A DNA stretch of 63,424 nt, counting the filler, from Stramenopiles sp. TOSAG23-2 (lineage: Eukaryota): the NCBI GenBank assembly GCA_900128395.1. It is 6 parts of 6 records of this genome, joined end to end, with 100 filler letters (N's around TTAATTAATTAA, not from the genome) between each part and the next. Parts side by side here need not be neighbours in the genome. Positions count along the whole stretch, not along the records: positions 28,423 to 56,626 come from LT649404.1; 5 more parts are not named here. The stretch is one strand, 5' to 3'. Numbering within the stretch: position 1 is the first letter of the stretch; each line of letters opens with the position of its first letter. A program made the translations under genes and the position numbers. The notes beneath the pieces are model-generated. The model made no database searches. It was not told the origin of the DNA and worked only from the letters and a program-made list of their open reading frames with translations. Positions 1-63,424 of the stretch are shown one piece after another.

Positions 1-2
1 TT

Positions 3-431
3 AAAGATCGGATCAATACACAATTAATTCGCTCATCCACGACATTATTAAATATAAATAACCATAATAATAATAATAATCGACAAGGAACAAAGGTTAT
101 TGATGGTAAAACTGAAGAAGATGACATTGCAAATGATGACATTGAGAGAATATGTAAAACATTAAAATTGAAAAAGAAAGAATTACTATTATTGATGGAC
201 AATATTAGTAAAAATCATAGCATTAATAATCTGAACAAATCAGTTGAAGAAATTCATATAGAATTAGAATTAATTGATTCATGTATAAAAATGTATGATG
301 AATCACAAACTGATGATGATGGTAATATGTACCATGCCAATGATGAAGAACTACAGAAAAACGAAAAAATAGATGAATTTATGACAATATCAAAATATTT
401 ATTATCACAGGGGCCTATTTTAGGTACTTGA
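3..431 (+). CDS. 3' end of a hypothetical protein (truncated by window edge)
   Basis: The frame of ORF 168..431 stays open back to position 3 (KDRINTQLIRSSTT...). The stop at 429-431 is followed by a (GT)n/AT-rich 3' region like those after other host genes. Confidence 0.6.
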   Translation, partial: KDRINTQLIRSSTTLLNINNHNNNNNRQGTKVIDGKTEEDDIANDDIERICKTLKLKKKELLLLMDNISKNHSINNLNKSVEEIHIELELIDSCIKMYDESQTDDDGNMYHANDEELQKNEKIDEFMTISKYLLSQGPILGT

Positions 432-787
432 GTGTAGTGTGTGTGTGTGTGCGTCTGCATATACAAAAATTAAAAATTGCGTGTGTAATTAAAACATTAG
501 TGCGAACATGAGTAAATTATAAAATACACGACAGGGGTGTGTGTACATCTATGTATATCCATATATTTTTCGTATTACATGAGACATATATCATATCATA
601 TATATATGATACGATTGAGTATTGAGCATATTACTTAACAGAGAAGTGTAAAAATATTATAACTTAGATTTTAACCATCTTATATGATACGAAATACTAA
701 AACACGTAATTTATATTTTTAAAAGAAAAGTAAAATTCAGATTTAAAAAAAAAAAAATACACACACAGGACACAGGAAAAAACTTAT

Positions 788-3700
788 TTACGCTATACAA
801 TTACCTTTGTGAATTCTAGTATCATAATCTTCAAGAAGCTTTTTAGCCCTTGGAGCTTTTGCCAGGAAAAAGTTCATTGTTTCTGCAACATCAGCAGGGC
901 CATTAAACCGCACGTCTATATTACCAATGACTTCCTCTTTGTTCAAACTGAAACCAGGTAAGCTTGGCTTCTTTTTTACACCTAAATATCCATGTAAATC
1001 AATACCTTGATTTACAAAATACTTCATGATGTAATCCATTCGCAACTTGTTGAGATCGCTTTGCTTAGTCTCTCCAACCATTTTTTTCATTTGATCAAAC
1101 ATATCATTTGCTGGGCCTTCCGCATTAAGACCTTTTGCACCGATTTCAACACCACCACCGAATGTAAAGCTTTTTGGATCCACTTTGCCATTTACACCTA
1201 ATATCGATTTTGCTGCTTCCAATGGCAAAAGCAAAGAGTTGAATAATACATGGCCTGCCTCTGTTTTACCTTTTAACAAACATTTATCTGACTTTACTTT
1301 AAACCAATCTGGCTTATCATCTGTACGGCCAAAGTATTCAATACCACCATGTAAATGGACACCGTAACTATGCTTTTTGCCAAACCATGCCAATCCTAAC
1401 CTATCAATAGCTCCTGCCATCATTGCACCATTTTTTGTTTTATCAGTTGCTTTGATATGCTTTGCATACCCACGCATCAATGTCAATGCATCCTTAGCTT
1501 GCGCCTCCTTAGTAATTTGGCTAATCGCATCTGTCCCGATTACTTGATTCAAAATTGCATGGATGAATAAATCAGAATTCATTTGGAAATTATTCTTAAA
1601 AATAACTCTCAAGTTTTTGTGACGTCCGTCTTCTAATTTTTTTGCATCCAATTTAAAGCCCGCACTTAATTTAAAGCCTTTACGGCCATCTTTAGCAACT
1701 TTGGTATTTCCCATCGCATTTAGAACATGAGGAATCATACTACCCTTTGCCATAAACTGTTGTTTTAAAGTGCAGTACATGCCATCTTTGGATTGTTTTG
1801 CTACTAATTTACGAAGATCCGCGTTGAAGTTGAATACTTTAAAAGTTTCTTTGTTCCCCATCATAGGGTTACCAATATTTGTCACTCCAAGTTCAGCTGC
1901 ATACAAATTGAAAAATTCCCTTCCTTTCTCTGGGATACATGTATGTACATCTTCATATCGCAATGTCCATTTACCGTTCGAACCACGTTCAAATGCCATT
2001 GCCATACCAATTCTCAATTCAATTTCTGCAGTACCTTGGTAGCCCATGGTGTCTATATTTTGATAAACCCAATTTAAGTGATCAACTTTAAGACTGATTC
2101 TAGGGAAGAAATGCTTGCTAACGGCAGAAACTTCGCATTTGCGTACAACTGCTAAATGCTCTTCAAATGAATTAGATAGGGTCTTCTCGTTACTAAACCA
2201 TAAACGCATTTCATCTCCACCATCTGAAATTTCAGTATGCATCGTCAAATCGACTTGGCGGACTTGAATGTGTTTTGCTCCAACAACACTTTTACCACCA
2301 TTCATCATTGTTCTAAATATATATGCTGGAATCAATGAATTATCATCAGCACTTTTGCATTTATATTTGCCTTTATTAGGTCCATCGTGATGTACCTCAT
2401 ATTGAGGGACATCAAAATGATACCATTCATATTTCTTAGCTTCACTTTTTTCCTCAATGAAAGATGTTTTTTTCTGTTCAAATACACACTTTCTATCGTC
2501 ACCATATTCAACTTTATTTGCATTGGCCCATTGTATAACTTTTGCAAGATCTTGTGGGTTGTAATTTTTAGTTGGTGACACGGCATCTTTTTGGCCAGCG
2601 ACGGCTTCTGCATCGGAGGCGGGCGCTTCTTGGACAGGAGCAGTTGCCTTCTCTACATCGGCAGGTTTATTCTCTGGCACTTTTTCATTTTCTTTCGCAT
2701 CACGCGATTCATCAGCTGGTCTCTTTTTTGGCCTTGTCGATGCCGTCAATCCATTGCCGGCATTACCTTTACTTCGCCCAGAGACACAACATTTTTGGTA
2801 TTTATCTCCCGCACATTTACCGCTAATTGGCGATTCTGCGCATTTCTTTTTTCGTACATCGATACATACACCACCTTGTGCACCTGAACATGCAGGGCCT
2901 GATAATTTTCCTTCCGCTAATTGTAACAACAATGAATTCGAATTTTTATCACGATCTAAGTTATTTGCTTTTGTCATCTCTTTGATTTCTTGGCTCAATT
3001 TTTGCGATTGCTCGTATATGTAGACAATTGATTCATCCATATTACTTGGACCATCAAATGCAAATCGTCCATGAAAACCTAATATATTTTTATTCCATGC
3101 CAAACCATCTCTATTGCCATTACCACCAGTCAAATCGATGTCGATCATAGCACCACGTTTCAATAAATACGTCAACATATCATTGCCACGTTCAATAACA
3201 CCGGCATTCTTCTTTTTATCCGCATTTGCCTTTGCTGCTACTGAATCTACAAATTCTGTCAATGGCCCAATAAACAAGGCATCGCTTACGTTGAAACCTA
3301 CTAAACCACTAACACGCAATTTACGATTTGGACCAGTAACATCCCATTCTTCAATTGGTGTATTTAATACCAAATCAAATGGAACTCTCATTGGATCAGA
3401 ATGTGGAATCGCTGCATTTAACGTTAAACGCGGTGCGTTAAAATTTATTCTACCTGCTGGTAGCGTCCCGCCATATTTAGCAGATTCTTCTTTTGTCAAT
3501 GCTACTTTTGATTTAGGGCCATAAATGCCAAATTTACCATTTACAACCATATTCACATCAGTTTGAGAATCATATACAGCATCTAAACCAGCTTGTATTA
3601 ACCCTGCCATTTTAGGATCTGCACGGAATGTATGAATAATATTTTTAGCCATAGCAGTATATGTCTTGCCGTACAATTCATGTACTGGAGTTAAGCCTTT

Positions 3701-4864
3701 CTTTTTCTTGGTATCTTTACTGAGGCTATCGGCTGCAATCCATTGCGTAGCTTGTAACGTTTGCTCTGAAATCGATTGTTTCTTTTTTTTACCATAGTCT
3801 TCCATCATTGCACTGAATAACGAATCGCTTTTGGAATCCACGTCTAATTTCATATCAAATGCCAAACGTGCATCTTTCGTACCTTTCCCTTTTAACGTGA
3901 TCGATCCGAAAGATTCAACGCCATGTTTTAAACTATTGATTTGGTCCAATAATTTTTTTGTTGCTTCTGGCTCAAAATCCTCGTCGCATGCACCTGGTGT
4001 TAAGCATTTAGTTAAAATAGCTTTTTGCTCCTCTGCGTTGGATTTAGCACGGGCAAGACCAGTTAAAAAAGCGGGTGGTTGGTCAATTAAATTGCAATAA
4101 ACGGCTTGACGTGCACTTGGTACAACAAACTTTTTAAACAGCCAATCTTGAAATGGATGTAAAAGCCATGACAGGCCACCGGCAACTTTCATTAAGAAAG
4201 TCTTTCCACCGGATGAATCGATATCAATATCATGGACACAAAATTTAACATGTTTCTCATCCCCAGCAAGCCATTTATTGGTTTTTGCATCATAAAAATG
4301 ATGTGCTGATAAACCCATTTTAAACTTTAAAACTACTTTTTTGGAACCGTACATTTTATCTTTCTTAAAATCTTTCATTTTCCAATTGTGCAAAGTCATT
4401 GCTACGTCTGTCAATGCAACGCTTTTTCTTTTGCATGAATCGGTTTTCATATCGTTATGCATTTTCGTTAATAGTCTTGATGCATCTTCGTTACTAACTT
4501 TCGTGTTGTACACGTTAAATTTTAAAGCCCATAATCCGTCTGAATTTTCTTTAAATTTCAGTCGTATTTTCGAGTCAATTTGTTGAAGTTCAATTCTATC
4601 CCATCCGAAACCACCATCAGGCAATTTTATTTTATGTTCGTATGGTGCAAATTCTGTCTTAAACTCAGCATCATTAGCACCACCCATCTCCACTAAGGAT
4701 GATTCTTGTAAGAAAGAAGTTATAGTCTCCTCGTTGATATCTAAAAACGAAGAATCTTTACCTTTTTTACACTCAAACCCTTTTGCATTTGTTCTTGATG
4801 ATAAACATACTATTAATACAACAACAAATGTTGCGATGAATGTAAAGGAAGAACGATTCATCAT
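788..4864 (-). CDS. Large secreted protein with two internally duplicated modules and a central 6-Cys motif
   Basis: 1358-aa ORF. N-terminal hydrophobic signal peptide (FTFIATFVVVLIVCLSS). The two halves share aligned motifs. Central CSGAQGGVC...C...GKCAG...KCC. Confidence 0.85.
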   Translation of the reverse strand: MMNRSSFTFIATFVVVLIVCLSSRTNAKGFECKKGKDSSFLDINEETITSFLQESSLVEMGGANDAEFKTEFAPYEHKIKLPDGGFGWDRIELQQIDSKIRLKFKENSDGLWALKFNVYNTKVSNEDASRLLTKMHNDMKTDSCKRKSVALTDVAMTLHNWKMKDFKKDKMYGSKKVVLKFKMGLSAHHFYDAKTNKWLAGDEKHVKFCVHDIDIDSSGGKTFLMKVAGGLSWLLHPFQDWLFKKFVVPSARQAVYCNLIDQPPAFLTGLARAKSNAEEQKAILTKCLTPGACDEDFEPEATKKLLDQINSLKHGVESFGSITLKGKGTKDARLAFDMKLDVDSKSDSLFSAMMEDYGKKKKQSISEQTLQATQWIAADSLSKDTKKKKGLTPVHELYGKTYTAMAKNIIHTFRADPKMAGLIQAGLDAVYDSQTDVNMVVNGKFGIYGPKSKVALTKEESAKYGGTLPAGRINFNAPRLTLNAAIPHSDPMRVPFDLVLNTPIEEWDVTGPNRKLRVSGLVGFNVSDALFIGPLTEFVDSVAAKANADKKKNAGVIERGNDMLTYLLKRGAMIDIDLTGGNGNRDGLAWNKNILGFHGRFAFDGPSNMDESIVYIYEQSQKLSQEIKEMTKANNLDRDKNSNSLLLQLAEGKLSGPACSGAQGGVCIDVRKKKCAESPISGKCAGDKYQKCCVSGRSKGNAGNGLTASTRPKKRPADESRDAKENEKVPENKPADVEKATAPVQEAPASDAEAVAGQKDAVSPTKNYNPQDLAKVIQWANANKVEYGDDRKCVFEQKKTSFIEEKSEAKKYEWYHFDVPQYEVHHDGPNKGKYKCKSADDNSLIPAYIFRTMMNGGKSVVGAKHIQVRQVDLTMHTEISDGGDEMRLWFSNEKTLSNSFEEHLAVVRKCEVSAVSKHFFPRISLKVDHLNWVYQNIDTMGYQGTAEIELRIGMAMAFERGSNGKWTLRYEDVHTCIPEKGREFFNLYAAELGVTNIGNPMMGNKETFKVFNFNADLRKLVAKQSKDGMYCTLKQQFMAKGSMIPHVLNAMGNTKVAKDGRKGFKLSAGFKLDAKKLEDGRHKNLRVIFKNNFQMNSDLFIHAILNQVIGTDAISQITKEAQAKDALTLMRGYAKHIKATDKTKNGAMMAGAIDRLGLAWFGKKHSYGVHLHGGIEYFGRTDDKPDWFKVKSDKCLLKGKTEAGHVLFNSLLLPLEAAKSILGVNGKVDPKSFTFGGGVEIGAKGLNAEGPANDMFDQMKKMVGETKQSDLNKLRMDYIMKYFVNQGIDLHGYLGVKKKPSLPGFSLNKEEVIGNIDVRFNGPADVAETMNFFLAKAPRAKKLLEDYDTRIHKGNCIA

Positions 4865-5889
4865 CGTGGTATCTATATATGTATGTATGTATGTACCAAT
4901 ATATATAACGAGTAAGATTATATGTTGCAGTGGGTGTGTGTGTAGATGTAGATCTGAAGTTAAATTAATGTATTCTTTATACTATCGAACTATTGTAAAC
5001 TCAGCCAAAACAAAAGGTCAGCTCCCCCTTTTTCTTTCAACCACTTCATTTTAATTGTGTGGGATTTCTTTCGAAAAGAAAATATGGTTATAATAGGTAA
5101 TAATAGTTAGTAGACTACAATGTATGTACGACGTCGTTTTTGGGATGAAACCAGGTTTTATAGTCATAGTCGTCTAGCTATTATTAATCCCCTGCTTTGG
5201 GCCTGCTGGGCCTGCCAGGCCTGCTACTGTGGGCTTCCCATACTATTTGGGCCTGCCCAGGGCCTGCTCATGAAATACAATAGGAATAAGCACCTGATTG
5301 ATGCCCGGCCTGCCCAGCCTGGCAGAGCAAAATGTAGATCTATCTTGTCCATATGTTGCATAGTCGTCTATGCAAACAGCCTCTCTGGCAAAAAATGAAG
5401 AAGCCGCCAATAATAATGTGATGCTACAGTACTATCTGGCCAGGCTGGCCTTGGGCTGCTGGCTATCTGGCACTATCAACAATACTAATTAGCATTATGC
5501 TCTAATTCTAACTAATAATAATCCAAGCTAATAATATAATAAATATAAATATTATTGAATGAATAGAAGATCCAAAATATATATATATTACATCGAAATA
5601 TATATATACATAGATGTATGTATGTATATATATATATTATAGTAAACAGAAACAATAGAATATAAATATTTACGATTTATTACAATTTATAAAAAATTCA
5701 TCTTTGTGCATATATATATATATTGCATTAGACATACGGAATATATAATATTTATTTCCTCTTTGTGTGTGTGTGTGTGTGTTGTGTGTTGGTTTTGGAA
5801 AAAGACATATATACATTAATATATAAAGTACATTAATATAATAGTTAAGAATAATAAAAAAAATATCTTAAAAAAACAAAAACAAAAAA

Positions 5890-7932
5890 ATGAATCTTGA
5901 TAAACTTTCCAATATGGTACGTAAGACGTTTAAACCTACAGAGGTTGAAGCGAAATTACAAGAGGCATTGTCGAAGAAAAATTGGGGTGCATCCTCAACT
6001 GTTATGAATGATATATCACGATATACATTTGATTATCAAGAATATAGTGTAGTCATGAAAGCTGTTTGGGACGGTGTTAACGAAAAAGGTAAAAATTGGC
6101 GTGTTGTGTTTAAAGCATTGTCTTTATTAGAGCATTTAATTAAAAACGGTGCTGAGCGCTGCGTAGACGAAGCTCGAGAGCGAATATATACTATACGAAC
6201 CTTAACTGAATTCAGGTACAACGAGAATGGTTCAGAAAAAGGCACTGGTGTTCGTGAAAAGGCAAAACAGTTAGTTACATTATTAAACGATACAAAACAA
6301 ATACGTGAAGCACGTAAACGTGCGCGTGAGTTAAGGGACAAATTTGTTGGTATTAGTTCCCATCAAGCAGGCTTCGATGGCCCACGTCGCGGTGGTAGTA
6401 ACAACAGGAATGGACGCAACAATCGTAGTAGGAACAAAGGCAGTGGTAGTACCTTTGATCGCCGTGATGATTTCGGTGGTTTTGGCAATGAAAGTGGTTC
6501 ATATAGTAGTGGTGGATTTCAAAGTGGTGGCAAATCAAGGAAAAATCGTAGTAATAATAAAAATAAAAATAAAAATACATTTAGCGATGATACACCAAAT
6601 AAATCCAACAACGGCCGGAAAAACAAGGAAAATAGTAGTGGTGGTAGAGGACGCAGACGCAAGCAAGAAGAAAATTCAGATTCAGGCAGCGATTCAAGTT
6701 CTGATAGCGATTCAAGCTCAGATAGTGATTCTGATAGTGATTCAGATAGCGATGACAATCAACAACAACAACAGCAGCAGCAAAAAACAAGAAATAACAG
6801 AAAGCAAGCAACGCCGAACAAAAAGAAATCGACTGGCAAATTTAATATTAAAATCAAATCTGCAAAGAAATCAAATGGTAAAAAAGCAAACAGAAACAAA
6901 AACAAAGGGAATGGCAACAGCAACAATAACGATGCTGATGACTTCTTCGGTGGCGGTAGTAGTAACAATAACAACGACAACGATATGAGTTTTGGTGCGT
7001 TTGAAGGAGGTAACGATGGTTTCGATGCGTTCCAAAGTGGTGGTGGTGGAGGAGGAGAAAATGATAGTTTTGGCGCATTTGAAAGTAGTAACAACAATAG
7101 TAGTAATAATAATGATGGCTTCGGCGCATTTGATACAGGTGGTGCTAGTAACAACAGCAATAACGGTGGGTTTGATGCATTTCAAAGTGCACCAGTTCAG
7201 CAACAGCAGCAGCAACAACAGCAAGGTGGACAAGATGATTTCTTTGGTGGAAATACTGGCGGTGGCGGGGATGATTTCTTTGGAGGTAATAATACTGCAC
7301 CACCAGCACCTGTATCACAAGATTTATTTTCAGCTCCAATGCAACAACAACCACCCCAACAACAAATCAACATGGCAATGAATCAGCAGCAACAAATGCA
7401 ACAACAACAACCGCCTAAAAAGAAAGGTTTAGATTTAGGTGCTGGTAGTGATTTAGTATCATTAGATGCATTATCCTTATCAAAACCAGTCAATAAAAAA
7501 ACAGAAAGTATGAATAAGAAAACAAGTATGAACAATGCAAAATTGCCATCGTGGAATAATGCTGGACCATCCATGATGGGTGGTGGTGGTGTGATGATGC
7601 CACAGCAACAAAGGATGATGCCACAACAACAAGGTTATGGAGGATACCCACAACAGCAACAAATGGGAAACCAAATGGGAATGGGAAATCAAATGGGAAA
7701 CCAAATGATGGGAAACCAAATGATGGAAAACCAAATGGGATATCAGCAAAACAATATGGGTATGGGTATGCAGCAGCAAGGTTACGGTATGCAGCAGCAA
7801 GGTTACCCACAACAGCAGCAAATGGGTGGCATGGGCATGGGAAATCAAATGGGTGGCATGGGTATGCAACAGCAGAATCAACAACAGCAACAACAGCAAC
7901 AAGGTAATGATGCATTTAATTTTTTTGGTTAA
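5890..7932 (+). CDS. Epsin-related ENTH-domain protein (epsinR/CLINT1-like clathrin adaptor)
   Basis: N-terminal ENTH (EALSKKNWGAS...KNWRVVFKALSLLEHLIKNG...GVREKAK). Multiple DDFF/FGAF/FDAF adaptor-ear motifs, a clathrin-box-like DLVSLD and a Met/Gln/Gly-rich tail. Confidence 0.92.
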   Translation: MNLDKLSNMVRKTFKPTEVEAKLQEALSKKNWGASSTVMNDISRYTFDYQEYSVVMKAVWDGVNEKGKNWRVVFKALSLLEHLIKNGAERCVDEARERIYTIRTLTEFRYNENGSEKGTGVREKAKQLVTLLNDTKQIREARKRARELRDKFVGISSHQAGFDGPRRGGSNNRNGRNNRSRNKGSGSTFDRRDDFGGFGNESGSYSSGGFQSGGKSRKNRSNNKNKNKNTFSDDTPNKSNNGRKNKENSSGGRGRRRKQEENSDSGSDSSSDSDSSSDSDSDSDSDSDDNQQQQQQQQKTRNNRKQATPNKKKSTGKFNIKIKSAKKSNGKKANRNKNKGNGNSNNNDADDFFGGGSSNNNNDNDMSFGAFEGGNDGFDAFQSGGGGGGENDSFGAFESSNNNSSNNNDGFGAFDTGGASNNSNNGGFDAFQSAPVQQQQQQQQQGGQDDFFGGNTGGGGDDFFGGNNTAPPAPVSQDLFSAPMQQQPPQQQINMAMNQQQQMQQQQPPKKKGLDLGAGSDLVSLDALSLSKPVNKKTESMNKKTSMNNAKLPSWNNAGPSMMGGGGVMMPQQQRMMPQQQGYGGYPQQQQMGNQMGMGNQMGNQMMGNQMMENQMGYQQNNMGMGMQQQGYGMQQQGYPQQQQMGGMGMGNQMGGMGMQQQNQQQQQQQQGNDAFNFFG

Positions 7933-8476
7933 AAAAAACAAGCTTAAGTGGCAGTCGGCAATGTAAACTGGTGACATAGTATCATACGGAACCCCTCGTA
8001 GGATTTAATCCCTAATAACAAAAACCTAATTTTGCAAACTTTAAAAACATCTCATTTGGAGTGTGAAAAATGATACATGTGTGTGTGTGTGTGGACACAT
8101 TCAAAGAGAGAGAAAAATTAAAAATTAAAAATTTTATACAAGACGTATGATATATGATAAGCATACGAGTATGACACATTTATTAAAAATACTGGAAATT
8201 AAAAAAATCAAAAATTAACACATCATTACACCACATATATCATATTAAATTACACACATACACTCGCATTTATAATATTTTTTTAAAATGTACACATCAC
8301 ACAGCAGCATACCACCTGGTGGTAGCTGTAAATCTCAGCTGGGAACGAAGACTCTGCAGTTGCCAGACAGAGAGTAACAGCAGCGTACATAATAGACATT
8401 TTTAAATATAAACGATCAGATATCGTAAAAATAAATTATGCATTAATTAAATATATATACGATATCTAGATATAAT

Positions 8477-10219
8477 TCAATCTGAATCTGCTGATAATGA
8501 TAATTCATCAGACAATCCTGCAAGATCATCAGTAGAGGAATCTGTACCATAATCAAATTCTTCTCCATCATTCTGCTTTAATTCACGATAATCTTCATGA
8601 TTGCTACTATGTGTTTTTTTAATAATATTTTTATTGGACACAGTATCATCCTTTGCAATCATTGATATATTGTTTTCTTCTTTACCTTTATTATTATCTT
8701 GTTTACTAATTTCTTTACTTTCATTATTATTAACAGGAACTTTCTTTTTATTTTTTGTTATTGTTTTATTTTTCATCTCTAATTTATTTGCGACAATCCC
8801 ACCACGTCCTTTTTTTTTGGGATATACTTGTTGATTTGTATTGCTATTAACAATATTGTTACTATTGGTTTGATTGGTACTTCTATCATTGAGATCCATC
8901 ATTTTTGAAAACATCATTAATATCTTACTAAATTTTTTTCTACTTTTCTTCATCTGTCTTTTTAATGCATTAAATTCTGCCCTAGACACAAATTCACCCT
9001 CCTCTAAATCATCTAAATCACTGCCGCCACCACCACCGTTATTCCTTTCTGTTTTATTATTTTTTATCTTTTTTCTACGCCGTTGACTCTTTTTCTGTAT
9101 TCGAGGAGACTTATCAATAACTTCTTCGTCTCCAAAAAAGCCACTTTTTACCTGCTTTCCTATTTCACTTACAACATCATTATGTTTAATCATCTTCATT
9201 TCATCGACAATTTCTCTCCGTATCATATAGCTAAAGACTACACCATCAACTTTAGATGCAAGTTGTAAAGCAGTTTCCATTCGTGTATTTGGTAAATGAG
9301 GGTCACAACCGCATTGAATCATGCCAGCCAGTACGACGCAAATTTCATAACTATTTTCAGGCACATGTTCTTCCACATCTAACAATGCATGTAACACTCT
9401 ATGTAATGGTAATGATTCTTCATGATGGTGTATATCATCATCATCCACGTGTATACCATCATCTTCAACACGTTGTGCTTCATTGTATCCATATGCGAAT
9501 ATATTTGTTGCATCATGATTTGATAATTTCATTACATCGCCACATGTAGAAAAACCAATGGCACATAAATATCGTAAGAAAGTAGAATCTTGGCATAATT
9601 GATCAATTGGCATATCATCAAATACCTTGAAATCACGTGTTAATACCATTGCATGTAATGGTACAAAATCTTCACTCAATTCATATTCGCTACAAGCAAC
9701 TGGTAAAGCTGCAAGTATGGCCACATCTACTAATAAAAATTGAATGTAAAAATAATTTGCCTGTATAAAATATTGTGCAACAAAGTCTTTCATGCGTTCA
9801 CCGCCTTTTTTATCCTCATCCTCGTCGATTGTAAACCACCAATAATCAATTTTAGATGGTTCCATTCCTTCGCTCATTTTTCGTTGATGTATTCGTACAC
9901 AAGCTGTTGCTAAACGTTTTATTTGTTTGACTACAACACGTACAGTTTTAGCAATAAAAAGTAAAACATCCATTCGATTATGAAACTTGCGATCTTCATA
10001 TGGTAAATCAAGATAACCATTTAATTGTCGGAAATACTTGTTCATTGTCCCTTCAATTGACTTTGCTAATTTTTCTTCCTCGTTTTCTTGTAATATTTTC
10101 AAACTTTCTCCATAATAATCTATATTTCCTTCCCCATATGCGTCAATGAAATCAGCAATTGTTTCCTTATATGGTTCCATAGCATGACTATATACTTTTC
10201 TTTCACTTACGCTATCCAT
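8477..10219 (-). CDS. Hypothetical protein with one ankyrin-like repeat and a coiled coil
   Basis: 580-aa ATG-initiated ORF. GCDPHLPNTRMETALQLA resembles an ankyrin repeat junction. Low-complexity C-terminus. Confidence 0.7.
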   Translation of the reverse strand: MDSVSERKVYSHAMEPYKETIADFIDAYGEGNIDYYGESLKILQENEEEKLAKSIEGTMNKYFRQLNGYLDLPYEDRKFHNRMDVLLFIAKTVRVVVKQIKRLATACVRIHQRKMSEGMEPSKIDYWWFTIDEDEDKKGGERMKDFVAQYFIQANYFYIQFLLVDVAILAALPVACSEYELSEDFVPLHAMVLTRDFKVFDDMPIDQLCQDSTFLRYLCAIGFSTCGDVMKLSNHDATNIFAYGYNEAQRVEDDGIHVDDDDIHHHEESLPLHRVLHALLDVEEHVPENSYEICVVLAGMIQCGCDPHLPNTRMETALQLASKVDGVVFSYMIRREIVDEMKMIKHNDVVSEIGKQVKSGFFGDEEVIDKSPRIQKKSQRRRKKIKNNKTERNNGGGGGSDLDDLEEGEFVSRAEFNALKRQMKKSRKKFSKILMMFSKMMDLNDRSTNQTNSNNIVNSNTNQQVYPKKKGRGGIVANKLEMKNKTITKNKKKVPVNNNESKEISKQDNNKGKEENNISMIAKDDTVSNKNIIKKTHSSNHEDYRELKQNDGEEFDYGTDSSTDDLAGLSDELSLSADSD

Positions 10220-10816
10220 TTTATTTATTTTTTCAAACGCTTCTATATTATTACTAGAAAGTGATTTATTTATCTATGCATCTATATATACATATATAAT
10301 TTTCTAATAATGTTAAAGTACGTAATATTATTTACTATTCTCATCTATTATACACACATTGATGTTACCTCTTCTCTCTATATATATGTATGCACACGTA
10401 TAATTTTAAAATATTTGCACATTTATTATATATTTCTAATATTAGCAGTTATTTTTCAACTGTGCCTCTTCATGCCGATTTGTGCCTTCTGATCTAGCAT
10501 CAACATAGCAGGTGCTACGATATACGTAGAATAATTATAAAAGTTAAGGTAAAGGACTAAAATCATGATGATGAATTCAAATGAAGAAAAAATAATGCAA
10601 CAACAAAGCTGGAAAGCCAGAAAGCACCAAATGTGCAAATGTGCAGCAGGTTAGCAACAACGAACAAATAATAATAATAAGGGAATAATAGTTGCAATAA
10701 TAATACGAAAAAGAAAAAAATTATTATATATATATAAAAATTAGAATATACAATTGAAAATTGGAAAATAGTAATGTGTGTATCATGTAATCCATGCAAA
10801 CCAATCAAATGGTAAG

Positions 10817-12847
10817 ATGGAATCATTCATTAGTATTGTAAATGTTTTGTTCCTTCTTATTCTTTTTTTAATAATAATAATTCCTGCGATTGATGGGATT
10901 CAAACATCATCCAAAATATTATTATGTGATGAAACAAAACATGTATTGTATCAAAATATAACGAAGTTAACGAAAAGTTTTGATTTCATTATATCGAATA
11001 AATTATTAATGGTAACGTTCAGACCACAGATTGAATTAAAAGAACATTTTGACATATTCACGGACATAACTTCCATGGAAATATCCATAAATGACAATGA
11101 TGTATGTAAAAAAATGGCTATTACAATAGCATATAATAATTTAGGTATTTATTATTCCATTTTAGGACAAGATCATTATATTGATGCAGTCGCAAATTTT
11201 GACAAAGCTACAAAGCTAGATCCAGTTGCAATTCAAATATATAGAAATTTAGCTTGGTTGCAACATGCTGTAACGGTTGATACAGATAGTGCAAACACTG
11301 TTTATAAAAACGTATACAGATTAAATTGGCTAAGATTGGTTGTATATTCCATGGTTAATGGAATAGAAATGGATTATAAACAATTGCGACTACAGATACT
11401 TCCATACTTAGAGTTACGATCTTTTGAAGAATCAACCACTCAAAATGCCATATCAAGTATAAACGGTACTATGTTAAAAGTTGAAAAAAATATGAATCAC
11501 TTAGTAATAGCTGATAGAATATGGGACATGCAATTTTTACATACCGGACATGGTTCCGTTTTTCTTTCTATCCATTCTAAAGATTGTGCTATACTCAATT
11601 CAAACGATAAGGATTGTGTATTATTTTATGAAAATATATTAAAACCACGGCCAAATATATTATTATCTTTATTTGAAATTAATATTGGTAAATCATCATG
11701 TTACGATCCGTTATTATTAAAAGAAAGCGAGAATTTAGTGGCATCAAATATGCCAAACCAAAATGTAAAAAAGCAAGATGCATATCATATGATGAAATAT
11801 TTAAATTTACTAAAATTTCAATTAATTGGGTTTTACGATGATCGTCTCGCAACGGAAGGGGGAGGTAAAGAAAATCGACCAATACCTAATATACATCAAA
11901 GATTGAAATGGTTGAGCAATAAAAAGCAATTTTCTGGACAATCATTATCTATTTCTATGGGTCGATTAAATAATATTAACTCATCTCTACATTTGGATGT
12001 ATATCCTGGTGATACTATGGCAAGTATAGGAATGATGAATAATATGTATTTTATTATTAAACATCTTATATCAAACAAGGTACATGGACATTTTTTAGAA
12101 GCTGGTGTATGGCGAGGCGGTATGACAATATGGATAAAAGCTGTTTTAAATTCAATGTTAGATTTTTATCATGTTGGTAATAATAATAGTGATAATCATG
12201 ATGATAAAAGCAAAAACCATTTCAATAACTATAAAGTTTTTGTAGCAGATAGTTTTGGTGGTGTACCTCCACCACGTAATTCATCTGCATTTTCATTTGA
12301 TTCTTGGCATCATCTACCAAAACATTTATATAAAGTTCAAATGCAACATGTCGTTTCAAATTTTGAAAAGTATTTTTTATTTTCATCTACGAGTGATCAT
12401 GATGATAAAAATAATATTTTTCAAAGTCATCAAGTTGAATTTTTGCCTGGTTATTTCAATGAATCATTAACTTCTTTTGACCATCCATTATCATTATTAC
12501 GAATTGATGCAGATAGTTATGAATCTATTTTAGACGTATTGAATAATTTGTATGACAATGTTGTGCCTGGTGGTATTATTATGATAGATGATTGGCATTT
12601 AAATGGAGCACGCCGTGCTGTTTTGGAATTTCGATTAAAGCGTGGAATCTTAGAGACACTCCTACCAGTGGCAGAAGATGCACTGTATGGTTGCGAAGAA
12701 CGAATGCCACATTTGTATCATAGTCATCCAAATAAACCTGTGCAAGGTATGTTTTTCGTTAAACGTCCTGAAAATGAACGTGGTACAAATGCAAAAGAAT
12801 ATTATTCACCATTTCTTGATCAATTGGGAATAGAACTAGATTATTAG
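10817..12847 (+). CDS. Signal-anchored TPR + TylF/MycF/NovP-family O-methyltransferase
   Basis: First ATG at 10817 is followed by a hydrophobic segment. TPR (AYNNLGIYY...A...KATKLDP). TylF motifs GHFLEAGVWRGG, ADSFGGVP, GYFNESL, LLRIDADSYES and PGGIIMIDDW. Confidence 0.88.
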   Translation: MESFISIVNVLFLLILFLIIIIPAIDGIQTSSKILLCDETKHVLYQNITKLTKSFDFIISNKLLMVTFRPQIELKEHFDIFTDITSMEISINDNDVCKKMAITIAYNNLGIYYSILGQDHYIDAVANFDKATKLDPVAIQIYRNLAWLQHAVTVDTDSANTVYKNVYRLNWLRLVVYSMVNGIEMDYKQLRLQILPYLELRSFEESTTQNAISSINGTMLKVEKNMNHLVIADRIWDMQFLHTGHGSVFLSIHSKDCAILNSNDKDCVLFYENILKPRPNILLSLFEINIGKSSCYDPLLLKESENLVASNMPNQNVKKQDAYHMMKYLNLLKFQLIGFYDDRLATEGGGKENRPIPNIHQRLKWLSNKKQFSGQSLSISMGRLNNINSSLHLDVYPGDTMASIGMMNNMYFIIKHLISNKVHGHFLEAGVWRGGMTIWIKAVLNSMLDFYHVGNNNSDNHDDKSKNHFNNYKVFVADSFGGVPPPRNSSAFSFDSWHHLPKHLYKVQMQHVVSNFEKYFLFSSTSDHDDKNNIFQSHQVEFLPGYFNESLTSFDHPLSLLRIDADSYESILDVLNNLYDNVVPGGIIMIDDWHLNGARRAVLEFRLKRGILETLLPVAEDALYGCEERMPHLYHSHPNKPVQGMFFVKRPENERGTNAKEYYSPFLDQLGIELDY

Positions 12848-13614
12848 AGAGTGCGTGTGTGGGAGAAAATACCGGTGTGATGTGATATTTTGTGTGTGGT
12901 ATCATATGAGATTCGTACGATATTATGTAGTTACATGATATCTCTAAAACATACGTATGATAAACACACTGGTTCTCAAGAGTATGATATGATGTAGAGT
13001 GTTATTTGAAGAGTAAAAATATATACATGTATGTACATAAAAATATACTGATAACTTTTGGAAATAGTTGAGATACGAAAAGTATATATAAATATTACTA
13101 TATTATACTTCGTACATACGAAGTATAATATTACATTACGAAGTATAATGTACGAAGTACAAACACACCATGCGCACATGAAAAATTATTATGATTTAAA
13201 ATTTTAAAAAACAGTGTACGAACGTACGACGTATCATACTCGTACAAAATAGCTTGGAAAACGCGCTTGTATTTTTATTATATATTTTAGTACGATAAAT
13301 ATAAAAAAGAAACAAAAAGGTATATTTTAAAAGGAGCTTTTTAAAATTATTTTATCAAAAGTTTTACTCAATTTCGATTCTCTCTCTCGCTTTCCTCTAT
13401 TAACAAATCTTTTTTTGCTCTCTCCGCTTATTGTTTCTCTTTTTTTTTATTATTATTTTCATACTATCCCCTTTCCCTACCCAAAAAGATAAATATCTTT
13501 TACACTGAAGAAGCCTATGCATACTATAATTTTTGACATTTTTTTTTGTGAAATACAATTTATAGATATTTAATATAAATTACACGTCAATTGTTATATT
13601 TAAATGAACTTCAT

Positions 13615-14077
13615 TTAATTAACAGTTGTACTTTGTGTGGATGTTTCTGGTGCAGCGTCAGCGCCAGTTGCACCGGTTGCTTCAGCTTTGTTATCTGCTA
13701 ATTTATCGCCAGAGTTAGTTTGGGATGATGCGGATGGAGTTGCATCTGCTTTTTTCTCTTCGCCTTCGGTTGATTTTTCATTAACTTTGGTGTCATCAAC
13801 AGTTGTCAAATATATAATGTATAAGCCGGCCTATCTATTTACTTTATATAAACTTGGTCTAAAACGTTGAAGAGGGTAATCAGTCAATCAATGATTGATA
13901 ATAATAATAATAATATATATATGTATACATACAGCAAGCAAAAGATATAAAACTGTACTATATGGTTTTCCCTAAAATGTTATGCATCATTTTCCATTTC
14001 ATATATAATGCATCACACATGTGTCGTCCCCTTCCAAATTTTACATTATTATTATTTCTTTCATCTCCTCTCTTCAT
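13615..14077 (-). CDS. Small spliced single-pass membrane protein (~95 aa; predicted exons 14077-14045, 13971-13933, 13830-13615)
   Basis: GT-AG introns of 73 nt (GTAAAA..TTTTAG) and 102 nt (GTATGT..GATAG), both phase 0, join to give MKRGDERNNNN-GKPYSTVLYLLLA-AGLYIIYLTTVDD..., which has one continuous hydrophobic helix. Last exon is ORF 13615..13809. Confidence 0.55.
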
Positions 14078-14492
14078 TATATCACCTTAATATTCCCTAC
14101 CCACAGCTTAAATATAGAAATAGGCTGACATACGATTAACAATCACATTTTGTGGCAGTTGGTAAGCTGGTAAGGTGTGAAGAATAATTTGTAATTTGTA
14201 GTATAGTGATTTTTCCTCCATCATCGTTGCCATCCAGATTTTATTATTTATTGCTTTTTCATTCGTAGAACATATATATACATATTATTGATGCTAGATG
14301 ATTTGATGGGAAGAGAAACCATCGGGTTTACACACCAAAACACATTGGCACGGACAAATAAAATTCTGTTGATTTGTTTGTTTATTTGTGCGTATGTATG
14401 CGTGTATCTTTTATCTTTCGTAGTCTCCTTCTTCCTTTTCCTATTGTCTTTTACAAACAGAAACATTTTTGCCTCCGCTTGTTTGTAATATA

Positions 14493-15452
14493 ATGAATAA
14501 GAAAATTAAAAAAAAAGCAAATACATTTCAACATTTAATATCTGGTACTACTGCTGGCATTCTTACGACGGTATGTTTACACCCATTAGATTTAATTAAA
14601 ACTAGGTTTCAAGTGCACGAAGGGAATATTGGGAGGTCGCATAAGCAGGCGAAATATCGCTCGACATGGCATGGAATAAGGACGGTTGTCTCGAATGAAG
14701 GCCTACGTGCCTTGTATCAAGGAATTACCCCTGCAACGTTTGGTTCAGGATCTGCGTGGGGTTTATATTTTTTCTTTTATGAATCATATAAAAAACAAAA
14801 TCAATTTTTATTGGATGGAAATGAGTTTTACAATAACAAGACATTTGTCAATTTATGTAGTAGTTCACAAGCTGGTGTTACCACTGTTTTTATAACAAAT
14901 CCAATATGGCTTGTGAAAACACGGATGCAAGTACAAGATAAATCATTATTTACACAAGGTGGTGGAACTGCAACAACACAACCACATCAAACATTTTATC
15001 GTAGTATGCCTCATGCGTTTAAAACTATAATTCAAGAAGAAGGTTTTTTTGCTTTATATCGTGGCCTTCTTCCTGCGTTATTTTTAGTGTCCCATGGTGT
15101 TATCCAGTTCGTCGTGTACGAGGAATTGAAAACACTTGTAACTAATGATGGAAATAAAAAATTAGGAATATTAGAACCATTATGGATGGGTGCAATATCA
15201 AAAACAATTGCATCGACTGCTACTTATCCATGGCAAACCATTAAATCTAGAATACAGCAACGTCAAAAATTAGATGCAAAACCATATAATGGTATGATTG
15301 ATTGTGGTACACGGATTATTAAAAATGAAGGTATACGTGGATTATATAAAGGCTTAGCACCAAATTTAATGCGTATTGCCCCTAGTGCTGCTATTACATT
15401 TTTCACATATGAAAATGTTAAAGAATTTTTGATCAATAATAATTATTTTTAA
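14493..15452 (+). CDS. SLC25A32: Mitochondrial carrier, folate/FAD transporter type
   Basis: Three Px[D/E]xx[K/R] repeats (PLDLIKTR, PIWLVKTR, PWQTIKSR). GSGSAWGLYFFFY and SHGVIQFVVYEELK are typical of the folate carrier. Confidence 0.88.
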   Translation: MNKKIKKKANTFQHLISGTTAGILTTVCLHPLDLIKTRFQVHEGNIGRSHKQAKYRSTWHGIRTVVSNEGLRALYQGITPATFGSGSAWGLYFFFYESYKKQNQFLLDGNEFYNNKTFVNLCSSSQAGVTTVFITNPIWLVKTRMQVQDKSLFTQGGGTATTQPHQTFYRSMPHAFKTIIQEEGFFALYRGLLPALFLVSHGVIQFVVYEELKTLVTNDGNKKLGILEPLWMGAISKTIASTATYPWQTIKSRIQQRQKLDAKPYNGMIDCGTRIIKNEGIRGLYKGLAPNLMRIAPSAAITFFTYENVKEFLINNNYF

Positions 15453-15791
15453 AAAAAAAATTGTTGATAGTATATATCCGGATATATAATCGAAAATGTA
15501 TAAATAGAATGTAAAAAAAAGAAAAAAGACAGGCACATTATAATAGCACTAAGAAGCGCATTAGTAAAAAAATAAAATGTAAAAAATTATTTCTTTTTAT
15601 CCGACTTCGTACGAAAAATACAAAGGAACAAAAAACCACGTGACGCACATGTTATATTTTTTACGGGTTCGTATGAATTTGTAGCGTGTAGAGATATAAA
15701 AATTTTAATTATTATATTACTACTCAAAAACATATATATATATAATATTTAAAAAAAATATATGTACTCTCTCTCGTAAAATATATTAGTC

Positions 15792-16148
15792 TCAACTTGA
15801 TTCTTTCAACTTTTCTTGCATTTGTTTTCGTAAATCCAATGCTATTTCAGAACCATGTGCTTGGAATTTTCTTACTGGATAATTTAATATATAATTATCA
15901 AAACCATTATATTTCTCAATCGTACGTAACACTGACGTAGTAACTGGTATTTTAAAATCTTTATCTAGCAATTCACTATACATTTTTTTCTTTTGAACAT
16001 TTGGATTCCATCGCCTACGTGTTTTTCTATTAGAGAAACTAACATGATTACCAAATCGTACCTCTTTTCCACCATACAAACCACGCTTTAAACGTCCCAT
16101 TTTCGCTCTCAATTGAAATATTGCACGTGCTGATGTACGTACACTCAT
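15792..16148 (-). CDS. MRPL28: Mitochondrial large-subunit ribosomal protein bL28m
   Basis: RGLYGGKEVRFGNHVSFSNRKTRRRWNPNVQKK...TTSVLRTIEKYNGFDNYIL is the L28 family signature. Confidence 0.92.
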   Translation of the reverse strand: MSVRTSARAIFQLRAKMGRLKRGLYGGKEVRFGNHVSFSNRKTRRRWNPNVQKKKMYSELLDKDFKIPVTTSVLRTIEKYNGFDNYILNYPVRKFQAHGSEIALDLRKQMQEKLKESS

Positions 16149-16872
16149 ATTATACAGTGTCGTTTATATAAATTATATGTATATATATATATAGTGTTTT
16201 ATTTTACGTTATTTTATTTTTACATACAAAAAAGGATGGGAAAAAACTATATTTATTGATATTATTATTCTATAAAGTTTATTTATCCATGGATATATAT
16301 TTTATCTACTTACATTTATTACTTTACTAGTACATTTACACATTGCCAGATTGCTGCAGCAGAGGATTCAATAATTTATTATTGGCCATTATATTGCAGA
16401 TATTTAAGGTGAATAACAATTCCATTTTTAATGCTATGTACGTGTTAATACAGTAAAAAGAACACAGCATGTCTATAGTTCCGGCATTCCGCATTTTTTA
16501 GGCTTTCAGGCTTTTTCCAGCTTTCCAGCTTTCCAGCTTTTTCCCAACAAACTCCAGCTTTTTTTCGTTAATTTTAGATATAAATAGGATATTTACAAAA
16601 ATTACATTATACATTAGTATAGATTTTTCGTTAGTGATTTTTTTCATCCAATTATAACACAGGTTTAATAGTAACAGTAGCTCTTCTTGTTTATTTATTA
16701 GCTTGCATTATTACGGTATTATAGTATACTATTATAATTATATGCTTATTATATTATCAAAAGATGCATACAAAATAGAATATATACATAGTCTATATAG
16801 AAACTTCTTTCTCAAGTTAGAAATTAATTGCGACGAGTATTGTTCAACAGTTTTTTTTTTCAGCAGAGCATA

Positions 16873-19800
16873 ATGGATGACATAGGTGAAGATAGAAATG
16901 CTAGGAGGAAAGCTAGGAAAATCTTTTTACCATATAATGTTGAAGATGATGGTGTACATACAGATATTGCACAGTGGCGACTACGTAAATTAAAAACCGA
17001 TAGTGACGAAGTTGATGAAGATGATCCAGATAATTTTCATCAACATCATCATTCTATAAAGTCACCACTTCCACCACGTCCAAAAAGTGCCGGGGAAATT
17101 TTAGATACCAATGGAAGGCCAGTTCCACCGTCTGAAACAAAAGCCGATAAATTTGCAACTCCTCGAATAGACGAAGGTGCTAGAACACCGCGTATAGGAG
17201 CAGATTGGCCAGTGGCACAGTTTGCAAGGAAATTTAGAGAAGAAATATTTCGTGGTAGACATTTAGAAAAATATGAAGCGGTAGCAATGACACAAAATGT
17301 AGAGCTAGCAGGCCGCACAAATAAATTGGAGTTAGAAATGGATAATGCCATTAGTGGCACAATAAAATGTTATTCGAAGTTACGGAAAGAATATATTAAA
17401 CAACGTGATACTTTACCTATAGATTTTTTAAAATATGATGTTGCAGATGGAAAAGGTTTACCATATATTCGTGAAAGGGCTGCTGGTAAAATATATAAAT
17501 GGATGAATAGAATATTAATGAAACGTGTTGGAAGGCACTTTGCTTTGTGGATAAAATTAGTTATGTGGTTTCGATGGTTACGCAAAGTGAAACGTGGGTT
17601 AAAAGTCATGGTTAGGGTCTCACGTAGAATTAGTATGCGAAAATGGAAGTTGCATACATTTTTACATCGAGAGGCAGAACGTTTACGAGCAGCGATTGTT
17701 TTACAAAGATTAATTAGAGGGCATTTTGGGAGGAAGAAAGCATATAGGCAATTAAGAATAAATGCGGCACATGCAATACAAATGAGACTTCGAATGTTTC
17801 AAGCTGTAACATTAGTTGACTATCATAGAAGGTGCAGAGAAGGCGCAAAAGCAATGCAACGCATGTGGCGTTATATGCAATTTAAAAAACATTGTGTAAT
17901 ACTGATGCAAACGTGGTATCGTATGAGGCGAGCAAAAAATGAGTTTTTACAAATTAAAGAATCTACTCGAAAGATCATGGAAAAATGGCTTGCATCCTTT
18001 CTAGCTAGGAAACAGCGTGCATATTATTTACATCTCAAACGGGGTAATTTAGTTGCATCAAGACATTGGCGAGGTAAAGTAGCCCGAAAATTATATTGGA
18101 GATTACATTGTGCACGTTTGATACAAGCAAGGTGGCGTGCAAATATGGCACGTTGGTTAATTTTTCACATGTTTCGTCGTCGTGCTGTTTTAAAAATACA
18201 GCCAGTATGGCGTGGATATCTAGGTCGTATTATTTTTATCAAACGCAAAGCTGGACAAGTATGTATACAAAAATATTTCTTAAAATGGACTGCTGAGCGC
18301 AATTATAAAAAAATGATTGCTAGTCGTAATCGTGCAAAAAAAAGTGCGCGTATACGTGTATCAGTCCGCCCAATTCATGGTATATCCCATATTATAGCAG
18401 CTGTAAAACCGGGTACGGTAGAGTGGCGCTGGGAAAGGCAAAAGCGGGGTATGCCACCAATAGCAAAAGCGGTATGGATGGCGAAGAGAGGATTGGAAAT
18501 TTTAGCATTCCGTGTATCCGATGGGGTTGATTATAAAATTGTAATGGAACACAAAGAATTGCAACAGCGATGGGAAATGTATCGTTTGCGTGGTAAAAGA
18601 ACGCCTGGGCCTTATTCAAAGGCGTTTTTAAATTTATTGTTTGATCAATTGAAAGTTAGCCCATTACATGGCACGGCACAAATTGTACGCACTACAAGAA
18701 CTGAGCGTGGTAAGAAAATTGGTGCATTGACACACAAAGTGGGGGAAAGATGGTTTATTGTTACAGTATGGTTATATAATGAAGAATATTGTTGGAGAGC
18801 ATTCGATCCTCAAAATCAAAGGACATATCGTGGCACTGTCATACGCCGCGAATTGGAGAAAAGATTAAATAGGTATGATGCTGTGGAAGAATTAAACGAA
18901 GAATACAGGCAATTTCCATTATTATCAAAGAAAGCGTTTGGTTGGGTATTGGGGAAAATGGTTGTCTACGATAAATACGCAATGCAAGCATTTTGGAAAT
19001 CACCTATATATGATGAAGGCATTTTGATACTTGATCAGCAGGAAGATGTTATGGCAATGCGCATTCAGTGTGGTTTTCGTTGTATGTTGGCACGTGGGAA
19101 ATTATTTGAAAAAATTAAGGAATGGTATCGGAAGATGTGGGATAAGGAATATCAATCGTATTATTATTTCTCCCGAATTACTGAGACAAGAAGCTGGGAT
19201 CAACCATTGTTATTGTGGAGAACAAACCGTTGGGATATTGAACCTATCGATATTTGGGATCCTGTTATTCGTGATGGGGAACAATGGTACTTCAATGGCG
19301 CACGGGATGCGTGGAGTTATCTATCTGAAGCCGAAGCAGCAGACATTATCGGCGCATTTTACAAGAAACATATTATGGGTGATACTTGCACATTGCCTTC
19401 GTTGGCTGATTTAGCGAAAGCAGTCAGATTCAAAGAATTGGTGCTTGATGCGTATGAAAAACATCCAGAAAAGTTGTCGGCTGTTGTGAATATGGCATTA
19501 TTAACCCACACTTCTACGCACAATTATAAGACTGCAAGGCAATTGTATAAAAAAGCGTTGAAATTATCAGATGCTAATCCAACTATTTTATATTCTGTCG
19601 GATTGTTTGAATTGGCTGATCGTACTTTCAGATACCAAGAGCCGCGATGGCAATTAGGATTAAAATATATAAGCGACGCAAAAGAATTGGATCATCGTCG
19701 CGACAAATTTGGTACAGCGGAGAAAATGTTTTTTAAATTTGCTGTTATTATTGGTTCGAATGACCCTAGATCATTACGCAACTGGGCACTTGTACATCAA

Positions 19801-20607
19801 TGTATACGCGAGGATTATAAAACTGCTGATAAATTGTACAGTCGTTCATTAACGCTTGATCCATATGATGAAAATACTCAAGTAAATTACGATAATTTTG
19901 TGCATGAATTCCGTAAAGGGGGTATATATGATCGTGCCGGTCCACCAATTGCTATAAAGAAAAATTGTATATTAAAACGTGAGGAGACTATTGACGGGCA
20001 ACACTGGCAATTGTTTCAGAATCCAGAAGCAATTTTAAAAGCCCATAGGACTTTTTGGTATTGCGTTCCAGCTGCACGTACAAGATGGGTGTCGCCGAAA
20101 TGGAAGCCACGTGGATTCTTGCCAACCGAGCTTCAAATTATGAAGGCCAAGAAACGAATTGTAACTGCTGAAAATCGTTATCGTAAGAATAGTATTGTTG
20201 AAAAGGCAAAGGCAAGAGAAAAGGGCCAAAATGCATTTTTAAACAAATTGGAAAAACGAGCTAAAGGGGGTTTAACATCACCTGGATCTAGTAAGCCTGC
20301 AACCTCAGCAAATACAAGTCCAACTGGAAGTCAACAATCCGATGATTTATACCACGGTGGCAGTTTGGCTGAATTGTTAGGTGCAGCACCAGGTAGTCCA
20401 GTAGCAACTGAATTAACCAGTATGCAACAAATGTTAATCACAACTAGCCAACGATTAATAGAATTGGAGGCCAAGCAGAATGAGAACGATGAGTTAGAAC
20501 GTATAAAATCGATGGTAGAAGAGCAAAATGCGAAGATTTCTCAATTAATGGAGTCATTACAAAAGCAAGAGAGTGGGTTCGAAAAACCAGAAAAAATGTA
20601 CGAGTAA
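16873..20607 (+). CDS. IQ-motif / WW / TPR-like repeat protein
   Basis: Many IQ motifs (LQRLIRGHFGR, IQARWRA, IQPVWRGYLGR, IQCGFRCMLAR). WW-like YYYFSRITETRSWDQP, TPR-like helices and a C-terminal coiled coil. First ATG at 16873; an upstream exon is possible (poly-T CAG at ~16863). Confidence 0.85.
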   Translation: MDDIGEDRNARRKARKIFLPYNVEDDGVHTDIAQWRLRKLKTDSDEVDEDDPDNFHQHHHSIKSPLPPRPKSAGEILDTNGRPVPPSETKADKFATPRIDEGARTPRIGADWPVAQFARKFREEIFRGRHLEKYEAVAMTQNVELAGRTNKLELEMDNAISGTIKCYSKLRKEYIKQRDTLPIDFLKYDVADGKGLPYIRERAAGKIYKWMNRILMKRVGRHFALWIKLVMWFRWLRKVKRGLKVMVRVSRRISMRKWKLHTFLHREAERLRAAIVLQRLIRGHFGRKKAYRQLRINAAHAIQMRLRMFQAVTLVDYHRRCREGAKAMQRMWRYMQFKKHCVILMQTWYRMRRAKNEFLQIKESTRKIMEKWLASFLARKQRAYYLHLKRGNLVASRHWRGKVARKLYWRLHCARLIQARWRANMARWLIFHMFRRRAVLKIQPVWRGYLGRIIFIKRKAGQVCIQKYFLKWTAERNYKKMIASRNRAKKSARIRVSVRPIHGISHIIAAVKPGTVEWRWERQKRGMPPIAKAVWMAKRGLEILAFRVSDGVDYKIVMEHKELQQRWEMYRLRGKRTPGPYSKAFLNLLFDQLKVSPLHGTAQIVRTTRTERGKKIGALTHKVGERWFIVTVWLYNEEYCWRAFDPQNQRTYRGTVIRRELEKRLNRYDAVEELNEEYRQFPLLSKKAFGWVLGKMVVYDKYAMQAFWKSPIYDEGILILDQQEDVMAMRIQCGFRCMLARGKLFEKIKEWYRKMWDKEYQSYYYFSRITETRSWDQPLLLWRTNRWDIEPIDIWDPVIRDGEQWYFNGARDAWSYLSEAEAADIIGAFYKKHIMGDTCTLPSLADLAKAVRFKELVLDAYEKHPEKLSAVVNMALLTHTSTHNYKTARQLYKKALKLSDANPTILYSVGLFELADRTFRYQEPRWQLGLKYISDAKELDHRRDKFGTAEKMFFKFAVIIGSNDPRSLRNWALVHQCIREDYKTADKLYSRSLTLDPYDENTQVNYDNFVHEFRKGGIYDRAGPPIAIKKNCILKREETIDGQHWQLFQNPEAILKAHRTFWYCVPAARTRWVSPKWKPRGFLPTELQIMKAKKRIVTAENRYRKNSIVEKAKAREKGQNAFLNKLEKRAKGGLTSPGSSKPATSANTSPTGSQQSDDLYHGGSLAELLGAAPGSPVATELTSMQQMLITTSQRLIELEAKQNENDELERIKSMVEEQNAKISQLMESLQKQESGFEKPEKMYE

Positions 20608-20959
20608 AAAAAGTTGTAATAAATGTTATATAAAAAATATTGAAAATAAATATCATATATAATGTATTTTTTATACTCGTAATAATGAATATACGTATCA
20701 TAATTAAAAAATACGTTCGTAATACGAACCGTAAAAAAATACGAGTACACATATATACACATATATATTAAACGCGTACATTTATACGAAGTTCGTATTT
20801 ATTTATTAAACGGATATAATTATAAAACTTACGAAGATTTTAACCATTCATTAATATATTTAAAACGCGGGGTATAACCTAAAAGACATTTCATAATCAC
20901 CCGAAGTATCAAATATTACGTCGAAAACGAGTATTATCATAAGTATGACCATATGATAT

Positions 20960-23044
20960 TTATCTTCCAAGTAAATTTAAAAGTGCGCTTACTCCCTCTC
21001 CACATGTTGATTTATCATTATCACTCCCTGTCTCCTTCTTATTTGATTTTTTCTTCAGCTGTCGCCTTGCTTTAATTTTCTTGCTTCTATCCATCCATTG
21101 TAACCAAACAGCAATTGCATCACTAGTATATTTTGCCATGCCAATTGTTGCCAATTCACCTAATCGACTTGTTACATCATCTTCAACAGACATGAATTCT
21201 GTATCATTATCATTACGAAATGATTTTTCTAATGCTAACAATAATTTTGCAGCTTCTTTTAATATTTCTACATTATCAATTTTTGATGGAAAATATAGTC
21301 CTTTTAGTGCTTCAATCGAAACTACTTCAGGTTTAATACGTTCTAGTATTCTACCATACGCACATTTAATAGATTGTTCTTGTTGGATATTAGATTTATT
21401 GATTGATATACGATTCGGATGCTGCCTCAATCCAAGTAATATATGGCCTAGATTCATTACCTTGCAATGTGAATTTTCTAATTTTTCAAACCAACAAGCA
21501 TAATCTTCAATACAACTGAAGGTGCTATCTTCTGGATACCCTTTAAATAATATGCCTTCATCAGCATCATCAAAAAATACTTTACGACGCAACATAATAG
21601 TAGGATGTGCAATAGAACAAAAGAAGAACATACTCCAATTTACGAGCATATGATTAGTTGGGTTCATAATGCCTGTTCCAATGATATCGTAAGTTGGATT
21701 CATTTTAAATGCGTTTATTTGATACCAAAATCTTTCTGGGTGTGCAATATCATCACTATCCATGCGTACAATAAACTTTCCTTTACTTCGTTTAATACCT
21801 ACATTTAAACTGCGTGCTATACCAATATTGTTTTCATTTTGAATCACTACTATGCGTTTATCTTTCTTTAAATATACATTTAATATATCGTTGGTTTCAT
21901 CAATAGAGCCATCATTCACAATGATAAATTCAAATTTAGTATATGTTTGGCATAAAATACTATCGATTGCTTGTTCTAAATATTTTGCACCGTTATATAC
22001 GCACATAATCACAGAAAGAAATTCCTCCTCGTCATTAGCGTCATAAGAATTGTTAGTTGATGTTTCTTGTAAGTACAGTTCACCGATATGAACACTGGGA
22101 AAACAGTTTTGTTTATATTTTACTCTATTCAATAATAAATTACGATTTTTTATATATTGATTTTCTAATAGATTTGCATCATTCGCTGTGCCATATATAG
22201 CATTTTGAAAAACATCTTGTACACGATTCACGGTCAATACAGACATTATTGGTAAAGTAGGACAAGCACATAGCGGATACATTTTTACAAAGTTAATCTT
22301 GTGGTTTTCATCGGTTGCTGATTTTTTCCCTTTTTTTAATACTTTGTTTCCATTCACTTCAAGTAAATTAGGGTGCGAGTATCCCTTTTTTCCAAATTTT
22401 GCTTCAATTCTTTCCATAATAGCGGCAATATGTGTTCTTCTATATATGGAGCAGCATAAATCAAATGGATAATTCCAATCAGCTGTACCTTCGCTGCGAT
22501 CGAAAAACGCCAAGTTGATGGTATTTTTAAATGTCTGATTCAAACTTGTAAAAAAAGTAGGTCTTGCTGCTTTTGCATTTTTTGGGTGGCAATATGTTAC
22601 GTTTGGATTTAATTTTAAATGCACCGAAAATAATTTCGATCCATTCTTTGCATCATCGTACACATTTGAAATCAAATTTAAAGATATATCTTGATAAAAT
22701 AGCACATCATCAACAGCAAAGATTATATAAATATTTTTGTTAATAGCACCAAAAGTATTATTAACCATTTGTTCCAATTGAAGTGAAAAATCTTCTCGAT
22801 TTTTCTCTTTAATAAAGTTAACATTTGGATACGACTTTATAACATGATCATACGATTCTTCGTATGTTTCACTAGTATTATCACCCTCCTTGTCTGTGAA
22901 TGTATATAATACATTGACAATTAATGAAATCTTTTCGTCATCGCATTTTAAATGCGCGTAAACTGACGATAAGAATTGACTTAATTGAAATGGTCGATCT
23001 TTTGAAAAGCATATTATATTAAATAATTGATTTGTTGTACCCAT
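20960..23044 (-). CDS. Bipartite glycosyltransferase: N-terminal GT-A-like domain + GT2 domain
   Basis: C-half has SVIMCVYNG, IIVNDGSID, RMDSDD, HPT and EDY (GT2). N-half has FSKDRPFQL and FAVDD, consistent with a second GT-A-like fold. Confidence 0.88.
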   Translation of the reverse strand: MGTTNQLFNIICFSKDRPFQLSQFLSSVYAHLKCDDEKISLIVNVLYTFTDKEGDNTSETYEESYDHVIKSYPNVNFIKEKNREDFSLQLEQMVNNTFGAINKNIYIIFAVDDVLFYQDISLNLISNVYDDAKNGSKLFSVHLKLNPNVTYCHPKNAKAARPTFFTSLNQTFKNTINLAFFDRSEGTADWNYPFDLCCSIYRRTHIAAIMERIEAKFGKKGYSHPNLLEVNGNKVLKKGKKSATDENHKINFVKMYPLCACPTLPIMSVLTVNRVQDVFQNAIYGTANDANLLENQYIKNRNLLLNRVKYKQNCFPSVHIGELYLQETSTNNSYDANDEEEFLSVIMCVYNGAKYLEQAIDSILCQTYTKFEFIIVNDGSIDETNDILNVYLKKDKRIVVIQNENNIGIARSLNVGIKRSKGKFIVRMDSDDIAHPERFWYQINAFKMNPTYDIIGTGIMNPTNHMLVNWSMFFFCSIAHPTIMLRRKVFFDDADEGILFKGYPEDSTFSCIEDYACWFEKLENSHCKVMNLGHILLGLRQHPNRISINKSNIQQEQSIKCAYGRILERIKPEVVSIEALKGLYFPSKIDNVEILKEAAKLLLALEKSFRNDNDTEFMSVEDDVTSRLGELATIGMAKYTSDAIAVWLQWMDRSKKIKARRQLKKKSNKKETGSDNDKSTCGEGVSALLNLLGR

Positions 23045-23604
23045 GAATCACTTAAAGTTTTTAAAATGATAAAATTTTCAGATGCAAAGGAGCCGGTGTT
23101 TTTCAATTATTTATCTTCGTTACTCATATGTATATAATATAATATATTATACACACACACTTGTTAATGTTTTCCAATATATATAAATGTCTATAGATAT
23201 ATCGTATAATAATTCTCAATTGTTTCAATTTATTATATTATTATTACTACTACTAGTTTTACAGTATCCTTCACACTTGTTAATGTTTTCCAATATATAT
23301 ATATATTATATAATAATATATGTCGTTCTATCGTTGCACAATCATGATGACCAGCTATAGTAGAAATAGGGTGGATTAAGCGATTAAAAAGCACTACTAA
23401 TTATACACACATATATTAGCTTATACCAATATACATCTAAAAATGTATATACATAGTAGACGACTGTTTAAAAGATTGTAGTACAAATATATAATATCGG
23501 GGTAATTCATTAGAAATTTAATTAGCAACAACCATTATACGTTTATACATACATCACGCATAAATAATTTATATACAGGCACAAACACATATAAATAATC
23601 CATC

Positions 23605-26600
23605 ATGTTTTCTGAACGAATATGGAATAATAATAATCATTCGAAACAATATCCATTTGATGTGAACCAATATTTAAGAATATTATACGGCCCATCTTCA
23701 ATAGATAGAACTCAAATAAGTCGTCAAACAGCCAGTGAACAGTTGCTGCTCTTTCAAAAAGATAAACTAGCATGGATATATGTAAAAGATATGATCAATA
23801 AGATAAAAGATGCACCAATTGCTAATCACGAAGCATATTACCAAGCATATTATGGTGCATCTACATTATATTGGAAAATTATCAATGAAGGAGATCAACT
23901 AGCTATTGACGATCGAATTTTTTTATCTAATTCAATTTATGCGTGTATTTTGCAGATGAAATGCGTCCATCTCACTCAATATTCAAGTATTTTAAAACGT
24001 CTATGTCTAGCTCATGTACATTTATCCTTGCAAAATATCATTAATGAAAAAATATTAAACGCCTCTTTTAATGCCCCATTTAAGCTACTTGAAATAAGCA
24101 GTAGTAAAATGACAGAAGAAAATTTCAACGATAAAGTAATAACTTGGTTACATATTGTATTGAACGAATCAAACAGCTATTTATATGAAAAAAAAGCAAA
24201 TAATAATGATGATAATGAAGGGGCAAACGTAAACAATTTATTAATGTTAGAAAAGTACGTAGACGCATTAAAGTCGCATGGAGCAACCGTGGCAATATTT
24301 ATTAGTAAATGTGTTGAAAGTTTATTGCAAACTAATCATATTTCCGAAACAGTAAAACTATCAAATCAGAAAAAAATGTTAAATTGTATCAACACTTGGA
24401 TATTAGACGGTGATATTTCCCCACAATGCATCGCTGAATCTACTAATTTGATTCAAATTGCACTATCATTAAATTCAATAGAGAACGTAGAGTTATTAGA
24501 AAATCTTATATTGAATTATAGCCGATGTGAATTGGATTATTATGTACATAAGCAAATTATTGAAGGTATTCATATATTACATCTGAAATGGCTTGAAATG
24601 TATACAAAACAACAGCAAGTACATAAATTATCTAATAATAATAATATGAATGATGATAGTGCTCAGCATCAGCAATTGTATTACAGTCTTGAAAAAATTC
24701 TAGGTAGGGCATATTTGTCAATCGATGAAGCGTATGCCTGGCTAAAAGATTTAAGCAAAAATGATGATAGTTTTATTCGATTGAAAATGGAGATGGTACA
24801 ATTCAATATTAGCAATTTATCCAATAAAATTCATTCATTTGAAAATGCAAATATGGCATTGACATTTTTTGATAATTTTGGGGATAACCCAATACTAACC
24901 CAACACGCAAATTTTTACGATAATTTTATACAATTATTAGTAAATGCATGTAGTATGTTGCATTTGTGTCATTTGGAAGATTTTAATTTTGAAGGATTAG
25001 ATGAAGTAGAAGCATTTCATTTCTTTCGTTCCCATGCTCGAGAGACTATGTTGTTGATTGCATCTTCTTGGACTAATGTAAATGCATATAAATGTTTGCA
25101 ATCGATTGTATCGTTATTGAATAATATAGAATCAACGGAAAGTGCTGAAAGTATTTTCTGGTTATTGCATGAATTAGATGATGCATGTAATACTATTGAT
25201 GGAGATGATGAAAATATGAATGAAAATTCCATTCGTGCCGATGAAAGTATACAATTATGGACCCAATTGTACACAGGCATACTGTCATTGCCATCTTTTC
25301 AACAACCGATAACAATGCTTCGTAGCATATACCAGCTAATAGAAAAAAATAATGATAGTGTCATATGTTATTTTAACGCATCTACCATCATCCAACAATT
25401 AATCGAGCTTTTAATCAAAGAATTATATTATCAACCACATCAATCAGTACAAGTGCATTGTGCACGATCATTGTATTATTTATTAAGTAATGTAAAAATT
25501 TGTAAAAAACTAAATCAAGAATGCGACGTAACATTTATTCACGATGTTGTTAAATTTTTCATCGAGAAGGAAAATGCGAATAACAATGTTAATATTGAAG
25601 TTCGAAGATATATCTATTGTAGTATTGTATCTTTGATAAAATATTATTATTCAAATACAAATAATAATGCAAATGATGGTAGTGTTATAATGGGATATTT
25701 AAAATGCATATTTTCATCTATGTGTAACCGTTTGAAATCCATTGCGAGTAATGCTAATCAATGTAACACTGCTCCAGCGCTGCATAGTGTGATGGAATCC
25801 TTTTTTTCGGAGATGAATATGATAAATGATACTTTAAGTACAATGGCATATGACATAAATATTATTGAAGATGATAACTACAATGTTTTATCGGTAATAC
25901 AAAAAATGGAACATTTATATACAACATGTATATTAGATGATGTGATATTTTCGGTACTAAAATTAGTTTCAGAAACTCCCACTATCACAAGCAATAAATT
26001 ATATTGGATAAAGATGGAGCAACAATTTTTGAAACTATATTTACACGTAATTGAAGCAAGTGGAATGGCTATTTTCCAGTTGAAAACATTAGAAATCATA
26101 TTCACAAATACAATGAAAATATTCAATGATAATCATTCCAATGCTAGTTTAAAAGCAGGGCATGTAGAAACATTAAATATGGTGCAAAAATCAACGATTG
26201 AAAATTATAGTAACATCTTAAAATTTTCAGGTACAAATAACATCACCGCTTGTAGTAATGCCATAAGTCGTGTTTATGAATTTGTCTGGGCTCTAAACTC
26301 ATATTTAATGCCAAATTTGTCACATTTTATTTTTCAATATCAACAACAAGGAATTGGCAACAACGATGGTATGCCATTACTACCATCTGTGGATTCATAT
26401 ACGACGTTTTTAAGTGTAATAGATGAAATAACCTATATACCATTGAATAACTCTCGTTTATTAGAATTTAGTAAATTGAATGATTTGTTATTGAATGGCT
26501 TGAATTTGTCGATGTATATGTTGGAATATATTTGTGTTCTTTGTAAATCAAATTATCAACGTTTACAACGTGATCAAATAGGAAGAAAAATTATAAATAC

Positions 26601-26961
26601 ATATATTCGTATATATGAATATTACATTCAATGTAATCTTTTATGTGGCAATAATTTTAATATGGAGCTTTTGAATAAGAACTTGGAAATAACATTAAAT
26701 AAATTGTTGCTTCCTGCAATGTGGAATAAATTGACTGTAATATTGCAAAATAACATTGCACGATTAGTACATAGCATTTGCGGCAATAATGATGATAATA
26801 ATGAGAACAATCGATCTCTAGTATCAGAATTTCTATTAGCAAAGAATCAAGTGTTGCAGAAGATTTTTTTTATCGGTGGCGGGATGAATGGCATGCCAAA
26901 TCGTATAGTACCAAGAAGAAAACTATTGAAATTTATGAAGAAATATGTGAAAAGTTTGTAA
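23605..26961 (+). CDS. Divergent importin-beta family (transportin-SR/importin-13-like) HEAT protein
   Basis: The N-terminus (ASEQLLLFQKDKLAW...YYGASTLYWKI...LKRLCLA) matches the importin-beta N-terminal pattern. 1118 aa, predominantly helical composition. Confidence 0.6.
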   Translation: MFSERIWNNNNHSKQYPFDVNQYLRILYGPSSIDRTQISRQTASEQLLLFQKDKLAWIYVKDMINKIKDAPIANHEAYYQAYYGASTLYWKIINEGDQLAIDDRIFLSNSIYACILQMKCVHLTQYSSILKRLCLAHVHLSLQNIINEKILNASFNAPFKLLEISSSKMTEENFNDKVITWLHIVLNESNSYLYEKKANNNDDNEGANVNNLLMLEKYVDALKSHGATVAIFISKCVESLLQTNHISETVKLSNQKKMLNCINTWILDGDISPQCIAESTNLIQIALSLNSIENVELLENLILNYSRCELDYYVHKQIIEGIHILHLKWLEMYTKQQQVHKLSNNNNMNDDSAQHQQLYYSLEKILGRAYLSIDEAYAWLKDLSKNDDSFIRLKMEMVQFNISNLSNKIHSFENANMALTFFDNFGDNPILTQHANFYDNFIQLLVNACSMLHLCHLEDFNFEGLDEVEAFHFFRSHARETMLLIASSWTNVNAYKCLQSIVSLLNNIESTESAESIFWLLHELDDACNTIDGDDENMNENSIRADESIQLWTQLYTGILSLPSFQQPITMLRSIYQLIEKNNDSVICYFNASTIIQQLIELLIKELYYQPHQSVQVHCARSLYYLLSNVKICKKLNQECDVTFIHDVVKFFIEKENANNNVNIEVRRYIYCSIVSLIKYYYSNTNNNANDGSVIMGYLKCIFSSMCNRLKSIASNANQCNTAPALHSVMESFFSEMNMINDTLSTMAYDINIIEDDNYNVLSVIQKMEHLYTTCILDDVIFSVLKLVSETPTITSNKLYWIKMEQQFLKLYLHVIEASGMAIFQLKTLEIIFTNTMKIFNDNHSNASLKAGHVETLNMVQKSTIENYSNILKFSGTNNITACSNAISRVYEFVWALNSYLMPNLSHFIFQYQQQGIGNNDGMPLLPSVDSYTTFLSVIDEITYIPLNNSRLLEFSKLNDLLLNGLNLSMYMLEYICVLCKSNYQRLQRDQIGRKIINTYIRIYEYYIQCNLLCGNNFNMELLNKNLEITLNKLLLPAMWNKLTVILQNNIARLVHSICGNNDDNNENNRSLVSEFLLAKNQVLQKIFFIGGGMNGMPNRIVPRRKLLKFMKKYVKSL

Positions 26962-28322
26962 AAATTTTTGCTTTTAAAAATAAAAAAATATATTATATTC
27001 TAAATTATACGCGCTCGTATTTTTTTTTTTTATATTTTTTACAAAAGTAAAATTATATGTAATTATATCTAGATAATATGTTTTATTAATTTCGTATATG
27101 ATATACGTACGTAGAGAGGATCCGCTCTAGATATACGGCGGTAATTTAAAATATTGTGTACGATTCGTAGTTTTTAAAAAATGTACAATATCATATCATC
27201 TTTTTTCAATTTTAGTTTTTCCTTCTACACTGATAAAAAAAATATTACCATTAATACGTATATATATATATATGATATATTTTTTTGGTATTTCGTAAAA
27301 ATAACATTTCGCAAAATGTACTAAGACGGGTCAGTGTGTCATATACGCGTAGTTTTCAATGTTTTACAATGTTTGATATTACTCAATTGGACGAGATTCG
27401 ATTTGATTTCTTCAGAGTCGCATCAATTAAATTTTTTAATTTTCAATTTCATCATCACTATCTTCAGATGCATTAATAACGTTTGTTCTTTTCTCTGTAA
27501 CATTTTCATCGTCATCACTATTCATAATAATCGAAGAGGCAGTTAAAAATAATATTTGTTTTCGTTGTTCATATCCACGGGGTTTTCTTCCATTCAAAAT
27601 ATCAAGAGTGTCGTATCTAGAAATGCTTGTGTACGGCGATGCGTTGTTAATTTTACTTTTTTTATTGCGACGATTATTTTTTTGTTTTTCATTTTTTTGA
27701 TTATCAACATTCAATACTTGTTTTTTATTTGTTTTCGTATCATTATTTTTTTTCATGTTTTTACGTTTTTGTTTTATCTTCTTTTTCTTCTTTTAAAATG
27801 ATCTGGATTGTGTTCGTTTGTTTTTTTTTTCTTTCATTTCATTTCCTTTTGTTCTTTTTCTATTTCTTCTTTGTTGATTTGATTATATGAGTATAAATGT
27901 GTAAATGTGTACGAGTCGCCTGGATGGAGTTCCAGAGTTCATCAAATTAAAAAATATCAAATGAAGTATTGTCATGCTATATCCATGGTAGCGTATAGGC
28001 ATCATACTGTACTTGGTAGCTGTAGGTAGTAATTATAGTGCAGCGAACTTTTACAAGTATTATAATTACCTCTTCTTATTCTCCTCATCAAAAATTATTA
28101 TAATAATGAATGAATAATTAATTTAATTAATAATAAATTAGATACATCACCAAATGATATACTATACACAAGCAAATCAGGAAATAGAAAAGAAGAGGCA
28201 CATAAAATAGAATATACATATATTGAACAAACATATACGACAAACATTACTGAAGAAAAGGAAACTTAAAATATAAAGCAGGCTTAAGCAATTTTCATAA
28301 TAATTTCATTAGAGGGAGAAAA

Positions 28323-28422
28323 NNNNNNNNNNNNNNNNNNNNNNNNNNNNNNNNNNNNNNNNNNNNTTAATTAATTAANNNNNNNNNNNNNNNNNNNNNN
28401 NNNNNNNNNNNNNNNNNNNNNN
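28323..28422. other. Assembly gap with TTAATTAATTAA linker
   Basis: N44-TTAATTAATTAA-N44; the linker puts stops in all six frames. Confidence 0.99.
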
Positions 28423-28651
28423 CTATTTAAAATAGTGGAAAAAGTGTCAAAATATGAAAAAAATAACACTATTCATAATGGATGTTGGCGTTCTGGACCA
28501 GAGTAATGGCACCATGTGTGCATGATGTGCGCATTCCAGCATTTAATTATTTTTATATCTTTATAGTAATATTATACTTCCGTATATATTTAAAGGGTAC
28601 AGAGTTAAAAACATTACAAATTGTATTACTTTTTTGTTCGTACTATTCTTT

Positions 28652-30173
28652 TTATGTTTCGGGTGTTTTTTTACTCTCATCTACCTCGTCATTTCCATCA
28701 ACTGATTCAGGTGGCAAGGAACTTTTTATTGAACTTTTTGAACTATTTACAGATGATGCATGGGATGCTGCACTTGTTGGTCTACTACTACCTTTACTAC
28801 TTCTTCTGGACTTTTTACTTTTTTTACTACTTTTACTGCTTCTGCTGCTTTTGCTGCTTTTGCTGCTTTTGCTGCTTTTGCTGCTTTTACTTTTGTTTGA
28901 TTTTTTTGTACCACTGCTGACATATGAACTAACTGTAACATTGTCTTGTAAATGCGATGCTTCCGTATCGTATGTAGCATTATCATTAAATACTTTTGTT
29001 TGATTTTTTTGTACCACTGCTGACATATGAACTAACTGTAACATTGTCTTGTAAATGCGATGCTTCCGTATCGTATGTAGCATTATCATTAAATTCTTCC
29101 TCTGCTATAAAATTAGGATTACCCATTTCAGAAAACTGTTCTGATTTTGCTGCTTCGTCATCTAATTCATCTTGTATAAATTTCAACGATGGTAACATCA
29201 AAACACCTTTTTTCCCACCATTCTTCTCTTGCTCTCTTTTTTCTTCTTTTTCAATTTGTTTTTGTATTAACCAACTTTTATATCTGTCTCTACTTCCCCA
29301 GATGTTGTCGCAACCAACTAATTTTTCATGCTCCATTAATAAGCTCATAACTCTGCCATCAGAGTAATATAGAAGCGCTTTACCATGCGGTTTGCCATAA
29401 TGCCAACCACCATCATATTCCGTTCCATCTGCAAATGATTTTTTACCTTTACCATGATGTCTGCCTTTAGACCACATGCCCTCATATCTTGCACCATCAT
29501 TCGGCCAATACTTAACACCATACCCTTCCGGTTTATTCATGTTGTACATTCCTTTATATTTTGTTCCATCGATTAGTTTTAACATACCGTTACCGTGCTG
29601 TTCATCCTTGTACCAGTTTCCTTTATAAAAATTACCATTTGCCCAAGTATATTTTCCAATACCGTGACGATAACCACGTTTCCATTTTCCTACATACACA
29701 GCACCATCCGTCCATGTCATTGTGCCTATACCATGTGGCAATCCTCGATCCCAATCGCCTCGGTACTCATTCCCACTCTCCCAGGTATAAACACCTTTTC
29801 CATGACGATAATTATGTTTCCAATCTCCAGCATAACAATCATTATTTACAGCATAAAACGTACCTTTTCCATGATACATATCCATTTCCCAATCTCCATC
29901 GTATTGCTCTCCATTTGCATAGTCCATAACGCCGACACCGTGTTTCAAACCTTTGTCAAAATCTCCATCATATATGTCATCGTTTAAGTATTCCATTCTA
30001 CCTTGCTTTTGTGCGTATCGTTTTACATTGTGCCAATACCCTTCGTACCTCTCGCCACTTTCTAACCAACGTCTTTGGTATGTTACATCTGGTTGAATAA
30101 TTAGAGATTTCCATCCATATTCTTTTACTTGATCATGAAGTGCATCACAGCAATCTAAAATTACATTACACAT
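28652..30173 (-). CDS. MORN-repeat protein with Ser/Lys-rich tail, frameshifted by a 103-bp tandem duplication
   Basis: ORF 28986..30173 has about 10 MORN repeats (YxGxWxxxxxHGxG). Removing one copy of the duplication joins it in frame to the SSK tail of ORF 28652..29089. Confidence 0.85.
28888..29093. repeat. Perfect 103-bp tandem duplication (2 copies)
   Basis: 28888-28990 is identical to 28991-29093. Confidence 0.95.
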
Positions 30174-30910
30174 GGTTTTATGATATATATAGATATCGCA
30201 GAGATAGGGAGATGAATTTAGATTAACATGTTGTTGCTTTTTAAATTACTTAAGAAATTAAATATTGTTAATGTTTTTATTGTATTAGATTAAGATAGAT
30301 ACATCAATAATATATACGTTTTGTTCATGCACTCATCAGACCGCAGCAGAGGCGCTCAGCAGCAGCAGAAAGAATTTTTTCTTCAGACTTATGACTTATT
30401 ATACCACCTGGTGGTAGCTATAATAGTCTACCAATGCACCAGGTGTGGTAATATATTATTATGCACTATATTACTATTGCACTATTTATATTGCATCAGA
30501 GTTTTATTTTTTATACTTTTATATTTTAAAGTATACGATTTTTAAACTACCACCTGGTATGCCTGGTATGCTGTAGCAAGCAAGCAAGCTAAGGCAAGCC
30601 TGGCAAGGCAAAAGGCAAGGAGGTGGCTAAAAGAAATTCACAGTATTTATTATTATAACGACTCTAATAAATTTTCATTATAAATACTCTTTTTACAGAA
30701 GTATGTATACATATATTCATATCTATGCATCGGTATTTATTCTTATTTAAATGTAACACTGCATCTTTCCAGCATCACGTCTTACAAATTAACGTTAAAC
30801 ATCCCACTTTTTTGTTCAAATAGCTAGCCGCAGATGTATATGTAAATATATATACGTCGCAGTAGGTATCACAATCTACAATTAACTAATATTTATAAAA
30901 TAAAAGAACA

Positions 30911-33900
30911 ATGTCAGCGTCTAAAAGTAACAATCCAGTTAAAAGTAGTATTGAAGCTCGAAAAAAGAGGAGAGAAATGCATGGCATAGCTGGGCAGCTA
31001 AGCGCAGCCGGTTATTTACCACCGTTGCCACTTCCTGCTCCAGAGATAGGCTTTGAAGAGGATATACATTTCGGTAATCTAGCATCTGTTAAAAAGGCAT
31101 TAAAACGAAGAGGGTTATCATTAAACTCAATTGGTCTCAGAGGAAAAGATCGTTTGAATCATTTAGTAAAACGACTTCGAATTTCGCTTATTCGAGAAGA
31201 GGAAGCATTAGACGAAGCGGCTCTATGTAAAGAATTGAAAAATAGAGGAGAATCAGTGGTAACAGTTGGGATACTTGGTCGGGAAAGGACTAAAATGTTG
31301 GCTCAACGATTGTATGAATGTCGTCAAAAAGAGCTAATACGTGTACAAGCTAAAGAAAAATTAGATATATGGAAAAATATTGCAGGTGCCAATCCAGAAG
31401 AACGCAAAAAAACATTTCAAGATTACAATAGAAAGAAATACGAAAAGCTACTGAGTGCAGCAATTGCAATTAATAATTATCCAGAGGTACAACGCTTGAT
31501 GGAATTGGGCTGCGATCCAAATTTTGAAACAAAAGGAGGTCACACGGCTTTAAATCAAGCTGCTACTTTTAATAAAATCGAATTAACAAAATGGCTGGTG
31601 AAAAAAGGTGGCGCAGATGTAAATTTTCAATCATCAACCGGTCGTAATCCAATAGTCATCGCATCATTGTTAGGATACACAGAAATGATTCATGTATTAG
31701 TTGAGCTAGGTGCTGATGTTAATTTTGAAACACATGATAGAACCACACCATTAATCGGTGCAGCAAGAGAAGGTAGAGAATCATCTACACTCGTTTTAAT
31801 ACAAGAAGGTGCTAACATTGATAGACAAAATGTCGACGGTACCACCGCATTGATGGTAGCAGCAGAAAGCAAGCAATTGCATGTTTTAAGATTGCTTTTA
31901 CAACATGATGCTGATCCTGATTTATTAGACATTGATGGCAGAGATGCACTTGTAATTTCTCAACTTGCACATGCACATGATTCTTCGCAAATGCTTGCTG
32001 ATTATTTAGGGATAAGTTTGATACCAAAAGGTAGCAACAGTAGACCTAATAGTCGTAGTAATAACACTAAAGATAGAAGACGTAGCTCAATTAAACGCCG
32101 CAGGAAGAAGTCTTTGGCTAGCGAAGATGATAATAACGAAGAAACGAAACAGAAGAAAAAAGGTTTGAGTGTTAAAAAAGTTATGCAAAACGCAATTATT
32201 GGAAATGACTTTGATGCCATATGTCGTCTGATTAGACGTAATTTGGTGAATCCTCATACAGAAACGTTTTCAGGGGAAACTGCATTAATGCGTGCAAGTT
32301 ATTACGGTCGATTAAAGGAAATGGAATTACTATTAGCAATGGGCTCAGAGGTGGATTATCAAAATGGAGATGGAAGAAGTGCTTTAATGTCTGCTGCAAA
32401 AAACAATCAACCTCATGCTATTGAATTATTGATTCAGTGGGGTGCATATATACAATTGCAAGATGCTGATGGTTGGACTGCGTTGATGCTTGCAGCTGAG
32501 AATGGTGGTGCAAAAGCAGTGAAGAAATTACTGGAGCATGGTGCATTTGTCAATCATCGGAATGGATATGGAAAAACTGCATTTGTTGCGGCCATTGGAT
32601 CTGGTCAAGGTGAAACAGCTAGCTTATTGATGCCGCGTGATGCCGCAATGCGTATGTTAGAAGGTACGATTGCCAATTTAGCTCAACGTGGTATATTGGG
32701 TATGGATGATGGGTCAGGGAAAAATGCTGATGTTCAAGAATTAATTGATAAAGGGATACCGAGCGACACACCGTTGCAACCGGAAGATGGTGGAGATGAC
32801 GATGATAATATGAAAATTGATCCAGTGACCAAAGGTATCAAAAAAGTTAGAAATCAAAACGTTACAGAGTTAGTACAAGAAATTGCAGATGACGTTGATG
32901 AAAAGGTTATTGAACGATTGCAACAACAAGCTATCGAGCGTGGGAATATTGAAGCAGCAAGAAAACGTGGGAGACGTGAAGCGGTAACAGACATAGAACA
33001 TAGTCCTTTAAAAAATGTGCCATTTGTTACCGCAAAACACATAGATCCAAAAACATTCACATTTAGTATTGATGTATGCGAAAGTGTTTTGGATGGTATG
33101 CGGGAGCGTCTAGACGGCGTAAAGGCTCGCATGAAAAAGTTAGTAGAAGAAGGTGGTAAGGTTCCTGACAAAAAGTTTGAATATTTTTCCGATCCAGCCG
33201 AGCTGCGTCTTGCTGCATTTTACATTAGTGTTGATGAACCATATTCTGCAGCAAAAATGTTGAAAAAGGCGTTGCAAATGCAACAAGCGCGCTTCGGTGG
33301 AGATCATTTTGAAATTGCGCGTTCGTTAAATATATGGGGTGGCTTATACTCAGCCATGGGCAAATTTGATAAAGCTGTCCTTTTGCATGAAAAGGCACGG
33401 TCTATTTTGATTAGAAATCATGGTTCCATGCATGAAGATGTAGCTACCACATTTCGTTTGTTGATTGAGGCACTGATTGAAAACAAAGAATTCGAACGAG
33501 GCATACAATTATGTAGTGGGCATTTAAATGTATTAAGAAAAAAATTAAATCGACATGATCCATTATGTAAAGATGTGAACAAGCTTGCAAGATTAGTAGA
33601 AAAAAAAATGAAAGAATACAATAAAGAAGAACTTGAATTAAAAGAGAAGAAAATAAGAGATGCAGAACAGCGCCGTCTGAAAGAAATGCGATTAAAAGAA
33701 AAAGAAAGAAAATGGCGAGAAAAACAAAGTCATATGACAGTCCATGAAGCACTTAAAACTGGACTTTCCCCGGAAACGATGGAATTATTAAAAATGGAAT
33801 CGTTTCAAAAATTATTAGCTGAGGACCCACTCTTTCAGAGAATTTTTAAAAAATATTCTCGTTATGCATGGTTTAAAATGGAATTAACTTTTTATTTAGA

Positions 33901-34717
33901 AGTTGAACGTTTCAAGCGCATGAGTTCCAAGAAGGAGGAATTTGGCGTATTGGCCATGTCGATTTTCAAACGATACATTTTGACTGCATTTTTACCATCT
34001 TTAGGCCAAGAATTACGAATGAGAGTTAAGCGTAGAATAAAAGCCTTGCATAATGTGGAGGAATTATTCGACAAACGTTCCTTGCTTCAACAAGTAAGAA
34101 AGCCGAAAGAAATATTTGATGAGGCCCAAGCACAAATATTATCTTTTATGCATGGTGGGCCATATCAAGACTTTTTTAGATCAAAATATGGACGTAGATA
34201 TTTAATACAGCGAATTGCACATAGGGAGCATACCCCGGGTTGGATAGCATTTCAATCAATTGTTCGTAGGAAATTGCAACAGAAAAAATACATTAAAAAG
34301 CTGAAGAAGGGACTTACAGATGAGGAAAAGGAAACATCGGAGGCACTGGAAGAAATATTTGAAGAAATTATGGAGAATAAACGAGAACGTAATGATGCTG
34401 CAGCAAAGATCCAAGGAATGTTTCGAAGCATGAAAGCAAGACAAGCAGTGCGAAACATGTTGAAAAAAGTCATAGTCCAAAGATACGATAGCTCGACAAG
34501 ACAATATTATTATTTAAATACAAAAACTGGTGAATCAAGTTGGGAACAGCCTAAAATGTTGCAACAACGGCAAAAGCCACGTCCACAACAAGGGCGACGT
34601 CGACAGCAGCGTCAGCAACAACAGCAACAACAGTGGATGGCTACACAAGATCCAGAATCAGGCAGGACATATTGGTATAACGGAAGCGGTGAAACTACTT
34701 GGGAGAATCCATATTAG
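30911..34717 (+). CDS. Ankyrin-TPR-RGS-IQ-WW multidomain signalling protein
   Basis: Two ankyrin blocks (GHTALN, GTTALM, GETALM, GWTALM). Kinesin-light-chain-type TPR (GGDHFEIARSLN). RGS domain (ELTFYLEVERFK...IFKRYI...IFDEAQAQILSFM...YQDFFRS). IQ motif (IQGMFRSMKAR) and two WW domains. Confidence 0.9.
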   Translation: MSASKSNNPVKSSIEARKKRREMHGIAGQLSAAGYLPPLPLPAPEIGFEEDIHFGNLASVKKALKRRGLSLNSIGLRGKDRLNHLVKRLRISLIREEEALDEAALCKELKNRGESVVTVGILGRERTKMLAQRLYECRQKELIRVQAKEKLDIWKNIAGANPEERKKTFQDYNRKKYEKLLSAAIAINNYPEVQRLMELGCDPNFETKGGHTALNQAATFNKIELTKWLVKKGGADVNFQSSTGRNPIVIASLLGYTEMIHVLVELGADVNFETHDRTTPLIGAAREGRESSTLVLIQEGANIDRQNVDGTTALMVAAESKQLHVLRLLLQHDADPDLLDIDGRDALVISQLAHAHDSSQMLADYLGISLIPKGSNSRPNSRSNNTKDRRRSSIKRRRKKSLASEDDNNEETKQKKKGLSVKKVMQNAIIGNDFDAICRLIRRNLVNPHTETFSGETALMRASYYGRLKEMELLLAMGSEVDYQNGDGRSALMSAAKNNQPHAIELLIQWGAYIQLQDADGWTALMLAAENGGAKAVKKLLEHGAFVNHRNGYGKTAFVAAIGSGQGETASLLMPRDAAMRMLEGTIANLAQRGILGMDDGSGKNADVQELIDKGIPSDTPLQPEDGGDDDDNMKIDPVTKGIKKVRNQNVTELVQEIADDVDEKVIERLQQQAIERGNIEAARKRGRREAVTDIEHSPLKNVPFVTAKHIDPKTFTFSIDVCESVLDGMRERLDGVKARMKKLVEEGGKVPDKKFEYFSDPAELRLAAFYISVDEPYSAAKMLKKALQMQQARFGGDHFEIARSLNIWGGLYSAMGKFDKAVLLHEKARSILIRNHGSMHEDVATTFRLLIEALIENKEFERGIQLCSGHLNVLRKKLNRHDPLCKDVNKLARLVEKKMKEYNKEELELKEKKIRDAEQRRLKEMRLKEKERKWREKQSHMTVHEALKTGLSPETMELLKMESFQKLLAEDPLFQRIFKKYSRYAWFKMELTFYLEVERFKRMSSKKEEFGVLAMSIFKRYILTAFLPSLGQELRMRVKRRIKALHNVEELFDKRSLLQQVRKPKEIFDEAQAQILSFMHGGPYQDFFRSKYGRRYLIQRIAHREHTPGWIAFQSIVRRKLQQKKYIKKLKKGLTDEEKETSEALEEIFEEIMENKRERNDAAAKIQGMFRSMKARQAVRNMLKKVIVQRYDSSTRQYYYLNTKTGESSWEQPKMLQQRQKPRPQQGRRRQQRQQQQQQQWMATQDPESGRTYWYNGSGETTWENPY

Positions 34718-35039
34718 TGAAAAACACGAGATATGATATCATTGAAGGGGTGTGTATATTATAATTAATGCATTATAACTTATTTTTTTAAATATGATAC
34801 ATATTTTAAATAATATATTTTTATAAAATATATCATTTATTAATAATAAAAATACGAATCGTATTACATATATTATCATACGAATGTACGCCGTATAAAA
34901 CATATTTATGTGGGGATATATATATAATATACATACATCATATATAAATGTAGTGCACAATTTAAACCACCATGCACAACAAGCCCACTCACACACACTG
35001 TTTTATTTCCCTCTTAAATACGAATTGCTTTCTCACCTT

Positions 35040-35855
35040 TCACTTATTCTTATTCTTATTAAATTGTATTTTCACTTGTGCCATCATTTCTTTCCTAGCA
35101 TAATTATCAACTACTCGCGATTGAAAATAAATTCCATTCCAAAAATATGTAGAAATGATAATGAATACTCCAAGTTTAGCTTGGAAATCCGATTGAAACA
35201 TTGTTTTATCCCGAACTTTTTGTTCCATATCTGGATACCCGTAGCAGTGAATAAATGTTGTCCAAGTAAAAAGGGCATGAAACAACATACCAGGATTTCT
35301 TATCCATGTTTGAATAATTGAATTATATTTTTTTTCATCAATCGATTTCATCCAACCTTTCTTAACGCATACCAACATGACGTAATCCATTCCTCCAGGA
35401 AGACCGGATGCAAAAAAACATCCATGATTTAACATGGGTCCTGGTTGCATTGCATATGCAAACGGAAGCATTACGATAATCATAACGCCATGATGAATCC
35501 AATCAATTGTAGCTAAAGGTTGGAACGCAGCAATGTGATACAGATGCAAAGATAATATAATAACACAACTACGAGTATCTGTAAATTCAGCCATATATGA
35601 TACAATTGCAGGTTGTCGGTAGGTCGTGATAGTATCCTCAAAGCTCAATGCTACTACAATTGCATTGCATATTATATGCAGCGATAAATATCTCCCAGTT
35701 TTATCGTTTTTAAACCAGCCAAAAATTTTAAACAACGTATCCAATACAAAGAAACCTATAAAAAAACCTATTGCAATTATTGCGTCACCGCTAACATCTG
35801 CTGTCATTTTACTACTAAATATTTCAGATGTTTGCGACATTTTTATCTGTAACAA
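35040..35855 (-). CDS. TLC (TRAM/LAG1/CLN8)-like multi-pass membrane protein
   Basis: Several TM helices; HLYH, DWIHH and FFASGLPGGMDY motifs. Confidence 0.75.
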   Translation of the reverse strand: MLQIKMSQTSEIFSSKMTADVSGDAIIAIGFFIGFFVLDTLFKIFGWFKNDKTGRYLSLHIICNAIVVALSFEDTITTYRQPAIVSYMAEFTDTRSCVIILSLHLYHIAAFQPLATIDWIHHGVMIIVMLPFAYAMQPGPMLNHGCFFASGLPGGMDYVMLVCVKKGWMKSIDEKKYNSIIQTWIRNPGMLFHALFTWTTFIHCYGYPDMEQKVRDKTMFQSDFQAKLGVFIIISTYFWNGIYFQSRVVDNYARKEMMAQVKIQFNKNKNK

Positions 35856-36373
35856 TAGTAATAATGATATGTGTGTGTAAATATATATGCAATACTGCTT
35901 TTTGATATAATCAACTGATTTGTGTATCTATCTCCATTATATATATATACTAAACTCGATTACCTTCCCTTTCTATTTATACCACATATTATTATTTCAA
36001 TGATTTTATTTTTATTATCTTACAATTAGTTTTTTGTAACCACCTGGTAACCACCTGTAATAACCATCATCATTGAAATTAAAATCTTCATCCATTATCC
36101 ACACGCCAACAAATATTTAAGGAATTCACCAAAAAATATTAATGTGCTAAAATTTCTTCTCCTCTCCTCTTTCCTCGTCTCTCCTTGATTTCATTGATAG
36201 ATTGTGATATTATATATATTGAGAGACGATATGAAAAAAAAACATGTGTGTCTCGATACATCTAAAAATATCGTATCATGTATATTGTGTACACTGTGTG
36301 TGTAAATACAATATATATTATGTACGAATTCGTATAAATATAAACTACCCTTTAAAGACTCTCTCTCCCCATT

Positions 36374-37303
36374 TTATCCAACAAAATCCAATTCATTCAT
36401 CATATTTATAATACTTTTGAAATATTCTGTTAAAAAATTTTCGACGACAATAACTGGACAATAATCATCAAAATCTGTTTCATCTAAATGCATTAAGCCT
36501 TGATCTTCACCAGCACGTTGAACAACATCTAAAAATGCTTGAAAATCGATGTTGTAACTTGAACGTATATCGATTAATTTGTACAATGAATGCAAACAAT
36601 CAGAATGAATAAATTCTATTTCCGGTTGCGATTTAAATGTTTGTAAAGGGCCAAGATTTTTAATAACTGATAGTAACCAATTTACTAATAACGAGATGTT
36701 TTTCGTTTTAGTAGTAGTAGTTGTTGTTGTAGTAGTAGTATCCGAATCTTCGTTAACATCAGAAGAAGATATGACGTGTTGATCATTACTAGTTATACTT
36801 TTATTTTCATCATGGTTTTGCTTATCGTTATTCGCAACATATTTCCATAATCCTAACGTGAAATGCCCATCCATTTCTACTAATGCATCATCCGTAGTTA
36901 TAGAATCATTTTTAACAATATTACAATATGTTTTATAATAATTTTTTGTAAAGGTGATTAAATTATTTTCACTGAAATATCCATTTTTTTCTTCATCCAT
37001 ATTAAAAAGCATACCTAAATGATCAAAAGATAAAGATACGCCATGTGGTGGCTTTAATAATAATACCTGCTCTAAGTTCAACCCATTTATCATGCTGGTA
37101 TCGCTATTATTGCTATTTATTGTATTATCATCATTATTATTATTATCATCATTATTATTAGACTTCTTATTTTTTTTTGTTAATTTCATAACAACACGCT
37201 TATACTCGTTTGATGTATGTGCAAGTAAATAATCCGGGCATTGTTTCATGTGGTTATTACCATCGTTACTATTGTTGTTGTAATTATTTTGTGTATTTCC
37301 CAT
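36374..37303 (-). CDS. Hypothetical protein with an EF-hand-like loop and a possible N-myristoylation site
   Basis: 309-aa ORF starting MGNT; LFNMDEEKNGYFSENNL resembles an EF-hand. Confidence 0.65.
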   Translation of the reverse strand: MGNTQNNYNNNSNDGNNHMKQCPDYLLAHTSNEYKRVVMKLTKKNKKSNNNDDNNNNDDNTINSNNSDTSMINGLNLEQVLLLKPPHGVSLSFDHLGMLFNMDEEKNGYFSENNLITFTKNYYKTYCNIVKNDSITTDDALVEMDGHFTLGLWKYVANNDKQNHDENKSITSNDQHVISSSDVNEDSDTTTTTTTTTTKTKNISLLVNWLLSVIKNLGPLQTFKSQPEIEFIHSDCLHSLYKLIDIRSSYNIDFQAFLDVVQRAGEDQGLMHLDETDFDDYCPVIVVENFLTEYFKSIINMMNELDFVG

Positions 37304-37439
37304 AATAATCTACAATTATTATTTTTTTAGTTTTATTATTAGAGGTATACAATAAAGTGTGTAAATATTACTTTGTGAAATTGTAAATATGTTTTAATGC
37401 TTTTATTACTCCTCTCTATATCTAATTATAACGGCTTAT

Positions 37440-37610
37440 GGGTTCAATAGGCACATTGCTGGATTGCCACCATTCCATATTGATGAGGATTTTAGAAAAA
37501 TGTAAAAGCAAAAAATCGTAGTCGTCAAGTATGAACTCGTATCTTTTTCTCCTATAATATTTGTGTGCTAAACAGGATCTTATACAGTATTTTAATTTAG
37601 CACCGTAGCG
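37440..37610 (+). pseudogene. Possible decayed Ser/Thr protein-kinase fragment
   Basis: IAGLPPFHIDEDFRKM*, then in shifted frames KIVVVKYELVSFSP and AKQDLIQ. This resembles kinase subdomains IX-XI, with stops and frameshifts. Confidence 0.3.
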
Positions 37611-37705
37611 AAAAAACTGTTTTGCAACTTTTGTAAATAAAAATGCAACTGGTATTTTTAGTATCACTTTTTATCCAAATCTCTGGGTTCCAGAGTACCC
37701 TAACC

Positions 37706-37736
<31 letters not shown>

Positions 37737-37798
37737 TCTCTCTCTCTCTCGCTGTGTCCCACATTGGTTGCAAAAATCTATACAAGGTTCTTACAGGT

Positions 37799-40700
37799 TT
37801 AATCATCATCATCACCGTCTGAATAATCAGAATCTGAATCATTTGTTCTATCTTTCCACTCTGATCCATCTAAATTACGTTGTTTCAAATTACCAGCCCA
37901 GAAATGTTCCACTGATCCATTAGCAACTAATAATCCTTTAACTTTGTAGATAAATTCCTCCAAACTTTTCTTAACCCCAGGAACTAAACCTGCAATGGCA
38001 CTATTTTTCTTTTCATTTTTTCCATAACTGCAAATATTATGAACTTGCCTGGTTGAAGTTTGCAATGCTTTGAAAAAAGAAACGACGTCTTCTTGCTTCG
38101 AACCATAGCATGCATTGAAAAATTCCATATTCTTGTTGACAATGTCTACAAATGTACGCATGTTTTTCAAGACATTTGTCATCATGCTTACAGTAACAAG
38201 CGAATCACTTTTTGTTAATGAAACGACTGTTTGTAGGTGAACTGCAATTTTTCGAAGCTGGAACAAAACAATCTTTTGATTTCCATTTTTAAAATCAACT
38301 TTACGCAACGTATTAACTAATGATTCCAATAATTTCACGAAAAAAATCGGCACAGATTGCTTTGTCATCGTCGGAAATTGTTCAACGACATCTGATGGCG
38401 AATCTAGTTCTAAAAATTGCGATAGGACATCTTGTACAAGATATTCAACAGCATCCAATGAATTCTTTGCGTGATGCAAATGCAAATTCAACGTCCAACC
38501 TAGATTACCCATTTTATATTTAAATTTGTCTGCCCCTGCACCTACGCTCTCTAATTTCCAATTTTTTTCGAGTATTCTTCTACACAATTGACTGAGTTGG
38601 ATGGAAACCAATTGATCATCAGTAATGCTATCTTCACCATCCTCATCAAGCACGCGCTCTTTTCTATTTAAAGATTCTTTTCGTGCAAATTTTTGCAAAT
38701 TAGCAATCGCTTCCATAGCTTCTAATAATGGCAAAACATCATTATCAATACTTGGCAATAAAGTATAAATCTCATGCAAGCTTTCGAACACCAATTGGCA
38801 AGACGTGAACAACGATTTGTATGGTGACAAGTCTTCGGATTCTTCATTTAAATGATCATCACTGCTTTCATCAAACATTTTCAATGCTTTCGATAAAAGC
38901 AAAGCTCCTTCACGAGACCGTTTTAATTCATCGCATTTACACATTATTTTAACGCAAGAAAATATTTTGTGAACGCATGGCAATAATAAACTTTTATCCA
39001 AATCATCTTTTACTGATAATAAAACTATATCATCATCATCATTATCATCATCATCATCTATAACTAGACTGTTGCCGCTAGTACGTTTTTTTAAATATTC
39101 TTTCAAGTCTTGAAAACATAAACTGACTGTTTGCAAGACGGAAGGTTGATAAAATTCACGTGAATTTTGTACACATTCGATGTTTTCAGTAAATATCTCC
39201 AATAATTTCTCTGCCGACATATTTTTCATATTATCATTTACTGGTTGTTTCTTCTTTACACTTGCTAAAAATGAAGAGTTACTACTACTCTTTGGTAAAC
39301 ATTGTTCATACCATTTTAAGATATGATCTAAAATGAAATTTAACAATTTTGGACTCAATTCACATTTTGTACGTGAAAATGTTTCTTGATTTGTGTCTAA
39401 CAATTTTCGTTCTAAATCCGACAAACATACAATATGTGCAACTTCAGCGTCTAACGGTCTTAAACTTTCATATATAATATCATACGTTTCGATATCATTA
39501 TTATTATTATTATAACCGGCAGTCTTTGCAGTAGAAGTAGTAGTAGTAGTAGTTGTTGTTGTTGTTGTTGTTGTAGTTGCTGTTATTGTGGATGAATTCT
39601 GTTGGGGATTAACATCATCATCGTCATCATCGTCTTCATCATCACTATCATCGTCGTCGTCATCATCTTCCTCATCATTATTAATATCCTTCTTTTTCTT
39701 CTTTTTCGGTTTAATTTTCTTTTTCGGTTTCATTTTTCTCCCATTACCATTATTTCCTTTCGATTTTTTTGACATACCACTGCGACCATTCCTTTTCCTT
39801 TTTGCACCACCCATGCTAGACATGTTAACTGCTGATGGTGGGGGGGCGATAAGTTGGGTGAGCGCCTATAGCGATTCTCAATTTTGATTCTAAGTTAAGT
39901 AAGTGATTTCCTCGCAAAAAAATTTTAGATCTCATCTCCATATCCAACTCTTTTACAAACGAATTTAACATTTCCCGTACCCAATTGACGGCAACGAATA
40001 ATGAATTGCATATTAAATCTTTAACAGCATATGATTTTGTACCTAATACTCTTAAAATGCTATCGTCAAATAATGCCAAGGGACATCCTAAACATGCATC
40101 AACGCCACTAAGATCGCCATTCACTTCCATTTCCAGCACTGATATTAAACGAAATAAAGGGCACATTGACCAGACGTTATTATCATCGTTCAAACGTCTA
40201 TTTGCAAATAATGGTAAAATGTTTACAGCAACTTGAGCATGATTGAGATCTAAATTCAATTCAAATCGACGTATTACACTACCCCCATAATACGTCACAG
40301 TAGTTTGTTCGTTACTTTCATCATCATTTCCACGATTCTTTTTCTTCTTTCGCATGGTAGTACTGCTATTATTACTGTCATTTTTTTTATCTTCGTCATC
40401 CCTTGAAGCATTATCATCTGGATTCATTGTATTGCTTTCCTCACTTAAATCGTCATTCGGAATATCTAAAAAACATTGATTTTCCAAACGAGATGAAAAT
40501 GTGTCCATCAATATATTTAATAACGCTTTGGACAATCCGAATTTTCCATAACGTTTTGTAGAAATTACCAATGCAAGCTCTTCGTAAAACATTGACATCG
40601 AATTCATATCGCCACTTGATTTAGAACAATTATCTTGCAACATACGTAGCATATCTAAAGTTAATTTACTAAATGGTGAATCTTGTCCATCTGTGTCTCT

Positions 40701-42725
40701 TAAAGTATGACTTTGTGAAGACTGTGAGCCCATATTCATCATCATGGTCATACTACTTTGTGAGCCACCAACAGAACCAAAATCATTTGCAAATGCTTTT
40801 TCAGTGGATGAAACTACACATAAGATGGCAACGCCGCCAACAATGCCAACTTTTTTAATATGTTGCACAGTACTTGCTAACATTTTTCGAATAATTATGG
40901 TTATTTCATCAATGCTACCACTCGCAGTACTAACTGTCCCATTGTAGGAAGATGGTAACGATAAACTAGTCAAAATATTAAACACACTACGTTGTTGCTC
41001 CGTGCTTAAATATTCAACATAATCCAATAAACCACGTATAAATGCAGTGAATTTTTTTAATCCTTTGCATAATTGAGCATCAATAACTAAACCTTCCATC
41101 GTTTTCAATGCACTTTGAATTTCATAGTTTACTCCAGATCCAATATGTGTAATCAAACTTCCTACGATTTCTTGGCGATGATAATCGCTTGAAAATTCAC
41201 TGAACATCGTTGCATAAAGGGATTCTCCAACAGCTCGTATATATTGCCCCGTTTTTGCACCAGTTCGTACATAAAAAAATGAAGATGCAACATCTAGAAA
41301 ATTACTAAATAATGGAGTGAGTGCTGTGGAATGCCCAGTTAATACACGTTTAATAAAATCGTTTGGCAAGCCATCAACCACAGACGCTTTTTTCTTCAAT
41401 AGCTTTTCAACATTACCTTGATATGATTTCGTACTATGCAATGAAACCAGCACCCATATATCAATTGTACAAAGTGGATTTAATTGAGTATTAACAGATG
41501 ATTGTTCTAAAAGTTTTAACCATTGAATGACCACATCTTGTCTATAGCGCAATGATGAGCGAAATGCTTCGAGTAATAACGATTCAGAGGAAGATCGTTC
41601 ATCACCATCTTGCACAATCATACCACGATTTGTATTGGTAATATCGATTAAGCGACTTAAATGTTTACGAATCATGTTTAAAATATTAGTAGTATTATCT
41701 TCATTGCATCCACTTATTAAAAAACGTAATATAATCGGTAAATCTTCGATGGATGAAGATGCAAGCATATTCAACACACGTTCAGTTGCTTCCTCTTTTT
41801 TTACATCTGATAAATACAAATTTGAAATTGAATCTAAAACGGAGACTGTTAAAGTTATTTCATTTTCCATAATTTCAAATAATTTTTCAACAACAGATTC
41901 TTGCTCGTCATCATCAATAATATCAGGTATCATAGCTATGATATCTCGTTGAGATTCAATTGGGCAAATGTCAAGGCATTCTAATAATTTATTAGCCAAT
42001 TGGCGATTATTATAAACATGTTCAATCCATTGAAGCTGAGATAGGATAATTTTTGTCATGTTTTTGCCGTTGTTGTTGTTGATACTATTATTGTTTTCAT
42101 CACCATCGCTTCCATCTCCATCCTCCCCAGCACAAATAACCATTGTCTCTAACAATACATCAATTAAATCTGTTTGTACCGTTTCAAACTTTAAAAGTGT
42201 TCGAAAAAGACTGTTTCCTCCATCAGTAAAGTCTTCGTATTTATCATTGCTGTTATTATTATCGCTACTATTGTCATCTTCCATGTCCTCAACAATCATT
42301 GCATCGTCATTGTTGTTGTTCATATTACCATCCTGTTTATGGTTTCCAATATATAATGGTTCGATAAAACATAATAAATTGGACGTTTCCATAGTTATAT
42401 ACTCACGTATTGATGATACAAATTGTTCACCTCGATCCAATGATTTTTTCAATAAACTTTCAATCTTTTGTTCCAATTCGTTAAGATTAGATTTAGTTGC
42501 AAAATGTTTCTTATTACTTTCATTTTTTAAAAATACAATTCCAGCTTTGCTAAGCAAATCAAGGCAAGGATTATTTTGATATTCTTCAGCTGAATCGCAT
42601 AATGGTGTTGTTGGTGTTTCTTTTCTAGTTGTTGTTGTTGTTGATGATGATGCTACTGGAGTATCAGGGATGTTACTATTATTTTGTGAATTTTCACTAC
42701 TATTTGCTTGTTGCGTTCCTGACAT
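37799..42725 (-). CDS. FANCD2: Fanconi anemia group D2 protein (split by a 1-nt frameshift at the G7 run 39840-39846)
   Basis: RQEIVGSLITHIGSG, IIRKMLAS (ubiquitinated Lys context), KVGIVGG, DACLGCPL and NWVREMLNSF in ORF 39825..42761. LQTSTRQVHNICSYGK and FWAGNLKQRNLDG in ORF 37799..39823. Confidence 0.92.
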
Positions 42726-44132
42726 GGTTGTCTGTTTGAAACTTATACGATGTGTCAGCACTTTCGTATTTCTCCTTTGTTATTTTTTTTTGTTTTTTAT
42801 AGATCTAGACACACTTTTTTTGTTTTCTGTTTGTGTACTTTTGTTTTCATTCAATTTTAAATATGTAAAATAACAGCCATTCTGGAGTTGCTCTGATTTA
42901 CTGATGATTTTTCCATTGTGCTATTCCCGCCTAAATACGACTATTACCTGTCGGACTACGTATATAATAGTCGTCTATTGTACAACAACAGGTGGTAGAC
43001 TCCTCGTAGACGACTGATATTCTACAGAACAGTACATATAGCTATTACACTATTTTATTCGAAGCAGTACGAAAAGCCAGAGAGAGAAGCTAAATCCAGG
43101 CTAACCACAGCCTACATATAGAAGCTATAACTCGATTTACGTTATATTCCCATCCACGTGTGGAGAAGCTATACTTAGTGTAAATCCCTTGTGTTCTTAC
43201 TATACAAAATAACATACTTAGAGATGTACCATCCATAAGTCCTAAAATATATATGAGTATGAAAATTAGTATATTGTACTCATACCTATATATAAGGTGT
43301 TTGTCAAAAAAAAGATGTGCGTGATTTTATTTTTGGATTTATTCGATAACTAAGAGTCTATAGTAGAGTAATCAATTAGGATAAAAAATAGCCGCAAAAT
43401 GGACAAATTAAAAATATCTACTAGCAGCCAAACTACTGTAGTAAACCGGATTTATTGAGGATAAAATTTAATATGATAATATCACTAGGGAAGAAAGTCA
43501 TGACCTTTTTTTTAGCATGAGGTATAGGCATATATATTGGTAGTCTTTTACTATACTATATTTTATGTTGGTAACACTCAACATGTTCCAAAAAATTGAA
43601 TAATAAAAGATATATATAAAGTTTAAACAACAAATAAATAGAATGTAAAATGTTTATACATAGCATACATAAAAACCCATAAGGACACTACTGAAAACAT
43701 CTAGAGGCATTTTATTAAACGTCTCTTACATACGTGCGTATCGTATAATTATAGATCCATTTATTTAGTTGTTATACGTAATTCTGTTGATAAATACAAT
43801 ATAAATATTGTATAAATCGCCTAAAAAACTAGTTGGTTTTATTATTTCATAAAGTAAAAAAGTAACATATTTTCATATAACTATAAAAAAATACACATAC
43901 GTATCAAAATTACATTTATTTGTTTGCCTAGGACACATTTGACATCCATTGACACATTTATTACGCCCACGCGTCTTATTTGGATAGGTGAAAAAATCAG
44001 TAGGTAAAAAAAGAAAAGAAATTTGACTAGTGATATTTACCTTCTAGTTTGTTTTATTTTAAGTAAATATTGGGTTCCTACCACATATAATAAAGACTTG
44101 TGGTGATATTAAGAAAGATAACATAAACGACG

Positions 44133-45134
44133 ATGAAATATATTGCGACATCCCTACTTTCCTTTTTTGCTGTCACATTAGCAATTAGTGATGCTTTGAC
44201 TACATGCGAAGAACCAGAGATTAGTACATTTACTATCAATTTATTGAATATCAATCCAACCATATTTGTCCCAGAAACAAATAGCAGAACTTGTACAAAC
44301 AAGAAAAGGATTGAAAAAAAAAAACCAAAGTCATTACAAGAGGAAATTAACAGTATAGAAGAAACTATCCGGCGTATCAATATGAAAGCAACAAATGCTA
44401 GGAAATATGTAGAAGACGGTTATAGTGATAAGATAAATAGATTATCAATCCTTGAAGGAAAAATTCAAAATGTATCTGTAAAACTGGAAAAAGCGAAAAA
44501 AAATAAGGATGCCACAAAATCCAGAACACTATACAATCAACTTGTAAAATATGTTAAAGAATTTGATACTATAGACAAAGTATGGCGTTCAGTTTTACGT
44601 TTGTCAAAATCATTGCCAATCTTCATTAAAAAAATCAAGACAGAAATTGATGAAGCATTTGATAATAATAACTATGATAAGGTGGATAAATTACAATTAA
44701 TACTTAAGAAGGGGGAAAATGTGTTGAAGAAAATAAATCAATGTGAAATATATTTTATGTGGCAGGATCGAAAAAAACATGGATTTTATGAAGACGATAG
44801 TTACAGGGATTATAAATTTTGTATTGATGGCAAATTTAAATCAAAAAGTGAAATGTTAGCTGCCCGTAATAATGGTTTTACCAACCGGAAAACGTACATG
44901 GCATTTTGGGAATTAGGGTTTTATAATTACAATGAGTTAGATGATTATAAATTTTATATTGATGGCAAATTTAAATCAAAAAGTGAAATGTTAGCTGCCC
45001 GTAATTATGGTTTTACCAACCGTGAAGAATATTTACCGCAGAAAAGAAGAGATGCAGCCGCCGTAGGGATTTTCGTAATCGTTATTTTATCTGTTTTTCT
45101 TATACATGGCATTATTAGATCATATGACTATTAA
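44133..45134 (+). CDS. Predicted type I membrane protein of the viral island (signal peptide, coiled coil, internal repeat, C-terminal TM)
   Basis: MKYIATSLLSFFAVTLAISDA signal. DYKF(C/Y)IDGKFKSKSEMLAARN(N/Y)GFTNR occurs twice (44808-44888 and 44943-45023). TM AAAVGIFVIVILSVFLIHGII. Confidence 0.75.
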   Translation: MKYIATSLLSFFAVTLAISDALTTCEEPEISTFTINLLNINPTIFVPETNSRTCTNKKRIEKKKPKSLQEEINSIEETIRRINMKATNARKYVEDGYSDKINRLSILEGKIQNVSVKLEKAKKNKDATKSRTLYNQLVKYVKEFDTIDKVWRSVLRLSKSLPIFIKKIKTEIDEAFDNNNYDKVDKLQLILKKGENVLKKINQCEIYFMWQDRKKHGFYEDDSYRDYKFCIDGKFKSKSEMLAARNNGFTNRKTYMAFWELGFYNYNELDDYKFYIDGKFKSKSEMLAARNYGFTNREEYLPQKRRDAAAVGIFVIVILSVFLIHGIIRSYDY

Positions 45135-45605
45135 TAGTATCAATCAGAAAATTAGCGAATTCTATAGATATGCAGGAGAGGATCCGTTAGATTTAGCATA
45201 TAACGTCGCCAATACAATTTGTCTTCCGTGTACCTACTCAAATGAAAAAGGAGATCATTGCACTCATACGTTCAGAAGGTGGAAAGGCATATTTGCATGA
45301 AGCAAACGGTTGGCATAAAAACTGGTTAGGGTGATTTAAATCGCTAAAATTATAATTAATGACCGATGTGTGTTATAAAAACGGTTACCATTAAAAAGGT
45401 ATGACTACTTCTTAAGTTTTAAGTTGTATCATTAAGCAATTGTACCATGATATTTTTTTGAAAATTTGGTTTGGAAAATCCAACCTCCCAATGATATATC
45501 CATTGTTTTTTTTGAATGCTATGTCCATGCTAATTTTGTCACGCGTAATCCGGAACATATCAATTTTTTGATAGTATAAATAGTCCCAATTTGGTTTTAT
45601 ATATT

Positions 45606-48600
45606 ATGAATCAAATATTCGAAAGTGACAAAATAAACAAAAACATACATGATGGCATCTTATACGAAAATGACGCTAACCTACGAGAAGCAGAAAAATC
45701 AATCTCAGCCTTACAAGAATGTGATAAACGGGACTTTATAAAGGCTAGATTGGCATTTATCAAATTATACCCAGTCCCGCTTGATTTCGTATCGTTTAAA
45801 GAATTAATATCATGTTTAGACGATGCATCTGATGAAAGGAATCCAATACATTGGTTGAACAAAATAGCTGATGGAGTTGCGGGTAAAAACGATTATGTAA
45901 ATTTATGTAATCGATTTAAACAAGCTGCTATATTGACGGGTGACATGTATGATAAAGGCGAATCATATCCGTTGAGCGAGAAGTATGAGAAGAAGCCACG
46001 AACAATACAATCAACAAACAGTCCGTATGATAAAAATTTAAAAAATACGAATTTATGGGCAGTAGATGCATATCAAAATCATGGAGCAAAACATTATTAT
46101 GTGGGTGACCCAGTATCTATGTACAATCATCTACAAGGCGATAAACATGCATATGAACATTTACAAACAACACATTGTCATTCTGGTGGCAATAAGTCGT
46201 GTAGATTTTATTTGGATATCGATGGAGATAATATAAAGGAAGAGATTGTATGGAAAGAAACTTTAAATCAAGTTTTCGAAAAATTATTTAAAGTATTTCA
46301 AAAAGAAGGAGTGCTACTATATCCTGAGATGATGGCTGTATTGAGTGCACACAATAAAGATATGGGTAAGATGTCGTACCATCTTCATTTTCCTATGGCA
46401 CCGGTGCTATTTGAAAGCATTGGTGGGATGGATAAGTTTATGAAGAAGTATAAAGCAGAATTAACTATTGGATTAGACGAGTACGGCTTATCGTCAGGTT
46501 CTATTCCTAAGATCGATATGTGTATTTACAATGATCGACCATTTAGGCTGGTAAATCAGAGCAAATGGAAAGAGAATCCCCGTGTATTGACTATTCGTAA
46601 TGGAAAACAAGATGAATTATCCTTTTTAATTTTCAATATGTTATTAATTCAGGGTGAGAAGTTGAATAATCAATATTACCTAAATGTGGAAAGCGAATCA
46701 ATAGTTGCTAGTTCGGTACGTAAACGGCGGAAGGTTAATCCAGCTGTACCGGAAACGATATACAATGATGAAATCCGCACTAAGGTAATAGAAATATTGA
46801 AAAAAGGGGACTACGAACGATTAAATAAAGTAACGTTTGGGGAATTGAGACGTATTAATGAGTTTTGTTATGCGCTAAAACTAGTATCTATGGGCAACTA
46901 TTGTCCGGTAGAGAATACAGAAAAAAAATGCATGCATCGAGCTGACATTAAAATCACCCCAAATAAGTGTACAATCGAATGCTTTGGTAACTGTGATCCA
47001 GTTGAATCCAATACTCCTTTAGAGATGAAGCATGTATTATTTCCTAATCTCCCTACAGATAAAGTATTGGTCTATTTTCAAGAAGGCGTTAGTATGTACG
47101 ATTTTTTAAAAGTAGATTCCTCTGCTAGTTTACAAGAAATAAAGAAAAAGATCAATGCTCAAAGGGGCAGCATTACATTATGGGTAACCTTACGGGCTGA
47201 GGCGGAACAATTTGAAACGAAAGTTGCATTTATTCAATCAAAAACAAATACAAAAACAGACAAAAAACATTTGGAGAAGGCGTGGGACGATACACAGCGC
47301 CCTAATTGGACTGAACGGAGAAGAAAGATAGATAATCGTTTAGACAGTTGTAGGTACATTGTTGGATCTATGAACCAAAATGATTTATACTCTATATTCA
47401 GAGTCTTAACACTTGAGTACCCAGACTCGTGGCAACATGTATGGAATGAATTGTCAATAAACCAATTATATGTTCGATATGTTTTATCAATCATAGAAGA
47501 TAAAGACTTTATTCGCATACACGAGACAGTATCTCAATGGAACGACAACAAAAAATGCTATGTGAAAGATTGGGCTAATGATGAAAATGATTTTACTCTG
47601 GATTCCTTTATCACTTGGATTAACAAGAAGAACGAAAAAATTAAAGGGGTATATGGAAGAATTCGAGACACAAATAAACTTAAAGATTTATTAAGAAATG
47701 AATGGAAAACCACGGTAATTAAAATGAGATATTACGGATTTATAAATGGTATTTATGACAGAGATACACGTATCTTCTATGCGTATGACAAATTCACTGC
47801 TATAGATTCAAGTAGAGTGAAAAAATACAATGGGCAAAAATTCATTTGTTATAAGTATTACAATAGGGAATTTGAACAAGCAGCTGACCCTGTTCAAATT
47901 GAAGGGTCTGAAAATCCGTTTGATAAAACGTTTCATGGTACTACAACTATTGTTGATATTATATTGGAATCACAAAAATTACCACCCTGTGATATTTTTT
48001 TAGTATATGCATGTATAGGTCGTTCTCTTTATCTATTAAAGGAAAAAGATGAAGCCAAATGTTGCTTCTACTTACTAGGTGAATCCAATACAGGCAAATC
48101 AATTATATTATATATCATTCAATTATTCCACAGAGAAGAGTATGTTGTTGTGTTTGCGGCTAAAGGACATCAGCGTTTTGGATTCGATTACGAAGGGTAT
48201 CATATAGCAATTCACCCTGAAGCGTATGAAACTAATATGGATTCTGAAAAATTTAAAACATTAGTCGAAGGCGGAAGAACAACTAAAGCTGTAGCATGTG
48301 TTGGTGATATCCAATATACTGTAAAGGCTTCTACAGTAATGGCAGGGAACCCTGAAGAAGACTCGACTAAAGATTTCAAATATATTAAAGATAATAAAAA
48401 CGGTGTCTCAAATCGATTGATAGTGGTTCCATTTGATCATAAAATCGACGAGCAGAGTAGGAAAGAGATGCTTCTAAAAAAATATCCTGATATAGAATTA
48501 ACGGCTTCAGAAGCGATGCTAAAAAGTATGTTTGATGAAACCAAATCATCTTGTAGACATCTTCCGATAATTCTAGAGAGAAGTCTTTATGCCTACAATT

Positions 48601-49205
48601 TATTTTGTGAGGAATTAAAGAAGAAATCTTACTGGTATGAGCTTCTTAACCCGCCTAGCATCATTTTACAGCGCCGGATGAGTAACGTATTAGATTTGAA
48701 AGGTTTCCTAAAGGAATGGTTCGATATCAATAAGAAAATGTCGGTTAATGAATTACGAGTTGTTAGGAAAAAGAAAGAAAAAATTGTAATACATGAAGCT
48801 GATGAAGAAAAATATGGACTCAGATATAGGGGTCATCCAGAATCCAATAAAAAATGTGATAGTATGTATTATGAGGATTTCATAGAAACGTATGAGCATT
48901 TTACCAAAAGTAAGCCTAAAAATAGCAAACTGGAAAGGTATTCATACAGTAATTTGGTCCATGTACTATTTGAAAACGATATTCTATTACGAAAGATTGA
49001 TTTCGGTGATTCAGTTAAAAAGGAAGAAGTCTACCTAACCCGTGGAAAAACAAGGGGGGAGGAAAGATTAAATTGGGTTTTGTTTGGTATTAAACCAAAA
49101 ATGACCAACCCTAACCATGGGAATCCTGAACCGAGAATAGAAAGAAAACAATATGGAAATTTGTGTTTATTAAAAAAAAATGGATTTTTGGTTGATAGGT
49201 CGTAA
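45606..49205 (+). CDS. PrimPol/AEP primase-polymerase fused to a D5-like superfamily 3 helicase
   Basis: AEP motifs HAYE, RFYLDID (DxD), KMSYHLHF (SxH) and IDMCIYNDRPFRL..QSK. Cys/His zinc-finger-like segment. D5-type GFINGIYD, Walker A GESNTGKS (48078-48101), IHPE, VMAGN and NRLIVVPF. Confidence 0.9.
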   Translation: MNQIFESDKINKNIHDGILYENDANLREAEKSISALQECDKRDFIKARLAFIKLYPVPLDFVSFKELISCLDDASDERNPIHWLNKIADGVAGKNDYVNLCNRFKQAAILTGDMYDKGESYPLSEKYEKKPRTIQSTNSPYDKNLKNTNLWAVDAYQNHGAKHYYVGDPVSMYNHLQGDKHAYEHLQTTHCHSGGNKSCRFYLDIDGDNIKEEIVWKETLNQVFEKLFKVFQKEGVLLYPEMMAVLSAHNKDMGKMSYHLHFPMAPVLFESIGGMDKFMKKYKAELTIGLDEYGLSSGSIPKIDMCIYNDRPFRLVNQSKWKENPRVLTIRNGKQDELSFLIFNMLLIQGEKLNNQYYLNVESESIVASSVRKRRKVNPAVPETIYNDEIRTKVIEILKKGDYERLNKVTFGELRRINEFCYALKLVSMGNYCPVENTEKKCMHRADIKITPNKCTIECFGNCDPVESNTPLEMKHVLFPNLPTDKVLVYFQEGVSMYDFLKVDSSASLQEIKKKINAQRGSITLWVTLRAEAEQFETKVAFIQSKTNTKTDKKHLEKAWDDTQRPNWTERRRKIDNRLDSCRYIVGSMNQNDLYSIFRVLTLEYPDSWQHVWNELSINQLYVRYVLSIIEDKDFIRIHETVSQWNDNKKCYVKDWANDENDFTLDSFITWINKKNEKIKGVYGRIRDTNKLKDLLRNEWKTTVIKMRYYGFINGIYDRDTRIFYAYDKFTAIDSSRVKKYNGQKFICYKYYNREFEQAADPVQIEGSENPFDKTFHGTTTIVDIILESQKLPPCDIFLVYACIGRSLYLLKEKDEAKCCFYLLGESNTGKSIILYIIQLFHREEYVVVFAAKGHQRFGFDYEGYHIAIHPEAYETNMDSEKFKTLVEGGRTTKAVACVGDIQYTVKASTVMAGNPEEDSTKDFKYIKDNKNGVSNRLIVVPFDHKIDEQSRKEMLLKKYPDIELTASEAMLKSMFDETKSSCRHLPIILERSLYAYNLFCEELKKKSYWYELLNPPSIILQRRMSNVLDLKGFLKEWFDINKKMSVNELRVVRKKKEKIVIHEADEEKYGLRYRGHPESNKKCDSMYYEDFIETYEHFTKSKPKNSKLERYSYSNLVHVLFENDILLRKIDFGDSVKKEEVYLTRGKTRGEERLNWVLFGIKPKMTNPNHGNPEPRIERKQYGNLCLLKKNGFLVDRS

Positions 49206-49218
49206 ATGCTTTTTTATG

Positions 49219-49592
49219 TTATGTGAAGAATTTTCTGGGGTGTGACAAAAAAACCTTCACACGATCACACGGATTTATGTGAAGATGTGAAGAATTTTCT
49301 GGGGTGTCGTAAAAAACCTTCACACAATCACACGGATTTATGTGAAGATGTGAAGATAATTTCAGGTGTTGACAAAAAAACCTTCACACGATCACACGGA
49401 TTTATGTGAAGATGTGAAGAATTTTCTGGGGTGTCGTAAAAAACCTTCACACAATCACACGGATTTATGTGAAGATGTGAAGATAATTTCAGGTGTTGAC
49501 AAAAAAACCTTCACACGATCACACGGATTTATGTGAAGATGTGAAGAATTTTCTGAAAAACCTTCACACGGTCACACGGGTTTATGTGAAGA
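49219..49592. repeat. Tandem array of six ~63/64-bp units (alternating A/B, 127-bp higher-order repeat); candidate replication origin
   Basis: CCTTCACAC recurs at 49254, 49317, 49381, 49444, 49508 and 49561 (periods 63, 64, 63, 64, 53). Each unit has TGTGAAG and its inverse CTTCACA. Confidence 0.95.
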
Positions 49593-49640
49593 TAAATGTA
49601 AAATGTTGTATAAATATTTAAGTTCTGATACATAGAGGGT

Positions 49641-50102
49641 ATGGAATCACTGAAACATTTTATAACATCAGGTAGAAGTGCTCCTCAATGTGGAATTACA
49701 CAACAGAAAATAGATGTCCTAAGAGGGTACAAGACTGTTACGGTAGGTGGTAAGACTTACGAAACATCAGAAATCTTGAACCGGGTTCATTCATGCGACG
49801 ATTGCAATAAATTAAAATTGAAGATAAAGGCACTAGAGCTACAATTAGAGAAATACGCTGCTCCCCCAGTTGAGTCAGTACAAACAATCCTAGAAGATTT
49901 CTTTAAATCAAATTATGTACGTGTGGGAAGTAGGAGATACTCCAGACGAGATTTTTTTAATGAAGTGGTGTCGTATATGCGACAGCATGATATTATTATT
50001 CTTACACCGAAGGACGAACGTTATAAGCTTTTCTTGAGAAACACTGTGGGTGATAGTAGTAACAATTACAAGCGCCTGAAAATTACCAAATCAAATATTT
50101 GA
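49641..50102 (+). CDS. Viral-island hypothetical protein (153 aa; CxxC, coiled coil, basic C-terminus)
   Basis: ATG-initiated ORF ~30 nt downstream of GTATAAATA; HSCDDC motif. Confidence 0.7.
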   Translation: MESLKHFITSGRSAPQCGITQQKIDVLRGYKTVTVGGKTYETSEILNRVHSCDDCNKLKLKIKALELQLEKYAAPPVESVQTILEDFFKSNYVRVGSRRYSRRDFFNEVVSYMRQHDIIILTPKDERYKLFLRNTVGDSSNNYKRLKITKSNI

Positions 50103-50154
50103 TGAAACAAGATAATATATATATATATATATATATCATTACAATTAATAAAAC

Positions 50155-50391
50155 ATGGTTGTTGGCGACGCATACATTGATATTCAAGGTTTTATTTACA
50201 TTGAAAAACGAGGTTTTAGGGTAAAACCTGACAAAATAATTTGGTGTCACGCCAGAAGAAGATACGATTATTTTAAATTTAAAAAAGGTAAACTGACATT
50301 AATCCCATTTGAGAAAGTTCACCCGAAGTTTTTTTTCTGGGACTGTAGATCCAATCTTAATAAAGAATTTGTACATCCCCATAACTTGTAG
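50155..50391 (+). CDS. Viral-island small hypothetical protein (78 aa)
   Basis: ATG ORF with AAAC context, after a (TA)n tract, in a tightly packed cluster. Confidence 0.55.
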   Translation: MVVGDAYIDIQGFIYIEKRGFRVKPDKIIWCHARRRYDYFKFKKGKLTLIPFEKVHPKFFFWDCRSNLNKEFVHPHNL

Positions 50392-50505
50392 GTGTATGGA
50401 TTGTGTGTGTACTGTAGATCTTTAACAAACATCTGGGTTATTATAACCGGACCAGATAAAATTTTATTTTATAAAATTAAATTATCTTATATTTTTTAAA
50501 GTTGT

Positions 50506-50970
50506 TTAAGAAAATTCATATGGTTTCTCGCTAGTACTAATAGCTCTGGGTGGAGGCTTTAGTTTTGAAGCTAAATTAATCTTATGGGCACTAAGTCTCA
50601 TCCATGTACTACAAGCGGTCGAGTTTAACCCATTCTTATTCTTCATTTTTCTTAATAATACATCCTGCATTTCTTTAACTAGACGAATATCTTGTGAAAT
50701 GATCCTCCGAAGATTGAGAGTATGCGATTCGTAGTGAATTTGGAAATCTATAAAATTTATGTCTATATATTCTAAATTCTGATCTTTTAACGTTTTATTA
50801 CGATGTTTAAATGCCTCATACATGGTTTTATACATGTTTACTTTCGAAGTACTAGATGCCAACGCTTCCTGTAGCTGTACTAAATATGCATCATTATTAT
50901 ATTTGCATAGGACACACTCTTTACACCCTACTTCTTCCTCCAATACGCTCTCATCCAGATTTAGATCCAT
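50506..50970 (-). CDS. Viral-island hypothetical protein with an N-terminal Cys cluster (154 aa)
   Basis: ATG ORF; CKECVLC plus HYESH, possibly Zn-binding. Confidence 0.7.
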   Translation of the reverse strand: MDLNLDESVLEEEVGCKECVLCKYNNDAYLVQLQEALASSTSKVNMYKTMYEAFKHRNKTLKDQNLEYIDINFIDFQIHYESHTLNLRRIISQDIRLVKEMQDVLLRKMKNKNGLNSTACSTWMRLSAHKINLASKLKPPPRAISTSEKPYEFS

Positions 50971-51020
50971 TTATAATTAGAAATGTTATTGTATATATAT
51001 GTTCAAATTTTTGAAGTAAA

Positions 51021-51257
51021 ATGAAGTACGGGACTTTAGCTATTACATTCAACCCTTCCAACATACAGAAAGATTGGTTACTATCTAGATATCCCAGCAT
51101 ACGTGAATATTTTACAAACACGACTTATGAAATCCTAGGGCAATTTGATATCCAGCAGACTGTACACTATGATTCTGTGCCTACCTATTTATTAGAAAAT
51201 ACGAAAAAAAAATTACAAATGTCAGATTTTCAATTTGAAATGTATATATATGAATAA
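51021..51257 (+). CDS. Viral-island small hypothetical protein (78 aa)
   Basis: ATG ORF 30 nt after GTATATATA, divergent from 50970. Confidence 0.55.
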   Translation: MKYGTLAITFNPSNIQKDWLLSRYPSIREYFTNTTYEILGQFDIQQTVHYDSVPTYLLENTKKKLQMSDFQFEMYIYE

Positions 51258-51274
51258 TAATGTATATATATAAT

Positions 51275-51511
51275 ATGAACCTAATAGTTCATTTTCCATT
51301 CGGTGTTGTAAACGAAGAAAAATTGATGAAACAAATAGGAGCCGAGGGGTACGATGGCTGGGAATATACATTAGCACCTAAAGCGGTTACAAAACGACTG
51401 TACTGGTACAACTTAGATAAAAATAAAATAAGATATGCCGCATATGTGCTGGAGAAGGAAGAACATGTGAAGTATAAAATCACACATAAATATAATTGGA
51501 ATTTTGACTGA
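51275..51511 (+). CDS. Viral-island small hypothetical protein (~78 aa)
   Basis: ORF 51260..51511; likely start MNLIV at 51275 after TATATA. Confidence 0.55.
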   Translation: MNLIVHFPFGVVNEEKLMKQIGAEGYDGWEYTLAPKAVTKRLYWYNLDKNKIRYAAYVLEKEEHVKYKITHKYNWNFD

Positions 51512-51572
51512 CCCTTATTTTGACAAGAGAAAAAAGAAGGTATATATATGCCCATATAGTTACATATATTCA

Positions 51573-51905
51573 ATGAAAATTACAGAGAAACAAAACGAGC
51601 TCCTAGAAAATGTATGTATCGGCTTTAACTTTAAAAATGCAAATGATAAAGTAACGAAAATAAATAGAGGTGACGCGGAAGAAGCCACCGAAATAATAAA
51701 GTCATTGAGAAAAGAAATATTAAATCATTATCCCTACGATTATGTTTTGAAACTTAAGACGGGTGAAATTAGTCCTAAAGCCAACCTCACAATCTTACGT
51801 CAGATGCTTAGGTTGCACGGAAGACGTTTAGTTAGTAAGAGAGAGTACGTCTGGGATAAAAGAAATAAAAAAACTGTGAGTAAATATACTTATAATTTAT
51901 TGTAA
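51573..51905 (+). CDS. Viral-island small basic protein (~110 aa)
   Basis: First ATG at 51573, after GTATATATA. Basic LTILRQMLRLHGRRLVSKREY segment. Confidence 0.65.
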   Translation: MKITEKQNELLENVCIGFNFKNANDKVTKINRGDAEEATEIIKSLRKEILNHYPYDYVLKLKTGEISPKANLTILRQMLRLHGRRLVSKREYVWDKRNKKTVSKYTYNLL

Positions 51906-51994
51906 TATTTTAAATATTTGATGGAAACCCAATTATCATAATTATAACAATATTCTTATACATTATTATAAAATCATAGACACTTATTATATAT

Positions 51995-52471
51995 TTAAAA
52001 CTTACTCCCGTACATGGCTTCTGCCTGTCTTCTCCCGTACATGGCTACTGCCTGTCTCCTATCTTCAATCATCAAATCACCGAAGTAGAAACCATGTGAA
52101 TCGTCATGTATCATGAATAGACAATTTTTTAAATTGAATGTCTTATACCTAAACCCCTCTTCGAAAAACCCCCAGATTATGTTTCTATCCACATAACAGT
52201 TATAATAAACAATTGCGCTAATTATCCATGTATAAAAATTTCTTTTTATATTCGTTGTCTCCGGAAGGTTACTAATTTGGAAAGGATTTATGTACAACCC
52301 ACCAACAGTCCCGGTATATCCGAATATAGGATCATCTGGTTTTTTATAAGCTTTAATTAGCTCTTTAAATTCTTTCATATACGGATATGATGGCACTAAA
52401 TGGATGCTTACATAGTTATTCACAACTTCTGGAATTTTTACAAAATTTCTATTTATGAAATTTCTTAACAT
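51995..52471 (-). CDS. Viral-island hypothetical protein (~158 aa)
   Basis: First ATG at 52471. The C-terminus has a short tandem duplication RRQAVAMYG/RRQAEAMYG. Confidence 0.6.
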   Translation of the reverse strand: MLRNFINRNFVKIPEVVNNYVSIHLVPSYPYMKEFKELIKAYKKPDDPIFGYTGTVGGLYINPFQISNLPETTNIKRNFYTWIISAIVYYNCYVDRNIIWGFFEEGFRYKTFNLKNCLFMIHDDSHGFYFGDLMIEDRRQAVAMYGRRQAEAMYGSKF

Positions 52472-52556
52472 TTTATATAAAATTTGTTTGCTTATATACT
52501 CCTCAAAAATTTGAGTAGTGGATTTTAAAAAAAGAAATAAAATATTATGCGTCACT

Positions 52557-52739
52557 ATGTATTCAATTCCACCCCACTATAAATATGCCAACTGGTTTAT
52601 GATGATGAAAAACGTTTATGAAAAAGCTTTACAAAATTATATCAAATTGATAATGGATGATAAATCACCACCTAAAATACACCATTTAAAACAGTTATTA
52701 CTCTTGAATCAAAAGAATTACATTTTCAGTAAGTTATAA
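52557..52739 (+). CDS. Viral-island small hypothetical protein (~60 aa)
   Basis: ATG at 52557; ends convergent with the large recombinase gene, 11 nt apart. Confidence 0.4.
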   Translation: MYSIPPHYKYANWFMMMKNVYEKALQNYIKLIMDDKSPPKIHHLKQLLLLNQKNYIFSKL

Positions 52740-52750
52740 TGTATTATTTA

Positions 52751-55700
52751 CTATAGTCTTCGTTTTTTATTACTACCATTATTATCTTCTTTCTTTCGTT
52801 TTAAACACCTTGTAACACAATCACATACACTGCTACCGTGTTTCTTATCCCATATTTGTCCTGCTTTTTTCATTACTTCGTCATATCGCTTTCTTACCGC
52901 TATATGTAAATCTGAGGGATTTGAAATTTTAGTTTCTAAGTCATCTAAAACTTCATATACCTTCCAAACACTCTGTAAATAGAAAATCTGCATTGCCCTT
53001 TCATGCGCATTTAATCTGGACATATCAGATAATCTCGGTTTCAATTCACCTTCTGTTATAGTCGCTGGAATAAATTTATCAGGAATAGATTGCCTAGTAG
53101 GTCTTATTGTTGGGTGCGATGCCATACGTTCTGCCATAATCTGTAATTCCTCATTAGATAACACAGATTTTCCTATTATTAATTGTGAAAAATCATGCAA
53201 CGCGTCTGATTTACAAGGTTTATAGGAATTAATTGCAATTCGTTCAGTGGTATGATCCGCTGCCTCCATTATTCTTTCTTTTTGGTATTTCACTTCTCTT
53301 ACCACATCTGGAACAGACCTCAGTTCCGTCTGTAACAAATTTAATGCTGCCAATTTCAATTGATCTGATCCGTACCTACCCAGATGTTTAAACGATATAC
53401 TGCACTCCTTAGACATTGTTTTTAATTGCTCTGATATCGGAAATTTATATTTAAATTTGACTTCTCCACCAAAATATTTCTTATCCAATATAATCTCGTT
53501 CTCTATGTTTTTTAAAATGTAATTTAAAATATCGTATGACTTCATTATGCTGTCTCCACTTGATTTCACCACAGAGAATGGAGTGTATGCTGCCGTCTGT
53601 GCTTCTGGTGCGTGTTTCATGGGTAACAATTTCTCTTGTATTTCTCTACCATCCACAATAATAGATACTTTCTTGTCTGTGAGACTCTCGATATACTTAT
53701 TATTGGTCCATTTGTTTATATGCTTTTTTTTTAGATCCATTGGAATCATATCTTCTATATCACCTTTAAGATAAACCTCTGTCGCATCCGTTGGTATTCC
53801 TCTCACAGTCATATATGACCTATTACCATTCTCATAAAACGGGTAGATGAGAGGAAAAGTATGACATTTGACCATACGATTGTACCCAGAGTATTCGCTT
53901 AATGATGGACTGAAATTACTAATGTAATACCTAGGTTCATAATTGTTGTGTTTTACCCGGTGTCCCGTTAATTGTTCATACGCCCATACAATATCATCCA
54001 GTAATGGATACAAATATTTATACTTCTGTAGTTGAGACCCCTCCAAATCAATATTACGTCCATTCGTGTGTGCATTTTTGTGGTGTTTTACATATATGCG
54101 ATAGTAACCATCATGCACAATGATGTGTAGTCCATGTGTCAACATTGTCATGTCTTGTATATCAAATCTTTTCTTGAATTCGATTTCTGAGATAATATAT
54201 ATCTTCTTTAATAAAGGTTGTCTGCATTTTAGTTCATACGACAATACTGCCGTCAATAATACAGATATGTACCTCGCACGTACATTTCCTCTAAGTTGTT
54301 GACGTATATTCATAAACATATCCATTATTTCATCACATTGACTCCCAATAATGGTCGGATCGTCTCCATATATAGATTTGGTTGCCTTTTCTTTACTAAA
54401 AACCTTCGCCACCACTGATGCAGAGATATATAATCTCACCCACGTTACTGCCTTCTTATTGTGTAACATGAATTTGACAAATTGTTCCCATGATGTTATT
54501 GTCACAGGTAGATGTGCTCGCAGGTGCCAGAATGGGATTAATGGATAATAAGTATTTGGGTTGCCAAAATTGCCTCTAAAGTTAGTCTCATTGTATTTTT
54601 TTAATGTCAGATCTACATCGCGAGTAACATTAAGTGCTATACCTGTGGTTTGAATCATCTCATTGAATTCTGTCTGAGATGGTACTGAATATCCTTTAAC
54701 AATCTGCGCGATTTCCTCTTTTAATCGTTTCAATTTGCACTTAGACTCCTTCGCGCTACCCCCATACAGTGGTTGACAGTTTTTCCGTCGGTTACCCCTG
54801 AATTTGCGAACGCCCATAATCATGTGACATTCCTCTATAATGCCATTTGTGCATTTTTTTCTTGTGCTATATGCTAAAATTTTTAATGCATTTGCAATAT
54901 TTTTTGCGATCGTAGATATAGACTCTCCGTGAATTAATGTCTCCTCTATTTTGAAACCGTAACCATCTCCTTCTGCCTCTAATATACGATCAACAGTTAC
55001 ATTCTTGATATGTGCATAATATTGTGTCATTAGGGATGCAATAGTACGTTTATTATCCTCTAATCTGATTGGATAAAAAGATTTATTTGCGTTTTTGACG
55101 TATTTCATAATTCCTTTCGGTAAGAATGGTTGTTTTTCGTTTGCCATCCTTACAAAATTTTTACTACCTCTGTAATTATCTAATAACTCACGTTCATTTC
55201 GTTGTGAATAACGAGATAATACCCATATAAATTTCTCTTCTTTTCGAGGATTCAATATACATGCACGTAACGCAGTTTGCACCTCCTTTCTTGTGCTCTG
55301 TTTGACTCTATAGTCAGTTTTTTTCATGTGATTCAGTATAATTTCCAAGTGTTGCAAGTCCCAAATTTTCAAGGTTTTTATGCTCTTATTAAAATGTGGG
55401 TCATTTTGAATAAGTAATTCACGCATTCTTTTTCTCACAATATTGTAATGCTCTTTCTCATCCCTACGTTGTGTATAACACTCTAACATACGTGCATTCT
55501 GTTCGATGACTGCATTAACTTCTTTACTGATTCCGTATAAAGATATATATGCATGTTTGCCGTCAAAATATATGCAGTTATTTGGTCTACCAACCAATTC
55601 TTCTTTTTGGATACATATCGCACCTTCTTCATTCGTGTCTTCGATTTTAACCGGGTTAAATTTATTAAAGTTTCGTACTAGGAACATCGGTAATTTTTTT

Positions 55701-56026
55701 GTGTATGGTAATTTCTTTTTGTTTGTGTACTGTATGTGTCCTCTTTGTGCATGTGTAAGTGTGCACGTCCGTCTCGGAGGTCTTGTGTGCGTATTTATTA
55801 ATTGTAATTGTTCCGCTTGTGAAAGATTTTTGAAAATTTTCAAAATGTCCTCACTACTGATAGTGTTAAGATTAGGGTTTTGAAGATGCACTCGCGAATT
55901 TTCACTAACAATTTCTGTTTTGACATAATTTGAGGTATTTTCTGATAGATTTTCGGGTTCATCAATCTTTATTTGGTTACTGAGTGTGTTTGAAGTATAA
56001 TTATATTGTTTATTTTCCAGAATCAT
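52751..56026 (-). CDS. Large putative tyrosine recombinase/integrase
   Basis: Catalytic motifs in the expected order: R in LSYELKCRQ (54221-54223), K in YVKHHKNAHTNG (54077-54079), HxxR = HLGR (53375-53386), H...Y = DHTTERIAINSY (53222-53254). First ATG at 56026. Confidence 0.68.
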   Translation of the reverse strand: MILENKQYNYTSNTLSNQIKIDEPENLSENTSNYVKTEIVSENSRVHLQNPNLNTISSEDILKIFKNLSQAEQLQLINTHTRPPRRTCTLTHAQRGHIQYTNKKKLPYTKKLPMFLVRNFNKFNPVKIEDTNEEGAICIQKEELVGRPNNCIYFDGKHAYISLYGISKEVNAVIEQNARMLECYTQRRDEKEHYNIVRKRMRELLIQNDPHFNKSIKTLKIWDLQHLEIILNHMKKTDYRVKQSTRKEVQTALRACILNPRKEEKFIWVLSRYSQRNERELLDNYRGSKNFVRMANEKQPFLPKGIMKYVKNANKSFYPIRLEDNKRTIASLMTQYYAHIKNVTVDRILEAEGDGYGFKIEETLIHGESISTIAKNIANALKILAYSTRKKCTNGIIEECHMIMGVRKFRGNRRKNCQPLYGGSAKESKCKLKRLKEEIAQIVKGYSVPSQTEFNEMIQTTGIALNVTRDVDLTLKKYNETNFRGNFGNPNTYYPLIPFWHLRAHLPVTITSWEQFVKFMLHNKKAVTWVRLYISASVVAKVFSKEKATKSIYGDDPTIIGSQCDEIMDMFMNIRQQLRGNVRARYISVLLTAVLSYELKCRQPLLKKIYIISEIEFKKRFDIQDMTMLTHGLHIIVHDGYYRIYVKHHKNAHTNGRNIDLEGSQLQKYKYLYPLLDDIVWAYEQLTGHRVKHNNYEPRYYISNFSPSLSEYSGYNRMVKCHTFPLIYPFYENGNRSYMTVRGIPTDATEVYLKGDIEDMIPMDLKKKHINKWTNNKYIESLTDKKVSIIVDGREIQEKLLPMKHAPEAQTAAYTPFSVVKSSGDSIMKSYDILNYILKNIENEIILDKKYFGGEVKFKYKFPISEQLKTMSKECSISFKHLGRYGSDQLKLAALNLLQTELRSVPDVVREVKYQKERIMEAADHTTERIAINSYKPCKSDALHDFSQLIIGKSVLSNEELQIMAERMASHPTIRPTRQSIPDKFIPATITEGELKPRLSDMSRLNAHERAMQIFYLQSVWKVYEVLDDLETKISNPSDLHIAVRKRYDEVMKKAGQIWDKKHGSSVCDCVTRCLKRKKEDNNGSNKKRRL

Positions 56027-56626
56027 TATTTTTTGACTTTTTTTGTTTTCGACATTTTTCACTATATGCGGATATTTTCTGAAGTTTGTCCCCAAAATAT
56101 CACAATAGGAATACTGGATTCTGATTGGCTGAAAACTAAATTACTATAACACACAGTTTGGCGCTCTTTTCTTGTCAACTATAAATATTACTATATAAAT
56201 ATAATCAATGATAGCATGTATTTTAGTGACACTACAGAAATAGTATATAATCACCGAATGTTAAAAATATTTAAGGACTCTAAATTTGTGTACAATTTTT
56301 TTCATGGGAGATGAAAACATTTCTTAAAATTCTAATACCAAGGAAATAGTATGGAAATATAAAAAGTTTTAAGAAATGTTAAATGAATATTTTGGATCAT
56401 TTTACTCTATCATAAGAATACCATTAATTTTTCTGATAGCTCTACCACAGCATCTGTGTCCAAAACGATCACATCAGACGCGTGCTGTCCAGCTGTGTGG
56501 CGCCAACAGAGAAGAGAAGAAGAGTTGCAAGAGATGGGATTTTTATGGTGGAAATTCTTCAAACCATACCAAATATATATATATATATATATTAGAGATT
56601 CATATAATTGGGGGGGGGGGGAATTT

Positions 56627-56726
56627 NNNNNNNNNNNNNNNNNNNNNNNNNNNNNNNNNNNNNNNNNNNNTTAATTAATTAANNNNNNNNNNNNNNNNNN
56701 NNNNNNNNNNNNNNNNNNNNNNNNNN
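56627..56726. other. Assembly gap with TTAATTAATTAA linker
   Basis: N44-linker-N44. Confidence 0.99.
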
Positions 56727-57444
56727 ATCCTATAGGGCCCAACCAGTCAAGAGCAGAACTTTCACCTAAATCTGTCCCTATAGTTTTCAATGTATCATCC
56801 ACTAGGTCATCAGCAACATCACCAGTTACATCACCCGTTTCGCCTGTTACATCACCCGTAGCATCTGTTTCTCCCTGGGTTTCTTCAGTAGCATTTGATG
56901 TTTGTAACCGTCTCGCACTTGTCTCAGGGTCTTGTTCAACGCTTCTAGTAAATGGCGAGGAATTGGTATCTTCAAAATCACCTCCGTATGGAGTTCTGCT
57001 TTCTGTCATTTCCACATCTCCACTACTACTTGGGGGTTCTTGCTCTTCCACAGGGGATTGTGTTTCATCTTCTTGAACAGGTTGCTCTTCGTTCGCTGTG
57101 TCATCTGCTTGATTGTCTTGATTGGCTTTGTATTCATTGTATTTCTTTTTTACAAAATTAACACTTTTTTTCAAGTTCGCGTATCCTTTCTTGACATTGG
57201 GGAAGCCTTGAATCATTTCTTTAGCTCCCAATCCGCCACCAATTCCGCCTTCAAGGAACTCGCGTGCACTGGATTCTAATCCACTAGCTTTGCTTTGCAG
57301 TTGTGCTACTTTACTTGCTCGTTTGTATTCCATTCCTGACCTTACAGCTGCCAATCGTTCCGCCCGTTGGTTAATAATAGAATTCAGCTCGCTATTATAA
57401 CCACCAAGATCTGTTTGGTATTCGTATGGGTTGTTCATATACAT
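56727..57444 (-). CDS. Viral-island hypothetical protein, acidic/Gly-rich, truncated at the gap (possible virion protein)
   Basis: ATG 10 nt after the ATPase stop. Helical N-terminus, GGIGGGLG, acidic linker with TGD[VA] repeats; runs into the gap at LDWLGPIG. Confidence 0.7.
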
Positions 57445-57454
57445 ATAACCAACA

Positions 57455-58258
57455 TTATTTTTCTTCGTCGTCCTTGACACTATCTTCTTCTAAATCGCTA
57501 TTTTCTTCGCTTACATCTTTGGAAGAACTTGGGTAAATTTGTTCGGTGAAATTCTTATACGCTCGTCCAGTATCGAGTTGCAAGTAAAGCCACGCATATT
57601 CTTCTTGAGCACAATAATTGAACATTTTCATAAAGTTACTGTTGCCGCCATACGCATCCGCATACTCGTCCATCAAGGCATTCAGTTCACGCTTGTTCTT
57701 GATGTTGGTGCTTATCAAAACTCCTGTGGCATTTGCGCGAATTAACGGAGACATTTCCATAAATTTTTGCGTGCTTAATATGACCATACACGGATCTCCA
57801 GGCTCAACATAATGTCTAAATCTACAACAATGGAAAGCAATTTTATTATTCTTGCGTCCCATTTTCGAAGTTTGCCCCAAGAAATCGTCCAACACAATCA
57901 AGTAGCTAGTATCTTCTTTGTTGTCTATCTTTTCAAGCTGCCGTTTCACCACACCATCTATAATTTCATCGCTGTATTCAGTATGGCAATTGCCTTTGTA
58001 TTTTTCATATAAAAAGCGACTGGTCTGGTCATTTTGGATGGTGGGACTGATAATCGTGACATTATCGAACATATCGTTGTAAAATGAATTGCGTAAAATT
58101 AATGTATTCAACAAGGTTGATTTTCCAGACCGTATCGCACCTACCACGATCAACAATTGACCCTTATACACATCAGGAATGCTTTCAGGAAGCTCCTTCA
58201 TTTTTTTTGATTTCTTTATTTCGGGTGGCTTGACAGGTAAGATGTCTAAACTGTTCAT
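57455..58258 (-). CDS. A32-like (FtsK-HerA) viral DNA-packaging ATPase
   Basis: Walker A GAIRSGKST, IISPT, Walker B LIVLDDF, RHY, ILSTQ and IRAN. Size (~267 aa) and motif order match Polinton/PLV/virophage packaging ATPases. Confidence 0.92.
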   Translation of the reverse strand: MNSLDILPVKPPEIKKSKKMKELPESIPDVYKGQLLIVVGAIRSGKSTLLNTLILRNSFYNDMFDNVTIISPTIQNDQTSRFLYEKYKGNCHTEYSDEIIDGVVKRQLEKIDNKEDTSYLIVLDDFLGQTSKMGRKNNKIAFHCCRFRHYVEPGDPCMVILSTQKFMEMSPLIRANATGVLISTNIKNKRELNALMDEYADAYGGNSNFMKMFNYCAQEEYAWLYLQLDTGRAYKNFTEQIYPSSSKDVSEENSDLEEDSVKDDEEK

Positions 58259-58326
58259 ATTACAAATTGCAAAGATTAAAAATAGTCGTCCCACACGCTT
58301 TTCTCAGGTTGTTTCTTGACTATTTT

Positions 58327-58426
58327 NNNNNNNNNNNNNNNNNNNNNNNNNNNNNNNNNNNNNNNNNNNNTTAATTAATTAANNNNNNNNNNNNNNNNNN
58401 NNNNNNNNNNNNNNNNNNNNNNNNNN
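58327..58426. other. Assembly gap with TTAATTAATTAA linker
   Basis: N44-linker-N44. Confidence 0.99.
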
Positions 58427-59611
58427 GATACCATACCAATCTTTCGTCGCACCAACGGAGGTATCTTCTGTCCAGGTCGCAGCAGCAGTCGTTGATGCTT
58501 GTGTTGTGGTTGTTGTCGTTGGTGATTGTGTTGTGGTAGTTGTGGCTGTGAGTAATGGGTTGTGGTAAAAGGTGACGTAGCCTTGTGTTGCCCCAACCAC
58601 GACTGTGTCTCCATCAACTGCCACAGATGCCCCAAATTTACTACTGGCTGTTTCCCCCTCGAATTTGGCCAGTAAAGACCACCCAGATGTGTTGTGTTGG
58701 TAGATGGCAGTGTAGCCTTGTTCGGAGTCCCAAAGTTCGGCACCGACAACGGTCACGTTCCCACTGATCCCTACAGAAGTCCCAATCCTGTCACCCGTTT
58801 CCCCTACAAATTTAACCGTCTTAAACCACCCGGAGGCATTGCGTTGGTAGACCGTAGCGCTGCCTCTATTAGAGTCTGATGTATTAGTACCAATAATAGC
58901 CGTATCGCGATCGACCGCCACAGAACTCCCAACCCGATCACTGTTTATTTCCCCCTCGATCTTGGTAAATTCAAACCACCCAGAGGTGTTGCGTTGGTAG
59001 ATGGTGGCGTAGCCTCGGGCGGAGTTACATTCATTGGCGCCGACCATTACCGTGTCTCCATTGACCGCCACGGAATACCCAAACCGACAGCTAACGGCTT
59101 CCCCTTCAAACTGGGCTGATTCAAACCATCCTGAGGCGTTGCGTTGGTAGATGGTGGCGTATCCTTGGTCTGAGTTCCATTTGTAGGCACCGAACACGGC
59201 CGTGTCCCCATCGATTGCTGCGGACGAACCAAAGAAGCTGCCGGATTTCCCAGTGAAATTGGCGGATTCAAACCACCCACTGGTGTTGCGAGCATAGATG
59301 GTGGCGTATCCTTGGTTGGAGTTCCAAGACCTAGCACCAACCACGGCTGTGTCCCCGTCGACCGCAACGGAACTCCCAAACTGACTGTCGGTTTTCCCTG
59401 TTAACTCAGCAGATTTAAACCATCCAGAGGCGTTGCGGTTGTAGATCGTGGGGGGATACCCAACTATGATCGTGTCTCCATCGATCGCGACACAATACCC
59501 GAAATGCGATGTTTTCGTGACCTTTTCCACTTCCGTCCAAGTGGACCATCCAGACTCAAGGAGCATCAACAGCAGCAAAATTGAGAATAGTGTTTTTTTT
59601 AAAATATTCAT
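58427..59611 (-). CDS. Secreted FG-GAP-repeat beta-propeller protein with a Thr-rich stalk (truncated at the gap)
   Basis: Signal peptide. Seven repeats of FGxSVA[VI]xGDTxxVGA...G.ATIYxRNxSGW, then a mucin-like TTTTTQSPTTTTT. Confidence 0.88.
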
Positions 59612-60026
59612 AGAAAAAAGGCAGTCAATTTAATAAACTTTTAAAATGGTAAATTTTTTCAGTCTAAACAAATTACATTATACTGTAAAATGATGTTTTG
59701 TTTGATTCGAATTGTGATTGAAATTGGTTAACAAATTGTTCGTGAAAATTGTACAACTATTGTAAAAGTTATCGTGCGAAAGTTAGTTGGGAGTTGATTG
59801 TTTTACGACTATACATGCTAAAATATTATATATAGTGTTAATAATCATGCTAACAATATTAATAATAATAATAATATATATATATAAGTACCCAGTATTA
59901 AAAATTAAAAAGTAGTATAATAATTTCAATAATAGTGGAGATTGGAGATGATTTTTTTCTTTGTTCTTCAGCTGCTGCTGTTAAAATTCTTCTCATCATC
60001 ACGCCCCGCCGTTGAACCTTTCTTCA

Positions 60027-60126
60027 NNNNNNNNNNNNNNNNNNNNNNNNNNNNNNNNNNNNNNNNNNNNTTAATTAATTAANNNNNNNNNNNNNNNNNN
60101 NNNNNNNNNNNNNNNNNNNNNNNNNN
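60027..60126. other. Assembly gap with TTAATTAATTAA linker
   Basis: N44-linker-N44. Confidence 0.99.
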
Positions 60127-60201
60127 ATATATATATATATATATATATATACTTCGTATATATTAAATATTGATACGTCGTACGTATACTGTATGTATAC
60201 A

Positions 60202-61293
60202 TCACCGTTTAGTTCTAACACTCCCGTCCTCTTCTACAATCAAATTTGTTGGACGGGTTTGTTGTTCTACAAAATTATCACTATAACCGTCTTCATTGTC
60301 CAAAGTTTTGGAAGACATATATTGTGAAGTCAATGAATCGATTGTCTCTGGTGGGAGTAAACTAGCAGCATCCGACGCAGTTGTTTGTGCGGCAATAAAT
60401 AATGCTTCTTGTAATGTTTCAACTTCTTCTTTATAGCTTTTTAACATTTCTTGAACACGGCTTCTTCTATCTACTTCGCGACGTAAATCATCATTTTTAC
60501 CACGCAATTGTGCAACTAGATCATCATTTCTATCTCTTTGCTCCTCTAGCAATTGCAAGGTTTCTTGATGGGATTCCTCAATTTGCGCAATAGAGTCCCT
60601 TACCAAACGTATCATACGCCAAAATCTACCGATTCCAAGCAATTTCACTGCTACTGATTCATAACTTGCACTTAAAAAAACTTGGGTGCCAACAACTCCA
60701 AAATCAACAACATAACCTGGATGCGAAAATGTTCGTACCCCAAACGCTATCAACGCAAAAATTAATTCTAAAAAAAATACTATCGTCATGAAAACACTCG
60801 CATATTCTAAAAAGTTATTGATTGAGTCAGCCTTGGAAAGGTATGGTATGGCACCTAATTTTGTAAATAACCTTACAAGAGCTATAATAATATCTAATAC
60901 AACTAGAACAACAATCACTACTTGAATATCAGAACTTTCTAATGTTGCACCAAGCCGTTTTCGTAATGGCAAACGTGCTCGTACTTTTTTACGTCGACGT
61001 TCTTTCGAAGTTGTGGAATACATGTCAACCTCATCAGGGTCGTCATCTGAATTGAATTCATCATCATCATCGTATTCCTCTTCACTATATTTATTACGAT
61101 TGTTTTCTTCCTGTTCATCCCTTCTTATATCATTTTCATTAACATCTTTTTCGTTAATAATATTTCTTACATTCTTCTTTGCATATACATTTTTTGTATT
61201 ACGTTTGTCTGCTCTTCTTTGTGCCCTTTGTCGCATGTTTTTAAACGCAATTTTTTGTTCTTGAATCAATCGTAATAGTATTGTATTAGTCAA
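60202..61293 (-). CDS. HVCN1: Voltage-gated proton channel Hv1-like (voltage-sensor-only protein with C-terminal coiled coil); true start uncertain
   Basis: S1 VVLVVLDII (selectivity Asp), S2 FFLEL, S3 VVDFGVV and S4 RFWRMIR (RxWRxxR signature). No pore domain; coiled coil follows S4. Confidence 0.8.
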   Translation of the reverse strand: MTNTILLRLIQEQKIAFKNMRQRAQRRADKRNTKNVYAKKNVRNIINEKDVNENDIRRDEQEENNRNKYSEEEYDDDDEFNSDDDPDEVDMYSTTSKERRRKKVRARLPLRKRLGATLESSDIQVVIVVLVVLDIIIALVRLFTKLGAIPYLSKADSINNFLEYASVFMTIVFFLELIFALIAFGVRTFSHPGYVVDFGVVGTQVFLSASYESVAVKLLGIGRFWRMIRLVRDSIAQIEESHQETLQLLEEQRDRNDDLVAQLRGKNDDLRREVDRRSRVQEMLKSYKEEVETLQEALFIAAQTTASDAASLLPPETIDSLTSQYMSSKTLDNEDGYSDNFVEQQTRPTNLIVEEDGSVRTKR

Positions 61294-61725
61294 GCAAAGA
61301 AAAAAGTAGAATATAAAAAATGAAGTTTACTGAAAATGAAATTGAAAATTATTAATTTTTTATAAATATATAGATCTATATATAGAATATATATATTATT
61401 ATTGCGGTTGTTCCATTATTTTGAACATAATAAATAATAATAAAATATAAACTAAAAAAACGTGAAAACAAAATATTTGAATACCGGGAATACCTCCATG
61501 GAATAGCAACAATAATATAATTCAAAGAGTTTCTCTTTCTTTTTTTGATGAATAATTTAAAGAATTAAAAATTTTAAGGTATTCCTTCACGGAGTAGACA
61601 GAACCATCAGAGAGAACCATGAAGACCTTGCTGCCTTGGGCTGGCCCGGGCTGGGCCGCGCTCAGAATTCCTGATTATGGGCTGTAGCTAGGGAAGACGA
61701 GGCGTTTAGTGAAGGGATCGAGTAG

Positions 61726-61825
61726 NNNNNNNNNNNNNNNNNNNNNNNNNNNNNNNNNNNNNNNNNNNNTTAATTAATTAANNNNNNNNNNNNNNNNNNN
61801 NNNNNNNNNNNNNNNNNNNNNNNNN
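61726..61825. other. Assembly gap with TTAATTAATTAA linker
   Basis: N44-linker-N44. Confidence 0.99.
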
Positions 61826-62063
61826 ATTGCCAGATTGCCAGATTGCCACAGGATGCCACAGGATTGCCGCATCAGGATTGCCAGATTTAGATTGCTGTGG
61901 ATTGCCAGATGATTGCACCACTGTGCTCTTTTTCTGTCTAATCTATTAAATTAAGTATTACACTATTTATTACATTTTGTTGGGGTTATTCATATATATC
62001 TGTATATACATATTTATATATAAATGAAAAAAATATTCATAGTAGGTATAGTAATTTAAAACC

Positions 62064-63119
62064 ATGATACAAACACCATTTACCAAACGTTTAGGTATCA
62101 CCCATCCAATATTATTAGCAGGTATGGCAAATATATCTAAGGCTGATTTAGCAGCTGCTGTATCGAATGCTGGTGGATTAGGTGTAGTTGGAGGTGCATT
62201 TATTACACCTGCAGAATTAAGAAAGGAATTGAAAATGTTAAAGGAACAATTAAATTCTCCAGATTTACCTTTTGGTGTTGATTTATTATTACCAAAAATT
62301 GGAGGTGGTGCGCGAGCAACAAATCATGATTATACAAACGGTACTATCTATGAGCTTGTTCAAGTGATGATAGAGGAAGGTTGTAAAATATTTGTTTGTG
62401 CCGTGGGCGTGCCGCCAAAAGCTGTTGTCGATCAATTGCATTCAGCAGGTATTATGGTAATGAACATGGTTGGCAGTGCAAAACATGTGCCAAAAGCTTT
62501 AGCAGTTGGCGTTGATGCTATTTGTGCACAAGGAACCGAAGCAGGTGGGCATACAGGTGATATTGCAACCATGCCATTAATTCCACAATGTGTCGATGCA
62601 TGTCGTGGTAAGACTTCCCCATTGCATGGTGGTCCAATTGCAGTCGTAGGGGCAGGGGGGATCTTTGATGGCCGTGGCCTTGCTGCTGCATTATCATTAG
62701 GTGCAGAAGCGGTATGGGTTGGAACGCGTTTTGTTGCAAGTACTGAAGCAACTGCTGGTCCGAGACACAAGAATTTTATTGTCAAAACCAATTCAGATGA
62801 AACTGTACGTACATTGATTTTTTCTGGCCGTCCTATGCGTGTATTTAAAAGTAATTATATCCAAGATTGGCAAAGCAAGCGCCCATTAGAGCGTGATGAG
62901 TTATTGAAATCCGGAAAACGACCGTATAAAACTGATTTAGTTGCAAATGATGAGAAAGGAACCCCATTGGATTTCATTGAAACATACCCAATGATCTATG
63001 GACAAAGTTGTGGGGGAATTGACGAAATTTTACCGGCAAAAGATATTGTTTTAAACATGGTTAATGAAGCTACAAAAATTATTCAAAATAATACATCATT
63101 TTTAATATCAAAGATGTAA
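62064..63119 (+). CDS. Nitronate monooxygenase / 2-nitropropane dioxygenase family flavoenzyme
   Basis: HPILLAGM, AAAVSNAGGLG, AQGTEAGGHTG and GAGGIFDGRGLAAALSLGAEAVWVGTRF. Confidence 0.93.
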   Translation: MIQTPFTKRLGITHPILLAGMANISKADLAAAVSNAGGLGVVGGAFITPAELRKELKMLKEQLNSPDLPFGVDLLLPKIGGGARATNHDYTNGTIYELVQVMIEEGCKIFVCAVGVPPKAVVDQLHSAGIMVMNMVGSAKHVPKALAVGVDAICAQGTEAGGHTGDIATMPLIPQCVDACRGKTSPLHGGPIAVVGAGGIFDGRGLAAALSLGAEAVWVGTRFVASTEATAGPRHKNFIVKTNSDETVRTLIFSGRPMRVFKSNYIQDWQSKRPLERDELLKSGKRPYKTDLVANDEKGTPLDFIETYPMIYGQSCGGIDEILPAKDIVLNMVNEATKIIQNNTSFLISKM

Positions 63120-63196
63120 TTTGGATTAAAAGTTTATTAATTTTTTCTAAAATGGGCTATTTGTAAGACATTTGCCTAATAATGTTGAGTATCAAT

Positions 63197-63283
63197 GGGA
63201 ATTAACGAAATTTTACCAGCTAAAGATAATTGTTTTAAACATGGTTAATGAAGCTACAAAAATTATTCTAAATAATACATCAT
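63197..63283 (+). repeat. Degenerate duplicate of the 3' end of the nitronate monooxygenase gene (63014-63099)
   Basis: Near-identical ~86-nt copy with a few substitutions and a 1-nt insertion. Confidence 0.9.
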
Positions 63284-63424
63284 TATTTCTACGATCCTTG
63301 GTCTGATGTGAAATCTCGAAATCCAATATCAAATATCAAAAATTTATGATGACCTCAACACTTTACAAAATAATTAAAATTAAAAATAAAACTATACACT
63401 ATTGTAAAAATATACATTAAAATA

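Follow-up and report, generated by a model that had tools for sequence, protein, structure and literature searches.

A putative iteron-type origin array beside a primase-helicase gene in a probable integrative element of Stramenopiles sp. TOSAG23-2

Genomic setting and boundaries of the insert

The DNA examined here, referred to as the window, is a stretch of 63,424 bases from Stramenopiles sp. TOSAG23-2. It is made up of six joined contigs separated by N-linkers with a fixed 12-letter spacer (28323-28422, 56627-56726, 58327-58426, 60027-60126, and 61726-61825), and thus genes on opposite sides of a linker are not neighbours. The repeat array that concerns us resides in the contig at 28423-56626, the left part of which carries the eukaryotic genes FANCD2, ankyrin/RGS/WW and MORN, while a block of orphan-like genes between 43104 and 56451 forms an insert of 13.3 kb (Table 1). 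The host FANCD2 (37799-42761, minus strand) is covered by two consecutive ORFs, each with a FancD2 match, which probably reflects an intron or a frame break. Near the contig start, a 103-bp tandem duplication with 99% identity between copies was found at the end of the MORN-repeat gene (28888-29098), possibly an assembly slip. Concerning the other contigs, one carries a GC-richer gene for an FG-GAP repeat protein with a 147-bp repeat (58427-59611, minus strand), and a separate contig of 1.6 kb carries an orphan ORF (56727-57448, minus strand) together with a P-loop ATPase ORF (57455-58294, minus strand), which has a weak FtsK match and resembles the packaging ATPases of Polinton-like viruses (PLVs) and virophages. 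The latter was rejected as part of the element, since it lies on a different contig beyond an N-linker; capsid-bearing elements may be present in the same genome bin.

Table 1. Features of the insert, with positions counted along the window.
Feature	Position	Strand	Basis or remark
Left junction, 8-bp direct repeat ACCACAGC, putative attL core	43104..43111	+	Same word at 56444-56451
333-aa ORF, cargo	44133..45134	+	ORF call; hydrophobic N- and C-ends; 135-bp internal repeat
AEP-type primase and D5/SF3 helicase fusion, 1199 aa	45606..49205	+	Profile and fold matches
C-terminal domain of the primase-helicase, candidate winged helix	about residues 1028-1192	+	Weak call
Leading half-unit	49219..49253	+	One 8-mer, then A/B hybrid linker
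Repeat array, six cores, putative iteron origin	49254..49592	.	Multi-copy also in runs X7 and X3
48-bp tail, 77% A+T	49593..49640	.	Between array and 153-aa ORF
Conserved 153-aa ORF	49641..50102	+	Six homologues at 82-92%
Small ORFs of 154 aa (-), 78, 83 and 110 aa (+), and 158 aa (-)	50506..52471	mixed	ORF call
Tyrosine-recombinase-like ORF, 1091 aa, putative integrase	52751..56026	-	Adjoins right junction
Right junction, second copy of ACCACAGC, putative attR core	56444..56451	+	Direct repeat

The word repeated at the two junctions is weak evidence when taken alone, as the two end zones share 24 8-mer pairs. In addition, one contig of the seawater run X5 follows the host DNA up to position 43080 and then picks up at 56446, so that 13,365 bases are skipped; 21 other letters join the two positions, and the short side, being 25 letters long, is fallible. 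Judging from this alignment, the environmental contig looks like an empty site. Given that both of its sides land at the 8-bp repeat, the short one over 25 letters, the insert boundaries are regarded as probable. The left junction is also crossed by one contig of the probable source run, leading from host DNA into the 333-aa ORF. The 25 longest of the 230 inverted pairs detected included no terminal inverted repeats of the insert, and self-BLAST returned no end-to-end match beyond AT runs. The junction word begins with ACC, and the phaeovirus recombinases of the type suggested by Atlas features are described as inserting at a CC dinucleotide (PMC13236599), a fit that may be taken as a weak hint. 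On the 13,342-bp circle that would arise from joining the ends, the array would sit almost directly across from the junction, at distances of 6.3 and 7.0 kb, which may be chance.

The initial annotation had proposed a viral origin. Our analysis recognised no capsid or packaging gene in the insert, and the word viral is therefore too strong. The sole Walker A motif in open frames of at least 60 aa in the insert is that of the helicase, and no more than three open frames are longer than 200 aa (the helicase, the recombinase-like and the 333-aa ORF). The insert thus lacks a packaging ATPase and is unlikely to carry a capsid gene. Pfam and PHROG searches of the insert ORFs gave no match to capsid families. 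The giant-virus early promoter motif occurs at 0.30 per kb in the insert versus 0.22 elsewhere, i.e. it is not enriched, and it is absent from the 60 nt preceding each of the nine ORFs examined.

Genes surrounding the array

The gene upstream of the array encodes a primase-helicase, as had been proposed from the sequence at the outset, and its helicase identity is firm. The N-terminal part matches Pfam PPL4 (E 9e-4), while the middle part matches PHROG 1156 (E 2e-5) and the phage/plasmid primase-helicase family TIGR01613 (E 1e-5, below its cut-off); a profile match to SaPI5 PriRep was obtained at E 6e-12. In a model of residues 631-1199 (pLDDT 72.6), the best solved match to the predicted fold was again SaPI5 PriRep (7ola; Z 17.0, rmsd 4.2, 289 residues aligned), with ASFV PrimPol and poxvirus D5 next, and among predicted viral structures the giant-virus D5-like proteins matched. 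Among 1.84 billion representatives 76 relatives were found, mostly across the helicase domain; 39 of the 42 matches scanned were distant or close relatives, most distant ones with DUF5906 or D5_N.

The last ~170 residues of this protein may form a winged helix. Three fold alignments cover the C-terminal part, reaching residue 781 of vaccinia D5 and residues 914 and 916 of ASFV PrimPol at an rmsd of 7-10. Against a profile of D5-like tails the C-terminal part scored 18.6, above all 60 column shuffles; in a second test the HMM score (2.3) fell within shuffles. The hhalign probability was 3%. No Pfam match to a winged helix was found in this part.

The 153-aa ORF downstream of the array is conserved, and one of its homologues lies on a contig of 10,610 letters, the same size as the contig of a helicase homologue. 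Atlas features lead from it to Pox_D5-bearing clusters at 0.84-0.87, below the bar of 0.9. Its model is of low confidence (pLDDT 59.5, best Z 5.0) and has no match among viral structures at E 0.001; its score against D5 tails is within shuffles, and profile comparison detected no similarity to the helicase family. The protein is a candidate second binder of the array. For the small ORFs that follow, a Pfam search with an E limit of 10 gave no match.

The 1091-aa ORF at the right end is a probable tyrosine recombinase. Atlas features place it at 0.92-0.93 near EsV-1-213-like, Phage_integrase (13% of members) and ResT clusters, all ten named matches falling within one family or clan, and EsV-1 ORF 213 has been described as a tyrosine recombinase (PMC2373305). 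A candidate catalytic series, H881-x-x-R884, H925 and Y935, was chosen by eye. Searches of Pfam, NCBIfam and PDB sequences returned no recombinase match, and a homologue search recovered its own near-copy alone. At the left end, the 333-aa ORF carries a putative signal peptide and membrane anchor, read by eye. The internal 135-bp repeat of this ORF (44781-45022) has two copies in the window and four in the EukProt model P0081, which fuses the 333-aa ORF to the helicase; the source-run piece over the repeat has twice the depth of the left flank, and hence the repeat is probably collapsed in the window.

Anatomy and copy number of the array

The initial description of a six-unit array was substantiated. 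Six cores start at 49254, 49317, 49381, 49444, 49508, and 49561, with core-to-core spacings of 63, 64, 63, 64, and 53, and end at 49592. A 30-nt core pattern allowing up to three mismatches finds six matches in the window, all in this single cluster, versus a chance mean of 0.01 (at least six matches in 0 of 100 shuffles), so that no core lies dispersed elsewhere in the 63,424 bases. The position given for the array, about 14 nt after the helicase stop, is also accurate: the helicase ORF, stop codon included, extends to 49205, and 49221 is the first base of the first 8-mer. The core of about 45 bp proposed earlier fits units 1-5, but not unit 6, which is degenerate, with two substitutions and the last 8-mer missing. 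Similarly, the reported alternation of two linkers holds for linker A after units 1 and 3 and linker B after units 2 and 4, but not for the leading half-unit, whose linker is a hybrid, or for unit 5, whose linker is truncated. Tandem Repeats Finder reported 49221-49555 with a period of 127, 2.6 copies and 97% matches. Since the G/A variant of the core tracks the preceding linker, what is really repeated is a dimer of 127 bp.

The inverted site pairs noted earlier were confirmed and could be refined to an 8-mer, RTGTGAWS, which occurs in 23 copies within 435 bp versus 0.17 expected, and in 24 copies in the other 63 kb. In a full unit, a non-palindromic spacer of 6 bp separates a tandem pair of 8-mers on the minus strand from a tandem pair on the plus strand, and a linker with T- and A-tracts follows, so that in each unit the two tandem pairs have opposite orientations and point away from the spacer. 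The 8-mers follow one another in steps of 8, 14, 8, and then 33 or 34 bp. Arms and spacer together are palindromic at 26 of 38 positions, in an arm-spacer-arm layout, while the spacer is palindromic in none of the six units. The suggested period of about six helical turns stands: if one turn is taken as 10.5 bp, spacings of 63 and 64 bp span 6.0 and 6.1 turns. With 62% A+T, the array is less A+T-rich than the element (68%), and a central A+T-rich gap is absent; the tail that follows the array could be a melting region or the promoter of the next gene. A scan for sigma-70 promoters and terminators remained at chance level. A CRISPR-like array was considered and rejected because the linkers repeat and do not vary. 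A presumed likeness to the phage P4 origin was given no evidential weight.

Regarding copy number, the array contigs of the probable source run have depths of 49.9 and 32.5, a ratio of 1.54 compared with the 1.5 expected from the assembled 3:2 k-mer multiplicity. The flank depths in that run (31 and 55) are compatible with an array of four units too, and thus four to six units fit the data.

The array in related elements

Part of the region 45600-52700 is present in 20 of the 21 listed runs, from 12 studies, and four of the 21 were aligned in detail. One relative comes from run X7, which belongs to another study than the probable source, and is about 93% identical. One X7 contig spans the helicase gene at about 95% identity and enters the array by way of a B-type linker; the depth of an A-type piece of 70 bp is 2.8 times that of the flanks, and a third contig exits the array and runs through the small genes to 52532, beyond which it is unlike the window. 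The X7 array is therefore multi-copy and lies between the same two genes as here; the absence from related elements that might have spoken against the initial proposal was thus not observed. In the poly(A) run X3 the same A-type variant was found at three times the flank depth, with one contig missing a unit.

The segment 51168-52532 is common to the window and the X7 relative. Adjacent to it, 50617-51167 (551 bp) is replaced by 564 other letters in X7, a swap of small genes within the shared module. The 333-aa ORF is not shared with X7 (depth at most 0.3 there), and the relative also appears to lack this recombinase gene. Since missing cover in contig data is weak evidence, non-coverage of the recombinase gene was counted solely together with the loose end at 52532. 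These contigs indicate that the array moves with the helicase and the small genes and not with the 333-aa gene or the recombinase. The order of A and B linkers seems to differ in X7, so that strict alternation is apparently not conserved and probably reflects duplication history rather than function.

Among the pieces listed, and in their best-matching registers, 3 of 145 array bases differ between X7 and the window (2.1%), compared with 192 of 3595 (5.3%) and 88 of 1084 (8.1%) in the flanks. The difference has a Fisher p of 0.047 against the pooled flanks and is not significant against the helicase gene alone (p 0.09); as the test rests on listed pieces and best registers, the lower divergence of the array is suggestive. 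The conservation is seen across one close lineage. Searches for the flanking DNA of relatives gave no match in viral contigs, metagenome contigs, prokaryote genomes or phages; they required near-exact words, so that absence from these sets is not implied.

Proposed function of the array

The array, its anatomy, the identity of the adjoining gene and the linkage of both in a relative were directly observed. We consider it moderately likely, by analogy with SaPI/PICI elements, that the array is an iteron origin bound by the C-terminal domain of the helicase within a 13.3-kb integrative element. In SaPI/PICI elements the origin directly follows rep on its 3' side and consists of opposed iteron sets, to which the C-terminal winged helix of Rep binds (PMC6092414; PMC9371898). 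In the SaPI5 origin complex, 62 bp with three tandem iterons and an inverted one are contacted by four C-terminal domains, and melting is proposed to start at short A/T tracts that separate inverted iterons (bioRxiv 10.64898/2026.10.17.759575). Here four sites recur per 63/64 bp and A/T-tract linkers separate the inverted pairs. In position and anatomy the array matches these experimentally defined origins. Furthermore, the array accompanies the helicase while both flanking cargo genes differ in X7, which counts in favour of an origin. So do the best solved match of the protein by profile as well as fold, SaPI5 PriRep, and the suggestive lower divergence of the array in X7. Counting against it are the lack of a central A+T-rich gap between two iteron sets and the weakness of the winged-helix call.

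As for the mechanism, we infer that the recombinase-like protein would excise the element between the two 8-bp repeats, giving a circle of about 13,342 bp. A hexamer of the primase-helicase would then bind the 8-bp sites through its C-terminal domains, perhaps with one four-site unit of 63/64 bp per hexamer. The A/T-tract linkers or the A+T-rich tail would melt, and the protein would load itself and prime synthesis, with extension by a polymerase of the host or of a helper virus, or by the AEP domain itself. The pRN1 replicon, too, has its origin directly behind the 3' end of a gene with AEP, SF3 and winged-helix domains (PMC4234260). It has been argued, however, that pRN1 and phage BIP-1, with the same domain layout, use a stem-loop and not iterons (for pRN1, PMC4234260), and for PLV primase-helicases the use of terminal repeats has been proposed (PMC11296320).

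A broader proposal regards the insert as a complete satellite, lacking a capsid, of a large DNA virus infecting protists, i.e. a eukaryotic counterpart of PICI/SaPI, which would integrate through a phaeovirus-like tyrosine recombinase, form a 13.3-kb circle, replicate from the internal iteron origin by its own self-loading primase-helicase and travel in helper particles. We hold this to be possible but doubtful. If it were true, the array would be a defined and testable binding site for a eukaryotic D5-type helicase.

Alternative explanations

A protein-binding array with a regulatory or maintenance role other than that of an origin is rather unlikely. It could be an enhancer or operator of the 153-aa gene, or a site for partition or packaging, and its binder could be the 153-aa protein or some other small protein. 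The location of the array, 48 bp upstream of a conserved ORF that Atlas features connect to Pox_D5-type domains, is consistent with such a role, and the baculovirus hrs, with three to eight 64-bp palindrome-bearing units, function both as enhancers and as origins (PMC4535591). The low-confidence model of the 153-aa protein and its score against D5 tails, both reported above, argue against this view, as does the site hard against the helicase stop, which is the position of the origin in the PICIs described. Regulatory and origin roles are mutually compatible.

It is unlikely that the array is a neutral minisatellite that expanded through slippage or unequal exchange and has no function. Its nested history, with a 63-bp unit followed by a 127-bp dimer, and its frayed ends would be expected of such a repeat; the make-up of the units differs in relatives, one RNA contig misses a unit, and transpovirons carry an internal tandem repeat to which the cited account assigns no role (PMC11788076). 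Against this, the four sites of a unit stand in a fixed, inverted order that recurs at whole helical turns, and in the X7 relative the array has diverged less than its coding flanks.

It is quite improbable that the recombinase of the element uses the array for recombination or resolution; recombinase sites were already mentioned in the initial annotation. Such sites would be either of core type, with 16-bp arms and the 6-bp spacer, or of the kind used by telomere resolvases. The arm-spacer-arm layout and its degree of palindromy suit this idea, ResT is among the Atlas look-alikes of the 1091-aa ORF, and an internal telRL-like site is described in phaeoviruses (PMC13236599). That site, however, is centred on a 6-bp palindrome (PMC13236599), whereas the spacer here is palindromic in no unit. 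The putative junctions lie 6.3 and 7.0 kb away and have a different word, and X7 keeps the array although it turns unlike at 52532, before the recombinase gene. Moreover, deletions would tend to occur between six core sites in direct orientation.

The other alternative of the initial annotation, a structured 3' UTR, processing signal or small RNA, is very improbable. The poly(A) library contains array pieces at about three times the flank depth and the folding z is about -2.8; inverted 8-mers yield such a z anyway, however, and contigs from an RNA library are not proof of transcription. There were no Rfam matches at E up to 1, and the ensemble is poorly defined (centroid -35 versus -104 kcal/mol). 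Finally, an artefact of assembly or amplification is hardly credible: contigs break at the array in both DNA runs with listed pieces there (X1 and X7) and the exact copy number lies between four and six, but the array is multi-copy, with its own variants, in two runs from other studies (X7 and X3), and the depth ratio agrees with expectation, so that the array is not simply the assembly expansion considered earlier.

Comparison with known systems

Several known replicons share parts of this organisation. The archaeal plasmid pRN1 (ORF904) has the same series of AEP, SF3 helicase and winged helix (a weak call here) and an origin just 3' of the gene, while its origin differs in being one 100-nt stem-loop without iterons (PMC4234260). 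The hrs of the baculovirus SpltNPVII consist of tandem units of about 64 bp, three to eight in number, each with an imperfect palindrome, and both origin and enhancer activity have been shown for them (PMC4535591). The likeness is one of layout alone: hrs occupy several loci per genome, compared with one here, and no baculovirus genes are present. Repeats beside D5-like helicases have also been noted at entomopoxvirus ends.

Transpovirons, too, are described as capsid-less; besides a helicase and small proteins they encode a probable membrane protein, and they contain a tandem repeat in their interior (PMC11788076). They differ in size (about 7 kb, compared with 13.3 kb here) and in being linear episomes with terminal inverted repeats instead of having chromosomal direct-repeat junctions (PMC11788076). 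The present element also has its own primase and a recombinase-like gene. The helicase of transpovirons belongs to another superfamily.

Polinton-like viruses combine a primase-helicase with a tyrosine recombinase (a probable one here), integrate in protist genomes and exchange modules in a mosaic manner (PMC10120064; PMC11296320). In contrast to them (PMC10120064; PMC12220804), the element described here has no packaging ATPase, recognisable capsid gene or terminal inverted repeats, and its candidate origin is internal, whereas terminal repeats have been proposed for PLVs (PMC11296320). In the cited account, origins of PLV-type primase-helicase replicons are hypothesised only (PMC11296320). 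The array offers a concrete 8-bp site, a four-site unit of 63/64 bp and two candidate binders, testable with purified protein. In the literature consulted, which takes in few subscription journals, we found no capsid-less element of a protist that combines a recombinase and a primase-helicase with an internal iteron array. The element itself, as a possible PICI-like satellite of eukaryotes, is a more novel object than the array. Surveys that start from capsid genes, such as that of PMC10120064, would miss it, and it may therefore indicate overlooked capsid-less integrative replicons in marine protists.

The closest likeness is to the pri-rep-ori region of SaPI/PICI elements, especially that of SaPI5 with PriRep5. 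Both have a primase fused to an SF3 helicase, short repeats of either orientation directly behind the 3' end of its gene and four sites per about 62-64 bp, as well as a recombinase-like gene and direct-repeat junctions (both probable here) and no recognisable capsid. In contrast to SaPI/PICI elements, which are phage-satellite islands of bacteria, the present one resides in a eukaryotic host, and its 23 sites are arranged in periodic tandem units, whereas 6-12 iterons surround a central A+T-rich gap in the former. Here, moreover, no repressor switch is seen and the recombinase resembles, by Atlas features, phaeovirus EsV-1-213. Since the host is eukaryotic and the central A+T-rich gap is lacking, the element is not a PICI, yet by analogy its replication module would appear to work like that of one.
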